Part shown: positions 1 to 61,584 of the stretch, in pieces | Layout: every line of letters begins with the position of its first letter | Numbering within the stretch: the first letter of the stretch is position 1 | IMG/VR virus record: IMGVR_UViG_3300025759_000098 | Span: 1 to 61,584 of that record | Source: a virus | Lineage: Duplodnaviria; Caudoviricetes | Length of the DNA stretch: 61,584 nucleotides | Direction: 5' to 3' (one strand) | The notes under the pieces: model-generated | What the model saw: the letters and a program-made list of their open reading frames with translations, nothing else | Told to the model about the DNA's origin: nothing | Database searches by the model: none | Made by a program: the position numbers and the translations under genes

Positions 1-184
1 GAGGGGGGCTAGGAGAGGGGGGGCAACACTACACCCCAATATTTATAATATGGTTTTTTTATGACATTAGCTTATTAAGAAGAATATAGTAACTACCAAA
101 TGTCACACTTTCACTTAAATAAATATTTTTCTATGTAACTATGTAAAATAGTTAACTAAATAAAGAAATATAAAACATAATATT

Positions 185-850
185 ATGGGTAAGTTTAAAA
201 TGAAAGGACCCTCTCTATATAGAAAAGATCCTGTATCACCAATGAAACAAGATAATAGCTTAAGTGAGTATGATGAGCAGGGAACTTTTACGGGAAATGT
301 ACTACCAACGGCTAGTGATGAATTAAAAGATAACAGGTACATGACAAGTGGTGGTGAGTTTACATCAAGACCTATGAGTAAAGGAGAACAAAAGCAAGCT
401 GATTACGCTACAATGTTTACGAAAGGCAAAGGTGATAATCTTAGATATGGAGACAAATCGATACCTGGAAGAACACAGTGGATTAGAGAAAATTATGGTA
501 GAGGCTTGAGCAAGAGAGAACAAAGAAAGGCAGAAATAGCTTTTTACAAAGCACATCCTCCTTCGTCGTTTAGAGTCCCAGCAGGACAAGGTGGTGAACG
601 ACCACAGCAGGGCACACAACAACCAACAGAAACAAAACAATCTCAGAGATATACAATTGAAGAAAAAGGAGATGATCCGACAGAATTAACTAAAGCAGTA
701 TCTCAAGGATATTTTAAACGAGGACAAGGAAGTGAGTATTACAAAAACAGACCAGTACCATCTGACTTTGACGTACCAGGTGAGTATGTAGAAGCTATCA
801 CTAAATTTGATGAAGAATTCAAGAAAAAGTACCCTAACGCAAAATTATAA
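185..850 (+). CDS. Hypothetical protein with FKMKG leader (putative virion cargo)
   Basis: 221-aa ORF; starts MGKFKMKG, followed by SPMKQ box. Confidence 0.75.
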   Translation: MGKFKMKGPSLYRKDPVSPMKQDNSLSEYDEQGTFTGNVLPTASDELKDNRYMTSGGEFTSRPMSKGEQKQADYATMFTKGKGDNLRYGDKSIPGRTQWIRENYGRGLSKREQRKAEIAFYKAHPPSSFRVPAGQGGERPQQGTQQPTETKQSQRYTIEEKGDDPTELTKAVSQGYFKRGQGSEYYKNRPVPSDFDVPGEYVEAITKFDEEFKKKYPNAKL

Positions 851-873
851 ACTTTAAAGTAAAAAATAAAACA

Positions 874-1803
874 ATGGCATTTAAAATGAAAGGTGACCCA
901 TACAAAATGGGTAAAATCGCAACTAAGAATACTATGGCTCAAATGAGAACATCGTACAAGATGAAAGAAGCTATGGCTAAAATGAAACATGGAGAAAACA
1001 CTAAATCTCCCGATAAAGACGGAATTACTATGAAGAAAAATTCTCCATACCCAGCCGCTAAACCAGATTATCCAGACATCGATGGAGATGGTAACACTAC
1101 TGAGTCTATGAAAAAAGCCGCTGCTGACAAAAAGTCATCACCAGCACAAATGGAAGCAAAAAAAATAATATCAAAATCCGGAGATAAAATTATGTATGCT
1201 AAAGGTGGTAGACATTCGGCGGACGGAAGTACAAAGGAAAAAGGTAGATATACCACTTATACTAAAAAAGACGATGGTACTTATACTAAAAAAGTAGAAA
1301 CAGCTAAAAAAGGATCTAAGAGTGACGATGATAAAAAAGTAAGAAAAGAAAAAACTATTTCTGCTAAAAGAGCTGAGCGTCAAATAAAAAGAAAAGCAAG
1401 AAAAGCAGATAAAAGCGAAAGAAAAGCTGATGTTAAATTCATGAAATCACGTGCTAAACAAGCGGTAAAAGCAGGGGCTGATAAAAAGAAAGTAAGAGCT
1501 GATCTTAAAAAAATAAAAAAAGATATAAAAAATAGACCTTCAGAGCCTATTCCAACAGTCAAATCAAAAACAAAAAGGCCTACGCCAGTAACTATGAAGT
1601 CGCCTTTAGAACAAGAGAAAATTAAAAATAAAAAAAGAAAATTATCAGTATTAGATAAATTGTCTGCAGCTAGCAGGGCTATATCAACATCTGAAGGACC
1701 TTTTGGAGACACTAACTTTATGGATCGTTATAAAGAAGCAAAAAGAGGAATTAGAAAAACAGGTATAAGATCTAAAGATGCGTTAATGGGAAGCAATCGA
1801 TAA
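874..1803 (+). CDS. Lys-rich protein with MAFKMKG leader (putative cargo polyprotein)
   Basis: 309 aa; MAFKMKG start; SPAQM and SPLEQ boxes; DIDGDG acidic loop. Confidence 0.75.
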   Translation: MAFKMKGDPYKMGKIATKNTMAQMRTSYKMKEAMAKMKHGENTKSPDKDGITMKKNSPYPAAKPDYPDIDGDGNTTESMKKAAADKKSSPAQMEAKKIISKSGDKIMYAKGGRHSADGSTKEKGRYTTYTKKDDGTYTKKVETAKKGSKSDDDKKVRKEKTISAKRAERQIKRKARKADKSERKADVKFMKSRAKQAVKAGADKKKVRADLKKIKKDIKNRPSEPIPTVKSKTKRPTPVTMKSPLEQEKIKNKKRKLSVLDKLSAASRAISTSEGPFGDTNFMDRYKEAKRGIRKTGIRSKDALMGSNR

Positions 1804-1831
1804 ATAAATTATTAACCATAAATAAAACGTT

Positions 1832-2083
1832 ATGTCAGGATTTAAAATGAAAGGAAGCCCAATGCAGAGAAACTTTGGTGTAGGAGCTTCACCAGTGAAA
1901 CACGGTGACGGTTCTTGGGGTGGAACAGACGAAGCGCCTGTAGTAGAAAATGTTATGGAGAAAAAGGCTCAAGCTAGACAAACAAAAAAAGTACCTCAAC
2001 CGCCACCAAGAACAGAATTTCACACAGACAAAACATATGCGCTAACATTAGCTAAATGGAAGCGTGATAATGGAATAGAATAA
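1832..2083 (+). CDS. Small protein with FKMKG leader
   Basis: 83 aa; MSGFKMKGSPM...SPVKH. Confidence 0.7.
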   Translation: MSGFKMKGSPMQRNFGVGASPVKHGDGSWGGTDEAPVVENVMEKKAQARQTKKVPQPPPRTEFHTDKTYALTLAKWKRDNGIE

Positions 2084-2115
2084 CAAAATAATTATTAACC
2101 AAAAATAAAACCAAA

Positions 2116-2406
2116 ATGACCTATTTGTATTACAAGACCAGTACACTAACTGGCAACCAAAAACCTAATGAAAAAACTATTAACCAATGGAAACATCTTT
2201 CAGATAAAAAGAACTGGAGGATAACTCAATTAGCTAATGGTTATTATCAAACCGAAGTGTCTGAACCAGAAACCGATAATTGGCACGCGGTAACAAGAAG
2301 AGAAACAATAGAAGGTGCCGAAGCCGCTATTGAAGGTAGCATCGAGCACTTTTCTAAGAAACTAGAGTCTGTAAAAGGACCTAAAGTAATAAAAACTTTT
2401 AAATAA
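2116..2406 (+). CDS. Hypothetical phage protein
   Basis: 96-aa ORF with A-rich upstream region, in the co-oriented gene run. Confidence 0.7.
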   Translation: MTYLYYKTSTLTGNQKPNEKTINQWKHLSDKKNWRITQLANGYYQTEVSEPETDNWHAVTRRETIEGAEAAIEGSIEHFSKKLESVKGPKVIKTFK

Positions 2407-2413
2407 AAAAAAT

Positions 2414-2944
2414 ATGGCGTATAAACAAAAAGGTTTTCCAATGCACTCTGTGTCTGCTTTAAAAATGGAAGAGCCTAGAATAGCGAGACGTAGACAAACA
2501 GATTCAGGTATGATGGATAAACCGCAACAGCGTGAAGCTAGATTGGAACGACCAGAAAGAGATCCAATGGCAGAAATGCGTAGAAAAAAACTACAAGGAT
2601 TAATGGACGAACCAGTAAAACCACCAGTTGAAAGATCAATGGTTGAAGAATCAATGATGAAAGGTGCTAATATAGGTGGAGCTGTATCTCCTAGTCAAGT
2701 TGAGACTACACAAAGTACTAGTGGAATGCCTACGTTTAATATCTCTGATTTAGAGGGTGTATCTGATAAGAGAAAATCTATAGCTTATGGTAACATTGCT
2801 GACACACCTAAAAATCAAGCGTTAATACAGAAACAACAAGAATTAAACGAGTGGAAAAATAATAATCCAGATATGTCAGACGCAGATTTTGCTAATTGGC
2901 AAAAACAGATGAATCTAATACGGTCTCAGTTTACTCATAACTAA
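2414..2944 (+). CDS. Hypothetical protein with MAYKQKG leader variant
   Basis: 176 aa; MAYKQKGFPM resembles MAFKMKGFPM of ORF 5627. Confidence 0.7.
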   Translation: MAYKQKGFPMHSVSALKMEEPRIARRRQTDSGMMDKPQQREARLERPERDPMAEMRRKKLQGLMDEPVKPPVERSMVEESMMKGANIGGAVSPSQVETTQSTSGMPTFNISDLEGVSDKRKSIAYGNIADTPKNQALIQKQQELNEWKNNNPDMSDADFANWQKQMNLIRSQFTHN

Positions 2945-2981
2945 TAGAACGCGTAAAAAATTTAATTTAATTTAATAAAAT

Positions 2982-4547
2982 ATGGAATACAATCTACCTA
3001 GCGAGATTGTCAAAGACTTAAACTTTGGCAATGACGCTAAAAAACGAATAATTGCTGGTGTTCATAAGCTAGCACAAGCCGTAAAATCCACACTAGGCGC
3101 TTCTGGTAAGTGCGTAATATACGAAGATGGACGCGGTAAACCGGTTATCACAAAAGACGGAGTAACAGTAGCAGAATCTGTTGTCTTGTTTGATCCGGTT
3201 GAAAACATGGGAGCTACACTTATTAAAGAAGCAGCAAGAAATACTGTAAAAGAAGCCGGAGATGGTACTACTACAGCTACAGTTCTTGCTGAAGCCCTCA
3301 TAAAACAAGTTAACCACGAAAAATACCATGGTACTTCTATAAGAGAAATAAAAGAAGGTATCAATTCTTGTCTTGAAAAAGTAAATAATTACCTAAATGG
3401 CGCTAAAATAGACGTAAAAGGTAACATGTTACACAATGTTAGCGCTATTAGCTGTAATAACGACAAAGAATTAGGTAAAATTATATCAGAAGCTTACGAA
3501 AAAGTAGGTGAAAACGGTGTAGTTTTAATGGAAGAGTCACCAACAGAAGAAACTTACGTTGAGATTGTTGATGGAGCGCAAATAGAGTGTGGTTTAACAT
3601 CACCTCACTTTATAACAGATACTGAAAAACAAAGATCTGTACTAGAAAATCCATATATTCTTATTGTAGAGTCAGAAATACCTAACGTTAGAAAAATACA
3701 AAACGTATTAGAGTTCGTAATTAAGCAAAACCGAGCTTTACTTATAGTAGCTTCAGTAGCACAGCAGGTAAAGTCAGCGCTTTTAATGAATAAAGTTAAA
3801 GGTAATATCAAAGTAAACATAATAGACTTACCAGGCTTTGGTCCTACTAAGAGAGACACTGTAAAAGATTTAGCTATTTTAACAAATGCCATTGTTATAA
3901 ACGAAGAGCTAGGTGATGATTTAGACGGTATATCACTAGATGTGCTAGGTGAAGCTAAGAAAACTGTTACCGAAGACAGAAATACTATAATAACTACTTT
4001 AGACACTGATCAAGAGATAGAAGAAAGAATAAAAGAAGTACATAAACTAATAAAAAAAGAAAAGAACGGTTATATAAAGAAAAAACTAGAAGAAAGACTA
4101 GCTTTATTATCAGGTTCTGTAGGTGTTATAAAGGTTGGTGCTGATTCAAAAGTAGAGCTAAAAGAAAAGAAAGATAGAGTAGAAGATGCTATATATGCCA
4201 CAAAGGCGGCCTTAAAAGAAGGTATCGTACCAGGAGGTGGTGTAGCGCTATTAAACGCATCGGAAAGAGTATGCTCTGAGAATATAGGTGAAACAATACT
4301 ATTAAACGCTATTACAGCTCCTTGTGAAACTATATTATCTAACGCTGGTATAGAAAAAGAAGGAGAACTTGCTGAAGGCCGTGGTATTGATGTTGTAACT
4401 GGTAAAGAGGTTGACATGGTAGAGTTTGGTATCATAGATCCAGTACTTGTTACTAAGACAGCACTTAAAAATGCCGTTTCTGTTGTAACTACTATTATAT
4501 CCGCTGATTGTGTAATTTCAAATATTAGACTAAATGAAGGCAGTTAA
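2982..4547 (+). CDS. groEL: Phage chaperonin GroEL (Cpn60)
   Basis: ITKDGVTVA, AGDGTTTATVLA, EGIVPGGG and GIIDP motifs; no C-terminal GGM tail. Confidence 0.95.
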   Translation: MEYNLPSEIVKDLNFGNDAKKRIIAGVHKLAQAVKSTLGASGKCVIYEDGRGKPVITKDGVTVAESVVLFDPVENMGATLIKEAARNTVKEAGDGTTTATVLAEALIKQVNHEKYHGTSIREIKEGINSCLEKVNNYLNGAKIDVKGNMLHNVSAISCNNDKELGKIISEAYEKVGENGVVLMEESPTEETYVEIVDGAQIECGLTSPHFITDTEKQRSVLENPYILIVESEIPNVRKIQNVLEFVIKQNRALLIVASVAQQVKSALLMNKVKGNIKVNIIDLPGFGPTKRDTVKDLAILTNAIVINEELGDDLDGISLDVLGEAKKTVTEDRNTIITTLDTDQEIEERIKEVHKLIKKEKNGYIKKKLEERLALLSGSVGVIKVGADSKVELKEKKDRVEDAIYATKAALKEGIVPGGGVALLNASERVCSENIGETILLNAITAPCETILSNAGIEKEGELAEGRGIDVVTGKEVDMVEFGIIDPVLVTKTALKNAVSVVTTIISADCVISNIRLNEGS

Positions 4548-4791
4548 TTATTACATAATCATAGATCAAATAAAAGATGAGCCTAAGAAAGTTGGTGGAT
4601 TAATACTAACAGAAAGTGTAGATGATGACAATAGGTACTTAAAAGCTAAAGTTATATCTATTGGTAATCTTGTAGAAGGAGTATGTATTAACGATGTTAT
4701 ATATTACGATAAACACGCAGGCCACGGTATACAACATAAAGATAAATTTTACCACGTTATAAAACAACAAGACGTGGTACTTATAGATTAG
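4534..4791 (+). CDS. groES: Co-chaperonin GroES (Cpn10)
   Basis: 85 aa; KKVGGLIL mobile loop, KAKVISIG; overlaps end of groEL. Confidence 0.85.
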   Translation: MKAVNYYIIIDQIKDEPKKVGGLILTESVDDDNRYLKAKVISIGNLVEGVCINDVIYYDKHAGHGIQHKDKFYHVIKQQDVVLID

Positions 4792-4869
4792 ACCTAAGCC
4801 AGAAACCAAAAACCTTAAACTTAAAACAAACAAACAATTAACCTAATTATTAACTAAAAAATTACAATT

Positions 4870-5178
4870 ATGAAAATGTTTCATTTTGTTGACGCTGCAG
4901 GTACAGACGAACACATTGTACCTATTTCAGAGATCAAAACCATTAAAGTAGCTGATGCGACTTCGGTGATTATATATATCACATCTTTTGATCCAGCTGT
5001 AGCAGCTTATGGTAACGTTGATTTAACAGTTACATCTGGTAAATCTGACGAAGTTGCTTTAAGATTAGCGGAGTACATGTCATCAACTAGTATTGGTGGT
5101 AATAACACGCTTACTATTAAAGCATCTACAGCTCCATTTACAGAAATAAGCGCAGTTGCATGGACTGATGGTGCTTAA
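4870..5178 (+). CDS. Hypothetical protein, possibly structural
   Basis: 102-aa Thr/Ala/Val-rich ORF. Confidence 0.65.
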   Translation: MKMFHFVDAAGTDEHIVPISEIKTIKVADATSVIIYITSFDPAVAAYGNVDLTVTSGKSDEVALRLAEYMSSTSIGGNNTLTIKASTAPFTEISAVAWTDGA

Positions 5179-5184
5179 TCTTAA

Positions 5185-5625
5185 ATGAGATTAACCGCGC
5201 AAGATCTGCGTGAAATGAATATCCTTAAGTATTACAGGCTCACAAGAAAGTGGGCTTGTAAGACTTACGGATTAACAGATGCAGATTTAGAATTATTAAT
5301 TTACTTAGATTGTAAAGGAAGATTTACACGAAACGAATTTATAGATGGTACTTATACCATGAGCTGGGATAAAAACCGGTGGGAAAAACTAAGAAGAGAA
5401 GGTTGGATAGAAACTTGGAGACACAGAAACAGAACTACAATAAAGTTTTCGGTGTTTAAAACCTCGTTCAAATGTTCTCAGTTAATAAGTAGAATATATA
5501 GAATACTTTTAGGACAAGAAGACCTACCTACTTCAGAGAGAAGTAAGTTTTATAATAACAAATCATATACAGATAAAGTTTATAATAAAGCTATAGATGA
5601 TATGATAAAAGATAAAGACAGATAA
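5185..5625 (+). CDS. Putative winged-helix (MarR-like) DNA-binding protein
   Basis: YGLTDADLELLIYL...LRREGWIE pattern resembles a wHTH; function inferred. Confidence 0.5.
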   Translation: MRLTAQDLREMNILKYYRLTRKWACKTYGLTDADLELLIYLDCKGRFTRNEFIDGTYTMSWDKNRWEKLRREGWIETWRHRNRTTIKFSVFKTSFKCSQLISRIYRILLGQEDLPTSERSKFYNNKSYTDKVYNKAIDDMIKDKDR

Positions 5626-5626
5626 T

Positions 5627-6001
5627 ATGGCATTTAAAATGAAAGGCTTTCCTATGATACAAGGATCTTCGCCTGCAAAGAACTACAATAATTTACAAAA
5701 CTATAAAGTGTTTAATATGGGCAATAAACCTGATGGTCCATTTAAACAAGACGACACACCGGGATCACAAAACCCTAAATTTCCAGAAGTAGTGTACACT
5801 ATAGATGGTAAGGCAGTTAAAAGTATTGATATCAACGAAGGGCGGTTAGATTTAAAACCAAGTATAGGGCCAAAAGGAAAATATGTAAACTATGATAAAG
5901 GTGATGGTACAAAAATAAAATACTACTACAAAAACCCTGTAAAAGCACCAGATCAAGGTAAGTTTAGTGATTTAGAAAAATACGACGACGATAAAAACTA
6001 A
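5627..6001 (+). CDS. Small protein with MAFKMKG leader
   Basis: 124 aa; MAFKMKGFPM, SPAKN, GPFKQ. Confidence 0.7.
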   Translation: MAFKMKGFPMIQGSSPAKNYNNLQNYKVFNMGNKPDGPFKQDDTPGSQNPKFPEVVYTIDGKAVKSIDINEGRLDLKPSIGPKGKYVNYDKGDGTKIKYYYKNPVKAPDQGKFSDLEKYDDDKN

Positions 6002-6010
6002 AATACAACT

Positions 6011-6466
6011 ATGGGATTTAAAATGAAATACAAAAACCTCCAAGAGGTAGTAAATCAATTAAGAAATGCCGTAAAAGCGCACGGCAAACAAGCTGATGTT
6101 GTAGAGAAGCATATAAAAGAGATGGATAAAAAGTCACCTTTAGAGCAAGAAGATGATCCAGGCTATACTGGTCTTAACTTCGACCCATCCGCTAGCTACA
6201 CTACAACAGGTGTTAAAATACCTGGTTTTAGAGATTTTGTTAGTTTAGAGCAGCAGAAAGCTATTAATAAAAGAATAGACGAAAGAAGGGCTAAAAAAAG
6301 AAAACAAAAAGAATTTAAAGAATTAGAAGAAGCAGGAGGAGGTAAACTTTCTCAAGAACAGTTAGATTATCAAAGATCAACAACAGATCCCGAGGCAGTA
6401 GTAAAAACACCTGGTGATGAGGAAAACGTGTTAAACATAAACACTAGTAGTAACTATGGCATTTAA
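6011..6466 (+). CDS. Protein with MGFKMK leader
   Basis: 151 aa; internal KSPLEQE identical to that in ORF 874. Confidence 0.7.
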   Translation: MGFKMKYKNLQEVVNQLRNAVKAHGKQADVVEKHIKEMDKKSPLEQEDDPGYTGLNFDPSASYTTTGVKIPGFRDFVSLEQQKAINKRIDERRAKKRKQKEFKELEEAGGGKLSQEQLDYQRSTTDPEAVVKTPGDEENVLNINTSSNYGI

Positions 6467-6851
6467 GATTAACAAATCAATAGTAAGAGGTACTGGTGAG
6501 CATAAAGATCTAGTGTTTAAAATGAAAAGAAAAAAACTAGGTAATGGTATTGCTGGTGAAGCTAATAATGACGGTACAATATTTGTTAGTAAAGACATAC
6601 CTAAAAATAGTCCTTTAGAAGCGGAAGTAGTTGCTCACGAAGGAGATCATATGCTACGTATGGAAACTGGTGAGTTAGGGTATGATGACAACTCTGTAAC
6701 TTGGAGAGGTAATAAATATCCTAGAAAAGACGGTAAAATAAAATATAAGGGGTCATGGAAGCCCGAAGGTGATAAATCATTTCCATGGGAAAAATTAGCG
6801 TACAAAGTAGGTACGAAAGCTAAAAAAGAAGCTACAAAAAAAAATAAATAA
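6456..6851 (+). CDS. Putative zincin-like metalloprotease (HExxH)
   Basis: VVAHEGDH at ~6627-6650, preceded by GxA..DGTIFV strand; MAFK start and internal FKMK. Confidence 0.6.
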   Translation: MAFKINKSIVRGTGEHKDLVFKMKRKKLGNGIAGEANNDGTIFVSKDIPKNSPLEAEVVAHEGDHMLRMETGELGYDDNSVTWRGNKYPRKDGKIKYKGSWKPEGDKSFPWEKLAYKVGTKAKKEATKKNK

Positions 6852-6853
6852 AA

Positions 6854-7231
6854 ATGGCAAGAAAATCAAAAGCAAAATTTAAAATGAAGGGTCACACCCT
6901 TCCTGGTATAAACCAAAAATCAGAAACACCAAATTTAAAAGATGGTAGATCACCTTCTTCTGCATTTCAAATGGAAACAAGTGGTGACAGTCCAAATAAG
7001 TTTTTAGGAGCTGGATTAATTGGTGCTGGTATTGGAGCATTAGGAAAAACTAAGTTTGGTAAAAATATAATGAACAAAGGTAAAGGATTACTAGGTGGTG
7101 TAGCTGGTAAAATATTCGGTGGTAAAGGTGGTGGAGGTGACGCTGGAGCTGCAGGAGGTCTTAAAGAAAAAATGGCTCAAAAAGTAGATGAAAAAGTAGA
7201 CGAGGCAGTAGAAGGAGCTTTAGAAGAATAG
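6854..7231 (+). CDS. Gly-rich protein with FKMKG leader
   Basis: 125 aa; AKFKMKG, SPNKF, then Gly-rich hydrophobic segment. Confidence 0.7.
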   Translation: MARKSKAKFKMKGHTLPGINQKSETPNLKDGRSPSSAFQMETSGDSPNKFLGAGLIGAGIGALGKTKFGKNIMNKGKGLLGGVAGKIFGGKGGGGDAGAAGGLKEKMAQKVDEKVDEAVEGALEE

Positions 7232-7232
7232 T

Positions 7233-7625
7233 ATGAGTATATTAGGTAAAATATTTTCAGGTGGAGCTACTGAATTAGTAAAAGGTGTAGGTGGTGTTAT
7301 AGATACTCTACACACTTCTAAAGAAGAAAAGCTTGAAGCTGAAAGAAAAATAAAAGATATGATAATGGGTTACGAAGCTGAGATGCAAAAGCAAGTAACT
7401 GAAAGATGGAAGGTTGATATGCAATCTGATTCTTGGTTATCAAAAAATATAAGACCATTAGTTTTAATATTCTTATGTGTATCAACAGTGTTGTTAATAT
7501 TTATCGATGCTGGTGTTATATCATTTGAAGTTAAAGCTTCATGGGTAGACTTATTACAATTAGTATTAATAACAGTGATCGGTGCTTACTTTGGTGGTAG
7601 ATCACTAGAAAAAGTAAAAAAATAA
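7233..7625 (+). CDS. Putative holin (GTA/3TM holin-like)
   Basis: SDSWLSKNIRPL motif, two hydrophobic helices, GAYFGGRSLEK end. Confidence 0.7.
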   Translation: MSILGKIFSGGATELVKGVGGVIDTLHTSKEEKLEAERKIKDMIMGYEAEMQKQVTERWKVDMQSDSWLSKNIRPLVLIFLCVSTVLLIFIDAGVISFEVKASWVDLLQLVLITVIGAYFGGRSLEKVKK

Positions 7626-7628
7626 ATT

Positions 7629-8000
7629 ATGGCAATATCACAAGATACAGCTTATGGCTTTGGTCAATTAGGATCAGTATATACTACTAACGGGCAAAAT
7701 GCGATTAGCCCACCAACAGGAAAGGTTTTTGTTGCTATCACAATGTTAGCTGACACTGTTTTTGACGCATCTGGAGGTTTAGTTGCTGATACCACAAACA
7801 CGGCAATTGCAGGTTTAGAGTACATAGGTACTGAAGTAGCTGCTCACAATTTAAGTGATGGTAGTGAAACCGCTATATCTGGTTCAGAAGGTTTAGTTGT
7901 AGATTCAGTTACGTTTCCAAAGGGAGTAACTATTTATGGCCGCTGGACTGAAATAGATGTTTCTTCTGGAGGTGGAATTATAGCTTATATAGGAGAATAA
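7629..8000 (+). CDS. Hypothetical structural protein
   Basis: 123 aa, beta-rich, FPKGVTIYGRW. Confidence 0.6.
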   Translation: MAISQDTAYGFGQLGSVYTTNGQNAISPPTGKVFVAITMLADTVFDASGGLVADTTNTAIAGLEYIGTEVAAHNLSDGSETAISGSEGLVVDSVTFPKGVTIYGRWTEIDVSSGGGIIAYIGE

Positions 8001-8794
8001 TGTTAGGATTAGGCGCTAGTTTAGTTTACGGTGGTGGTATAGATACAGAAATAAACCACTCTATATTATTCGACGGAACTAATGACGAAATAGATTTTAC
8101 TACATCTGCTTTTCAAACTGCTTTAGCTGATGGTAATTTTAAACTAACAGGTTCTGTATCTATATGGGCTAGAGTAAACACAACTGGCGCTAATGGACAA
8201 ATGTGGGACTTCGCTATAGACAGTAACAATAGAATACAACTACAGTATAAGCACGGTGATGATAGTTTTACAGGGACATATAGAGCGGGTGGTGCTAACA
8301 AAATAGCAAACTATGCTCCATCGGGCACGCAAGAGGGAGATGGCAACTTTCATCATATAGTAGTTACTTGGGATAGAGCTAGTGAAAACGAACTTAAACT
8401 ATATTACGATGGTAGTTTAAGAACAACTACAACATTAACAGCTACTTTAACCGGAGACTTTGATGACACTGCTGACGGTACACTTGGTCAAGATGGTGCT
8501 GGTGGTGTAGAGTTTTTAGCTGGTACATCATTTAATGGTAACGCAGACTATAATGGTTATCTTGATGACTTTGCTGTATACTCAACTGTTTTATCGTCTA
8601 GTGAAGTTACAACACTTTACAATAGTGGATCATCAAACCCAGGTAACGTTAACACCGTAGGTACAATTATAGCACATTGGCCTTTCAACGAAGGAACAGG
8701 TACTACTGTTACAGATAGAATAAACAGCTATGTAGGTACTCTTGGTGCTGGGGCTAATGCACCTACATTTAGTACTAACAACGCTGCTGGATAA
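8000..8794 (+). CDS. LamG/concanavalin A-like domain protein (possible capsid or tail appendage)
   Basis: FDGTND, FHHIVVTWD, LYYDG, GYLDDFAVY, WPFNEG motifs. Confidence 0.8.
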   Translation: MLGLGASLVYGGGIDTEINHSILFDGTNDEIDFTTSAFQTALADGNFKLTGSVSIWARVNTTGANGQMWDFAIDSNNRIQLQYKHGDDSFTGTYRAGGANKIANYAPSGTQEGDGNFHHIVVTWDRASENELKLYYDGSLRTTTTLTATLTGDFDDTADGTLGQDGAGGVEFLAGTSFNGNADYNGYLDDFAVYSTVLSSSEVTTLYNSGSSNPGNVNTVGTIIAHWPFNEGTGTTVTDRINSYVGTLGAGANAPTFSTNNAAG

Positions 8795-8825
8795 AAAAAT
8801 AAATAATTAAATTAAATTAAATAAA

Positions 8826-9098
8826 ATGGCAAAAAGAAAAACACCGAAGGCTAAAAAGCCTTCAAAAATAACTAACGACGAATTAAATAAAGTACAATCA
8901 ATTATTGATAACATAAACAGGGCTCAACTAGAAATAGGTAGCTTTGAAACTAAGAAACATAATCTATTACATCACGTGACAATAATGCAACAAAACTTAC
9001 GTGACATGCAGTTAGGACTTGAAAAGAGTTATGGTACGGCTGATATTAATATTGAAGATGGTACTATAAATTACGAGAACAATGGCAAAATTAATTAG
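8826..9098 (+). CDS. Hypothetical coiled-coil protein
   Basis: 90 aa; ends YGTADINIEDG. Confidence 0.65.
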   Translation: MAKRKTPKAKKPSKITNDELNKVQSIIDNINRAQLEIGSFETKKHNLLHHVTIMQQNLRDMQLGLEKSYGTADINIEDGTINYENNGKIN

Positions 9099-9303
9099 AA
9101 AAATTACCGTAGGTAAAGACTATAAGGAAAACGCTATGCACTACGCTGTAGGCCAAGATGTTTATGGTGGGCATACTATATCTAATATTGTTGAAGATGA
9201 AGATAAGTATTCTATATATATAAAAAAGAATAAAGACGTTTTACCTTGGAAAGACTTTAACAAGAACATGGCAATATCTGTAGAATATAATTTAGAGTAC
9301 TAA
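9082..9303 (+). CDS. Hypothetical protein
   Basis: 73 aa; overlaps both neighbours. Confidence 0.65.
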   Translation: MAKLIRKITVGKDYKENAMHYAVGQDVYGGHTISNIVEDEDKYSIYIKKNKDVLPWKDFNKNMAISVEYNLEY

Positions 9304-9893
9304 TGAAAGCACCTTTTGACTTTGTTATAGAGCCAAAAGGTAGTAGATATAACAATATAACTAAAGTTGGTGATAAAGATCTTATTATTAACACTGAAAT
9401 ATTTAATCATCAATTTGTAAATAGAGAAGCTATTGTTAAATCTGTACCTACAGCTTATAAAACAAAAATAAAACCAGGAGATACTATTATAACTCACCAT
9501 AACGTTTTTAGAAGATGGCTTGATGTCAAGGGAAGAGAAAAGAACAGTAGAAGTTTTTTTAATGAAAATACTTATCTTATAAAAGAAGATCAAATATTTT
9601 TATACAAAAGAAATGACAAGTGGAAAGCTACAGATGGTTACTGTTTTGTACAACCTATAAAACAAAGAAACTCGTTAGATGTAGAGACAGAAGAACAGTG
9701 TGTAGGTATAGTTAAGTATACCGACGGTGTTAATGAGATTGGTGATCTTGTAGGATTTACACCTTTTTCAACTTACGAGTTTGTTATAGACGGTAAACGT
9801 TTATATAGAGTTATGAATAAATTTATTACAATTAAATATGAATACCAAGGAAACGAAGAAGCTTATAATCCAAGCTGGGCACAAAGCAGTTGA
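9303..9893 (+). CDS. Hypothetical protein, possibly with tandem GroES-like folds
   Basis: Two repeats of a GroES-like pattern (FVIEP...IVKSV...IKPGD; FVQP...GIVKY...IGD); fold is inferred. Confidence 0.5.
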   Translation: MKAPFDFVIEPKGSRYNNITKVGDKDLIINTEIFNHQFVNREAIVKSVPTAYKTKIKPGDTIITHHNVFRRWLDVKGREKNSRSFFNENTYLIKEDQIFLYKRNDKWKATDGYCFVQPIKQRNSLDVETEEQCVGIVKYTDGVNEIGDLVGFTPFSTYEFVIDGKRLYRVMNKFITIKYEYQGNEEAYNPSWAQSS

Positions 9894-10116
9894 AGAACTT
9901 ATCAATGTAGCTAGAGAAAAGATTATTACTAATACAGAAGATGATGTTTCTGCTGATAGACTGAAGAACGCTGCAGCTACTAAAAAACTAGCAATATTTG
10001 ACGCGTTTGAAATACTTAACAGAATTCAAGAAGAAAATAACATCCTTGAGGGCAAAACACCTGAAAAGGCAGAGAAAAAAGTCTTTAAAGGATTCGCAGA
10101 AGGTAGATCTAAGTAA
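9838..10116 (+). CDS. Putative terminase small subunit
   Basis: Helical 92-aa ORF coupled by TAATG to the large terminase; assigned by position. Confidence 0.45.
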   Translation: MNTKETKKLIIQAGHKAVEELINVAREKIITNTEDDVSADRLKNAAATKKLAIFDAFEILNRIQEENNILEGKTPEKAEKKVFKGFAEGRSK

Positions 10117-12332
10117 TGTACAGTCAAAGTTTAGTTAAGGTCATAGAACCTGTAAAGAAAACAACAATCACACGTTTAAACCGTGGTAAAAAATGGAAAT
10201 ATGGATACAATAAAGAACATGATATTGTCGTTATATCAAAAACTGGTAAAATTGGTGAAATACTTGAAATCCAAAACTTGCGCATTGCTTTACCACCTGT
10301 GCCCGTGCAAGTACATGGACTGCAAGAAAATAAGTGGAAAAAAATAGATTATCCTCAAGAACTACAAAGAATTAAAAACATATTCGACTGGAGAGCTTAC
10401 CCCGAAGAAAGTAAAGATCAATGGTTCGATTATATAGACGAGGAGTTTAAAAGAAGAGATGAGGGCTTTTGGTTTATGAATAACGGTAAACCAACTTGGA
10501 TAACAGGCACACACTACATGTATTTACAATGGAGCAAGATTGATGTTGGGGCTCCAGATTATAGAGAAGCTAATAGACTGTTTTATATATTCTGGGAAGC
10601 TTGTAAAGCAGATAAAAGATGTTATGGTATGTGTTACCTTAAAAACAGGCGTTCTGGTTTTAGTTTTATGTCTTCAGCTGAAACAGTTAATTTAGCTACA
10701 ATATCAAGTGATAGTAGATATGGTATATTATCTAAATCAGGTGCTGACGCTAAAAAAATGTTTACTGATAAAGTTGTACCAATTAGTATTAACTATCCTT
10801 TCTTTTTCAAACCGATACAAGACGGTATGGATAGACCAAAGTCAGAACTTGCTTATAGAGTACCAGCTAGTAAGTTTACAAGAAAGAAGATTACAACAAA
10901 CGAACAGCTTGAAGATATTAAAGGGTTAGACACAACTATAGATTGGAAAAATACTGGTGACAATAGTTATGATGGAGAAAAACTTAATTTATTAGTTCAC
11001 GATGAAAGTGGTAAGTGGGAAAGACCAGATAATATATTAAACAATTGGAGAGTTACTAAAACTTGTTTAAGGTTAGGTGCTAAAATAGTTGGTAAGTGCA
11101 TGATGGGTTCAACATCAAACGCTTTAGACAAAGGTGGAGATAATTTTAAAAAACTATATAATGATTCTGACGTTACCAAGCGAAATAGAAATGGACAGAC
11201 AAAATCTGGTTTATATTCTCTTTTTATTCCAATGGAGTGGAACTATGAAGGATTTATTGATGAATACGGAAGTCCAGTATTTAATAACCCAAACGATGAT
11301 GTCCTCGGACCAGATGGTGAACTAATAGATATAGGAATAATAGAGCACTGGAACAACGAAGCAGAGGGTTTAAAAGGAGATCCAGATGCTTTAAATGAGT
11401 TTTACAGACAGTTTCCGCGAACTGAAGAACACGCGTTTAGAGATGAAACAAAAAATAGTATATTTAACCTAGTTAAGTTATACGAACAAATAGATTATAA
11501 CGAGGGTATAGGTAGCTCCTCTGTTGTAAATACCGGTAACTTTCAATGGGTAAACGGTATTAAAGACACACAGGTTATATTTTATCCAGACCCACAGGGT
11601 AGATTTAAAATTAGCTGGACACCACCACAACACCTGCAAAATAAAATAATAGTCAAAGGTGGTATTAAATATCCAGCAAACGAACACATGGGTGCTTTCG
11701 GTTGTGACAGTTATGATATATCAGGAACAGTAGACGGTAGAGGTTCTAATGGTGCTTTGCACGGGTTAACTAAGTTTAGCATGGAAGACGCTCCACCTAA
11801 TCAGTTTTTTTTAGAGTATATAGCTAGACCACAAACAGCTGAAATATTTTTTGAAGATGTGTTAATGTCGCTAGTATTTTATGGTATGCCATTACTAGCA
11901 GAAAATAATAAACCAAGGTTGTTATACTATTTAAGACGTAGAGGTTATAGAGGTTATAGTATGAATAGACCTGACAAGGTTTGGAACAAACTATCGGTAA
12001 CAGAAAGAGAGATAGGCGGTATACCAAACTCAAGTGAAGATATAAAACAAGCTCATGCTGCCGCTATAGAGATGTATATACAACAGCACGTGGGTCATTT
12101 AGGCGATGGTAATTACGGTAACATGTATTTTAATAACACACTAAATGATTGGGCTAGATTTGATATAAACAAAAGAACAAAGTTTGACGCAACAATAAGT
12201 AGTGGATTAGCTGTTATGGCCTGTAATAGACATTTGTATGCTCCAAACGCAATAATAGAAAAACCAAAATTAAACATAAATATTGCTAGATATTCTAATA
12301 CAGGCGGTATGTCCAAATTAATTAAAGAATAA
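10116..12332 (+). CDS. terL: Terminase large subunit
   Basis: LKNRRSGFS Walker A-like, LVHDESGKW Walker B, GCDSYD nuclease motif; upstream of portal. Confidence 0.9.
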   Translation: MYSQSLVKVIEPVKKTTITRLNRGKKWKYGYNKEHDIVVISKTGKIGEILEIQNLRIALPPVPVQVHGLQENKWKKIDYPQELQRIKNIFDWRAYPEESKDQWFDYIDEEFKRRDEGFWFMNNGKPTWITGTHYMYLQWSKIDVGAPDYREANRLFYIFWEACKADKRCYGMCYLKNRRSGFSFMSSAETVNLATISSDSRYGILSKSGADAKKMFTDKVVPISINYPFFFKPIQDGMDRPKSELAYRVPASKFTRKKITTNEQLEDIKGLDTTIDWKNTGDNSYDGEKLNLLVHDESGKWERPDNILNNWRVTKTCLRLGAKIVGKCMMGSTSNALDKGGDNFKKLYNDSDVTKRNRNGQTKSGLYSLFIPMEWNYEGFIDEYGSPVFNNPNDDVLGPDGELIDIGIIEHWNNEAEGLKGDPDALNEFYRQFPRTEEHAFRDETKNSIFNLVKLYEQIDYNEGIGSSSVVNTGNFQWVNGIKDTQVIFYPDPQGRFKISWTPPQHLQNKIIVKGGIKYPANEHMGAFGCDSYDISGTVDGRGSNGALHGLTKFSMEDAPPNQFFLEYIARPQTAEIFFEDVLMSLVFYGMPLLAENNKPRLLYYLRRRGYRGYSMNRPDKVWNKLSVTEREIGGIPNSSEDIKQAHAAAIEMYIQQHVGHLGDGNYGNMYFNNTLNDWARFDINKRTKFDATISSGLAVMACNRHLYAPNAIIEKPKLNINIARYSNTGGMSKLIKE

Positions 12333-12333
12333 T

Positions 12334-14724
12334 ATGAGAGGTAACTATAATTTTCCAAGCCAAGTAGTTAGCGATATAGAAAAATCATCGCAGGAGTACG
12401 GTCTAAAAGTAGCTAGAGCTATTGAGGCCGAGTGGTTTGATGGTGAAAGAAACGGTAGGAATAGATATTCTAACCATATAAATAATTTCCACAGACTAAG
12501 ACTATACGCTAGAGGAGAACAATCAATACAAAAATACAAAGATGAGTTATCAATAAATGGTGACTTAAGCTATTTAAACCTAGACTGGAAACCAGTTCCA
12601 ATTATACCTAAATTTGTAGATATTGTTGTAAACGGTATATCTGAAAGACAATACTCTATAAAAGCATATTCTCAAGATCCATACGGAGTAGAAAAAAGAA
12701 CTGCTTATATGGAGGGAGTTTTAAAAGACATGAGAGCTAAAGAGTTTGATAAAATGGCTCAAAACTTAATGAACATGGACTTTACACAAAACAAGGGTGA
12801 AGATGTTCCAGAGACTCAAGAAGAATTAGACTTACATATGTCTTTAAATTATAAGCAGTCTGTTGAGATAGCTGAAGAACAAGCTATAAACACTTTGTTA
12901 GACGGTAACAAATATGATTTAACTAGAAGAAGATTAATATATGATTTAACTGTTTTAGGTATTGGTGCTTGTAAAACTTCTTTTAATACTTCTGAAGGTG
13001 TTACGGTTGATTACGTTGATCCAGCTAATCTAGTATACTCTTATACTGAATCACCTTATTTTGATGATTTGTATTATGTTGGAGAAGTAAAGTCAGTCCC
13101 TGTAAACGAATTGATAAAACAATTTCCAAATATATCTAACGAAGAGTTAAAAGAAATAACAGAAAATAATTATAAGCATAACTATAGATACAGTAACCGT
13201 AGAGCTTATAATGAAGAAGATAAAAATAAAATAGACGTATTGTACTTTAACTATAAAACTTTCAATCACGAAGTGTACAAGTTAAAAGAAACATCTGTTG
13301 GGCTACAAAAACTTATAGAAAAAGACGATAGCTTTAACCCACCCGTAGGTGAGAATTTAGCGTTTGAAAGACTAGGTAGAAAGATAGAGTGTTTATACGA
13401 GGGTGTGTTAATATTAGGCACTGGTAAATTACTTAAATGGAGTAAGGCTAAAAACATGATGCGTCCTAAAAGTGATTTTACTAAAGTAACAATGAACTAT
13501 TCTATATGTGCACCACGTATGTATGAGGGTAGGATAGAAAGTTTAGTTAGTAGAATAACTGGGTTTGCAGATATGATACAGCTAACACACTTGAAACTAC
13601 AGCAAGTAATGTCACGTATGATACCTGATGGTATTTATTTAGATGCTGATGGTTTGGCAGAGATAGATTTAGGTAACGGAACAAACTATAATCCACAAGA
13701 AGCCTTAAACATGTTCTTCCAAACTGGTAGTATAATTGGTAGATCGCAAACAATAGATGGTGCTCCTAATCCAGGTAAAATACCTATTCAAGAAATACAG
13801 TCAGGTGGTGGTGCTAAAATGCAAAGTTTAATTGGTACATACAATTATTACTTGCAAATGATTAGAGATACTACCGGGTTGAACGAGGCTAGAGATGCGG
13901 CTACACCAGATCCAAAGGCTTTAGTCGGTGTACAGAAGTTAGCAGCTGCAAATAGTAATACAGCTACTAGACACATATTACAAGGTGGAGCGTTTTTAAC
14001 ACAAGAGATATGTGAGCAAATATCTTTAAGAATATCAGATATATTAGAATATTCTCCAACCGCAAATGCTTTTATACAAGCTATAGGTTCTCATAATGTA
14101 GCTACGTTACAAGAAATGAAAAACTTACATCTATATGACTTTGGTATATTTTTAGAGTTAGCACCAGATGAAGAAGAAAAGCAGTTGTTAGAAAACAATA
14201 TACAAACAGCCTTGTCTCAACAAACAATAGACTTAGAAGATGTAATTGATTTAAGAGAAATAAAAAATATAAAACTTGCAAATCAACTTTTAAAAATACG
14301 TAGAAAAAAGAAAATGCAAAAAGACCAGCAAATGCAACAGCAAAATATGCAAGCGCAAGCCGAGTCTAATGCACAGCAACAACAAGCAGCGGCCCAAGCT
14401 GAAATGCAAAAATCTAAAGCGGCTTTAGAAAACGAAATGATGTTTGAAGCTAAAAAATCAGAGTTGGCAACTGCTAAATTAAAAGCTGAAGCTGATATGA
14501 AGAAGATGCTAATGGACCACGAGTTTGAGTTGAACATACGTATGAAGAAAATGGAGATGGAACAAATGCAAGAAAAAGATCTTTCAAAAGAAACGTTAAA
14601 AGGTCAAAACCAAGTTAAAACACAACAAGTAAAAAATCAAGCAGAAAAAGCAAAAGGCTTTGAGTCTTCTGGTAATGATGTACTTGGTGGTGGTATGAGG
14701 CTAGGTGCTTTTGACCCTCAATAA
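12334..14724 (+). CDS. Portal protein
   Basis: 796 aa after terL; PIIPKFVDIVVNG; Gln-rich C-terminal coiled coil as in podoviral portals. Confidence 0.85.
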   Translation: MRGNYNFPSQVVSDIEKSSQEYGLKVARAIEAEWFDGERNGRNRYSNHINNFHRLRLYARGEQSIQKYKDELSINGDLSYLNLDWKPVPIIPKFVDIVVNGISERQYSIKAYSQDPYGVEKRTAYMEGVLKDMRAKEFDKMAQNLMNMDFTQNKGEDVPETQEELDLHMSLNYKQSVEIAEEQAINTLLDGNKYDLTRRRLIYDLTVLGIGACKTSFNTSEGVTVDYVDPANLVYSYTESPYFDDLYYVGEVKSVPVNELIKQFPNISNEELKEITENNYKHNYRYSNRRAYNEEDKNKIDVLYFNYKTFNHEVYKLKETSVGLQKLIEKDDSFNPPVGENLAFERLGRKIECLYEGVLILGTGKLLKWSKAKNMMRPKSDFTKVTMNYSICAPRMYEGRIESLVSRITGFADMIQLTHLKLQQVMSRMIPDGIYLDADGLAEIDLGNGTNYNPQEALNMFFQTGSIIGRSQTIDGAPNPGKIPIQEIQSGGGAKMQSLIGTYNYYLQMIRDTTGLNEARDAATPDPKALVGVQKLAAANSNTATRHILQGGAFLTQEICEQISLRISDILEYSPTANAFIQAIGSHNVATLQEMKNLHLYDFGIFLELAPDEEEKQLLENNIQTALSQQTIDLEDVIDLREIKNIKLANQLLKIRRKKKMQKDQQMQQQNMQAQAESNAQQQQAAAQAEMQKSKAALENEMMFEAKKSELATAKLKAEADMKKMLMDHEFELNIRMKKMEMEQMQEKDLSKETLKGQNQVKTQQVKNQAEKAKGFESSGNDVLGGGMRLGAFDPQ

Positions 14725-14752
14725 AAATTATTAATTATTATTATATTATATT

Positions 14753-15916
14753 ATGGCAAAAAAAGAAAACAAGGCTGAAGAGCCAAAGGTAGATAATACC
14801 GTAGAAAAAATTAAAGTTAAAAGAAAACCTAAAAAGTTTTCAGATGTTAATGAGACTATAAAAGTTGATTTAACTAAAAAACCAGAAGTCAAAGAAGAGG
14901 TAACAAAAGTTGATTTAGCTGAGAAACCAGAGGTTAAAGAAGAAACACCAGTTGTTGAAGCTGTAGAAGAAGTAAAAGAAACTCCTGTTAAAGAAGAAGT
15001 AAAAGAAACTCCTATTGTAGAAGAGATTACTAATGAAGAAAAAACAGAAGTTACACCTACACCAACACCTGTAAAACAAGAAATAAAACAACCAGAGTTA
15101 CCAGAGAATATACAGAAGTTAATGAGCTTCATGGAAGAGACTGGTGGTGATCTAAACGACTATGTACAACTTAATAGAGATTACTCTGATATGGATAATC
15201 ATACTTTATTAAGAGAGTATTACAAACAAACTAAACCTCATCTTCAACCAGATGAAATTGATTTCATGATGAATGATCAATTTTCTTATGACGAAGAAGA
15301 AGATGAGACAGATATAAAAAGAAAAAAACTAGCGTTAAAAGAGCAAGTTGCCAACGCTAAAACTCAACTGGAAGAGTATAAATCCAAATACTATGAAGAT
15401 ATTAAGGCTGGAAGTAAATTAACAAACGAACAACAGAAAGCTATTGATTTCTTTAATAGATACAACAAAGAGTCTGAGCAAAAAGAAAAAGCTCGTTTGC
15501 AGGCAAAAACTACTTTCCAAAACAAAACAGACCAATTATTTAGTGACGAGTTCAAAGGTTTTGAATATAATGTCGGAGACAAAAGATATAGGTTTAATGT
15601 TAAGGATGTTAGTGAAGTAAAAGAAAACCAAAGTAATATGGATAATTTTATCAAGAAGTTCTTGAATGAAAACAACCAAATTGAAGACGCTGCTGGTTAT
15701 CATAAATCAATGTTTACTGCGAACAATGCTGACGCTATAGCTAAGCACTTCTACGAACAAGGTAAAGCTGATGCTTTAAAAGACAGCATGGCTAAATCTA
15801 AAAACATCGATATGTCACCTAGAGGTTCACACGGAGACGATACGAATAGTGGAGGTTTAAAGTTTAAAGTGTTAAATGATAGCTCGGCCCCTACGTTTAA
15901 ATTTAAAAAAAAATAA
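14753..15916 (+). CDS. Capsid scaffolding protein
   Basis: Acidic low-complexity N-terminus (EEVKETP repeats), coiled coil; lies between portal and capsid genes. Confidence 0.7.
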   Translation: MAKKENKAEEPKVDNTVEKIKVKRKPKKFSDVNETIKVDLTKKPEVKEEVTKVDLAEKPEVKEETPVVEAVEEVKETPVKEEVKETPIVEEITNEEKTEVTPTPTPVKQEIKQPELPENIQKLMSFMEETGGDLNDYVQLNRDYSDMDNHTLLREYYKQTKPHLQPDEIDFMMNDQFSYDEEEDETDIKRKKLALKEQVANAKTQLEEYKSKYYEDIKAGSKLTNEQQKAIDFFNRYNKESEQKEKARLQAKTTFQNKTDQLFSDEFKGFEYNVGDKRYRFNVKDVSEVKENQSNMDNFIKKFLNENNQIEDAAGYHKSMFTANNADAIAKHFYEQGKADALKDSMAKSKNIDMSPRGSHGDDTNSGGLKFKVLNDSSAPTFKFKKK

Positions 15917-15943
15917 GTATTAATTAAAAAACAAAATTAAAAA

Positions 15944-17374
15944 ATGGCAATTACAAGTGCAACGGGGATAGATGCTGCCCCAAGAAAACAAACGTTGTCG
16001 ACTAACTATGTAGACTTTACATCGTCTGCTACTGAAGGTTGGGCGCAACAATATTTACCAGATCTTATGGAAAAAGAAGCTGAGATTTATGGTAAGAGAA
16101 CTATCGCGGGTTTCTTAGCTCAAGTTGGAGCTGAAGAGCCTTCTGCTGCTGATAGAGTTATATGGTCAGAGCAAGGTAGATTACATTTAGCTTATACAGC
16201 GGTTTACAAAGATTCTAACAATGTTTACACAATTCAAAATGATATTGACGGAAATTCTGTTGGTTCAGATCACGGTGTTAGAGTTGGTGACATGGTTGTT
16301 ATGTCTAATCCAAACGCTACAGCAAAAGGTTATGTTTCTGCTGTGTCTGGTGCTGATATAACTGTATTAGCTTACGCTGACGCAAACATGGTTGATGCTG
16401 ACGCGTTAAATTCAACTTCAACGAGTTTAGCTACTAGAGTTTTAGTTATTGGTTCTGAGTTTGAAAAAGGAACTGATGGTAGATCTTCTGCTAACTCTCC
16501 AAAGTTTAAGTCACACTCAAACAAGCATATCATCATGAAAGATTACTACGAAGTATCTGGATCTGATGCTACTTCTATTGGTTGGGTAGAAATATCTGGA
16601 GAAGAAGGGCAAAACGGTTACTTATGGTATTTAAAAGCTGAAGGTGACACAAGAGCTAGATTTGCTGATTACTTAGAAATGACTATGTTAGAAGCTGAAA
16701 CTGCTCACGCTGACGCTGGAGCTATTGGTGGTACTGACGGAGGTGCTTTACAAGATGGTACACAAGGTTTATTCCAAGCTATTACTACAAGAGGTCATCA
16801 AACTACTGGTGTTACTGGTGTTAATGCCGCTACTGATTTAGCTGAGTTTGATGCTATATTAGCTGTATTTGATGCAAATGGAGCTATTGAAGAAAACATG
16901 TTATTTGTTAATAGAGCTACGTCTCTAGCTATGGACGACATGTTAGCTTCTATGAACTCTTATGGAGCTGGTGGTACTTCTTACGGAGTGTTCGACAACG
17001 AAGAAGATATGGCTTTAAATTTAGGTTTCTCTGGATTCAGAAGAGGTTCTTATGACTTCTACAAGTCTGACTTTAAATACCTAAATGACAAAGGAACAAG
17101 AGGAGGTTTAAATGACACTGTTAACGCGATTAGAGGTGTTGTTATTCCTGCTGGTGTATCTTCGGTTTATGACGAGCAATTAGGTAAAAACCTTAAGCGT
17201 CCATTCTTACACGTAAGATACAGACAATCTGAAACTGAGTCTAGAAAGATGAAGTCTTGGGTTACTGGTTCTGTTGGAGCTGCTACATCTGGAAAAGACG
17301 TTATGGAGGTTCACTACTTAACTGAGAGATGTTTAATTACACAAGGAGCTAATAACTTCATGTTAATGAACTAA
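15944..17374 (+). CDS. Major capsid protein
   Basis: 476 aa after scaffold, strongly biased codons (GCT/GGT/ACT), followed by a terminator hairpin. Confidence 0.8.
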   Translation: MAITSATGIDAAPRKQTLSTNYVDFTSSATEGWAQQYLPDLMEKEAEIYGKRTIAGFLAQVGAEEPSAADRVIWSEQGRLHLAYTAVYKDSNNVYTIQNDIDGNSVGSDHGVRVGDMVVMSNPNATAKGYVSAVSGADITVLAYADANMVDADALNSTSTSLATRVLVIGSEFEKGTDGRSSANSPKFKSHSNKHIIMKDYYEVSGSDATSIGWVEISGEEGQNGYLWYLKAEGDTRARFADYLEMTMLEAETAHADAGAIGGTDGGALQDGTQGLFQAITTRGHQTTGVTGVNAATDLAEFDAILAVFDANGAIEENMLFVNRATSLAMDDMLASMNSYGAGGTSYGVFDNEEDMALNLGFSGFRRGSYDFYKSDFKYLNDKGTRGGLNDTVNAIRGVVIPAGVSSVYDEQLGKNLKRPFLHVRYRQSETESRKMKSWVTGSVGAATSGKDVMEVHYLTERCLITQGANNFMLMN

Positions 17375-17385
17375 TCATTTATATT

Positions 17386-17419
17386 AAGGATCGAGGCTTC
17401 GGCCTCGACCCTTTATTTT
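17386..17419 (+). terminator. Intrinsic terminator after major capsid gene
   Basis: TCGAGGC-TTCG-GCCTCGA hairpin followed by CCCTTTATTTT. Confidence 0.8.
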
Positions 17420-17443
17420 ATTAATTTTATTATATATTATATT

Positions 17444-18262
17444 ATGGCAAAAAAGAAAAAAGTAGAGGTTGAAGAACCTCAAGTAGAAACAGTTGTTGAA
17501 ACTGTTGTTAAAAAAGAAATAAAAAACAATAGCCCAGAAGCTAATTGGGTTATGAAAGACAGAATGTATTATTTACTTGGTAATAAATCACCTCTTACCT
17601 ATTTAATTAGAGGTAGTAATATTTATTACTTTGACGAGGAAAAAGGTTACGAAAGAGAATTAAAATACACTAAAAACCAAAGAACACCTTTTGTTGATGA
17701 AATGAAAGGTGAACAAAGATTAGAACATATAATTTTTCAAAACGGGTCTTTGTTTGTTCCTAAAGAAAAGACAGTTTTACAAAAGTTATTATCTTTATAT
17801 CACCCTCATAGAGACAAGCTTTTTATAGAGCACAAGCCTGCTGAGATAGCCAAAAGCCAAATCGACTGGTTAGAATTAGAGGTAGAAGCTCTTACAGCAG
17901 CTAGAGATTTAGATATTGATTTAGCAGAAGCTGTCATGAGAGTAGAAATTGGTTCTAAGGTATCAGAGATGAGTTCTAAGGAAATTAGAAGAGATTTATT
18001 ACTATTTGCTAAAAGAAACCCTCAATTGTTCTTAGAGTTAGTAACTGATGAAAATGTACATCTTAGAAATATAGGTATAAAAGCAAGGGAGCAAGGTATT
18101 ATAAAGTTATCACAAGATCAAAGAACCTTTACATGGGCTTCAACTGATAGAAAACTTATGACAGTTCCTTTTGAAGAGCACCCATACACTGCTTTAGCTC
18201 ATTGGTTTAAAACTGATGAAGGTATGGAAATATATGCAAATATAGAAAAAAGATTAAATTAA
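17444..18262 (+). CDS. Hypothetical protein of the head/tail assembly region
   Basis: 272-aa ORF directly after the capsid gene. Confidence 0.7.
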   Translation: MAKKKKVEVEEPQVETVVETVVKKEIKNNSPEANWVMKDRMYYLLGNKSPLTYLIRGSNIYYFDEEKGYERELKYTKNQRTPFVDEMKGEQRLEHIIFQNGSLFVPKEKTVLQKLLSLYHPHRDKLFIEHKPAEIAKSQIDWLELEVEALTAARDLDIDLAEAVMRVEIGSKVSEMSSKEIRRDLLLFAKRNPQLFLELVTDENVHLRNIGIKAREQGIIKLSQDQRTFTWASTDRKLMTVPFEEHPYTALAHWFKTDEGMEIYANIEKRLN

Positions 18263-18268
18263 TCAAAC

Positions 18269-18305
18269 TGTAGAGCGGTCGCCCTACGGGGCGATCGTAA
18301 CTACA
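18269..18305 (+). other. GC-rich intergenic hairpin with C(UACG)G tetraloop
   Basis: TGTAG-A-GCGGTCGCCC-TACG-GGGCGATCGT-AA-CTACA. Confidence 0.7.
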
Positions 18306-18318
18306 ATAAAAAAATATT

Positions 18319-18993
18319 ATGGTAAACGTAGATACAGTATATCAAAAAGTATTAATAATAGCTAACAAAGAACAAAGAGGTTATATAACTCCTTTAGAGT
18401 TTAACTTATTAGCAAGTCAAGCTCAAATGGAGATATTCAACAATTATTTCGTTGAGATGTCTCAGTTAAAAGCTATACCTGGTAATGAGTCTGAATATTC
18501 TGATGCTATAAAAACATTAAACGAAAAAATTAGTATATTTAAGAAAAAATCAACTTCACTAAATTTTACTAATAATTTTTTTAAATATCCAAGTGATCTT
18601 TATAAATTAGGAACTGTTTATTTTGCTTCTACAGGTCTTTTGACTGATGGCGTAGAAGTACAAGAAATAACAGACGATGAACTATTAGATTACCATAACT
18701 CACCACTAACATCACCAACAACTAAAAGACCTATATACATACGTAGAGAAGATGATATTAAAGTTTTTCCAAGTACAATTAATTCTGGAATAACTTGTAG
18801 TTATATTAGAAAACCTGTTAAGCCAGAGTGGGGTTATGTAGTTGTAAACGAACAAGCGTTATATAATTCAAACTCAGCAACAAATTTTGAGTTACACGCT
18901 TCAGAAGAAACAACTTTAGTATTAAAAATATTAGGACTAGCTGGTATAGTAATGCAAAAACAAGACATAGCAGCAATAGGACAACAAGCATAA
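18319..18993 (+). CDS. Putative tail adaptor/ring protein
   Basis: 224 aa; NKEQRGYITP...YIRKP; assigned by size and position. Confidence 0.55.
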   Translation: MVNVDTVYQKVLIIANKEQRGYITPLEFNLLASQAQMEIFNNYFVEMSQLKAIPGNESEYSDAIKTLNEKISIFKKKSTSLNFTNNFFKYPSDLYKLGTVYFASTGLLTDGVEVQEITDDELLDYHNSPLTSPTTKRPIYIRREDDIKVFPSTINSGITCSYIRKPVKPEWGYVVVNEQALYNSNSATNFELHASEETTLVLKILGLAGIVMQKQDIAAIGQQA

Positions 18994-19003
18994 AAATAAA
19001 TAA

Positions 19004-20140
19004 ATGGGATTACTAGACAATCAAACAGAACATAGTTATTATAACAGTAACAACTTTGGTGGCTATCAATTTATATCGTTAGACCATATAATAAACAACT
19101 TTATGATTGCTTATGTTGGAGAGGGTAAAATAATATCTAAAATAAAAAGAACTGACGTAGCATTTCACGCGCAAAGAGCTATACAAGAGTTGAGTTACGA
19201 TACTTTTAAATCTACAAAGTCTCAAGAAATAGAAATACCACCTTCGTTAACAATGTTGTTACCTCAAGATTATGTTAACTACGTGAAGCTTACTTGGGTT
19301 GACTCTCTTGGTATAGAACATATTATTTATCCTACTAGTAAAACATCTAATCCAAAAGCCATAAAACAAAACGCAGACGGTAGTTATGTTTTTACAAACG
19401 ACATTAATTTAGCAGAGCAAACAGAAGGAAACTCAACAGCTGAAACACATGAGACACTATCATTTCCAAGTAGTAACACTATATCTTTAAACGATGCTAA
19501 CGGTAATATAGTGTCTGATATATCGACTGTTTTGTCTTTAGGCATGGAGTTACATGGTTCTGATGCCAACGGTAATGATATACCTCCTGGTATACATATA
19601 ACAGCTTTTGACAGCGCGCAAACACAAGTAGCTTATATAAGTAATACAATACCTGGTGGTACTTATGATGTTACATTTACTAAAGGTCAAAGTTCAAATA
19701 CTTGGGAAAGTTTTAAATCAGCTACGTCTATAAACGAAGACGATGACTATAAAGATGATACTTATTGGCCTAGTTTAGGCGGTAGGTATGGTATAGACCC
19801 AGCTCATGCTCAAATAAACGGATCGTTTTATATAGATGAGTTAAAAGGAAAAATACATTTTTCATCTAATATTTCAGGAAAAACTGTGATACTAAAATAT
19901 ATAAGCGATGGACTAGGTACTGACGAAGAAATGATAGTACACAAATTTGCTGAAGAAGCTATGTATAAATCTATAGCTTATGCTATATTGTCAACCACTA
20001 TAGCTGGACAGCCTTTAGCACCTAGTTTTCAACAACAAAAATCTGCGGCTATAAGAACTGCTAAACTAAGATTATCAAATTTAAAAATAGAAGAGCTTAC
20101 TCAAATAATGAGGGGTAAAGCTAAGTTTATAAAACACTAG
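19004..20140 (+). CDS. Putative tail ring/structural protein
   Basis: 378 aa; LPQDYVNY, ILKYISDG; assigned by position. Confidence 0.55.
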   Translation: MGLLDNQTEHSYYNSNNFGGYQFISLDHIINNFMIAYVGEGKIISKIKRTDVAFHAQRAIQELSYDTFKSTKSQEIEIPPSLTMLLPQDYVNYVKLTWVDSLGIEHIIYPTSKTSNPKAIKQNADGSYVFTNDINLAEQTEGNSTAETHETLSFPSSNTISLNDANGNIVSDISTVLSLGMELHGSDANGNDIPPGIHITAFDSAQTQVAYISNTIPGGTYDVTFTKGQSSNTWESFKSATSINEDDDYKDDTYWPSLGGRYGIDPAHAQINGSFYIDELKGKIHFSSNISGKTVILKYISDGLGTDEEMIVHKFAEEAMYKSIAYAILSTTIAGQPLAPSFQQQKSAAIRTAKLRLSNLKIEELTQIMRGKAKFIKH

Positions 20141-20143
20141 AAT

Positions 20144-21937
20144 ATGCCAGAATTGAAACGTGGTTTCGGTGCTGCTAAAATGAATAAGGATGCGGACGAA
20201 AGAACAATTCCTAATGGCGAGTACAGAGAAGCTTTAAATATACAAATAACTACTTCTGACGAATCTGACGTTGGTACATTGCAAACTTTATTAGGTAACA
20301 CTAAAATAGAGTTTAACACATTAACAACGTTACAACTGTCTACTAATGCTAAGTGCGTAGGATCTGTTGCAGACGAACAAAAAAATAGAATATTTTACTA
20401 CGTAAAAGACAGTCAAAATTTCACTGATTATATATTTCAATATAACCTAAACGACAATCAAATAGTACCTATAGTCGTCGATAAATATAGAGTTACCGTA
20501 CAAGTTAGTACAATCAACTCTGGCACCACTGGAACTGTTAGAAGTTTTATAATATCAGACCTAGGTAATTCTTTAGAAAATATAACTAACGTTAGACCTG
20601 GCATGAAAATAATACAAGCTAGTTTTGACAATGGTAACTCTCCTGTGTCCGCTTCTAATAATATAAAAGTTATAAGTTTAAAAAATTTTGGAACTAACGA
20701 ATGGGAAGTTTTGTTAGATGATTTTTCTGATTCAGGATTATTTTTTAACACAGTTTCTCAAACGCAAGGGCAAATAATTTTAGAAGCTCCAAAAGCTTTA
20801 AATTTACCAGATAAATTAATAACAGGTATAAACATATTAGATGACACTTTATTTTGGACAGACGGTAAATCAGAACCTAAATATATAGACGTGTCACGTG
20901 TTCAAACTCGTTTTTCTGGAGAAATACATACTAAGTACGTAGTAAAAGACGAGTACAACAATATAATAATGGATAGTGTTAACAAAATAGATTTTAGAGA
21001 AAATCCAGACTACATAAAAGAAGAGCACTTGACCGTTATTAAAAAATCCCCTTTATATCCCCCAACTTTATTACTAAGTAATACTTCAGACTTTAGGTTT
21101 GATTCTGCAGGTAGTTCTACACTTACAGGTACTATAAACGATGTATTCGTAGATAACAACGACGATCCTTTAGAAGCGGGTACGATAAAGACTGTTTTAT
21201 TTGATCAACCAATACCTGATTATGAGGTTGGTGATGTTTTAATACTTAGAAGAGAAACTAGTTTTGAAGAAGGGGATTTAGACGACTTTGAAATAATAGT
21301 AGAATTGTTAGAGTTTAACTCTACTGCCGCAACAGGTAAAATTAAAATAAACTTTATAAAAGACCTAACAGGACATACATTTACCGTACCTCAAGTTTTT
21401 AATGTTATGATACAACAAGAAAAACCTTTGTACGAATTTAAGTTTCCTAGGTTTGCTTTTAGATACAAGTACCAAAACTCACAATACTCTCCACTTTCAC
21501 CATTTTCAGAACCAGCATTTTTACCAGGAACATTTAGCTATAATCCAAAAGAAGGTTTTAACTTAGGTATGGTTAACAACTTAAGATCTCTTTACGTTAT
21601 GGATTTTGTACCAGACGAAGACACTTTACCTAAAGACGTTATTGAAATAGATATTGTTTATAAAGAATCTGACACGAATAATATATACGTAGTAAAAACT
21701 ATAGAATATGGTACGCCTGAATGGATCGCTCGAGGTTCAGATATTAATACTAACGCTAGTGCTTTTGCTAGAACAAAAGGAGCTTTATTAATAACTTCAG
21801 AAATGGTTAAATCAGCTATTGAGTCAAATCAAATACTAAGACCTTGGGACAATGTTCCTAGATCTGCTAAAGCACAAGAGATAGTAGGTAATAGACTTGT
21901 GTACGCTAACTATTTACAAAACTATAATTTAAGATAA
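20144..21937 (+). CDS. Tail nozzle/stabilisation protein, N-terminal part
   Basis: MNKDADER...GEYREALN start, LFWTD, FAFRYKY motifs recalled from podoviral tail proteins of Bacteroidota phages. Confidence 0.65.
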   Translation: MPELKRGFGAAKMNKDADERTIPNGEYREALNIQITTSDESDVGTLQTLLGNTKIEFNTLTTLQLSTNAKCVGSVADEQKNRIFYYVKDSQNFTDYIFQYNLNDNQIVPIVVDKYRVTVQVSTINSGTTGTVRSFIISDLGNSLENITNVRPGMKIIQASFDNGNSPVSASNNIKVISLKNFGTNEWEVLLDDFSDSGLFFNTVSQTQGQIILEAPKALNLPDKLITGINILDDTLFWTDGKSEPKYIDVSRVQTRFSGEIHTKYVVKDEYNNIIMDSVNKIDFRENPDYIKEEHLTVIKKSPLYPPTLLLSNTSDFRFDSAGSSTLTGTINDVFVDNNDDPLEAGTIKTVLFDQPIPDYEVGDVLILRRETSFEEGDLDDFEIIVELLEFNSTAATGKIKINFIKDLTGHTFTVPQVFNVMIQQEKPLYEFKFPRFAFRYKYQNSQYSPLSPFSEPAFLPGTFSYNPKEGFNLGMVNNLRSLYVMDFVPDEDTLPKDVIEIDIVYKESDTNNIYVVKTIEYGTPEWIARGSDINTNASAFARTKGALLITSEMVKSAIESNQILRPWDNVPRSAKAQEIVGNRLVYANYLQNYNLR

Positions 21938-21938
21938 T

Positions 21939-24900
21939 ATGCCAGTATCAAACTCAAAAGTAAATATAACAGCAAATGTACAAGCTGTTGATAAATCTAC
22001 AAACATAGCTGAAAAGTCTTTGAAGTCACAAAGAACTTATCAGGTTGGCGTAGTATTCAAAGATATATATGGTAGAGAAACACCTGTGTTTACAGATAAA
22101 GCTGGTACGTTTACAGTGCCAAAAGCAATGTGTAATAAGGTAAACTCCGTAACAACTACTTTAAATAGCCAGGTACCTTCATGGGTTGACACTTATAAGT
22201 TTTTTGTTAAAGAGACTTCTAATGAATATTACAATGCTTGTATGGATAGATGGTATGACTCTGAAGATGGTAATCTTTGGTTAAGTTTTCCATCGGCTGA
22301 AAGAAATAAAATACAAGAAGAAGGCTTTATAATATTGAAGAAACAAGCTTCTAGTCAAGACGCTGTTATTGAAGAAGCTAGATACAAAGTAATAGATATA
22401 AAAAACGAAGCGCCTGAAGATATAAAAACATATTATGAGTTATACGGTAATGATCAGGTTACTGTAAAAGCATCTGGTGCTATAGCTGGTACTAAAACTA
22501 TAACTTTCACAGGGGGTGCAGGGGGTAACGATTGGGAAGACTCGGTGTTTCACGATGATATTGTAGCAGACACTTCTAATGGAGCTGGTACTTCTGAGTC
22601 TGGTTTTATAGGTTGGCCTTTAGATAGCGTTGCTATAAAATTACAAAACGCAAGTGGTACTAATACAGGTTGGATGGACGTTGCTAACATATACAAAGAC
22701 AGTAGTGATTACAAAGTAGAGTTATCAAGACCAATGCAGGGTAACTCTGTAGACGGTGGTATAATTGACGAGATAATACTTGATTCATCTTCTAATTCTG
22801 ACGTTACAGTTAAAATAGCTAAAAAAGTAGTTAAAAATAAAAAAGAATTTGATGGTAAGTTTTTTGTTAAGATAGCTAGAGACGCTGTTTTAGAAGAAAA
22901 AGTTAGAGAAGTTGGAACAACAAATGTTAACTTTTCGGTTGACGCTCAAGTAAAACAATATTCATTTACACAAAGTTCTGCTGATAGTACTCAATCATTT
23001 TGGCAAAGCGTTGGGGAAACTTGGTTTATAGATGACGCTAGTAGGGCTAATGTTGGTACAGGTGCCGCTATTAATTATAATGGGCCTTACGATAGGGACA
23101 ATGGGTTTGGTATAAGAGGAGATGAAACAGGCGCTAGAAGTGGTGACTCACAGTCTAGCCTACGTTGCACCATGGAGTTAACTTTAAATAACATAAATGA
23201 TACTAATAAAGACGGCTACGATATAAGTAATAACAGTTCTGAAAACCAAACGTTTTACGAAAAGATACAGAAAAAAGGAACTTTATTTAGATGGAAAGAA
23301 GACCCGTACCAACACGTGTACAGAGTTGTTAGTTGTAAAAACAGCCAAGACTACAATGGCTCCAACCAAGGACCACCCAATCACAGTTATAAAAAAGGTA
23401 TATTAAATTTTTCTTCTTACAAACATAGAAGAAAAGACCCTGAAAATAAATGTATTAGATTATATTTAACTTTTGTAACCGCTGGCTACAGGCTTGCAAG
23501 TGTACAATCTGGTGGTGTTTTTGGGGGAACTTATGAGACACACGACGCTGGATTAAGACCTTTTAGATTTCAAAATCAATACACTCCTCCTACAGGTGAC
23601 TGGGAACCTGTAGACAGAGGTTACGGTCAATACACAAGTTCTACTCCAGCAGATGCTACTGGTGATATTAATCAAAACACAGCGTCATTTAATGACAATG
23701 CAAGCAAGCATAATACAATACAGATAGTCAAGCTAGAGTCTGGTGGAGATGAAGAGCCTGTTTTTACTGATGAACCAGCAATATGGGAAACAGAACCTAG
23801 AGAAGATGTAGGTTTAGATATATACTACGAAGCTAGTCAAGCTTATCCTGCTAAGTTGACAGATCAAACAAACGAGCTGTTTGCACCTTACGGTTGCACT
23901 GTAACCTGTGTAGATGTTATAAACAATAAAACTTTCTTTTTACCAGAAGGAACACAACTGTACGACTGGGCACCAAACGGTAATGGTGGTAACACTTTGT
24001 TGTTAACCGCTAGGGCAGATGAAGTTGGTATACTTGACAAATCCGTTGCTACAAATAACTCTAACTATCTAACAACATTAACAGGTGGTCAGCACGAGGT
24101 TAACGGAGTAAATATTGATCCTGCTAATACCTCAAATACTTTATTTTTTGACTTACAAAACAGTCTTAGAGGTTTAGAGTTAAGATTTACAAGACAAGAC
24201 GGTAGCTATACAACTGCTAATATAGCAGAGTTTTCTGTATGGTCACCAAATAACCAAAACTTTAATCCAAACATACCTGTTTTTAATTCAGCTTTTAATA
24301 ACAATCGTATTAAAATTACTTTAAAAAGAAATTTAGGTAACAATACTGTAAGACTACCTTATTTTAATTGTTACTCGTTTGGTAACGGTGTAGAGTCTGA
24401 TAGAATAAGAGATGATTTTAATCAAGTTAGAATAGGCAAAGGTGTCAAGGCTTCTACTGTACCACCTGTGCCTTACAAAGAAGAAAGCAAAACTAATGGC
24501 TTAATATATTCAGGTATATGGAACTCTAACAATGGTATCAATAGATTAAACCAGTTTATTGCCGCTGAAAAAATAACCAAAGATGTTTCGCCTACTTATG
24601 GTAGTATACAAAAAATAAAAGCTAGAGATACTGACTTAGTTACTTTTTGTGAGGATAAAATATTAAAGATACAAGCATATAAAGATGCTTTGTATAGTGC
24701 TGACGGTAAGCCACAATTAATAGCGTCTAACAATGTATTAGGTGATGTAAGTTCTTTCGCTGGTGAATTTGGTATATCTACAAATCCAGAGTCTTACGCT
24801 GAAGATGGATTTAGAATGTATTGTACAGATAAACAAAGAGGTGAAGTGTTAAGAATATCAATGGACGGTATTACACCTATATCTAACGTGGGTATGGACG

Positions 24901-25754
24901 ATTACTTTGGTGATAATTTGAAACTAAATCAAGAGTTGATAGGTAGTTTTGATGATAGAAAAGATGAATACAACATATCACTGCAAGATACAAGTGGTGA
25001 TAAAATAACGGTTTCTTTTAGCGAAAAAGCAAAAGGCTGGACTAGTTTTAAATCTTTTATACCAGAAGATGGTGTAAGTATAAACAACAATTATTATACG
25101 TTTAAAAATGGTATGCCTTATATACACCACACAAACGAAATACGAAATAATTTTTACGATGTACAGTATGATTCTTATTTAGACTTAGTTTTTAACGAGA
25201 TGCCTAACGTTGTTAAAAACTTTACTTATATGGTTTATGAAGGTACTCAATCTAAGATAACGCAAAACTTAGGACATACAGACGCAAACGGAGTGTTTTA
25301 TCCAGATAATGAGTATTACAACAATATCGCAAAAGATGGTTGGTATATAGAAAATGGGTTTACTGATTTACAAGAGGCTGGAAGTATGGAGTTTAAAGAC
25401 AAAGAAGGTAAATGGTTTTCTTATATGAAAGGTACTTCAGTAAAAGATATTAGCGATTTAAACAGTAAAGAAATAACGTTTCAAGGTATAGCTACTTTTG
25501 ATAGCATAAGAACAGAACCAGACGTAGATCCAGGAAACGATATTTTTGGATGTACTGATCCAACAGCTCTAAATTACGATCCTTTAGCTACAGCTGACGA
25601 TGGCAGTTGTGTATTACCTGTACATGGATGTACAAATCCTAATGCTACTAACTACAATCCTAATGCTAATGTAGATGATGGAAGTTGTATAATACCACCA
25701 CCTGCTCCTACTACGTTTACGATAACGTTTAACGAAATAGGAGACGAAGACTAA
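21939..25754 (+). CDS. Tail nozzle/stabilisation protein, C-terminal part
   Basis: YQVGVVFKDIYGRETPV, FGNGVESDRIRDD, GWTSF, KEGKWF; two GCT(D/N)P..NY repeats at the C-terminus. Confidence 0.65.
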   Translation: MPVSNSKVNITANVQAVDKSTNIAEKSLKSQRTYQVGVVFKDIYGRETPVFTDKAGTFTVPKAMCNKVNSVTTTLNSQVPSWVDTYKFFVKETSNEYYNACMDRWYDSEDGNLWLSFPSAERNKIQEEGFIILKKQASSQDAVIEEARYKVIDIKNEAPEDIKTYYELYGNDQVTVKASGAIAGTKTITFTGGAGGNDWEDSVFHDDIVADTSNGAGTSESGFIGWPLDSVAIKLQNASGTNTGWMDVANIYKDSSDYKVELSRPMQGNSVDGGIIDEIILDSSSNSDVTVKIAKKVVKNKKEFDGKFFVKIARDAVLEEKVREVGTTNVNFSVDAQVKQYSFTQSSADSTQSFWQSVGETWFIDDASRANVGTGAAINYNGPYDRDNGFGIRGDETGARSGDSQSSLRCTMELTLNNINDTNKDGYDISNNSSENQTFYEKIQKKGTLFRWKEDPYQHVYRVVSCKNSQDYNGSNQGPPNHSYKKGILNFSSYKHRRKDPENKCIRLYLTFVTAGYRLASVQSGGVFGGTYETHDAGLRPFRFQNQYTPPTGDWEPVDRGYGQYTSSTPADATGDINQNTASFNDNASKHNTIQIVKLESGGDEEPVFTDEPAIWETEPREDVGLDIYYEASQAYPAKLTDQTNELFAPYGCTVTCVDVINNKTFFLPEGTQLYDWAPNGNGGNTLLLTARADEVGILDKSVATNNSNYLTTLTGGQHEVNGVNIDPANTSNTLFFDLQNSLRGLELRFTRQDGSYTTANIAEFSVWSPNNQNFNPNIPVFNSAFNNNRIKITLKRNLGNNTVRLPYFNCYSFGNGVESDRIRDDFNQVRIGKGVKASTVPPVPYKEESKTNGLIYSGIWNSNNGINRLNQFIAAEKITKDVSPTYGSIQKIKARDTDLVTFCEDKILKIQAYKDALYSADGKPQLIASNNVLGDVSSFAGEFGISTNPESYAEDGFRMYCTDKQRGEVLRISMDGITPISNVGMDDYFGDNLKLNQELIGSFDDRKDEYNISLQDTSGDKITVSFSEKAKGWTSFKSFIPEDGVSINNNYYTFKNGMPYIHHTNEIRNNFYDVQYDSYLDLVFNEMPNVVKNFTYMVYEGTQSKITQNLGHTDANGVFYPDNEYYNNIAKDGWYIENGFTDLQEAGSMEFKDKEGKWFSYMKGTSVKDISDLNSKEITFQGIATFDSIRTEPDVDPGNDIFGCTDPTALNYDPLATADDGSCVLPVHGCTNPNATNYNPNANVDDGSCIIPPPAPTTFTITFNEIGDED

Positions 25755-25765
25755 AAAAAAATAAT

Positions 25766-26317
25766 ATGAATATATATACAACAAACTCAATAACTACAGT
25801 TGACATAGATATTAACACTGGTATTTTAGACCAACCAAATATTTTTCCTCCGTTAAGTAATTATTTTTTAACAATTACACCTAACGTAGGAGAAGATATA
25901 GCTGCTAAATTTTTTAGATGTGGACCTGGTACTATACCGTTAGAATTAGCTATGCAAGGAGACCCAGATAGTCACACGCAGTTTCCCTCTAAATTTGAAT
26001 GGAGAATGCCCTCAAATGTAATTAACCAACCTGTGGCTTACCACAAAATAGTTTTACAAGACTCTGAAAATCCAACTAATGATCCTAATTTTACAGGAGG
26101 TGGTACTAATCAAGTTTATGTTTGGATATATTTTGGTAGTCCTATTTTAACGACAACTACAGCTCTTGAACCATTTATATGGACACAAACGTCAAACCAT
26201 TTAACAAGTGTTGACATAGATTATGATCCTGATCCTTTAACTTTAAATGATGTTTTACAACCAGGATCTGTAGGATCTTCTACTTCTGTAGGTACTATTA
26301 ACACTATAACTATATAA
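25766..26317 (+). CDS. Hypothetical tail-region protein
   Basis: 183-aa ORF in the tail operon. Confidence 0.65.
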   Translation: MNIYTTNSITTVDIDINTGILDQPNIFPPLSNYFLTITPNVGEDIAAKFFRCGPGTIPLELAMQGDPDSHTQFPSKFEWRMPSNVINQPVAYHKIVLQDSENPTNDPNFTGGGTNQVYVWIYFGSPILTTTTALEPFIWTQTSNHLTSVDIDYDPDPLTLNDVLQPGSVGSSTSVGTINTITI

Positions 26318-26318
26318 C

Positions 26319-27566
26319 ATGGCTACAACTACAACTATATCAAGAGAGGGTCAAACTAAAACTATTAAAATAACAGGCGTACCTAATACTATGTTTGAGT
26401 TTTATGTAAAACAAGGTTCTAATTATTATAATTTTAATACCGAAAGTTTTACTTCTAGTATAAGTATACTTAAAAAACAAACAATACCAGCTAAAGGTTT
26501 ATACACTGTAGATGTTGTTATACCAACAGTAACTTCTGACACTAAATATGATTTTTTTATAACACCTATAGGTGGTGCTAAATTAAACATAGAAACTACT
26601 GCTGATTTAAAAATAGGTACATTGTACCAAAAAGGCACTGCTACATTAACGGTTACAACAACTGACGATACAACTCTTAGTATAGCTAGTGCTTTAACAG
26701 GTGGCACAGCTACAACTGCTGGAGCAACAGTTTCTCAATCAGGAGCTATAACAGAAGCTAGTGGTAATCTTGTTTATTTACATAGTATACCAACTTGGAA
26801 CTCATCAACAGGTGGTGCTTGGACAAACAGTAGAAAAGTTACACAAACTATAGTTCATGGTCATGGAACCGTGTGGCACGTAGAAGATGGAACTAATATA
26901 ACCACAGGGCTATCTGTTACTGGCGTGGGTATAATAGACGAAATAACAGTGTCAGCTATTAGTGGTAATAAAGTAACTTTATCTGCTGCTCAAAATTTAA
27001 AACCAGGACAAGAATTAGTTTTTACACCTAGCCAATGGGAGTTTTCGTCTATATTTGCTAAGGCAAATCCAAATGAAAGACAGTCTGGAACAACTTCTAT
27101 TTCATTTACAAACGAGGTTAACGTCGCAAAGGTAGGTATAGCTAATTTAACTGTAGAGCTTGATGTAGACGAGTATGTTAGTATAAAGCCGAACGCTTTT
27201 CCGGTAAATGTTAATTGTCCGGTTGGTACTACTATTGAAATAGACTGTAAAGCAGAGTGTACTAATTTTTTTAATAAGCTAGGTGATTTAGACCAAAACA
27301 CTAAAACTTTTAAAGTTCAATCTATTCCAGCTCACGCTACTTCTAGCGCAGCTATAAGGATGGCTGATACCTCTATAATAGGAACAATATCAAAAGCAGC
27401 AGACGAAGCGTTTGGTAGTGCTGGCGTTGGTATAATAGAGTATACTCCCCATGCAAGTATGATACCAGGAGACACAGATGTTTTTTATTACAAAACAGTA
27501 GATGCCCAGTCATCACCACAAACAAGTTCATTAACACAAGGTAAAGTAACCGTAACAATAGTATAA
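26319..27566 (+). CDS. Thr-rich tail or fibre-associated protein
   Basis: 415 aa, beta-rich; C-terminal YTP...GDTDVFYYK..D...VTVTI resembles an Ig-like repeat. Confidence 0.6.
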   Translation: MATTTTISREGQTKTIKITGVPNTMFEFYVKQGSNYYNFNTESFTSSISILKKQTIPAKGLYTVDVVIPTVTSDTKYDFFITPIGGAKLNIETTADLKIGTLYQKGTATLTVTTTDDTTLSIASALTGGTATTAGATVSQSGAITEASGNLVYLHSIPTWNSSTGGAWTNSRKVTQTIVHGHGTVWHVEDGTNITTGLSVTGVGIIDEITVSAISGNKVTLSAAQNLKPGQELVFTPSQWEFSSIFAKANPNERQSGTTSISFTNEVNVAKVGIANLTVELDVDEYVSIKPNAFPVNVNCPVGTTIEIDCKAECTNFFNKLGDLDQNTKTFKVQSIPAHATSSAAIRMADTSIIGTISKAADEAFGSAGVGIIEYTPHASMIPGDTDVFYYKTVDAQSSPQTSSLTQGKVTVTIV

Positions 27567-27567
27567 T

Positions 27568-27918
27568 ATGCCAGTAACTACATTAACATTTTCTAATGAC
27601 ATAAACGTTTCAGTACAGATAGGTGATATAATTTACTACGCACCATCTAGTACAGTAAGTGTTCCACACCAAGAATTAGTAGGTAATATAATTCAATTTG
27701 GTGTAGTAACTGATATTGATAACAACGATATAATAGTTACGCACGCATCAAACGTAAATCCACCTGGAGCAAACGATTTCATTATGTTTGCTAAAGACAG
27801 ATCTGTTAACATGTCTAGTCTTTTAGGTTACTTTGCGGAGTTTAGAATTAGAAACAACTCAACAAGTAAGTCAGAAATGTACAGTTTGTCCGTGGACGTC
27901 ACGGAGAGTAGTAAATAA
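27568..27918 (+). CDS. Hypothetical tail-region protein
   Basis: 116 aa; INVSVQIGD, SSLLGYFA. Confidence 0.65.
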   Translation: MPVTTLTFSNDINVSVQIGDIIYYAPSSTVSVPHQELVGNIIQFGVVTDIDNNDIIVTHASNVNPPGANDFIMFAKDRSVNMSSLLGYFAEFRIRNNSTSKSEMYSLSVDVTESSK

Positions 27919-27961
27919 TTTTAAAAAAGTGTGACTATATAGGTGAAATATAATTTAATCT

Positions 27962-28408
27962 ATGGAGTTAAAAACAAGAGAGCATATAGAAGAACTACAA
28001 AAGTTTTTAATATCTATTGCTGACAATGAAAATATAATAGCAGACGGCGGTAATATAGTTTATCGTGAAAAGTTTAAATACAAACATACCTTTGCAGATG
28101 GTATTTACGTTAGAGAAATGACCATTGAAAAAGACGAAGTAATAATTGGAGCCATACATAAACACTTACATGTGTGGTTTTTATTATCTGGAAACATAAC
28201 TGTTTTAACAGAGGGTAAATTAAAAGAATATCAGGCACCATGTACTGTCTTATCTGAACCAGGAGTCAAAAGAGTTATATATGGAAATGAAGAATCTGTG
28301 TTTGTTAACGTACATAAAAATCCAACTAACACGCAAGATATTAAAGAACTAGAAGAACAAATAGTAGCTTTAAATTACAATGAATATGAAGAATACATTA
28401 AAAAATAA
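27962..28408 (+). CDS. Cupin-like protein
   Basis: HTFADGIYVREM...GAIHKHLH...PGVKR cupin-type pattern. Confidence 0.6.
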   Translation: MELKTREHIEELQKFLISIADNENIIADGGNIVYREKFKYKHTFADGIYVREMTIEKDEVIIGAIHKHLHVWFLLSGNITVLTEGKLKEYQAPCTVLSEPGVKRVIYGNEESVFVNVHKNPTNTQDIKELEEQIVALNYNEYEEYIKK

Positions 28409-28414
28409 TACATT

Positions 28415-29023
28415 ATGAGTTTTGCAGTAGTAGCAGTAGCAGGTGCGGTATTAGGCGCCGGTAAAATGATAAAAGGTGGTATAGATAAGTCTAAGGCTAG
28501 AAAAAGACAGAACGCCGCTAAAGAACAGTTAGAAGCACAGATGGATGAGTACATGAATCAAGAAGTTAAAAATCCTTATGAAGGTATGGAAAACATGTCT
28601 GAAGACCTTACTGTTGATACAAAGGCAGCTGAGTTTGCAGCGCAAAAATCTGAACAAGCTAGAGCAGACACAATGGGTAGTTTAGCGGCTTCCGCAGGTT
28701 CTAGTGGTATAGCAGCTTTAGCACAGTCTATGGCTAACCAAGCTACACAAGAAGCACAGGCGGCATCACAGTCTATAGCTAGTCAAGAACAAGCTAATCA
28801 AGCAGCAGAAAGAGCTGAAGCTGGTAATATACAAGAAAAAATGAGACAAGGTGAAATAATGGTTCAAAATATTAAAGACCAGAAAATGGGTACTAGAATG
28901 GGTATGACACAACAAGAGATGGCAGCTGAACAACAAAACATGGCTGATGCAGATGCTTTGATGGCCAGTGGTATGAGCGACATAGGCTCTGCTGTCGGTG
29001 GAATGGATTTTGGAAAAGAATAA
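28415..29023 (+). CDS. Putative internal virion/ejection protein
   Basis: Hydrophobic Gly/Ala N-terminus then Ala/Gln-rich helices, as in podoviral ejection proteins. Confidence 0.6.
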   Translation: MSFAVVAVAGAVLGAGKMIKGGIDKSKARKRQNAAKEQLEAQMDEYMNQEVKNPYEGMENMSEDLTVDTKAAEFAAQKSEQARADTMGSLAASAGSSGIAALAQSMANQATQEAQAASQSIASQEQANQAAERAEAGNIQEKMRQGEIMVQNIKDQKMGTRMGMTQQEMAAEQQNMADADALMASGMSDIGSAVGGMDFGKE

Positions 29024-29037
29024 ATAAAATATAAAAA

Positions 29038-30492
29038 ATGGCAGAAGATAATTACACTCCAAGACTTACAGGCATAGGTGCTAGCACGCAACAACAGTTG
29101 TTAACAGGTGCTTATAATATAGCTAGAGCTAACGCCCCTAGATATGACACTTTAAATTTAATAGGACAAGGTATTGAGTCTTTTTCTAAAGAAGTAGAAA
29201 ACCGTAGAGCTGATAATAAAGCAAAGAAAGATTTAATTATTGGTAAGATAGATGGTATAGTAGACGGCATATACGAAAAAGGTGGTAGTATGCCACAGGG
29301 ATATTATGACCAAGCTTATGACTATGCTAATCAATTAAGGGAAGAATACATACTAGCTGAAGAATCAGGAGATAAAAAAAGAGCTGCTCAAATAAGAGGG
29401 CAGCTAAATACATTTTCTACCTCTGTACAAACTACTAAAAAATCTTTAGAACAATATGGTGAAACTTGGAGAGAAGATGCTTTGATACCTAAAGAAAACA
29501 TGACGCCAGGTCAATTAAATGTATTAAATTCTTTTACAGAAGGAAATGCTGTTTTAATTGATGGTGTTTTTCAATGGAAAAATAATAATTACGATCCAAA
29601 TAATCCTAACTCAAAAGAATATTTTACAGAAAAAGATCTTGACAAAGCGCTTCCACTTAGAGACGACATAACAAAAGAAGCGTATTTAAAAAACAATAAC
29701 GCGGTGTTAGAAAATAGAGAAAAATGGTTAAATGGCGAAGGTGGTGATTTTGATTACAGATCAAATTACAATAAGAACATGAAGCTTATAGACAACTCTA
29801 TTCAAACAAACGGTATACAATCTTTATTATATGATGATGTAACAGGCCAGGGATCTTTTGCTAGCACTTTTGAAGGTGACACACCACATCCTGATTATAC
29901 AAACTTCTTTGAAAACATGATGACTGAAGACGGTTTGAAAAATGTTAAAGCAATAGGTCTTTACGATAATTCAGGAGATGGTATTATTGGTTACGAAGAT
30001 TTTATTGATATGAGTGTTATACCTGGTTATTCTGAGATGGATACAGATGGTACGCCTGGTATATCTAATGCTGAGTTAATAGCGGCAATTGAAAAAGATC
30101 CTAGTCTAGAAGATAAATTAAAAGACTTAGTTGCACCAAAAATAAAAGACGCTTTATTAAACATAGATAACCCTAGCTACGACGAAAACACAACAAAAAA
30201 ATTGTTAAATGATTTTTTAACTAACAGACAGCGTCAAATGTTTTATGGTGGTGATTCTGAAACTTATAAAACTTTAGTTCCAAATCCTGGCGGTAGAAGT
30301 GCTGATAGTGAAAATTATTACAGAAAAGGTAAGCTTTATATCAACGGAGAAGAAATAACATCTTTAGAACAGTACACGAAAATGGGTGGTAGTTATACAC
30401 ACTTAAAAGACCAAGGTTATATTTGGGATGATAACGATGGCAAGTGGAAACAAACTAAATCATTTACCAAACCGAGTAAAGTAAAATATTAA
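29038..30492 (+). CDS. Putative ejection protein with EF-hand-like loops
   Basis: 484 aa; DNSGDGIIGYED and DTDGTPGISNAE loops; lies between ejection-like gene and giant gene. Confidence 0.55.
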   Translation: MAEDNYTPRLTGIGASTQQQLLTGAYNIARANAPRYDTLNLIGQGIESFSKEVENRRADNKAKKDLIIGKIDGIVDGIYEKGGSMPQGYYDQAYDYANQLREEYILAEESGDKKRAAQIRGQLNTFSTSVQTTKKSLEQYGETWREDALIPKENMTPGQLNVLNSFTEGNAVLIDGVFQWKNNNYDPNNPNSKEYFTEKDLDKALPLRDDITKEAYLKNNNAVLENREKWLNGEGGDFDYRSNYNKNMKLIDNSIQTNGIQSLLYDDVTGQGSFASTFEGDTPHPDYTNFFENMMTEDGLKNVKAIGLYDNSGDGIIGYEDFIDMSVIPGYSEMDTDGTPGISNAELIAAIEKDPSLEDKLKDLVAPKIKDALLNIDNPSYDENTTKKLLNDFLTNRQRQMFYGGDSETYKTLVPNPGGRSADSENYYRKGKLYINGEEITSLEQYTKMGGSYTHLKDQGYIWDDNDGKWKQTKSFTKPSKVKY

Positions 30493-30502
30493 AATTAAAT
30501 AA

Positions 30503-33500
30503 ATGAGTACAGAGTTTTTATATAGCGGACTGGTTGAAGACAATCTTACCGATAGATCTTTTGAAGATTTTAAAAATCATTATTCTAATGAAGGTAATCA
30601 AAAATATCTTTACAATGGACTTATTGGAGATGGTAGTTTTAAAGGTAGTTTTCAAGACTTTAAAAATAAATATTTTCCTGGCACGGTAAGTACTCAGCCA
30701 CAAACAACAACTTCATCACGTAAAAAATCAACTAAAACAAAACAACCAGAACAACCAGAACAACAAGAACCTACTTTTGTAAATGAAGATTTTTGGAAAA
30801 CACAAAAGTACGCTAGAGAAGACTACATACGTAAAGATGGTAAATGGTACTACAAAAATCCAAAAAGCGGTAAAGAAGTAGAAATATCTAAAATATCACC
30901 AAATCAAAAGCAAGCAAACTCTGGAACTATACAACGTTACGAGGAACTTGAAAAAGAACGTAAAGCAGAGCTTGAATATAAAAAATCTAAATTAGAATTA
31001 GAGCAAGAGGTATTAAGTGGAAAAGAAAACAAAACAGAAGAAGATATACAAAAACAATTAGAGCTTGAAAATCAATTAAATTCATTAGATCAACAATCTA
31101 CTTCGGATGAAAACAAAAAGCTTTTAGAAAACAAAAAGCTAGGTAGTATAAAAATGCGTGAAGTAACAAAAGATATTACCGAACTAGATGACGAAGACTC
31201 AATAGCTTTGTTAAACAAACAGTACGCTGAATACGGTTTTACTTTTAGAGTTGATGAAGATTTTGAAGATAAAGTACTTGTAACTTCTATATACAATGAA
31301 AATGGAGAGTTAAAGCAAACGCAAGAGTACTTTACTTTTGACCAAGGGTTTTTCATGGATGATGACGAGGCTAATAGTGCAGAAGCAAAACGTATGGATA
31401 ATTGGATGCGTAGCCGTGCTGTTAAAGGTACAAGTGCAAAAACGTTGCAAAGCACCTTTGCTGAAGATAAAACAGATGAACAAAGAAAAGAAGAGGGTAG
31501 TAATAGCATAAGTAAAAATATTAGAGACGATGAAACTACGAAGTATATAAATAACAATAGAAGTAACATACCTTTTAAACTTAGTGATTTTGACAAAGAT
31601 AATTTACCAGAAGGTCTTGAAAAAATAGTAAATGATTATTGGGATGGTGATATAGATGCTTTGCTAGAATATATGTATGGTCATAAGTATACCTCTACAA
31701 TAGTAGAAGGTAAGAGTAGTATGCCTGTTAAAGATAGAAGTGATAAATACTTAAAAGGTTCTAAACAAGAACAAGTGCAATATTTTGGAGGTGGAACTAT
31801 GATAAATTACGATGGATTTAATAAAGACACTTCAAGAAAAAAAGATATAGAACAAGGTATATTAAACTATGCTATATCTCAATGGCAAAAAGAAAATCCA
31901 GGCGTTGAGTTTGATCAAAAAAACCCAGAGCATTACGGAAGTGTAAAAGAAATTCAAAGTGTAGCCGAGCAAGAATGGCAGAATTTATCTAAACCTGAGA
32001 ACGAAGAGGTTATGCTTGAAAGTGACATTTATAAAAATATTATAGAAACATCAGCAGCAACCATTAAGGCTAGTGATATACGGAAAAATATTAAGGATTA
32101 TGTTGAGGATCAAGATGGTAATGCGTTTTCTAGAGGTGTTTCTCAATTAATGTCTGGTGAGGCAGCTACAAAAGAGTTTGACGCGTTACAAGAAAAATCT
32201 AAAAAATTATTAAACGAAAAATCCGCTATTGAAGAGTCTATAACTGTTTCTGACACAAAATTAAAAGAAACATTAAAGTGGTTTGAGAACAACGATATAA
32301 AAGCTCAAATAGAAGAAATACGTAATAAAAAATATACTACACAACAAGAAGTTGACGCGGCTCAAGATAAAATAGAGACATTACAAAATACTTATAATTC
32401 AAAAATCAAAGATTATAACGATGCGAAGTTTGAAATGGAGCAATCTGTTATAGCTGCTAAAACTTTACAAAGAGAGTTTGTTGATGTTATAGAAGACAGA
32501 GAGGATTTTGAGGAAATATCTAAGTATCTTAATCAAAATTATCAATGGGGTACTATGACGGTAGAAGCGCTTGGTGATGCTGGTGCTGATTTACTTCAAT
32601 CTTTAGGTACTGCCGTAGAAGTTGTTGCCAACCTACCTGGTCTTGTTAATAGAGAGTTTGCTAGAACTTTACTAGATTATGGCGCGGCAAATCCTGACTC
32701 TGCTATAGGTGGTTTTATAAACTCACCAACCGTTACAAGTGGTTTACGAGGTGTTGAAAAAGTAGGTGACGCGATGACAAATAGTAGATTTGACGATGAT
32801 CCTACTACTAGATCTTTACCACAAAAACTCCACGATGCTATTGATAAGTTTCAAGAGTCTAATATAATGAACGTTGCTGATCCAACTGCTTTTGGTGATA
32901 TAGATGGGTGGGGAGATTTTGGTAAATGGACATCTACTATGTTGGCTAGTCAAGCTCCACAGCTTGCTATGATTATAGCTAGTGGTGGTTCTTCTGCATT
33001 AACTCAATCTGCTTTATTAACTGCTAGCGCTGCGGGCTCAAAGTTTTCTGGTATGGAAGAACAAAGAGACTTATACCTTCAGACTGGAGGTTTATATGGA
33101 AAAGATTATAGCTTTGGTAACATGATACTTAGTAGTACTGCAGTTGGTTTGGCTGAAGCCTTATCTGAAAGAGTAACAATAGGACAGCTTAAAAATGTTT
33201 CAAAAGCATTAAAAAGATCTAACTTAGAGCTAATTGAAGCAGGAGCTAAAGGTGTTAAAAGAGGTTTTAATAAAGAGTTTATAGGAGGTTATACTAAACA
33301 CATGATGAACACTGTGTTTAATCCTAAATTAATGCTTGCCGCCGGGTACGATAGACTTCAAGAGGGTGTATCTGAATCTTTAGCTACTATGTCTGAAAAT
33401 TTAGTAGATATATTCAACGGTGAAGATGTTAGTATATTTGACAACGTTGATCAAGCTTTCGTAAGTGGAACTATAATGTCTCAAGCTATTAATACTCCAG

Positions 33501-36500
33501 TAGTGTTTAATCACATGGCCGCTCCTTTTAGATCAGTTAATACTCAAAGTATACTAGATAGAAACACAGCGCGTATGGACCAGTTGTTACAAGAGATACA
33601 TTTATACAACAATAACCCAGCTAAAGAACAAGAGCTTATTAACGAATACAAAGACTTGAAAGAAGAGTCTATGAGAGTCATGGAGCTGGATGTTAAGAGA
33701 GTTGATGCTATGACTGAGTTTGAAAAAGGTAAACTTATAGAAGTACATAAAAACACAAATAGATTAAAAAAAGAAGTTAATGATTTACAAAAGAAACTTG
33801 ACAGCGGCGAAATAACGCAAGAGCAAGCTAACCAACAGTACAAAGATTTAGAAAACCAATTTAAACGTATCGATAGTCAAAAGCAACAAATATTAGACAA
33901 GTATGATGTAAACTTTATAAATACTACTTATGAAAAAACCATGAATAGTATGAGGCAAAGAGCTAAAGAAATAAGCGATGCTTCTGGCGCTAGTATAAAT
34001 ATAAACATCCAAGAAGGTAACGATGGAACTTTTACGCAGTGGCAAATAGAAAACGGAGGTTATACAGTTACTGAAAGTGATGCTAACGGAAACCCGACTA
34101 GAATTATAATGAAAGAAAATACTAGAAAGGGTAAAATTAAAGAGTTTAAAAACCAATTAAACGATCCTAATTTAACAAACAAAGAAAGATCTGCAATTGA
34201 AAGTAATTTAAAAGTTTTAGAAAGTGGTGTTGACGTAGGTATGGATATAAACCAGTACAACCAAATAATGAACGACTCAAGTAATTATGGTTCGTTTGTT
34301 CCTAAGTACGATAACGATGGGAATTACATAGGTCAAGAAATATTTATAAATAAAAATGCCGCTCACGATGGTGGAGAGTTTTCTATAGCTGCTCACGAGT
34401 TCATGCATGGTATGTTGTACTCTACGTTAAAAGGAGATATGAGAACTCAAAACGCTTTAACTAATACTATTTTAAATACATTAGAACAAAAAGGTGTTAA
34501 GGTACCAGAAGGTGTTATGAACAAAATAAATTCATACGCACAAGACGGCACAAGAGGAGAGGAGATAATGACAGTTTTATCACAAGCTATTAGTGATGGT
34601 GATATTAAGCTACCTAAGACTGCTTTAGGAGGGTTTAAAAACTTTTTCCGTAGATATGGTTATAATCATCAAGGAGCTGCTATAGAGTTTGATACAGATC
34701 AAGACATAATAAACTTCTTAAAAGATTATACTTACTCTATGAAAAACAACAAGCAGAACAAAGCTTTAACAAACATGTTTATTCATGGTGCTTCTGGTAA
34801 GCTTATAGAGAAACAACAACGTTATAGAGACCTAAGAAAAAAGTATAGAGAAAATGCAGCCGAAAGAAACAATCAAGCTATGTTTTCTAAAAACGTAGAA
34901 CAAGTAATAAAAAGCCAACCTGACTTAATGTCAGAGATAGACTCTCTTGTTAAGAACGCAGACGGCACACCAAAATATAAAACTCAAAATGAATTTATAA
35001 ATTCTATAGATGGTGGTGAAGCTTATAATTTAATAACAAATACTAAAAAGCTAGATGGTTTAATTCAAGCTGGTATTATGGCACAGGGCATAAATACGCC
35101 TCAAGCTATAGGTGAGTTTACTAGAAACGTAAAAGATAAACTAGGTGAGAGATTATTAAAGAACTTTGACCCAGCTAAAAACGATAGTTTGTTTGGTTGG
35201 TTAACTGGTGTCTCAGGTGGTGCTGGGCAATCAATTATTTACAGAGCAAAAGGTGATGTAATGGTTGATTATAAAAAACAATTACAAACTACTTCTGCTG
35301 ACGTAGGTGTAAGAACTGATACCGGCGAAACAATAGGTACTCAGTTTGAAGCAGATGTAGATACTGATGTACAAGCTTTTGAAAATGAAATTATAATACC
35401 AGGTTCTAATGTTAGAGTTGATAAAAATCAAACTGATGTAGTATTTTTAGAAAGTGTAAATGCAAAAGTTACTAAAACAAAAATAGATAATATAGTACAA
35501 GACTCTGGTATAAACTTAAAAGGACTTACATACAACGGTACAAAGAAAATGCTAGTACAGCATGATGGTGGTAAACCAAAGTCAAAGCGTAAACCTACTG
35601 GTCCTTTATATGGCGCTCTTCAATCAACTAGTAATTTGTTCGGTGTTGACCCATTACGTATAATAAAAGAACAAGATTTAACAGCCACGCAAAGAGAACT
35701 TGCTAGAGATTTTATAAAAGAAAATACACAACAGTTAATAGATATGTTACCTGAAGGAGAAAACAGAAGTGGTGATGCGACAGGTGTTGCTAATACTGTT
35801 TTAAAAGAATTTTACGTTGAAGGCGAAAGAATATCAATGGCTGAAAGTGGTAGTGCTAAGGGTAAAAAGAGACAAACAAAAAGAGACAACATAACGACAC
35901 AAGAGTTTATAGAGTTTTTTAATAAGCCAGGTACAAAATCAGATGGAGCAATAAGAGCTTTAATAGTGCAATCGGCAACAATAGCTTCTAATCAGGCAAT
36001 AAGACAAAATGCTATAGAAAAATCTACTGATCCATTTAGTGACATAGCACTAGTTGGAGATGGTAAGTCTGCTGTTATGTTTAGTAAAAGAAATAATATA
36101 CCTAATTTAAAAAATGCTGATAAAATACCTAACTACAAAAGATTAGGCGCTTTTGATGCAAGACTAAACGAACAAAAAAGAAATATATTTTGGAACAGAG
36201 TAGAACAATTAGCTGGTACCATATCTGCTAACAACGCTGTTCCACTTAGAAACAAACAAGGTGATATTGTTAATGAAGATTTATCTAGACGATCTATAAA
36301 AGAAATGGTAACTGATGTTTATAGAGACGTATTTACACAGTCGGAAATAAATGAATTAGCTGATAGTATTTATGATGTTGTTTCTTCTAAGTCCTTAAAA
36401 TACAGCGTTGAGATTGAAGGTAAAATTAAAAACAGAACACCCAAGCTTAACAAGGATGGAAGTTATAGTGTGGAACAGCAAGGTGCTATAGTAGAAGCTC

Positions 36501-39500
36501 TGTATACATCCAAGCAAGACGCTAACACCAAAATATCTAGCTTTGTAGGAGCAGGAGTAACTACGGCAAGTTTAGGTAATGATACAGATTTAATGAACGT
36601 GTCTAGAGCTAGAATCAAAACCTATATTGATACTAGAGTAGATGAAATTAAAAAAGAATATGCTGGACAAGGTGACGCTGTTATTGGTGGGCAGATAATA
36701 AAAATGTTATCAGAACAAATGGACCAGCACGTTACGGCTGGTAAAGTTTGGGATGGTAGACAACAATTGTTTGCTGCTACGCCTGACTTTGTTTTAAACG
36801 TAGCTTCTAAAATACCAGGTTTAAACTTTGCTATCAAGGTTGCTAAAGATGGTAAAACTGAAATAGATATTAAAACAGCAACTTATGACTCTAATAGTAA
36901 TATAACTAGAAGTTTTGATAATTTATTATCTACAGATACTAGAAGTAAAAGATCAGAAAAATTAAGTCAAAAAGATGTTAGCAAAAGAAAAAGCTCTGTA
37001 TTTACAAAGCTTGATCCTAATTTACCAGGCACAGCTATACAACAACAAAGATTTAAAAATTATCCTCAGTCAGGACCAAGTTTAATAGCAGATTTTATTT
37101 TTGATAAAAACAAAGTTTTAGAAAGAAAACAAGACGCTTTAAATGCACAGTTAGAATTAAACAATTTTGTTAGGTTTGTAGCTAAAGAATACAAAGAAGG
37201 TAGGATGTCGGAAAGAGAATTACAGGTTCACATGGCTACGTTGCTTTCTAATATGAAACCTACTTTAGCAAGAGCAGCTATGCCTAAGTATATAGCTAAA
37301 AGCTTATTGCCTGATGGTTATCAAGAAATGACCAAAAAAGAAATACAAGATTATTTGAAAAACACAGGCGCCGTGTACGAACACATGCAACCTAGAGTTG
37401 GTATGATTATACATTTGTTTAACCAACATATAAATGGCAACGGTGTAACAGACGTGCAGGTTCCTGATTTCTTTTCAAGGTATAACATAGCTATTATACC
37501 TGAAGCTATGGATAAAAAAGCTATAAATGCAGTTGGATTAAGAGAATCTTTAGCCACAGGACAAACAATGACTATGCCAGAGTGGATGAGATACTATAAC
37601 GTTGATACAGAGCAGAAGATGGAACATCTAGATAGTTTAATAGATATTGACACTGGAGTAGAATTAGAGCCTACTGCTCACATAAGTAAAACTAAAGAAA
37701 TATTAAATACTCAACGTAGTGAATCTATAATGTTTAGCAAAGCTGTTAACAATGCTAATGCTATAAACGAAAATACGCCATCAAGAGGTGCTTCTGTATT
37801 TGACTTTGATGAAACATTAATTGATAAAGGTGAAAACATTATTGTTGCTACTAACCCAGAGACAGGTGACAAAGTAGAAATAAGTAGTGGACAATGGCCT
37901 ATACAAGGACCTAAGTATGCGGAGCAAGGTTATAGTTTTGATTTTAGTGATTTTACATTTGTTAAAGGTGGTGTTGAGGGGCCGTTATTACAGAAACTTA
38001 GAAATAGAATAAAAAAGTTTGGACCTGAAAACAACTACGTTTTAACAGCTAGACCAGCTGATGCAGCTCCGCACATACACGAATGGTTAAAGTCAAAAGA
38101 TATAAACATACCATTAGAAAATATTACAGGATTAGGTAACAGTACTGGTGAGGCTAAAGCTTTATGGATGGCTCAAAAGTATTCTGAGGGTTATAATGAC
38201 ATGTATTTTGTAGACGATGCTATGCCTAATGTTGACGCTGTTAAAGACATAATGGATCAGCTAGATATTAAAGGTAAATCTGTTCAAGCTAAAATTAAAT
38301 TTAGTAAAAGAATTAAATCTGAGTTTAGTAACATAATAAATAAAGCTGCGCAACAAGAAATGGATCTTGATTTTAATAGAATCTTAGAACAAACTAAAGG
38401 CGTAAAGGCTGAGTCTAGATTTTCTGATGCACAAGCAAAAGTTAGAGGTAGTAAAAAAGGTAAGTACGCTTTCTTTGTTCCACCATCAGCCGAAGATTTT
38501 AAAGGTTTAATATATAGATTTTTATCTAAGGGTAAAGTTGGTGAACAACAAATGGCTTTCTTTAAAAAGGCTCTGTTTGATCCTTTTGGTAGAGCAACAA
38601 CTTCTATTGATATTCAAAAACAAAAAATACAAAACGAGTATAGACAATTATTAAAACAGTTTCCTGATGTAAAGGCAGATTTAAACGAGGTTATATACAA
38701 CAACTTTACGTTGGGACAAATGATAAGAGTTTACAATTGGAACAAGGCTGGTTTTGAAATACCTGGTTTATCACAAAGAGATTTAAACAATATAGTAAAA
38801 GAAATGGAAGCAGACGCAGAGGCTTTAGCCTTTGCTAATTCACTAGGTATAATAACAAATCAAAACGATGGTTATATAGAACCTGGAGAGTTTTGGTTAG
38901 TAGAAAACATACAAAGTGATTTAAACAAAATTACAAACGAGATAAACAGAGATTTACATCTACAGGAGTTTAAACAAAATAGAGAAAAAATATTTGGCGA
39001 GTGGCAAGGTGATAGACTTGTTGGTCCTAATATGAATAAAATAGAAGCTATATATGGTTCTAATTTTAGAGAGGCTCTTGAAGATATATTGTACCGTATG
39101 GAGTATGGTACTAAAAGAAACAAAGGTAACAATAGACTTGTAAACGCTTTTAACAATTGGGCTAACCAATCAGTTGGTGCAATCATGTTCTTTAACATGA
39201 GGTCAGCTTTACTACAAACTATATCTTCTGTTAACTATTTAAACTGGTCAGACAATAATCCTTTAAAAGCTGGTTTAGCATTAGCTAACTTCCCACAGTT
39301 TTTAAAAGACTTTTCAATGATATTTAACTCTGATATGTTAAAGCAAAGACGTGCTGGTAACCAAAGGGGTATTAATGAAGCTGAACTTGCTCAAGCTGTA
39401 GGTGGTGTTGGTGTGGCTAACAGAGTTAAAGCTATGTTGAACTGGTTACTAACAAAAGGATTTTTACCTACACAAATAGCAGATAGTTTTGCTATTGCTT

Positions 39501-40666
39501 CTGGTGGTGCTACGTTTTTTAGAAACAGAGTTAACAGTTATGTTAAACAAGGTTATACACAAACCGAGGCTGAAACAAAAGCTTTTCAAGATTTTCAAGA
39601 AGTAACTGAGGAGTCACAACAGTCTTCAAGACCTGATATGATTTCACAACAACAAGCTTCACCGCTAGGTAGATATATACTAGCTTTTAAAAATACACCT
39701 ATGCAGTATGCTAGATTAATGAAGAGAGCTTATTTAGATTTAGTAAACGGTAGAGGTGATTACAAAACAAACGTTGGTAAAATTATATATTATGGTGGTA
39801 TACAAAACTTAATATTTAACGGGCTACAAGCAGCGCTAGGTGCTCTTATTGGAGATGATGAAGAAGAAGATAAGAAAACAAATGAACATGTTAGAATTGC
39901 AAATTCAATGGTTGATTCTATTCTTGGTGGTTTAGGTTTTGGAGGTAATGCTGTTATGACTATTAAGAATACTATACTAGAATATAACAAACAAAATAAT
40001 AAAAAGTGGAACTCTGACCATACATATACAATACTTAAGTTAGTAGGTTTTTCTCCTACTGTTGGTAGTAAGTTAAGAAAAGTATACTCAAGTATACAAA
40101 CTGAAAAGTTTAACAAAGATGTTATTAAAGAAATGAGTATGTTGGATATAGATAATCCTAGATGGTCTGCTATAGCAAATCTTGTTTCTGGTATAACTAA
40201 TATACCATTAGACAGGTTGGTTAAAAAAATGGACAACATAGATGCTGCTCTTACTGAAGACATATCTAATATGGAAAGATTTGCTTTGTTAATGGGTTGG
40301 AATACTTGGGATTTAGGTATTGAAGATCAAGATATAATAGCTGTTGAAAACGAAATAAAAGAAAAGAAACAGATAGAGAAAAAAGAAAAAAGAGAAAAAA
40401 AGAAAGAGGAAAACAAAAGAAAAAAAGAAGAAGAAGATAAAGTAAAAGAAGAAGAAAATAAAAAGAAAAAAGACGGTGTTTGTATCGCTATAAGTAAGAA
40501 AGGAACTAGATGTAGAAACAAAGCAGAGTCAGGAGGATACTGTACTGTACATGCTAAAGTAGAGCAAGGCACGAAACAAGTTCAATGTAGTAAGATTAAG
40601 TCTGATGGTGAGAGATGCAAAATGAAAACTAAGGCTAAAAGTGGTTTGTGTTATTATCACGATTAA
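30503..40666 (+). CDS. Giant polyvalent (probably ejected) protein: HExxH metallopeptidase, HAD-like phosphatase, C-terminal Cys/His fingers
   Basis: 3387 aa; HEFMH at 34394; FDFDETL..LTAR..FVDD at ~37800-38220; two C-x9-C-x8/9-C-x2-H units at the end. Confidence 0.8.
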   Translation: MSTEFLYSGLVEDNLTDRSFEDFKNHYSNEGNQKYLYNGLIGDGSFKGSFQDFKNKYFPGTVSTQPQTTTSSRKKSTKTKQPEQPEQQEPTFVNEDFWKTQKYAREDYIRKDGKWYYKNPKSGKEVEISKISPNQKQANSGTIQRYEELEKERKAELEYKKSKLELEQEVLSGKENKTEEDIQKQLELENQLNSLDQQSTSDENKKLLENKKLGSIKMREVTKDITELDDEDSIALLNKQYAEYGFTFRVDEDFEDKVLVTSIYNENGELKQTQEYFTFDQGFFMDDDEANSAEAKRMDNWMRSRAVKGTSAKTLQSTFAEDKTDEQRKEEGSNSISKNIRDDETTKYINNNRSNIPFKLSDFDKDNLPEGLEKIVNDYWDGDIDALLEYMYGHKYTSTIVEGKSSMPVKDRSDKYLKGSKQEQVQYFGGGTMINYDGFNKDTSRKKDIEQGILNYAISQWQKENPGVEFDQKNPEHYGSVKEIQSVAEQEWQNLSKPENEEVMLESDIYKNIIETSAATIKASDIRKNIKDYVEDQDGNAFSRGVSQLMSGEAATKEFDALQEKSKKLLNEKSAIEESITVSDTKLKETLKWFENNDIKAQIEEIRNKKYTTQQEVDAAQDKIETLQNTYNSKIKDYNDAKFEMEQSVIAAKTLQREFVDVIEDREDFEEISKYLNQNYQWGTMTVEALGDAGADLLQSLGTAVEVVANLPGLVNREFARTLLDYGAANPDSAIGGFINSPTVTSGLRGVEKVGDAMTNSRFDDDPTTRSLPQKLHDAIDKFQESNIMNVADPTAFGDIDGWGDFGKWTSTMLASQAPQLAMIIASGGSSALTQSALLTASAAGSKFSGMEEQRDLYLQTGGLYGKDYSFGNMILSSTAVGLAEALSERVTIGQLKNVSKALKRSNLELIEAGAKGVKRGFNKEFIGGYTKHMMNTVFNPKLMLAAGYDRLQEGVSESLATMSENLVDIFNGEDVSIFDNVDQAFVSGTIMSQAINTPVVFNHMAAPFRSVNTQSILDRNTARMDQLLQEIHLYNNNPAKEQELINEYKDLKEESMRVMELDVKRVDAMTEFEKGKLIEVHKNTNRLKKEVNDLQKKLDSGEITQEQANQQYKDLENQFKRIDSQKQQILDKYDVNFINTTYEKTMNSMRQRAKEISDASGASININIQEGNDGTFTQWQIENGGYTVTESDANGNPTRIIMKENTRKGKIKEFKNQLNDPNLTNKERSAIESNLKVLESGVDVGMDINQYNQIMNDSSNYGSFVPKYDNDGNYIGQEIFINKNAAHDGGEFSIAAHEFMHGMLYSTLKGDMRTQNALTNTILNTLEQKGVKVPEGVMNKINSYAQDGTRGEEIMTVLSQAISDGDIKLPKTALGGFKNFFRRYGYNHQGAAIEFDTDQDIINFLKDYTYSMKNNKQNKALTNMFIHGASGKLIEKQQRYRDLRKKYRENAAERNNQAMFSKNVEQVIKSQPDLMSEIDSLVKNADGTPKYKTQNEFINSIDGGEAYNLITNTKKLDGLIQAGIMAQGINTPQAIGEFTRNVKDKLGERLLKNFDPAKNDSLFGWLTGVSGGAGQSIIYRAKGDVMVDYKKQLQTTSADVGVRTDTGETIGTQFEADVDTDVQAFENEIIIPGSNVRVDKNQTDVVFLESVNAKVTKTKIDNIVQDSGINLKGLTYNGTKKMLVQHDGGKPKSKRKPTGPLYGALQSTSNLFGVDPLRIIKEQDLTATQRELARDFIKENTQQLIDMLPEGENRSGDATGVANTVLKEFYVEGERISMAESGSAKGKKRQTKRDNITTQEFIEFFNKPGTKSDGAIRALIVQSATIASNQAIRQNAIEKSTDPFSDIALVGDGKSAVMFSKRNNIPNLKNADKIPNYKRLGAFDARLNEQKRNIFWNRVEQLAGTISANNAVPLRNKQGDIVNEDLSRRSIKEMVTDVYRDVFTQSEINELADSIYDVVSSKSLKYSVEIEGKIKNRTPKLNKDGSYSVEQQGAIVEALYTSKQDANTKISSFVGAGVTTASLGNDTDLMNVSRARIKTYIDTRVDEIKKEYAGQGDAVIGGQIIKMLSEQMDQHVTAGKVWDGRQQLFAATPDFVLNVASKIPGLNFAIKVAKDGKTEIDIKTATYDSNSNITRSFDNLLSTDTRSKRSEKLSQKDVSKRKSSVFTKLDPNLPGTAIQQQRFKNYPQSGPSLIADFIFDKNKVLERKQDALNAQLELNNFVRFVAKEYKEGRMSERELQVHMATLLSNMKPTLARAAMPKYIAKSLLPDGYQEMTKKEIQDYLKNTGAVYEHMQPRVGMIIHLFNQHINGNGVTDVQVPDFFSRYNIAIIPEAMDKKAINAVGLRESLATGQTMTMPEWMRYYNVDTEQKMEHLDSLIDIDTGVELEPTAHISKTKEILNTQRSESIMFSKAVNNANAINENTPSRGASVFDFDETLIDKGENIIVATNPETGDKVEISSGQWPIQGPKYAEQGYSFDFSDFTFVKGGVEGPLLQKLRNRIKKFGPENNYVLTARPADAAPHIHEWLKSKDINIPLENITGLGNSTGEAKALWMAQKYSEGYNDMYFVDDAMPNVDAVKDIMDQLDIKGKSVQAKIKFSKRIKSEFSNIINKAAQQEMDLDFNRILEQTKGVKAESRFSDAQAKVRGSKKGKYAFFVPPSAEDFKGLIYRFLSKGKVGEQQMAFFKKALFDPFGRATTSIDIQKQKIQNEYRQLLKQFPDVKADLNEVIYNNFTLGQMIRVYNWNKAGFEIPGLSQRDLNNIVKEMEADAEALAFANSLGIITNQNDGYIEPGEFWLVENIQSDLNKITNEINRDLHLQEFKQNREKIFGEWQGDRLVGPNMNKIEAIYGSNFREALEDILYRMEYGTKRNKGNNRLVNAFNNWANQSVGAIMFFNMRSALLQTISSVNYLNWSDNNPLKAGLALANFPQFLKDFSMIFNSDMLKQRRAGNQRGINEAELAQAVGGVGVANRVKAMLNWLLTKGFLPTQIADSFAIASGGATFFRNRVNSYVKQGYTQTEAETKAFQDFQEVTEESQQSSRPDMISQQQASPLGRYILAFKNTPMQYARLMKRAYLDLVNGRGDYKTNVGKIIYYGGIQNLIFNGLQAALGALIGDDEEEDKKTNEHVRIANSMVDSILGGLGFGGNAVMTIKNTILEYNKQNNKKWNSDHTYTILKLVGFSPTVGSKLRKVYSSIQTEKFNKDVIKEMSMLDIDNPRWSAIANLVSGITNIPLDRLVKKMDNIDAALTEDISNMERFALLMGWNTWDLGIEDQDIIAVENEIKEKKQIEKKEKREKKKEENKRKKEEEDKVKEEENKKKKDGVCIAISKKGTRCRNKAESGGYCTVHAKVEQGTKQVQCSKIKSDGERCKMKTKAKSGLCYYHD

Positions 40667-40714
40667 AAATAGCGAAAAACAAGTAATCTTATAAAAATAA
40701 AGTACACTTAAAAA

Positions 40715-40993
40715 ATGGCAAAAGAATTAAACGAAGATACTAGCTTTCAAATAAGCATTAAGACACTAGGTGGTATAGCTGCTTTAATAGCTACATTAGT
40801 AGGTATGTGGTTTACTTTGCAGGCAGACATTGCTGAAGCAAAAGAGTTACCAGCACCACCAGACCCTGAGGTTACACGTATGGAGTTTGACATGAAGGAT
40901 CAAATGATACGACAAACTATCATGACTACACAGGACGACGTTAAAGAAATTAAAAAGTCTATTGAAAAAATAGAAGAAAAACTTTACGAATAA
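40715..40993 (+). CDS. Single-TM membrane protein with coiled coil
   Basis: LGGIAALIATLVGMWF hydrophobic segment. Confidence 0.65.
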   Translation: MAKELNEDTSFQISIKTLGGIAALIATLVGMWFTLQADIAEAKELPAPPDPEVTRMEFDMKDQMIRQTIMTTQDDVKEIKKSIEKIEEKLYE

Positions 40994-41331
40994 TGAAAAA
41001 AATTATATTAATAGTATTAATGTTTTTATTTGTAAGTGCTAATAGCCAAAACATTTGCAAGACAGATGTATGTGTAGTTGAGTTTAATGCTGGTTGGAAC
41101 AAAGCTAATAGTGTAGACTGGTTAGATAAGTTAAATGATTGTGGAGTTCAAAGAATAAATATAGACGAAGGTGATTGGCAAAAGAAATATAATATAGTTG
41201 TAGTACCTACAATTATAGTTTTCAACGGTGAAGAAGTAAAACGTTATCAAGCAGATCTTAGTTTTACTATGGCTGTAACAAGAAAAGAAGTACAGGAAGA
41301 AGTTGACGAGATATTAATGGAAGATTTTTAA
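40993..41331 (+). CDS. Exported thioredoxin-fold protein lacking CxxC
   Basis: Signal peptide; VVEFNAGWN, YNIVVVPTIIVF.GEEVKR. Confidence 0.7.
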   Translation: MKKIILIVLMFLFVSANSQNICKTDVCVVEFNAGWNKANSVDWLDKLNDCGVQRINIDEGDWQKKYNIVVVPTIIVFNGEEVKRYQADLSFTMAVTRKEVQEEVDEILMEDF

Positions 41332-41333
41332 TC

Positions 41334-41723
41334 ATGGCTTACAAACAACCAAATAATCCTTTTGTTAAAACACAGTGTGGTAGACGTTACGCTCCTCTTG
41401 CTGTACAAATAAAAGCAAAGTTTAATTCTCCTTTTGCAAAAGCAGATCCACCTAGAACTATAGGTAAAGGTAAAAATTTTAATCCAGTTTCAGAAGACAA
41501 AGGCGCTACAGGCGCGGCAGCTGGAGGAGGTATGAGTCCAAGAGGAGTAGCTGCATACAAACGTAATAACCCAGATAGTAAATTAAAAACAGCAGTAACA
41601 ACCAAACCTTCAAAGTTAAAACCAGGTAGCAAGGCGGCTAAACGTAGAAAATCGTTTTGTGCTAGATCAAAAAGCTGGACTAGTGAAAGAGGTAAAGCAG
41701 CAAGAAGAAGATGGAACTGTTAA
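41334..41723 (+). CDS. Basic protein with MAYKQ leader
   Basis: 129 aa; SPFAK box, then GGMSPRGVAAY...KRRKSFCAR...RRWNC. Confidence 0.75.
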   Translation: MAYKQPNNPFVKTQCGRRYAPLAVQIKAKFNSPFAKADPPRTIGKGKNFNPVSEDKGATGAAAGGGMSPRGVAAYKRNNPDSKLKTAVTTKPSKLKPGSKAAKRRKSFCARSKSWTSERGKAARRRWNC

Positions 41724-41754
41724 GTAATATGTACAACTATATAAAAAATAAGAT

Positions 41755-41925
41755 ATGAGAAACGCACCATTAAAAGCATTTGCATCACCTGTTAAAGGTA
41801 AGAAAGATGCATGCTATCATAAAGTAAAAGCAAGTGCCGATGTGTGGCCTAGTGCTTATGCCTCAGGTAGACTTGTACAGTGTAGAAAAGTTGGCGCTGC
41901 TAACTATGGTAAAAGTAAAAAGTAA
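41755..41925 (+). CDS. 56-aa basic protein (not in ORF track)
   Basis: Hand-translated MRNAPLKAFASPVKGKKDACYHKVKASADVWPSAYASGRLVQCRKVGAANYGKSKK; TAATG coupling to the next gene. Confidence 0.75.
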   Translation: MRNAPLKAFASPVKGKKDACYHKVKASADVWPSAYASGRLVQCRKVGAANYGKSKK

Positions 41926-42572
41926 TGGCTTACGATATTAAATCTAAGTTTAAAGCTAACAGTCCTCTTCCTTGTTGGAAAGGTTATGAACGTGTACCTG
42001 GTACAAGGCCAGGCGCAAAGGGTAGTTGTCGTAAATCTTCACCTACTAAACATGGTTCACTCGAAGACTTTCAGCGTGGAAGAAACGGTCACAACCCAGA
42101 CACTATGTCAGCAAAGCACGAAGACTTTCATTTGAAACAATCTAAGAGCTCACCTAATAAAACTATGGGTTACGAGGTTAAAATAGAAAAAGGTAAGGTT
42201 GTTAGTGAGAAAGAAAGACCTCACAATAATTTTAAACCAGGTAGAGAAGGTGAAAGTCAACACGAAGCTTATCATAATAGATTTCCAGAAAAACCTTTTA
42301 CAGACGCAGAAGGTAGACCTTTAAAACAACAGAAAGGTGGTGGTACTAAAAAAGTATGTTTACCCAAAGCAAAAGTAAACGCAATGAGTGAGTCTAAAAG
42401 AAAGTCGTTAGCTAGCGCTAAAAGCAAAGCTGGTTCTAAAGGTGAGTACAAAAGACCATCGAGTACTAATGTAAAAGGTGCTCGTAAAAAAGGAGCTACA
42501 CTAAAAGACTGGTTTGAAAAAGAAAACTGGGTACAAGTTGGTAACCCAAGTAAAAAATGTGGAGAAGCATGA
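41925..42572 (+). CDS. Basic multi-module protein punctuated by SP boxes
   Basis: SPLP-CWKGY, SPTKH, SPNKT, RPLKQ, LKDWFEKENWV. Confidence 0.75.
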   Translation: MAYDIKSKFKANSPLPCWKGYERVPGTRPGAKGSCRKSSPTKHGSLEDFQRGRNGHNPDTMSAKHEDFHLKQSKSSPNKTMGYEVKIEKGKVVSEKERPHNNFKPGREGESQHEAYHNRFPEKPFTDAEGRPLKQQKGGGTKKVCLPKAKVNAMSESKRKSLASAKSKAGSKGEYKRPSSTNVKGARKKGATLKDWFEKENWVQVGNPSKKCGEA

Positions 42573-44764
42573 TTAGATTTTTATTACTAGCATTATTACC
42601 AACACTGGTATTTGCACAGAAAGAAGTTGTTATACATATAAAAACAGATGGTTATCCTAGTGAAACTAGATGGATATTATACGACTCTGTTTATCAAGGT
42701 GACACTATAGATTATGTTGACTACGGTCATTATACACAGCCTAACTTTATGCATAGAGATACTTTGTATATTGATAGTATACAAAATATATCGTTTGTTA
42801 TATACGATAGTTATGGTGACGGTATTATAAACGGTGAGTATTATGTTACTATATGTGGTGACACTGTAGTTGATTATCCTGTTAGTACTTTTACTAGTGG
42901 TTTAATACACAATAGAGTTGTACCACAATGTATGCCACAACCACCTCCACCAGGTCAATGCGTGCCAGCTATGGTAAATATAAACTTAGATCAATTTACT
43001 AGTGAAACTAGTTGGGAAATAACAGATACAATGGGTAATTTATTAGCAGCAGGAGGCCCATATCCAAACGCTCCTGATTACCAACCACAACATATTCCAG
43101 TTTGCCTACCTACAGGTGTTTTAAGGTTTACGATATTTGATACGTACGGAGATGGTTTAGCTGGAAGCCAGTGGGGTGGAAACGATGGTTCGTATTATGT
43201 AATGCAATGTGGCGATACCTTGGTGTTTGGTACCACACCTAATTTTGGGACAGACTCCACACATGTATTTACCTCTGATACTTGTACACCACCACCGCCA
43301 GTGCCGGGCTGTATGGACAACAATTATATTGAATTTAATCCAGCAGCCACAGTAAGTGACAGTAGCTGTGCTACTTTAAAAATATATGGTTGTACTGATA
43401 GTACAATGTTTAACTACGACTCAACTGCAAACACTATGGATTACATAGACAGTTGCGATTACACTCTCATACTGCATGATCTTGCGGGTAATGGTTGGGT
43501 TGGTAGTAGATTAGAGATTTATCAAGACGACACATCACAGTTTGTAATGACTTCTGGTTTTAATCAAACTTACACTCTACAATTAAAAGCACCTAAGCTA
43601 GTAAGAGCTAAGTTTTTTATTAATCAACAAGCTTCGCAAACAGCGCCTGAATGTGGGTTTACTTTAATAAATCCTATGGGTGATACTGTTATAAGTGTCA
43701 AGCCTCCATTTATGCAGCCGTTTTTTGTGTATGGTGGCATAACTTATTGTGGTAATGAGTGTATTGAAATAGTTGAGGGCTGTATGGATAACATGGCGTT
43801 TAACTACGATAGTACTGCAAACACACCACTACCTTGTTATTATGTACCCGGTTGTATGTCTCCTGCGTATCTAGAGTATCATATCGATACATCTAACGGG
43901 GTTTATACAGATTTTAATATACAGGATAGCTGTAACACATTAGCTGTGTTTGGATGTACAGATACGGCTTCGTTTAATTACGACTCTACTGCTAACGTAG
44001 ACAATGGTGGTTGTTTACCAGTTATCATAGGTTGTATGGAAAGTCTAGCTTTAAATTATAATCCGCTAGCAAACACACCTGATACGTGTATACCTTATAT
44101 ATACGGATGTACAGACCCGACAATGTTTAACTATGATAGCTTAGCTAATACAGACGACGGTAGTTGTGAGCCGTTTGTTTACGGTTGTATGGACTCAATA
44201 ATGTTTAACTTTAACCCACTTGCTAATGCAAATGATACTTGCGTACCTTATATTTATGGTTGTACTGATCCGAGTATGTACAATTACGAAGCATCGGCAA
44301 ACACAGAGGATTTTAGTTGCGTGCCTTTTATTTATGGGTGTACCGACAGTCTTGCTATTAATTATAATCCTGACGCTAATACAGATAATAATTCTTGTAT
44401 TGAAGTGGTTGTTGGATGTATGGATCAAGATGCGTGGAACTATGAAGAACTAGCAAACGTGCCTGACACTTGTTTATTTTCAGCTGAGTGTATAACTGGA
44501 CCAGGTGAACCATATTGGTTAAATGATCCTTGTTATGCTTGGGTTATAGATGTTGATGAATACTGTTGTACAAACGACTGGGATAGTATATGTCAATTAA
44601 CTTATGATTACTGCGAAGGAACTTGGGTGGGACCAATACCGCAACGTATATCACAGTTAATAATGATAACAGATATATTAGGTAGACCTGCAAGAATAGA
44701 GAAAAACAAACTATTGTTCTTTATATATAAAGACGGAACAGTTGAAAAGAAATTTATAAAATGA
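42569..44764 (+). CDS. Secreted Cys-rich repeat protein with T9SS CTD-like tail
   Basis: Start moved to ATG 42569 (ATGA overlap); signal peptide; 11 GC(T/M)x repeats; ends ITDILGR...FIYKDGTVEKKFIK. Confidence 0.75.
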   Translation: MIRFLLLALLPTLVFAQKEVVIHIKTDGYPSETRWILYDSVYQGDTIDYVDYGHYTQPNFMHRDTLYIDSIQNISFVIYDSYGDGIINGEYYVTICGDTVVDYPVSTFTSGLIHNRVVPQCMPQPPPPGQCVPAMVNINLDQFTSETSWEITDTMGNLLAAGGPYPNAPDYQPQHIPVCLPTGVLRFTIFDTYGDGLAGSQWGGNDGSYYVMQCGDTLVFGTTPNFGTDSTHVFTSDTCTPPPPVPGCMDNNYIEFNPAATVSDSSCATLKIYGCTDSTMFNYDSTANTMDYIDSCDYTLILHDLAGNGWVGSRLEIYQDDTSQFVMTSGFNQTYTLQLKAPKLVRAKFFINQQASQTAPECGFTLINPMGDTVISVKPPFMQPFFVYGGITYCGNECIEIVEGCMDNMAFNYDSTANTPLPCYYVPGCMSPAYLEYHIDTSNGVYTDFNIQDSCNTLAVFGCTDTASFNYDSTANVDNGGCLPVIIGCMESLALNYNPLANTPDTCIPYIYGCTDPTMFNYDSLANTDDGSCEPFVYGCMDSIMFNFNPLANANDTCVPYIYGCTDPSMYNYEASANTEDFSCVPFIYGCTDSLAINYNPDANTDNNSCIEVVVGCMDQDAWNYEELANVPDTCLFSAECITGPGEPYWLNDPCYAWVIDVDEYCCTNDWDSICQLTYDYCEGTWVGPIPQRISQLIMITDILGRPARIEKNKLLFFIYKDGTVEKKFIK

Positions 44765-45810
44765 AAAAAGTACTATTAGTTATATTAGTTTTTCTAACGT
44801 CTTGTGTTGCACCTAAAAAATGTTGTGGGCAAGATAATATAAAAAACATATTTAAGTTTTCTACATTTTATGCTGCTGTTAATGGTGGTACTTCTATATC
44901 AGACGTAGAAACTTATAGTGTTACAGATGGTTTAGGTATTGAAACAATACAAACGCCTTATGATTACAACTTAACTTTAGGTATACGTAAAATAGCTAGA
45001 TTTGGTTATGAAAACAGAGCTAATACATTTTATGATGGTACTGAATCTAATTATAGTGATGCTGCTACAATAGGCAAAAGAAATGGTACAGAGTTTTTGT
45101 TTCAAGTAGATTACAAAAGACAAGAAGGTGTAGAGTATTTAGATCAACACCACTTTGTAAGATATGTAGCTGACGACTGGATAGCTAAAGCAGAGTACTT
45201 AGTAGATGGTTTTGCAGATATAGAGTATTTTGAGACGTCACAAAGGTACAGGTGTGATATTGGTAAAATAAGTTTTAATATTGGAGCCGTACAAAGATTA
45301 TCTGAGCCTTATGGTTACGATCCACTTGCTAGCTGGAAGTTAGATAATGGTAATATACACTACACGTATCTAGCTTTACAGGAAGGATATAACGTAGATG
45401 TTTATCATGACATGTATTATAATCCAGATGGCGACGTGGTAGCTTTTTCATCAGATGTATGGGAACAAATTGTAATACCAGAAGTATTAGCTAACTACGT
45501 TGAAAAGAAGCGTAATGAGTTAGATAACAAATTACAACACTCGTTGGTAGTAGGTTTAGATTACTATTATTATAATAAAAGTGTTTGGGTTCATACGTGG
45601 GCTAACTTAATGCCATATCACTACAACGATAAAGATGAGTTTAGTTACCACAACTATATTGATGGTCAATGGTTAGATTACTCAGGCGGCTTGATATTTG
45701 GACAAAAGATAAATAAAAGATTAGGTGTATTTGCGGAAGGTAAATACAATAAGTACTGGAACAGAGAGTGGTACGATTTTAAAATGGGTATTAATTATAT
45801 AATAAGATAA
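44761..45810 (+). CDS. Exported protein, putative outer-membrane beta-barrel or lipoprotein
   Basis: Signal peptide with LTSC; aromatic-rich alternating strands; ends YDFKMGINYIIR. Confidence 0.6.
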   Translation: MKKVLLVILVFLTSCVAPKKCCGQDNIKNIFKFSTFYAAVNGGTSISDVETYSVTDGLGIETIQTPYDYNLTLGIRKIARFGYENRANTFYDGTESNYSDAATIGKRNGTEFLFQVDYKRQEGVEYLDQHHFVRYVADDWIAKAEYLVDGFADIEYFETSQRYRCDIGKISFNIGAVQRLSEPYGYDPLASWKLDNGNIHYTYLALQEGYNVDVYHDMYYNPDGDVVAFSSDVWEQIVIPEVLANYVEKKRNELDNKLQHSLVVGLDYYYYNKSVWVHTWANLMPYHYNDKDEFSYHNYIDGQWLDYSGGLIFGQKINKRLGVFAEGKYNKYWNREWYDFKMGINYIIR

Positions 45811-45813
45811 ATT

Positions 45814-45909
45814 ATGAAAGGTAGATTTTGTAAATGGTTTCAAGCAATAACGTTTGGATTAGTATGTTTTGGTTGGTGTAAAATGTGTTGTAATAATTGT
45901 GAGTGTTAA
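45814..45909 (+). CDS. 31-aa Cys-rich micropeptide (not in ORF track)
   Basis: MKGRFCKWFQAITFGLVCFGWCKMCCNNCEC; fills the gap exactly; TAATG coupling. Confidence 0.6.
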   Translation: MKGRFCKWFQAITFGLVCFGWCKMCCNNCEC

Positions 45910-46223
45910 TGGCTTTTAAAATGAAAGGATGGAGCCCATTTGCTCAAAAACCAAAGACTAGACAAGGTGATGTTTACGTTGGTGATAAGAAGTTTTCAGA
46001 CAAACCAATGTACGAAGGACAAAAACCGTCTACACATCTAATGGCTTATGGAGAATCTGATGGTAAGTTTGTAGCTTATCCTACTTTGTTTCAAGATGAC
46101 GATGGTACATGGCAGCAACCAGATGATGCTTTTAGAGAAGCTATAAAGAGAAAAGAAATATATCAATTTAACACAGAACAAGAAGCAAAAGAATTTGCTG
46201 ATGGTAGCTGGAAAAATAAATAA
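45909..46223 (+). CDS. Protein with MAFKMKG leader
   Basis: Start moved to ATG 45909: MAFKMKGWSPFAQK. Confidence 0.75.
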   Translation: MAFKMKGWSPFAQKPKTRQGDVYVGDKKFSDKPMYEGQKPSTHLMAYGESDGKFVAYPTLFQDDDGTWQQPDDAFREAIKRKEIYQFNTEQEAKEFADGSWKNK

Positions 46224-46224
46224 T

Positions 46225-46719
46225 ATGGAAAGAATAAGTAAACACGTAAGTTGGAAAGAAGGTACATATAGTAGAACAGGTGAAAGATTAAATTTAGACA
46301 ACACTCCTAATGAAGAGCAATTAAAATGCATGAAAGAGGTTGCGGAAAATTTGTTTGAACCATTAAGAGAGTGGGTTGGTGGACCAATAAAAATAAATAG
46401 CTTTTTTAGAGGCGAGCCTGTTAACACTGCTATAGGCGGTGAGAAACGTTCACAACACATGAAGGGTCAAGCTATAGATATGGACGATACCTTTGGTCAT
46501 AAGACAAATGCAGAGATGTATCATTATATAAAAGATAATTTAGATTTTGATCAAATGGTTTGGGAGTTTGGTACTGAATATCCTGACGGTAATCCTAATT
46601 GGGTTCATATTAGCTGGGTATCACATAGGCCTAATAGAAAACAAGAGGTTATTGCTATTAAGAAAAATGGCAGGACTAGATATATAAAAGATATTGAAGA
46701 GTATTTAAAAAACAAATAA
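46225..46719 (+). CDS. Peptidase M15 family endolysin
   Basis: INSFFR, SQHMKGQAID, WVHIS Zn-binding motifs; likely start ATG 46225. Confidence 0.85.
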   Translation: MERISKHVSWKEGTYSRTGERLNLDNTPNEEQLKCMKEVAENLFEPLREWVGGPIKINSFFRGEPVNTAIGGEKRSQHMKGQAIDMDDTFGHKTNAEMYHYIKDNLDFDQMVWEFGTEYPDGNPNWVHISWVSHRPNRKQEVIAIKKNGRTRYIKDIEEYLKNK

Positions 46720-46745
46720 CAATTAATTAATTAAAAAACAAAATT

Positions 46746-47162
46746 ATGGCAACAACGACAGCGACTTTAACGCTAACAAGTACTGACTTGCTGACAGACT
46801 CATTATCGCTGTCGGCTACGTCAACATTGTACAAAGCAGGTACGACAACGGGATTGGACAGTATCCAATACGAAAGATTAGAAGTTCCAACTGGTGATGT
46901 TTATGATATGATAGACGCTACTTCTGCAGGGGCAAACAAAGCTAACAAAATATATATAGCTAACAAAGGTACTGACGCTACTAAATATGTAGATATTTAT
47001 ATAGCTTCTTTAAACATTGGTAGATTATATGCTGGTGACTGGGCTTTCTTTCCACTAGAAGCGGCGGCAGCAACTCAAGATGTGGGTGTAGAAGCTATTG
47101 GTGCTGCACAAGTAGTTGAGTTCGCTTTAATTCACGAAGGTAAAACACTAGTAGCATCATAG
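46746..47162 (+). CDS. Putative structural protein, paralog A
   Basis: MATTTATLTLTSTD...KIYIAN...IGRLYAGDW. Confidence 0.7.
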   Translation: MATTTATLTLTSTDLLTDSLSLSATSTLYKAGTTTGLDSIQYERLEVPTGDVYDMIDATSAGANKANKIYIANKGTDATKYVDIYIASLNIGRLYAGDWAFFPLEAAAATQDVGVEAIGAAQVVEFALIHEGKTLVAS

Positions 47163-47189
47163 TATTAATATAAAAAAAAATAAATAAAA

Positions 47190-47609
47190 ATGGCGACAAC
47201 AACAGCACAAATAACATTAACTAGTACAGACATAGCTGATAACGCATTATCTATTTCTAATACGATGACGCTTACTACAGCAGGAACTGAGACTGGTTTA
47301 ACAGAAACAACTGGATTAGCTAGAAAGAAAGTAGCTAGCGCTAGTTTAGCAGACTTGATTACAGTAGCAAACACAGATGTAACAGCGGCTAAATCAGCTA
47401 AAGTATACATTAAGAACACTAGTACCGCTACAGATAAATATGGGTTAATAGGTATTGGAGATTCAAGTGGAACACCAATTTATATTGGTAGGTTATATGG
47501 AGGTGATTGGATGTTAATTCCATGGGACGCAAACTCTGGAGAAGACATTACGCTTACCATGAGCGATTCTACTGAAACAATTATTGAATACATGGTATTC
47601 TTTGAATAA
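47190..47609 (+). CDS. Putative structural protein, paralog B
   Basis: MATTTAQITLTSTD...KVYIKN...IGRLYGGDW. Confidence 0.7.
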   Translation: MATTTAQITLTSTDIADNALSISNTMTLTTAGTETGLTETTGLARKKVASASLADLITVANTDVTAAKSAKVYIKNTSTATDKYGLIGIGDSSGTPIYIGRLYGGDWMLIPWDANSGEDITLTMSDSTETIIEYMVFFE

Positions 47610-47612
47610 AAG

Positions 47613-47637
47613 AAAAGGGGCTTACGCCCCTTTTTTT
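47613..47637. terminator. Bidirectional intrinsic terminator between the convergent arms
   Basis: AAAAGGGGC-TTAC-GCCCCTTTTTTT. Confidence 0.9.
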
Positions 47638-47836
47638 AATTTAGTACTGAATTTTTTTGGTTCTGAACCTCAACCCTGACTTGTTGAGCTATGTTCTTAA
47701 TATTTTGCATAGCTTTTCTAAGTCTAGTTCCAGCTGAGTTATTACCTTCTACAAACTTTTCAGCATCAACTTCAACACTGTTAAGCTCATTACCCATTTG
47801 TTGTAATAGTTTTATTACTTCGTTTTCTCCGTACAT
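47636..47836 (-). CDS. Histone H1-like (Hc1-type) small protein
   Basis: DAEKFVEGNNSAGTRLRKAMQNIK resembles the Hc1-like family of Bacteroidota. Confidence 0.65.
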   Translation of the reverse strand: MYGENEVIKLLQQMGNELNSVEVDAEKFVEGNNSAGTRLRKAMQNIKNIAQQVRVEVQNQKNSVLN

Positions 47837-47851
47837 TTAATTTAATTTAAG

Positions 47852-49720
47852 TTATAGGCTTGTTACTTCACAAGATCCACCGGCACAAGCCAGTTCGCCT
47901 GATAGATCTGTATTATCATTTAACTCTACTACTTTAGTTAAGTCTATATCCTGAAGTAGCTTTGTCATTTCATCATACTTAGCTTTAGTTATATCTTCAA
48001 ATGGAGCCTGAGTATATGTACCTCCGTCGTAAGGTAAAACAGACAAACCATTATAGTTGTTTCTGTTTTCCCACATCCACTCACCTGCTGGTTCCCAGTC
48101 TTTATCTTTCAAACTTATTGTAGCTGAAACATTATGTGTGTTACTACCAGACTTATGTCCTGTTGCAACCCACTCTGTAGCTACTTTTTTAACACGTTCT
48201 AATAAATCAAAAGCAGACTCTGTTCTTATAATAGAACCTTTAGGTGCGGCTTGTGGTATTTCTATAACAGCAGTATCATGAGGTCTAAAGTATTCATCTT
48301 GTACTAACTCTGGATGGTGCATAGCAAGGTAACTATAAATAGCTTCGTTTTTACCTACGCGCATCCTACGAATATAATATTTGTTATGCCATGCATGAAT
48401 ACCCGAAGACGTACCGAGCACCAGAGATGTTGTCCCTGCAGGTTTAACACACGTCGTGCGAGCCGCAGGATTAATACCAATAGTCTTAGCTACTATTCTA
48501 TTCATCATTTTAACTTGATCTGCAGCTTGGTTTAAGTCTAAGTTTAAAACTTTACCGCTACCAATACCTGTCATTGAAACACCAATCAACGCATCTCTCT
48601 CTGTTGTCTCTTGCCAAACTTCTCTAAGATAATGAAACTCTGTATAACCAGCTTGTAACGTACCTATAAAAGCAGCAGCGGCAACTCTATCGTTTAATTC
48701 CTCTTGCGTGTCTACATCAGATACGTTTACTTCACATAAGTTACAAAACTGAAAAGGTCTTAATGCTATTTCACAGCATGGATTAGTTCCCCAGTCTTTA
48801 TCGTTATTAAAATATATACCAGGCTCACCAGAACCAGATAGCTCTATACGTTTCCACAAGTCCATAAAAAACTCTTTTGTTATTTTATGTCTCATAAGTA
48901 CCGCTGAGTTATTAGCTCTACCTCTTTGTGGATTTGTTTCCCACCATTGACCTGATTTACAAGCTATCATCTCCTCATCATACGCGGAAAATAACGATAT
49001 AAGAGCAGCTCTACGTATACCGCCAGCGAGTACGGCATCTGCGATATGACAAACGATGTCATGAACTTCAATACTTTTGAGTTTATCTCCATCTTGTTTT
49101 GCATCTAATATACCTTTAATTTTTACTAAACACTCTCTTAGTGGTTGAGGTCCTGGTGCTTTACCACCTGATGTAACTAGCCTAGCACCTTTAGGTCTTA
49201 TATCTGAGTAATCAAACTTTATTTTAGACGAACGTTTGCTACCCATATAAGATTTAATTAGCACTTTAATAGCATCAGACCAACCTTCAATACTATCGCC
49301 AATAACAAACCTACGTTTTCTTACAGCATGAGGCTTGATTACCTCTGGTAGCTTTTTTATATTGTGTAGCTGCACTGAATAACCTACACCACAACCTGAT
49401 AACAATAAAAACATAACTTCACTAAAAGCATCAATATGATCAACAGGAAGGTAGGCACAATTATAAAGTCTATTAGGACTAATTTCAATAGGCTTACCAC
49501 CGAATTGCAGCGATCGCATTGACGGGAGGACTTTCTTTTCATATACATATTTATAATAAGTTTCTATATCATTTTTTAAACTCGGATATTTTCTTATGTG
49601 CATTTGCTTGTTACGATCAACTAACTCTTCCCAAGTTTCTCTACGTTGTAACTCAGGAATATACTTAGCGTACTTCATATGCACGGTAATATCTGAGAGT
49701 ATATTATTGTTTATATTCAT
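47852..49720 (-). CDS. nrdJ: Class II (adenosylcobalamin-dependent) ribonucleotide reductase
   Basis: TNPCCEI, CNLCE, VKPAGT, C-terminal CAGGSC; no small subunit gene nearby. Confidence 0.9.
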   Translation of the reverse strand: MNINNNILSDITVHMKYAKYIPELQRRETWEELVDRNKQMHIRKYPSLKNDIETYYKYVYEKKVLPSMRSLQFGGKPIEISPNRLYNCAYLPVDHIDAFSEVMFLLLSGCGVGYSVQLHNIKKLPEVIKPHAVRKRRFVIGDSIEGWSDAIKVLIKSYMGSKRSSKIKFDYSDIRPKGARLVTSGGKAPGPQPLRECLVKIKGILDAKQDGDKLKSIEVHDIVCHIADAVLAGGIRRAALISLFSAYDEEMIACKSGQWWETNPQRGRANNSAVLMRHKITKEFFMDLWKRIELSGSGEPGIYFNNDKDWGTNPCCEIALRPFQFCNLCEVNVSDVDTQEELNDRVAAAAFIGTLQAGYTEFHYLREVWQETTERDALIGVSMTGIGSGKVLNLDLNQAADQVKMMNRIVAKTIGINPAARTTCVKPAGTTSLVLGTSSGIHAWHNKYYIRRMRVGKNEAIYSYLAMHHPELVQDEYFRPHDTAVIEIPQAAPKGSIIRTESAFDLLERVKKVATEWVATGHKSGSNTHNVSATISLKDKDWEPAGEWMWENRNNYNGLSVLPYDGGTYTQAPFEDITKAKYDEMTKLLQDIDLTKVVELNDNTDLSGELACAGGSCEVTSL

Positions 49721-49860
49721 TATTTATAAATAGTTAAACACGCGTCTATAAACGGTAAGTATAACACATGATTAGTTTTAACTTCTTCTTCATAAGACCT
49801 AAACCCTGTTAATATACCAGGATAAAATCCAAAACTTAATTCCCAATTTTTATTTTTCAT
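49720..49860 (-). CDS. 46-aa hypothetical protein (not in ORF track)
   Basis: Hand-translated MKNKNWELSFGFYPGILTGFRSYEEEVKTNHVLYLPFIDACLTIYK; TAATG coupling to nrdJ. Confidence 0.6.
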   Translation of the reverse strand: MKNKNWELSFGFYPGILTGFRSYEEEVKTNHVLYLPFIDACLTIYK

Positions 49861-50323
49861 CTTTTCTTTTTTTAATTATTAATTCTACTACTTTGTCACA
49901 TTCCTTTTGGTTCTGAGGTTTATATAAAGTTACATATGGTAAGTTTTCTTTTACATACTTTTTAAACATTTTCCAACGCATTGGAAAACTTTCGTTTGCT
50001 CTACCTTTACATTCAATTATAAACGAGTCAGATACAAAATCAGGCGTGTACTTTATGTTTAATATTTTTTTACTACCTCTATTAACCATATCACCCTTAC
50101 CATTACTTTGTCTTTCATAACTTTCATTATCAAACATAAATCCATCTTGCAGTACAAATGTTTCTCCTTCGTATACTGCTCGTATTTTATTTTTCTTTAA
50201 TGCTTGATACATATACTTCTCTAAACCAGAGGCAAATGTAACCCCGTCAAAAGTAACTTTCTTACTTCTGACAGGACCACGCTTACGTTTAAATTTCTTC
50301 TTCATCGTACTTAATCTTGTCAA
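49850..50323 (-). CDS. T7 endonuclease I-like nuclease (Holliday junction resolvase)
   Basis: FASGLE, YTPDF, IIECKG motifs. Confidence 0.75.
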   Translation of the reverse strand: MTRLSTMKKKFKRKRGPVRSKKVTFDGVTFASGLEKYMYQALKKNKIRAVYEGETFVLQDGFMFDNESYERQSNGKGDMVNRGSKKILNIKYTPDFVSDSFIIECKGRANESFPMRWKMFKKYVKENLPYVTLYKPQNQKECDKVVELIIKKRKDEK

Positions 50324-50600
50324 TTAAAGCTTCTTCAGATAAATCTTGTAATTCATCTCTGGCTGCTTGTATATATAATATAGCATCCATAAGCTCTTCT
50401 TGTACATCGTTTAAATACTTTTGAAGACCTTTCATTTTAAATCTACGTTCATCATCTAACGTTGAACCATATTTAGCATAGCCAACATCTGAACGTTTAA
50501 CAAACTTATCAACCACAGTTCTAACTACAGGATCTCTAAATCCATATTCTTTTCTTGATGTGATACCGTTCTTGGCATCGTATATTTCTCTACTTGACAT
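50289..50600 (-). CDS. Putative all-alpha NTP pyrophosphohydrolase-like protein
   Basis: GYAKYGSTL...QEELMDAILY (EExxD). Confidence 0.55.
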   Translation of the reverse strand: MSSREIYDAKNGITSRKEYGFRDPVVRTVVDKFVKRSDVGYAKYGSTLDDERRFKMKGLQKYLNDVQEELMDAILYIQAARDELQDLSEEALIDKIKYDEEEI

Positions 50601-50602
50601 AA

Positions 50603-51475
50603 TTAATCTTTTTTAAATGTTCCGTTTTCCATTTTACCAGTTCTATCTTTAATCTCAAAGTAAGCTTGTTCAATACAACCTTCAATTGATTCACCTAGTA
50701 ATTCAGCTAAGTTAGTTAGTACAACTACACAGTCGCCAATACCATCAATAGCTTCCATATCGTTACCTTTTAATATAGCTCTACAAGTTTCACCAACCTC
50801 TTCAACAAGTTTTAACGCTTGAGTTTTAGGGTCGCCTTTATCATACAAACCTCTTTTGTCGGCCCACTCTCTTATTAATTCAAACATACTAACTTCTGAA
50901 CAGCTTTCGTCACAGTACTTTTGTTGTCTAATACCTGTTGGCGCTAGACCACCAGTTAGTGTACCGTTTCTTTTATGTTCAACACCATTCATTTGTTTAG
51001 CGTTGTCAAATATGTTTTCGTAAGCACTATTGTTATCAAACCATCTAGCAAAAGCCCTATTGTATACATAACATCTATCATTAGTATATTGAGATCGTTT
51101 AACGTTTTGCATTATCCACTCAATTGATTTCGTTGTTATACAGACTCTACCGAAATCTGTTTCCCATGACATACCTTTATTGTCCATAAGTCTGCCTTTA
51201 AGTTTATTGACTGGACATGGGAAAGTCGTAGTCATTTCTGTTACATTTATTTTCATTTTATTACATTTTAATTTACTATATAATTTCATATCTACTCTAT
51301 ATCCAAGAGCTTTTTGTAATTGTCTTTCTTTTTCAGACACTAAATCTATATCTGTAGTAGACATTATTACTTCGTACTCATCTGGATAATAACCTTGTTG
51401 ACGTTCAACTCTGTCTTCAAGATTTGTTGTTACACCTATTTTTACACCCGGTACATGGTACAAATAATACATCAT
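50603..51475 (-). CDS. MazG-like NTP pyrophosphohydrolase with N-terminal GIY-YIG-like domain
   Basis: C-terminal KLVEEVGE...DGIGD; N-terminal YYLYH...KIGVTTNLEDRV. Confidence 0.7.
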   Translation of the reverse strand: MMYYLYHVPGVKIGVTTNLEDRVERQQGYYPDEYEVIMSTTDIDLVSEKERQLQKALGYRVDMKLYSKLKCNKMKINVTEMTTTFPCPVNKLKGRLMDNKGMSWETDFGRVCITTKSIEWIMQNVKRSQYTNDRCYVYNRAFARWFDNNSAYENIFDNAKQMNGVEHKRNGTLTGGLAPTGIRQQKYCDESCSEVSMFELIREWADKRGLYDKGDPKTQALKLVEEVGETCRAILKGNDMEAIDGIGDCVVVLTNLAELLGESIEGCIEQAYFEIKDRTGKMENGTFKKD

Positions 51476-52110
51476 ATTTTATCATTATATAGATGCATAT
51501 TATGTGCGAAATGATAATATACACCCGGTTCAATATTAAGTCTGTTAGAGACCATCTTTTGCAGCTTAGAGAAACAGTATTGATCGTTACAAAAACCATA
51601 CCACAAATCATTACTACGCATTGTCACACACATGTCAAGTCTACCATGTAGTATTGTGAACTGAACGGCGTAAGTGCAAGGTGTGTCGTTTGTATATTCT
51701 TTATACTCTTTACAATCATATATTGATATTGCAGCTTGCCTTGTATCTGGATTGTACTTAAGTAAATTAACAACGTGATCTATTTGGTTGTTACGTTTCC
51801 ACTGCCAACCATAGTTAGAGTTTACGTTACCATCTTCGTCAGCCATACGTTTCCATATAGCTGGAACTTTACCATACAGATCACCTAGTTTAGCTATGTT
51901 ACGATCACCAGATAAATACCACTGCCATTCAGCTTCTGCATACCTTATTTTCCAGTCACGTTCTTTATTTATTATCTTGTTGTCTTGTGAGTCTGTAATA
52001 TACACACCAACATTAAACAAGGCTTTAGTGCCTGCAAAGTCTACGCCATCTTGTATTATCCTGTCGTGTAAGTATTCATACGCGTCGTTTGCTGTTCTAA
52101 ATTTATGCAT
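51472..52110 (-). CDS. dCMP hydroxymethylase/methylase (thymidylate synthase superfamily, T4 gp42-like)
   Basis: PAIWKRMADEDGNVNSNYGW, catalytic PCT, MRSNDLWYGFCND with Asp at the specificity position. Confidence 0.75.
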   Translation of the reverse strand: MHKFRTANDAYEYLHDRIIQDGVDFAGTKALFNVGVYITDSQDNKIINKERDWKIRYAEAEWQWYLSGDRNIAKLGDLYGKVPAIWKRMADEDGNVNSNYGWQWKRNNQIDHVVNLLKYNPDTRQAAISIYDCKEYKEYTNDTPCTYAVQFTILHGRLDMCVTMRSNDLWYGFCNDQYCFSKLQKMVSNRLNIEPGVYYHFAHNMHLYNDKI

Positions 52111-52258
52111 AATATTCTCCTTTATATTTAATAAAATTAGTTAAGTCTTTTATACTATAATCATCTACACCAGGTATAACCTTAAAGTACGTTTTTGACT
52201 CACCATTTTTAGTTAGTTTAATTACGTTTTTATTTATTTGTTTTAATTTATTATCCAT
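52103..52258 (-). CDS. 51-aa hypothetical protein (not in ORF track)
   Basis: Hand-translated MDNKLKQINKNVIKLTKNGESKTYFKVIPGVDDYSIKDLTNFIKYKGEYYA; overlaps both neighbours. Confidence 0.5.
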   Translation of the reverse strand: MDNKLKQINKNVIKLTKNGESKTYFKVIPGVDDYSIKDLTNFIKYKGEYYA

Positions 52259-52279
52259 CTTTATTCGTATTTAGTTTGT
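52249..52279 (-). promoter_or_regulatory. Bipartite motif copy 3 (ACAAAYTAAATACGA-N9-GATAATA)
   Basis: Matches the copies at 59556 and 61538. Confidence 0.6.
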
Positions 52280-52541
52280 ATTTGCCATAATAATATTCAT
52301 AATATTCTACTACTTTATTATAAATATCTCGATCATCATATCTATTGGGATCGGTATGCCATTTACTATTATTAACTTTAATATCTATTTGCCAGTGCCA
52401 CGCCTCGTGTTTCCAGTCTGGTGATATACCTATTTTAACACCGTTCTTAATAACCACACCAACCATCTCTCTTTGTTCAGGAGTCCACGTATAGTCTGGT
52501 GGTTTTCTAGTCGGTGCTTTGTTAAACTTTTTCCAACCCAT
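52251..52541 (-). CDS. Hypothetical protein
   Basis: 96 aa; coupled to the primase-helicase stop codon. Confidence 0.65.
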   Translation of the reverse strand: MGWKKFNKAPTRKPPDYTWTPEQREMVGVVIKNGVKIGISPDWKHEAWHWQIDIKVNNSKWHTDPNRYDDRDIYNKVVEYYEYYYGKYKLNTNKDG

Positions 52542-54247
52542 TATTCCCAGGGCATTGGTTCGTTAGACATATCTACCGTTTCGTGAGGAACAAAAGCACC
52601 TGACTTAGGTTCCCAAGTGAAATGAGCTTCAGCGCCGTTTTCACCGAGGTTTTGAAACTTAACTTTAAGTACTTTAACTTTAGTTGTTTTAGCCTCATAG
52701 TCTCTGTGTACTAACAAACCATGGTAACTAGCATCGTACCATTCACCACCACCTTTAATATTGTACATTGTTGGCTCTTCAATTTTACCATCTTGGCCTT
52801 TATACATTTTAGTAGGGTGAGCAACTATAAAAGTTAGTACATCATACTTTTTACAGAAAGCTTCAATCTTAGCTAAGTAATCCATTGTGTAACGGTTTAC
52901 GTCATCTGACGCTGCGTTTGTATCTCTAATCTTATTAAACGGGTCTAGTACTAAACATTTAATACCTTTACGTTTTACAAGCTCAGCGCCTTTACGTAGC
53001 ACAGCATCAAGATTATATTTATCCATGTCAATAAAGTAGTAATTATCATTGACATGATCTGTTACTTGTTCCCATTTATTACCTCCAATATCACCTACAC
53101 GTGGCATGTCTTGCCAGTGTTTTCTCATGAGCTTGTGCGCGTGCAGATAGACTGGTTGGTTTTCAGGACTAGCATACGCAGTCTTCCAACCATAGAGTTG
53201 GTTATATCCCACAACCATCTGGTCAACGAAGTCAGACTTCCCAGAGCTAGGTATGCCGGTAACAGTAATAAACTGACCGGTGTAAGTACTGAAAATAGAA
53301 TCAAAGTTTTTAAGTCCGATTTGAAATCCGGGCTTAAATCCATTTTTAACAAAGTCTTTAAGTTCATCTTCTATATCTTTTAATGTTGATACATTTTCTA
53401 GTGGTACTGGTCTAGCTTTATTTACAGCATCACGTAAAGCTTCAGCACCATGTTCTATTAAGAAATCGTTAGCGTCTTTGTTACCGTTAAAATCTATTAT
53501 GTAACATACTTCTGCACCAAGACGTCTAACAAGCTCTCGTTGTAACATTTGACCAGGTTCGTCTGCATCAACAGCGATTATTATTTTATTTTTGTCATCA
53601 AAGTAATCAATACAATTATCTAAGTAATCTAAATTGTTACGATTCAACGTGGCTCCATTAGGAACTGAAATAACATTTTTAACACCGGCTTCATATAATG
53701 CTAGTACATCCATCTCGCCTTCAACAATAACACAAGTTTCATAACCTATAATACTGTTGATGTTATAAAATACTTTTTCAGCGCCTTTATAAAGCTTGAA
53801 GTTTTTTCTACCGTCACGATACTTAACATTGATAAGCTGATCACCCATATAGTAATTAAACTGTATTGTGTTTTCTTGCTTACCGGTTTGTGGCATAAAC
53901 TCTTGGCCTTCACTTACACGTAAGTCGGCCAGAGTTTGTTTACTTATACCACGTGATTTAAACCACTCTTCAACTTTGGTCCCTACTTCATTTAAAGGTT
54001 CAGTCTTAGGTCTTATATATACCTTTTCACTGGCACCTTTACGTTGGTATGTGTGAAGCTGAAAAGTAGTATCACAATTGTGACATGTACCGAGACCACG
54101 TTCCCAATCATACGAAGCACATTGTAACTTCTGATTCTTAGGTTTCCTAGTATGTGAACACAGGGGACAAATCCCCTGCGTTGCTTTTTCTTTTAGGCCG
54201 TATTGATTGTACTTATCAATCAAAAATCCATTGATCTCTTGACTCAT
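52541..54247 (-). CDS. Primase-helicase (T7 gp4/Twinkle-like)
   Basis: Zn finger CPLC..CHNC, TOPRIM EGEMD and DADEPG, Walker A GIPSSGKS, VAHP. Confidence 0.92.
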   Translation of the reverse strand: MSQEINGFLIDKYNQYGLKEKATQGICPLCSHTRKPKNQKLQCASYDWERGLGTCHNCDTTFQLHTYQRKGASEKVYIRPKTEPLNEVGTKVEEWFKSRGISKQTLADLRVSEGQEFMPQTGKQENTIQFNYYMGDQLINVKYRDGRKNFKLYKGAEKVFYNINSIIGYETCVIVEGEMDVLALYEAGVKNVISVPNGATLNRNNLDYLDNCIDYFDDKNKIIIAVDADEPGQMLQRELVRRLGAEVCYIIDFNGNKDANDFLIEHGAEALRDAVNKARPVPLENVSTLKDIEDELKDFVKNGFKPGFQIGLKNFDSIFSTYTGQFITVTGIPSSGKSDFVDQMVVGYNQLYGWKTAYASPENQPVYLHAHKLMRKHWQDMPRVGDIGGNKWEQVTDHVNDNYYFIDMDKYNLDAVLRKGAELVKRKGIKCLVLDPFNKIRDTNAASDDVNRYTMDYLAKIEAFCKKYDVLTFIVAHPTKMYKGQDGKIEEPTMYNIKGGGEWYDASYHGLLVHRDYEAKTTKVKVLKVKFQNLGENGAEAHFTWEPKSGAFVPHETVDMSNEPMPWE

Positions 54248-54250
54248 TTA

Positions 54251-54562
54251 TTAAAATGGTAAGTCTGCGTCAGCGGCAGCCGGAGCAGAGGCTGGAGCTG
54301 ATTGGTTATCATCTCTTGGAGCTGTGTCAACGTTTTGACCATTAGTCCAAACTACTTTTACGTTACCAAGATAAGTCTTAGGCGCTTTAGCATCTCTCTC
54401 ATCTTTGGTTTGTTCTACAACTACAGGGCCTTGATTACCGAACTGATCTGGTTCATCATTTAGTGTAATTGTAATTGGTAAGTATTTACCTTTTTTACCT
54501 ACAAAAATCTTTTCTTTTGGTATTTCATTAAGGTTGATACTTGCTTTAATAATACTTGCCAT
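54251..54562 (-). CDS. Putative single-stranded DNA-binding protein
   Basis: 103 aa ending in acidic DADLPF tail; next to recombination genes. Confidence 0.65.
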   Translation of the reverse strand: MASIIKASINLNEIPKEKIFVGKKGKYLPITITLNDEPDQFGNQGPVVVEQTKDERDAKAPKTYLGNVKVVWTNGQNVDTAPRDDNQSAPASAPAAADADLPF

Positions 54563-54572
54563 ATATAATTAT

Positions 54573-55319
54573 TTATAAGGTTTTGCTTATGAAGTACTGT
54601 TTAGGATCAAAGTCCTTGGTCTTATAAAACAAGTCATAAGCTTCACTTGCTTTACTCACCTTGTCTTCACCGCGTTGATAAAACTCGGGTGAACAATCAA
54701 ACATACCTATTTGGTGTGTCGTCTTATCAATAACTATGAATAACATCTCATACCCGAATAACTTACTATAAATATAAGCTTGTGAATCATAGTTAAATTT
54801 ACTGGCTGACCATTTAAACCTGTCAATATCACCAGTTGTTTTTAAGTCGATAATTAATTTTTCTTCATGATTAATAATATCTGCTTTACCTTTCCATTGA
54901 TTGCCAAATAACTCTGTAACACCTGGAACTTCATATTCAATATCGATACCAGAATTAGTAGTACCTCGTATTAAATCTTTACATATATCATTGCCCATGA
55001 GTTTATCTCTCATCAACTCTATTTCGTCTACCTCTTTTTGTAGTAGACATAGCTCACCACCACTTACATCTTTGTATTCTTTTGTATTTCTAGTACTAGA
55101 CTTAACAACTCTAAAACTTTCTATTTTGTCTGGCTCTAGTATACAGGTGTGAAAATAACCACCAACTAAAAACGCTGGTGATGGTTTGCTAGGCTTGAAG
55201 ACATTTAACGGGTCTTTTAGTAATTTACCAACGTGTGAGTTAGATAAAAACTGATTACCAAAATCACCATAATAGTCTTCGTCATTTTTAAGCCGTTGTA
55301 AGACTTTTTCTTTGTTCAT
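54573..55319 (-). CDS. RecE/exonuclease VIII-like PD-(D/E)xK nuclease
   Basis: GGYFHTCILE, KGKAD, IIDLKTT, YDSQAYIY. Confidence 0.8.
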   Translation of the reverse strand: MNKEKVLQRLKNDEDYYGDFGNQFLSNSHVGKLLKDPLNVFKPSKPSPAFLVGGYFHTCILEPDKIESFRVVKSSTRNTKEYKDVSGGELCLLQKEVDEIELMRDKLMGNDICKDLIRGTTNSGIDIEYEVPGVTELFGNQWKGKADIINHEEKLIIDLKTTGDIDRFKWSASKFNYDSQAYIYSKLFGYEMLFIVIDKTTHQIGMFDCSPEFYQRGEDKVSKASEAYDLFYKTKDFDPKQYFISKTL

Positions 55320-55845
55320 CTGTTAATTTATATTTAGTTTCTATTGCAGCGATGTTACCACCAGCAGTTATATACTCTTTAGCTTTTGTTAATTGCTCTT
55401 TTGTTATAGCTGGCTTAGCCGCTTGTTTAATTTTATTTACAGCACCATTTTTACCGTGTTGATTAGTAGAGTCAGCATCAGCTGTATCATCGATTAGAAA
55501 TAAATTACCTAAAGCATATTTCTTACCGTATGAAGAAGCGGCACCGAACTGCTGAGCGGTTTGCATACCTTTTTGATTAAGGTCTACACCGACTATAGCA
55601 GTAGCGTGTATACTGTCTTTACCATCTGATATTGTTGCTGTTGATTTGATTGTTGGAACAGGGTCAGTCATGATTAACTCTTCATTAAGAGTGACTGTGA
55701 CGCCATGTTTCAAAAGGAAAGGCTTTGTAGCCTCTAGTATATCTTCGGCTTTCCTGAAATAATACTTACCGAACGAGTTGTAACTCGATTTTTTAGCTTT
55801 TAATTCAGTCTGAATTGTAGCTAGTTTTTGGTTTAATTCTTTCAT
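55288..55845 (-). CDS. ERF-family single-strand annealing protein
   Basis: GAASSYGKKYALGNLFLIDD..DAD motif; likely start MKELNQ at 55845. Confidence 0.85.
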   Translation of the reverse strand: MKELNQKLATIQTELKAKKSSYNSFGKYYFRKAEDILEATKPFLLKHGVTVTLNEELIMTDPVPTIKSTATISDGKDSIHATAIVGVDLNQKGMQTAQQFGAASSYGKKYALGNLFLIDDTADADSTNQHGKNGAVNKIKQAAKPAITKEQLTKAKEYITAGGNIAAIETKYKLTDEQRKSLTTA

Positions 55846-55906
55846 ATTATTGGTATTTGGTGTACTATTATAGTCACACATTATTATTCATTTTTAACTG
55901 TATAAC

Positions 55907-56662
55907 CTACAGAAAGTCAATCACTTGCGAGTGATCTACATTATCTATAAGTTTGTTTACTGCTTGCTTTTTTAACTGTGATACACGTACATAAGAACTA
56001 CTACCTGTTATGTTCAACTTTTTAGCTATTTCATTAGCACTATGTTTCTCACAGTCTAGACCATAACTAAGCCTCAATACTTCATATTCTTTAGTGTCTA
56101 AATGTTGTTTTAACAAACTCATTAGATATGAATTTAACATTTGTACGTTGTAAGGTTCTGATTCATCAGGTATTTGATATGCCATATCTTCATCTGAAGG
56201 CGAAGCATCAATACTTAGAAACAAACTATTAAAATACATTTCAACCATCTTTTTATCTTTATCAAAGTTTTTACGTATCTCGTTTATTTTATGTTCAGGT
56301 ATTCTCATTGTACCTCTGTTTTTATCTATTTGTCTACGTATACTACCTTTAATTCTTTTTGAAAAGAAAGACTTTATTGTTTTTTCCATATCATCAGACT
56401 CGTTCCACTTTTCATAATCAATTTTTTGACTAGCTTGTACTAAACCTAAATTACCTGACTGTATCAAATCCATTATAGTCATTACACCAGAAGCTTGTTG
56501 TGTTGTACTAAACTTTCTAGCTATATTTTCTACAAGAGGTAAGAATTTTATTACTAGTTCTTCTCTAGTATATTCGTCCCACATTTTGCCCTCTAGTCTT
56601 TTTATAGCCTTTTCAACATCTCTTTTGTATGAAACATAGTTTCTAATATTGTACTTTTTCAT
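55907..56662 (-). CDS. Phage sigma-70-family RNA polymerase sigma factor
   Basis: Region 2 DLIQSGNLGLV; region 4 EIAKKLNI...RVSQLKKQA. Confidence 0.85.
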   Translation of the reverse strand: MKKYNIRNYVSYKRDVEKAIKRLEGKMWDEYTREELVIKFLPLVENIARKFSTTQQASGVMTIMDLIQSGNLGLVQASQKIDYEKWNESDDMEKTIKSFFSKRIKGSIRRQIDKNRGTMRIPEHKINEIRKNFDKDKKMVEMYFNSLFLSIDASPSDEDMAYQIPDESEPYNVQMLNSYLMSLLKQHLDTKEYEVLRLSYGLDCEKHSANEIAKKLNITGSSSYVRVSQLKKQAVNKLIDNVDHSQVIDFL

Positions 56663-57035
56663 TTTTAATAGGTTGTTTAATAATTACTTTTTTAATTTTA
56701 TTTCCATTGAATAATAAAGTTGTGTCACTACTGTTTACAGTTATAGTTTTTTGTAATCCTAAAAAGTTCATAGTAGTAATATCTTTTTGTTTATTATCTA
56801 TATGATATTCTACACAATCACAGTCATCATATAAATCTAAAACTAATATCTCATTGTTTTTTATTCTTAGTTTTACACTTTTTACTGGACTTATTACTGT
56901 GTTTATTTTGCTAGTGTAATAGTTAAATTCAAAGTGAATGTTACCAGCCACCATACTACATATTGTATCTTTCGCTTGTGAATAACTAAATCCAGCTATC
57001 AACAAGCCTGCTATTGTTAGTTTTATTTTCTTCAT
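56643..57035 (-). CDS. Hypothetical exported protein
   Basis: Signal peptide-like MKKIKLTIAGLLIAGFSYSQ. Confidence 0.6.
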   Translation of the reverse strand: MKKIKLTIAGLLIAGFSYSQAKDTICSMVAGNIHFEFNYYTSKINTVISPVKSVKLRIKNNEILVLDLYDDCDCVEYHIDNKQKDITTMNFLGLQKTITVNSSDTTLLFNGNKIKKVIIKQPIKNEKVQY

Positions 57036-57652
57036 AATTGTTTATTTAATAGTTGTTTTTCACGTTTTAATTCTACACCCATGTTTCTATGTATAGTTCG
57101 ACTAGTACATTTTAATAGCTTTGCTAGTTTAGCTATGGTAATTTTATTACCATTATTATTTATTTCTAACATACAGTCATAGATGTCATCTTCTGTTATA
57201 CGCTTCGTTCTACCTATTAATTCACCTACAACTCTTAATTTTTCTTGTTTACATAAGTTATTATATGGTTTGAATATAACTTTACGTAGTTTATTTTTTG
57301 GTGGTTGATCTAAATCTAGCATGCTAACTTCATATACTATTTTATCTAACAAAGCGCTAGATATGTTAAAACTTACAAAACCATTTTGTTTGTGAGTTAT
57401 AAATTCAGCTACTTCATTAAATTTAGTCTGATCCATGTCTGGGTTTAGATACCATATAACAAGTAAATGCCACTTTAGTGATTTGTAAGTTGTTATCTGA
57501 GCCGTACTTCTAAACAGTTCATAACACTCGTACGTACCATCTTCATAAAACATATAGCACTCGTTTTCTATAGTAGGTTTGTCTGTTATAGGAAACCTTC
57601 TATATACGATGCGCCACATATCTAGTGTATTTGTTTTTCTGTTTTGTGACAT
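57032..57652 (-). CDS. C-terminal HTH DNA-binding protein (possible replication initiator or regulator)
   Basis: ITIAKLAKLLKCTSRTIHRNM HTH. Confidence 0.6.
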   Translation of the reverse strand: MSQNRKTNTLDMWRIVYRRFPITDKPTIENECYMFYEDGTYECYELFRSTAQITTYKSLKWHLLVIWYLNPDMDQTKFNEVAEFITHKQNGFVSFNISSALLDKIVYEVSMLDLDQPPKNKLRKVIFKPYNNLCKQEKLRVVGELIGRTKRITEDDIYDCMLEINNNGNKITIAKLAKLLKCTSRTIHRNMGVELKREKQLLNKQL

Positions 57653-57659
57653 TAGCCTA

Positions 57660-57803
57660 TTACTCTTTATTCTTAGGGGCTGTTGTCACAGTCCCCTGTG
57701 GTTTTAATTTTGCAAGAATTATTCTTGTTCTTTCTGGGTAATCTATATTACCGTATTTAATATCATTAAATTGTTTTATTCTTTTAATAAGGTCTTCGTT
57801 CAT
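57660..57803 (-). CDS. 47-aa hypothetical protein (not in ORF track)
   Basis: Hand-translated MNEDLIKRIKQFNDIKYGNIDYPERTRIILAKLKPQGTVTTAPKNKE. Confidence 0.45.
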   Translation of the reverse strand: MNEDLIKRIKQFNDIKYGNIDYPERTRIILAKLKPQGTVTTAPKNKE

Positions 57804-58257
57804 ATATCTTTTCTTTTTTAGGGTTTGCTACTATATATTTTTCACCTATGTAATAATTCCAATAAGCTTGTATACTACACGGGTCTTTGTACTCATCAGG
57901 CATTGCTTGTGGTGGTTGTGTGAAACCATTATCATATATACCACCTGGTACATATTTTAATACGTCAGCACATTTAGTTATTGATAAATGTATTTTACCA
58001 TAACGTTTACTGTACTCACGACCTAAGGCTATCATATGATTGTATAACCATTCATAATGAGGTTTAGACTGTCTACACCATATAGTTGACGGATGATTCT
58101 TATGAGCTATTTTGTAAGGTACATTCTTACCATGTATATCTACATGATGAGCCGTACATAACATTTGAGCTGACTCAAGTATCATTTTAACTACATGTTT
58201 GTTATATTGTAATTTAGCCGCTTTTTCAGGGCATTTGTCTAAGTAAAATATATTCAT
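57784..58257 (-). CDS. Pyrimidine-dimer DNA glycosylase-like (DenV superfamily) protein
   Basis: MNIFYLD, KHVVKMILESAQML, HKNHPSTIW, PPQAMP. Confidence 0.8.
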   Translation of the reverse strand: MNIFYLDKCPEKAAKLQYNKHVVKMILESAQMLCTAHHVDIHGKNVPYKIAHKNHPSTIWCRQSKPHYEWLYNHMIALGREYSKRYGKIHLSITKCADVLKYVPGGIYDNGFTQPPQAMPDEYKDPCSIQAYWNYYIGEKYIVANPKKEKIYERRPY

Positions 58258-59117
58258 TATTCGTAATCTCTAATACATTTAAACAATGGGTGTCTGTAAC
58301 TACCCGCTTTAGTTCTTTCAAAGAATGTAAAAGTTGCTGTTGCACCTATATAATAAGGCGCTCTAAACAATAGATTTTTTAAATCTTTGTAATTGTAACC
58401 TTTACCTGGTGGACAACCAAACTCTATACCGTTTTCGTCAACCATAAGGAATTTACCTAACGTACCTTTACGTTTACCTTTACCTTCAACAAAGCCTACA
58501 ATAGTAGCTTCAGCATCGGAAAAGTCTTTGAACTTTCTTAGACTGTGTGATCTTTTACATTGATACACATCATTAGTACGTAGTATAGAGCCTTCGTAAC
58601 CTGCATCTAGGTTTTGTTGGTGTATAACTTTAGATAAAGACTCACTAGCGACTGCTTGTGTCTTTACATGTTTGATACAGTAACTTGGTTTAACGTGTTT
58701 ACTAATAAAGTAATTACGCTCTTCAAACGTAAGTGTTTCATCAATTATATCATAACAATGAAATTGTACGTTTTCGGCTGATTTAAGTATGTCCTTGTCA
58801 GTCGGTTTTGTTTTTCTGACCATAGATATGATTTGTTCAAAATCGTCTTTAAAATCATGATTATACAACTCGCCATCGAGTATAACATTAGGATGTTTGT
58901 CAAAGAAAGGTACAAGCTCTTGTAGTATGTGATCAATATTTTTCCACTCTTTACCCGTACGTGAATAAGCTTTTACTTTCATATCTTTAAATACATCTGT
59001 AAATTCAGCTTGTATCACACATCTAACACCATCTAGTTTTGGTTGCATAGACACTTTGTCATATATAATTGGTTTATTGTTAACAGGATATGCTAACATT
59101 GGTTTTTTTCTTATCAT
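58257..59117 (-). CDS. ATP-dependent DNA ligase
   Basis: KLDGVR, LDGELY, EGSILR, RHP motifs. Confidence 0.92.
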   Translation of the reverse strand: MIRKKPMLAYPVNNKPIIYDKVSMQPKLDGVRCVIQAEFTDVFKDMKVKAYSRTGKEWKNIDHILQELVPFFDKHPNVILDGELYNHDFKDDFEQIISMVRKTKPTDKDILKSAENVQFHCYDIIDETLTFEERNYFISKHVKPSYCIKHVKTQAVASESLSKVIHQQNLDAGYEGSILRTNDVYQCKRSHSLRKFKDFSDAEATIVGFVEGKGKRKGTLGKFLMVDENGIEFGCPPGKGYNYKDLKNLLFRAPYYIGATATFTFFERTKAGSYRHPLFKCIRDYE

Positions 59118-59545
59118 CTGTCTTCGTATTCAAATTTAGTTATTAATTTATCTGGTTTACCTACAAATATACAATTATCATTGTAATCGAATATACTTAT
59201 CCATACACCATGACCTTCTTTACACCATATAAAGTATTCATAGTCTTCCCAGTCTCTTTCACCTGGTTTACGTAAGTATATTTGACCTGGTTCATCTTTT
59301 AGGTATTTAACTGTTTGAGCTGCTAAACAACCCATACCATTGGCCACTTTTTCTTGGTCATAAGCACCTAACCCATTTACTACTTTAAAGTCTTGTAGAT
59401 AACTAGCTAGTGTCACACCTAAACCTGACGGATAACCATCGTAGTGGTTATATATTTGTATGTGTATTTTATCCACACCTGGATGTTCGCTGAAAGTTAC
59501 TCCATCTTCTCTTTCAACGAAATTTATTAATGCTCTTGTTGCCAT
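59114..59545 (-). CDS. Hypothetical phage protein (HYDGYP motif)
   Basis: 143 aa; YNHYDGYPSGLG. Confidence 0.7.
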   Translation of the reverse strand: MATRALINFVEREDGVTFSEHPGVDKIHIQIYNHYDGYPSGLGVTLASYLQDFKVVNGLGAYDQEKVANGMGCLAAQTVKYLKDEPGQIYLRKPGERDWEDYEYFIWCKEGHGVWISIFDYNDNCIFVGKPDKLITKFEYEDR

Positions 59546-59555
59546 ATTTTATTTA

Positions 59556-59586
59556 TATTATCTGTTACTATTCGTATTTAATTTGT
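59556..59586 (-). promoter_or_regulatory. Bipartite motif copy 2, putative promoter
   Basis: ACAAATTAAATACGA-ATAGTAACA-GATAATA, 10 nt upstream of the ATG at 59545. Confidence 0.65.
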
Positions 59587-59588
59587 AT

Positions 59589-59632
59589 TAGTGGTAGGTA
59601 AGGAGTCGAACCTTACAAATAACCATTCTACC
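59589..59632 (-). other. tRNA-like minihelix (T-arm plus short acceptor-like stem)
   Basis: GGTAG-N11-GTAAGG-TTCGACT-CCTTAC-CTACC-A on the - strand. Confidence 0.45.
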
Positions 59633-59899
59633 TTAGTCTAGTAAGACCATATAAGCTTCTGGACTGTACTTTTTAAACCAGTCTAGACCCTTTCTAAGAT
59701 CTTGTACGTGTTGAGGAGTATTGAACATACCCATTTCAATAACTACTGAAGCACCGATACAGAAATCATACATACTGAGTTCTATATTGTTCAGTTCTAT
59801 ACTACCTCCTCCAAACCTATTTTGTACTACGTCGCCTTTGTCGTAAATTTGACCGTTAAACCAGCTAGGTACTGGTTGTTCTTTAGTTGTTGTACTCAT
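59633..59899 (-). CDS. Hypothetical protein
   Basis: 88 aa; ends PEAYMVLLD. Confidence 0.7.
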   Translation of the reverse strand: MSTTTKEQPVPSWFNGQIYDKGDVVQNRFGGGSIELNNIELSMYDFCIGASVVIEMGMFNTPQHVQDLRKGLDWFKKYSPEAYMVLLD

Positions 59900-60167
59900 A
59901 ATATTTCATTTTTAATTTTTCAATAATTGCTCTACCTGTTCCCGTGTTAAAACCATAACTATGTGTATGTAGTTGAGGTATAGGATCATTAAAGAACAAT
60001 AGTTTCATCAAATCTTTAGCCGTTACGCTTTTGTCATAAAATTTACTTGATTTAAAGTTTAAAACTACGTCATTACACGCTTTAGATACAGCTATGGGAC
60101 AATGTCTAAACTTCTCATCTGTCCTCCACGCCATATATTCTTCTACTTGTTTACTTGTTATCTTCAT
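59883..60167 (-). CDS. Hypothetical protein
   Basis: 94-aa ORF in the co-oriented run. Confidence 0.65.
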   Translation of the reverse strand: MKITSKQVEEYMAWRTDEKFRHCPIAVSKACNDVVLNFKSSKFYDKSVTAKDLMKLLFFNDPIPQLHTHSYGFNTGTGRAIIEKLKMKYYEYNN

Positions 60168-60168
60168 A

Positions 60169-60543
60169 TTATATTATTTTTTGTGCTTCAGTTATTGTAT
60201 TTTCTTCTGTACTCAATGGTAATACATTGAATCTTTGATCTATCTTATTCATAATAGAGTTTGTTAGTTCATAAGTAGACTGCATACCAATACTTTCGAT
60301 GTATACTCTACCATCGTACTCCATACCGAAATCAACGTCATAGCCATCTGGATCATCAAAGTTAAAACCTTCGACAGCATCTTCGATCGCATTACCTATT
60401 TCTTCGTACAGTTCTCCTGTGATTTTAGTTTTACTTACATTTTCTAACTCTTTTTGTTTAGTCGTTAAGTCAGTTTGTAATGACTGTATTTTTTCTTGTA
60501 AGCCTTTTACTGTAGCTTCTAACAGTTCTTTTGTTTCACTCAT
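60169..60543 (-). CDS. Hypothetical coiled-coil/acidic protein
   Basis: 124-aa ORF. Confidence 0.65.
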   Translation of the reverse strand: MSETKELLEATVKGLQEKIQSLQTDLTTKQKELENVSKTKITGELYEEIGNAIEDAVEGFNFDDPDGYDVDFGMEYDGRVYIESIGMQSTYELTNSIMNKIDQRFNVLPLSTEENTITEAQKII

Positions 60544-60545
60544 AA

Positions 60546-60689
60546 TTATTTAATTTTATTATTACTATTTTTTTCATATTCTTCTATATTCTTATTAAAT
60601 ATACTTTTCCGTATACTACATTTTATCTGTGAGGTGATATACATACCGAGTACTACACCTACACCTAATATTATTATTAATTCTATCAT
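60546..60689 (-). CDS. 47-aa single-TM protein (not in ORF track)
   Basis: Hand-translated MIELIIILGVGVVLGMYITSQIKCSIRKSIFNKNIEEYEKNSNNKIK; ATGA overlap with the upstream gene. Confidence 0.55.
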   Translation of the reverse strand: MIELIIILGVGVVLGMYITSQIKCSIRKSIFNKNIEEYEKNSNNKIK

Positions 60690-61189
60690 GTTATATTATA
60701 TCTATGTCCGTTAATAATTACTTTTACTTCTGGTTCTTCTTTTTGTACGTTTTCTAAATCAAATTCATACTTCCACTTAGGTACAAACTTACCATCTTCA
60801 ACCTGATTCGCTTGTTTTATGTAGTAATTTTTGAGACAATAGTCTACTAAGTACTCAAGTCTATCAACTTCATTTGGTATTAGTTTACACGTTCTTGTGG
60901 TAAATTTTCTATACAATGGTCTACCACACCAGTCTTTCTTATCTGTACTATAATACTGTGGTTCACTTTCACATCTTTTGTTTAGTTGATAAGGTGTATA
61001 ACCACCGTTCATACGTCTTACATAACCTTTTTTGAAACTACCAACTTCTATATATTGTCCATACATTTTTATTGGTAATCTAAATACTCTTGTACCATTT
61101 TTCTTTTGTCTTGATGTTGTAACGTCTTGAAAACCAAGTAGTTTCATTTTAAACATTACATCACCATAACCTGTGTAATTTTTACTCAT
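60686..61189 (-). CDS. Hypothetical protein
   Basis: 167-aa ORF. Confidence 0.7.
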   Translation of the reverse strand: MSKNYTGYGDVMFKMKLLGFQDVTTSRQKKNGTRVFRLPIKMYGQYIEVGSFKKGYVRRMNGGYTPYQLNKRCESEPQYYSTDKKDWCGRPLYRKFTTRTCKLIPNEVDRLEYLVDYCLKNYYIKQANQVEDGKFVPKWKYEFDLENVQKEEPEVKVIINGHRYNIT

Positions 61190-61190
61190 A

Positions 61191-61520
61191 TTATTTATTT
61201 TTATTATCTATTACTTCTTTCATTGTTAGACCATCTTCATTTACGTAATTTTCAAAAGCGTAATTAAGTAATTCTTGGTCGTTTTCATCCAACTTTGTAC
61301 CGTCTTCAAGTGTCCAGTTAGGAGACTTATGGTCTACAAACACCGTATCTTCAGGAACTTCTTCAATGTCAATTAGTTGTGTTATGTAGTCACCATGTCC
61401 ACAAATCAACTCCATTTGAAAGTTTTGAATCGCTTTTTTCACACTTCTACCGTATACTATTTGTATACATCTCATTTCTGTAGAGTCTTTGTACTCTATT
61501 TTAAATCTTTTTTGTTTCAT
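61191..61520 (-). CDS. Hypothetical protein
   Basis: 109-aa ORF downstream of motif copy 1. Confidence 0.65.
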   Translation of the reverse strand: MKQKRFKIEYKDSTEMRCIQIVYGRSVKKAIQNFQMELICGHGDYITQLIDIEEVPEDTVFVDHKSPNWTLEDGTKLDENDQELLNYAFENYVNEDGLTMKEVIDNKNK

Positions 61521-61537
61521 ATTATTATATTTTATTA

Positions 61538-61568
61538 TATTATCCTTCTCGTGTCGTATTTAGTTTGT
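61538..61568 (-). promoter_or_regulatory. Bipartite motif copy 1, putative promoter
   Basis: ACAAACTAAATACGA-CACGAGAAG-GATAATA upstream of the ATG at 61520. Confidence 0.65.
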
Positions 61569-61584
61569 GTTAACATAACATTGT

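What the first reader, a model, noticed from the sequence alone, without database searches (positions are those of the whole stretch)
185..7231. Shared N-terminal FKMKG leader on unrelated small proteins: candidate capsid-targeting signal
Seen: the ORFs start MGKFKMKG (185), MAFKMKG (874), MSGFKMKG (1832), MAYKQKG (2414), MAFKMKG (5627), MGFKMKY (6011), MAFKINK..VFKMKR (6456) and MARKSKAKFKMKG (6854). Far away, ORFs start MAYKQP (41334), MAYDIKSKFK (41925) and MAFKMKG (45909). Beyond the leader I see no similarity among them except short SP boxes. The leader is basic with no hydrophobic core, so it is not a Sec signal, and it is absent from replication-arm genes. Known precedent: T4 internal proteins use a short N-terminal capsid-targeting sequence that the prohead protease removes. 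Inference: this is a portable address tag that loads a variable set of cargo/effector proteins into the procapsid for delivery to the next host.
Basis: partly seen in the sequence, partly recalled or inferred. Interest (0 to 1): 0.88.

Follow-up and report, generated by a model that had tools for sequence, protein, structure and literature searches.

The report
Shared terminal tag on phage proteins
An uncultured marine phage and its close relatives put the same short peptide on the end of hundreds of otherwise unrelated small basic proteins and one small protease, most likely as an address label that loads them into the virus head, though no experiment has tested this.

Summary
The window is a 95%-complete IMG/VR podophage record of a flavobacterial-phage type. 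Eight + strand late ORFs carry FKMK within their first 21 residues; three more have degenerate forms. The 12-base core occurs 10 times against 0.11 expected.

In IMG/VR the tag MAFKMKG-φ-[S/P]-φ heads at least 200 dissimilar proteins. 76 of 78 loci carrying it are relatives of this phage; four named relatives and a sister-clade genome lack it. Synonymous sites vary, so selection acts on the peptide.

The tag also sits at the C-terminus of other proteins, so it is not a translation-start signal. The only tagged protein kept across the clade is a mini-zincin (6456-6851). Free zincins carry the tag at one end, never both (63 of 93). Zincins fused to the giant virion protein never carry it (0 of 40). 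The protein between portal and capsid genes has tag-like φ-K-φ-K motifs at its termini.

Best reading (0.45): a virion-incorporation tag, possibly trimmed by the zincin. Packaging, cleavage and delivery are untested. Most tagged proteins are low-complexity basic proteins, not enzymes. No T4-type prohead protease was found.

This scan earlier noted analogous leaders in T4-like phages and magroviruses, never this motif.

The parts
185..850 (+). tagged protein, 221 aa, starts MGKFKMKG; pI 9.3, low hydrophobicity
   Evidence: no Pfam or PHROG family
874..1803 (+). tagged protein, 309 aa, starts MAFKMKG; 22% Lys, net charge +50; contains a PDIDGDGNTTESM module shared with metagenomic mosaics
1832..2083 (+). 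tagged protein, 83 aa, starts MSGFKMKG
2414..2944 (+). tagged protein, 176 aa, variant tag MAYKQKG
   Evidence: the same variant recurs in relatives
5627..6001 (+). tagged protein, 124 aa, starts MAFKMKG; its metagenomic homologues are module mosaics
6011..6466 (+). tagged protein, 151 aa, starts MGFKMKY
6456..6851 (+). tagged mini-zincin, 131 aa, starts MAFKINK; HExxH at residues 61-65, invariant Y76 and E112. It is the only tagged protein conserved across the clade
6854..7231 (+). tagged protein, 125 aa; the tag is set back 8 residues (MARKSKAKFKMKG); Gly-rich C-terminal half
41334..41723 (+). degenerate tag MAYKQP; 129 aa, pI 11.1; the C-terminal half matches phrog_10346
41925..42572 (+). 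degenerate tag MAYDIKSKFK; 215 aa; its CWKGYERVPGT module carries the canonical tag in relatives
45909..46223 (+). tagged protein, 104 aa, starts MAFKMKG, just upstream of the endolysin
14753..15916 (+). protein in the scaffold position between portal and capsid genes, 387 aa; basic alternating motifs at both ends (EKIKVKRKPKKF near the start, LKFKV and TFKFKKK at the end)
15944..17374 (+). major capsid protein (phrog_13704)
30503..40666 (+). giant 3387-aa protein. In sister clades its homologues end in the zincin domain; here it ends in Cys-rich CCCH-like repeats

Best explanation
The peptide (consensus M-A-F-K-M-K-G, then an aromatic or small residue, then S or P, then one or two hydrophobic residues) is a short terminal address tag. 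It recruits a fast-changing set of small, basic, largely disordered proteins, plus one conserved mini-zincin, into the assembling head of this podophage lineage. It probably does so by imitating the alternating hydrophobic-lysine motifs at the ends of the protein in the scaffold position, which would dock to the same procapsid site. The tagged zincin may then trim the tags, as the T4 head protease trims the T4 capsid targeting sequence.

Shown:
- the tag exists and is under peptide-level selection;
- it is confined to one clade;
- it is used at either terminus;
- it is absent when the zincin is fused to the giant protein.

Inferred: binding to a procapsid component, packaging, cleavage and ejection.
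For: 1. Portability. 146 matches in IMG/VR gave 145 distinct proteins. 200 remain after removing those with 50% or more identity in the 40 residues behind the tag, and information content falls to background by position +9.
2. Peptide-level selection. The Gly codon is GGT 37%, GGC 23%, GGG 20%, GGA 19%. Phe and Lys codons follow genome bias. Replacements are conservative: F/Y, M/L/I/Q, K/R.
3. Position independence. 16 of 37 zincin-first proteins over 200 aa carry the tag at the C-terminus, 12 at the N-terminus and none at both.
4. Domain-fusion argument. The zincin is the C-terminal domain of 40 giants of 1000 aa or more, homologous to window 30503-40666 at 44-46% identity over about 700 aa, and none of these carries a tag. 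63 of 93 free zincins do. The giant's counterparts are annotated as structural proteins in phi38:1 and the elemo phages.
5. Clade coupling. 76 of 78 tag-bearing loci are relatives, with TerL 72-89% identical. The near-complete sister genome with a fused zincin has none, and none was found in 5 records of that clade. Panino, MW202828, phi38:1 and elemoF have none.
6. The tagged genes lie on the late, structural strand and are basic (pI 9-11), while the structural proteins around them are acidic. They are far more variable than their neighbours: full-length homologues in 0-6 loci for all but two (41334: 11; the zincin: 53), against 30-55 for their conserved neighbours.
7. The scaffold-position protein has [FY]K[MLIV]K in its first 30 aa in 11 of 33 homologues, in its last 25 aa in 12 of 33, and never in the middle. 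Background in other ORFs is 7 and 5 of 737.
8. Precedent. T4 internal proteins are diverse apart from a conserved capsid targeting sequence that encapsidates them into the scaffolding core (passages of PMC3012670 read).
Against: - There are no virion proteomics for any member, and no cultured relative carries the tag.
- No receptor has been identified.
- No recognised prohead protease was found.
- AlphaFold2 leaves the tag disordered (pLDDT below 50) both in the window zincin and at the C-terminus of a long zincin.
- The link between the tag and a free zincin rests on very few independent evolutionary events.
- The scaffold-like motif is only a loose pattern, absent by the strict rule in 11 of 33 homologues and in the window's own copy (FKFK variant).
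- My tag sets were partly collected with a DNA pattern that demands MAFKMKG, which inflates its apparent invariance.
- The structural-protein labels in relatives are database annotations that I did not verify.
Confidence: 0.45

Rival explanations
1. The motif is the recognition or cleavage site of the mini-zincin, or an autoinhibitory peptide for it. It marks substrates that the zincin matures and has no role in packaging.
For: - The zincin is the only tagged protein conserved across the clade (53 loci) and is present in 54 of 78 tag-bearing loci.
- 63 of 93 free zincin polypeptides carry the motif in cis, at one end or the other.
- The motif length of about 8-10 residues fits a protease subsite footprint.
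- The closest solved folds are minigluzincins (selecase, abylysin). In that family latency through a terminal tail lying in the cleft is described; this point is recalled, not read here.
Against: - The 40 giant-fused zincins have no motif in cis, and the sister genome has none anywhere, so the enzyme does not need it.
- A cleavage site 3-8 residues from a C-terminus would release almost nothing.
- AlphaFold2 does not place the tag on the domain in cis, which is a weak negative.
- Catalysis is untested.
Confidence: 0.2
2. The tag is one of several short basic motifs in multivalent DNA- or host-factor-binding proteins. These would be histone-H1-like or protamine-like proteins rich in SPxK, and the motif's position at a terminus would be incidental.
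For: - The proteins are Lys-rich, have low hydrophobicity and are built from shuffled short modules, including many SPxK-type repeats.
- The tag can sit 8-12 residues in, or internally in fusions.
- Related KM-x-GK repeats occur inside some proteins.
- The DNA-binding role of SPKK motifs is recalled, not tested here.
Against: - In the window all 9 FKMK hits lie in the first 25 residues and none is internal.
- The rule of one tag per protein, at one end only, together with the tag's presence on a folded protease, is not expected of a generic DNA-binding repeat.
Confidence: 0.15
3. The tag is the conserved remnant of a rapidly diverging paralogue family, or of recombination at gene starts, with no specific function of its own. 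Alternatively it is an mRNA-level start-site element such as a translational operator or enhancer.
For: - The 14-base core is nearly identical across copies.
- Ala codon 2 is skewed to GCA or GCG and the first Lys to AAA (89% against 76% genome-wide), as expected near start codons.
- Modules are visibly shuffled between tagged proteins.
Against: - The same peptide occurs at C-termini (16 proteins), which an initiation signal cannot explain.
- Gly wobble positions vary freely.
- Everything behind the tag has diverged beyond recognition while the tag stays fixed, which implies selection on the tag.
Confidence: 0.1

Closest known systems
Capsid targeting sequence (CTS) of phage T4 internal proteins
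   Same: A short conserved N-terminal peptide on otherwise diverse, small, mostly basic proteins encoded with the head genes. In T4 it encapsidates them into the scaffolding core (passages of PMC3012670).
   Different: - The phage is of a different type: a podophage with a P22-like portal annotation in relatives, not a T4-like myovirus.
- No T4-type prohead protease was found.
- The tag also works from the C-terminus.
- The tag ends in no recognisable protease site.
- I did not fetch the T4 sequence, so sequence likeness was not tested.
Encapsulin cargo-loading peptides and the C-terminal capsid-docking tail of HK97-type prohead proteases
   Same: A short terminal peptide, usable at either end, would dock varied cargo to the inside of an HK97-fold shell. 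That description of these systems is recalled, not read here.
   Different: The shell here is a phage capsid that must also take DNA. The motif is basic and alternating rather than the encapsulin type. Binding to the capsid protein has not been shown.
Minigluzincins (selecase, abylysin) and the eCIS_core (formerly DUF4157) zincin domain of contractile-injection-system cargo
   Same: The window zincin is about 110 residues, with HExxH plus a downstream Glu. The best sequence and fold matches are to these families: 4qhf E 0.002; Foldseek rows for selecase and abylysin; PF13699 in 7 of 35 members, best E 0.0069.
   Different: All matches fall below the curated thresholds. The C-terminal half (beta hairpins plus a helix bearing E112) is not covered. 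Here the domain is either tagged and free or fused to a giant phage protein.
Small basic structural proteins of Cellulophaga phage phi38:1 (gp69, gp80)
   Same: They are small, Lys-rich, low-complexity proteins encoded ahead of the lysis and structural genes of a related podophage, and the record annotates them as structural proteins.
   Different: They carry no FKMKG tag and have no detectable homology. I did not check the proteomic basis of the annotation.

Membership tests
T4-type capsid targeting sequence | A short conserved N-terminal peptide on otherwise unrelated proteins of one phage | tested here: met
T4-type capsid targeting sequence | The tag ends at a cleavage site of a gp21-type prohead protease encoded by the phage | tested here: not met
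   No protease family appeared among the 59 window proteins scanned with PHROGs or the 13 scanned with Pfam. The only peptidase-like genes are the tagged zincin and the endolysin.
T4-type capsid targeting sequence | Sequence similarity of the tag to the T4 consensus | not tested
T4-type capsid targeting sequence | Tagged proteins are present inside virions and the tag is removed | not testable with these tools
   There is no cultured member and no proteome.
Encapsulin-like cargo-loading peptide | A terminal peptide usable at the N- or C-terminus of varied cargo | tested here: met
   Among zincin-first proteins over 200 aa: 12 N-terminal, 16 C-terminal, 0 both. About 200 varied N-tagged proteins.
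Encapsulin-like cargo-loading peptide | The peptide binds a pocket on the inner face of the HK97-fold shell protein | not testable with these tools
Zincin metallopeptidase (minigluzincin-like), for ORF 6456-6851 | HExxH motif plus a third ligand or general-base residue downstream, invariant across homologues | tested here: met
   H61, E62, H65, Y76 and E112 are invariant in 35 sequences.
Zincin metallopeptidase (minigluzincin-like), for ORF 6456-6851 | Significant match to a curated peptidase family or solved zincin fold | tested here: inconclusive
   Pfam M91, M90, eCIS_core and DUF2268 matches are all below cut-off. PDB profile hit to MJ1213 selecase at E 0.002. Foldseek best E 0.11, with all top rows zincins over about 50-60 residues. 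Model pLDDT is 82.

The most novel reading that the evidence does not exclude
A lineage of uncultured marine podophages has a natural, programmable head-loading system. Any protein given an 8-11 residue peptide at either end, a copy of the scaffold protein's own docking motif, is packed into the procapsid. A co-packed mini-zincin clips the tags. The phage uses this to carry an ever-changing charge of basic DNA-coating or anti-defence proteins into the next host. When the zincin broke away from the giant ejected protein, it kept its place in the virion by acquiring the tag.
Probability: 0.25. Interest if true: 0.8.

Novelty: new variant of a known kind. Interest (0 to 1): 0.62.

Why it matters
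Apart from the T4 capsid targeting sequence, little is known about how tailed phages choose which proteins travel inside the head. If this tag is such a signal, it would define the rule for a P22-like podophage lineage that is common in marine metagenomes. It would give a sequence-only way to read out the injected proteome of uncultured phages. It would show that a scaffold-derived peptide can work from either terminus, and it would offer a compact tag for loading foreign proteins into capsids. It also gives about 200 protein families with no annotation a testable location and role, and it links a widespread unannotated mini-zincin (631 library proteins at E 0.001 or better) to virion biology.

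Tried and rejected
- Complex prediction of the capsid protein (alignment A2, 14 rows) with the first 40 residues of tagged proteins (A3, 42 rows) returned 'no answer', score 0.00, controls not run. This is no evidence either way. The scaffold-position protein, portal, giant protein and zincin were not tried as partners because only one job was allowed.
- I looked for cis docking of the tag by AlphaFold2. The tag has pLDDT below 50 in the window zincin and at the C-terminus of the 446-aa protein P0121. Only pLDDT was visible, so this is a weak negative.
- Searches of 50,697 deposited phage genomes with the 5627, 1832 and 6456 proteins and a metagenomic mosaic (P0075) found no tagged homologue. 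The only hits were marginal ones for the zincin, E 0.06-0.9.
- A full-text search for 'FKMKG' found 0 papers. No paper on this motif was found, and subscription journals are not covered.
- Ideas considered and dropped:
  - A link to the phage GroEL/GroES: outgroups have the chaperonins but no tag.
  - The Cys-rich end of the giant protein as the tag receptor: both are strongly basic.
  - A Sec or lipoprotein signal: the tag has no hydrophobic core.
- My own Markov-chain simulation timed out. It was replaced by the shuffles built into the DNA search.
- Earlier-findings look-ups by place and by sequence returned nothing.
Full report
**What the window is.** The window is a whole IMG/VR virus record of 61,584 bases, classed linear and 95% complete by CheckV, with 34% G+C.
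- The + strand from 185 to about 47.6 kb holds the late genes:
  - GroEL (2982-4547) and GroES (4534-4791);
  - a holin (7233-7625);
  - the large terminase (10116-12332) and portal (12334-14724);
  - a 387-aa protein in the scaffold position (14753-15916);
  - the major capsid protein (15944-17374) and tail proteins;
  - a 3387-aa giant protein (30503-40666);
  - an endolysin (46195-46719).
- The - strand from 47.6 kb onward holds the replication and nucleotide-metabolism genes.
- The capsid protein is 45% identical to those of Maribacter phage Panino and the uncultured podovirus MW202828. It is 38% identical to those of the Flavobacterium elemo phages and the Cellulophaga phi38:1 group.

**The observation.**
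- FKMK occurs ten times in the six-frame translation. Eight hits are on the + strand within the first 3-21 residues of an ORF.
- In 71 non-overlapping ORFs there are nine N-terminal and no internal hits, against 0.015 N-terminal hits expected from composition.
- The DNA core TTTAAAATGAAR occurs ten times against 0.11 expected from shuffles.
- The two - strand hits are not conserved in homologues, or are internal, and look like chance.
- VFKMKR inside ORF 6456 is the first beta-strand of a folded domain, not a leader.
- The eleven proteins share nothing significant beyond the tag in all-against-all BLASTP. They are basic (nine of eleven have pI 9.2-11.1; 6011 has 7.8 and 45909 has 6.6), poor in hydrophobic residues, and sit among acidic structural proteins.

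**How widely the tag occurs.**
- A homology search with the 5627 protein returned proteins that begin MAFKMKG and are mosaics of short shuffled modules.
- With 10-kb flanks, 76 of 78 loci (some overlapping on one contig) hold homologues of window proteins, with TerL 72-89% identical. The other two look like chance matches.
- Panino, MW202828, phi38:1 and elemoF have no such N-termini. The one exception is the elemoF protein in the scaffold position, which starts MFKMKLEG.
- No deposited phage genome gave a tagged homologue, and no paper holds the string FKMKG.
- Pooling the sets gives 288 tagged proteins. They reduce to 200 whose next 40 residues are under 50% identical.
- The logo is M-A-F-K-M-K-G, then [F/S/P/M/W], then [S/P], then two loosely hydrophobic positions. 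It is at background by position +9.
- Part of this set was collected with a pattern that demands MAFKMKG, so invariance at those positions is overstated. ORF sets from the flanks show the natural variants F/Y, M/L/I/Q and K/R/G.

**Peptide or nucleotide signal.**
- Across 142 distinct contexts the Gly codon uses all four wobble bases (37, 23, 20 and 19%).
- TTT and AAA are only slightly above genome bias.
- Ala is skewed to GCA or GCG, as is usual for a second codon.
- The same peptide also occurs at C-termini (next section). The conserved object is therefore the peptide.

**The zincin.**
- Conservation of the tagged proteins is low. Full-length homologues turn up in 0-6 of the 78 loci for all but two of them (41334 has 11).
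- The exception is ORF 6456-6851, found in 53 loci and absent from the four outgroups.
- Its 35-member alignment has invariant H61, E62, H65, Y76 and E112.
- AlphaFold2 gives a confident fold (pLDDT 82), with the N-terminal tag disordered.
- Sequence and fold matches are all weak but are all to zincins: selecase, abylysin, IrrE/PprI and SprT; Pfam M91, M90 and eCIS_core below cut-off.
- A profile search of 1.84 billion representatives found 631 proteins at E 0.001 or better. I classified the best 150:

| Class | n | N-terminal tag | C-terminal tag | Both | None |
|---|---|---|---|---|---|
| Small free zincins (200 aa or less) | 56 | 35 | 0 | 0 | 21 |
| Zincin first, over 200 aa | 37 | 12 | 16 | 0 | 9 |
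| Giants of 1000 aa or more, zincin near the C-terminus | 40 | 0 | 0 | 0 | 40 |
| Fragments | 17 | 2 | 0 | 0 | 15 |

- The giants are homologues of the window's giant protein, at 44-46% identity over about 700 residues, running straight into the zincin.
- The window's giant ends instead in Cys-rich repeats.
- In tag-bearing loci the zincin is always a small separate ORF (54 of 78 loci).
- A 98%-complete sister-clade genome with the fused form has no FKMKG-coding motif, and neither do four partial records (0 of 5). Its small basic proteins start differently.
- The pattern across all architectures is one tag per free protein, at either end, and none when the domain is covalently part of the giant protein. 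Database records of relatives call that giant protein structural.
- I read this as the tag replacing covalent attachment as the route into the virion.

**The scaffold-position protein.**
- The window protein has a basic alternating stretch near its start and ends LKFKV...TFKFKKK.
- Among 33 distinct homologues, [FY]K[MLIV]K lies in the first 30 residues of 11, in the last 25 residues of 12, and never in the roughly 330 residues between. Among 737 other ORFs of 150 aa or more it is found in 7 and 5.
- Eleven of the 33 fail the strict pattern but show near variants (FSLKGK, LKIKK). Outgroup proteins also end in such motifs.
- In P22-like phages the scaffold's basic C-terminus binds the coat protein (recalled, not read here). 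A cargo tag that copies it is therefore a natural mechanism, but this remains an analogy.

**What the tagged proteins are.**
- Of 74 non-redundant tagged proteins of 90 aa or more, zincins excluded, 69 have no Pfam family. Three carry DUF6321. One nuclease is a false leader, and one match is weak.
- They look like internal or core proteins, not an enzyme arsenal.

**What failed or stayed open.**
- The one complex prediction allowed (capsid protein with tag) gave no answer.
- The tag is not confidently docked in cis on the zincin.
- No prohead protease family was found.
- No receptor is identified. Packaging, cleavage and ejection have not been observed.
- The scan's earlier notes describe analogous shared leaders in T4-like phages and magroviruses, one of them said to copy a scaffold tail. 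These are unchecked AI notes on other DNA and I do not count them as support.

**Verdict.**
- The address-tag reading is the best available (0.45) but is indirect.
- A zincin-substrate motif (0.2), a generic basic binding motif (0.15) and a remnant or RNA-level signal (0.1) remain as rivals.
- The system works like the T4 capsid targeting sequence or an encapsulin loading peptide, but it is not a member of either family.
- I class it as a new variant of a known kind.

Noticed in passing
window 2982-4791 and 9303-9893: The phage encodes GroEL and GroES, plus a second, longer GroES-like protein (196 aa, phrog_13932) ahead of the terminase. All three are conserved in relatives and outgroups.
   Followed up: partly
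window 30503-40666 (C-terminal about 70 residues): The giant protein ends in one or two Cys-rich CCCH-like repeats (C-x8-C-x11-C-x2-H type). 8 of 9 distinct giants of the tag-bearing clade have them, exactly where sister clades have the zincin domain.
   Followed up: partly
window 874-1803 and metagenomic proteins P0042, P0076: The tagged proteins are beads-on-a-string mosaics. Modules such as KPDYPDIDGDGNTTESMKKAAADKK (a DxDxDG calcium-loop-like motif), SPAKNYKNPQDYKVFNMGNKP, YKSDAQRKAVHASKAEK and SPxK-MYGKK repeats are shuffled between them.
   Followed up: partly
window 41755-41925: A 56-aa basic protein matches phrog_727, phrog_38880 and phrog_3477 (E 1e-20 to 1e-18), a very widespread phage domain (ACYHKVK...PSAYASG type) of unknown function. 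In relatives it is fused behind the tag.
   Followed up: no
window 40993-41331, 42557-44764, 44761-45810, 56643-57035: Four ORFs start with signal-peptide or lipoprotein-like hydrophobic N-termini, for example one ending LTSC. Exported phage proteins sit beside the tagged genes.
   Followed up: no
window 46746-47162 and 47190-47609: Two tandem paralogues of 138 and 139 aa both start MATTTA.(L/I)TLTSTD, at the end of the late arm.
   Followed up: no
window 55907-56662: A 251-aa protein matches an RNA polymerase sigma-factor PHROG (phrog_351, E 1e-23), so the phage may direct its own late transcription.
   Followed up: no
G001 (loci L237-L240), positions 708-4043: The sister-clade genome has its own shared N-terminus (MPLAKR[RK]T...) on two very basic small proteins (pI 10.8 and 11.7) in the place where the window has FKMKG proteins.
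   Followed up: partly
L241, L242, L245 (about 9.7-11.6 kb in each): In one sub-clade the many small tagged genes are replaced by a single 457-539-aa protein: zincin first, a long low-complexity middle, and the tag at the very C-terminus. There are no N-tagged ORFs within 10 kb.
   Followed up: partly
L146:1868-2179, L193:2428-2886, L204:6858-7379: DUF6321 (PF19846) is the only curated domain found repeatedly behind the tag (3 of 74 proteins).
   Followed up: no
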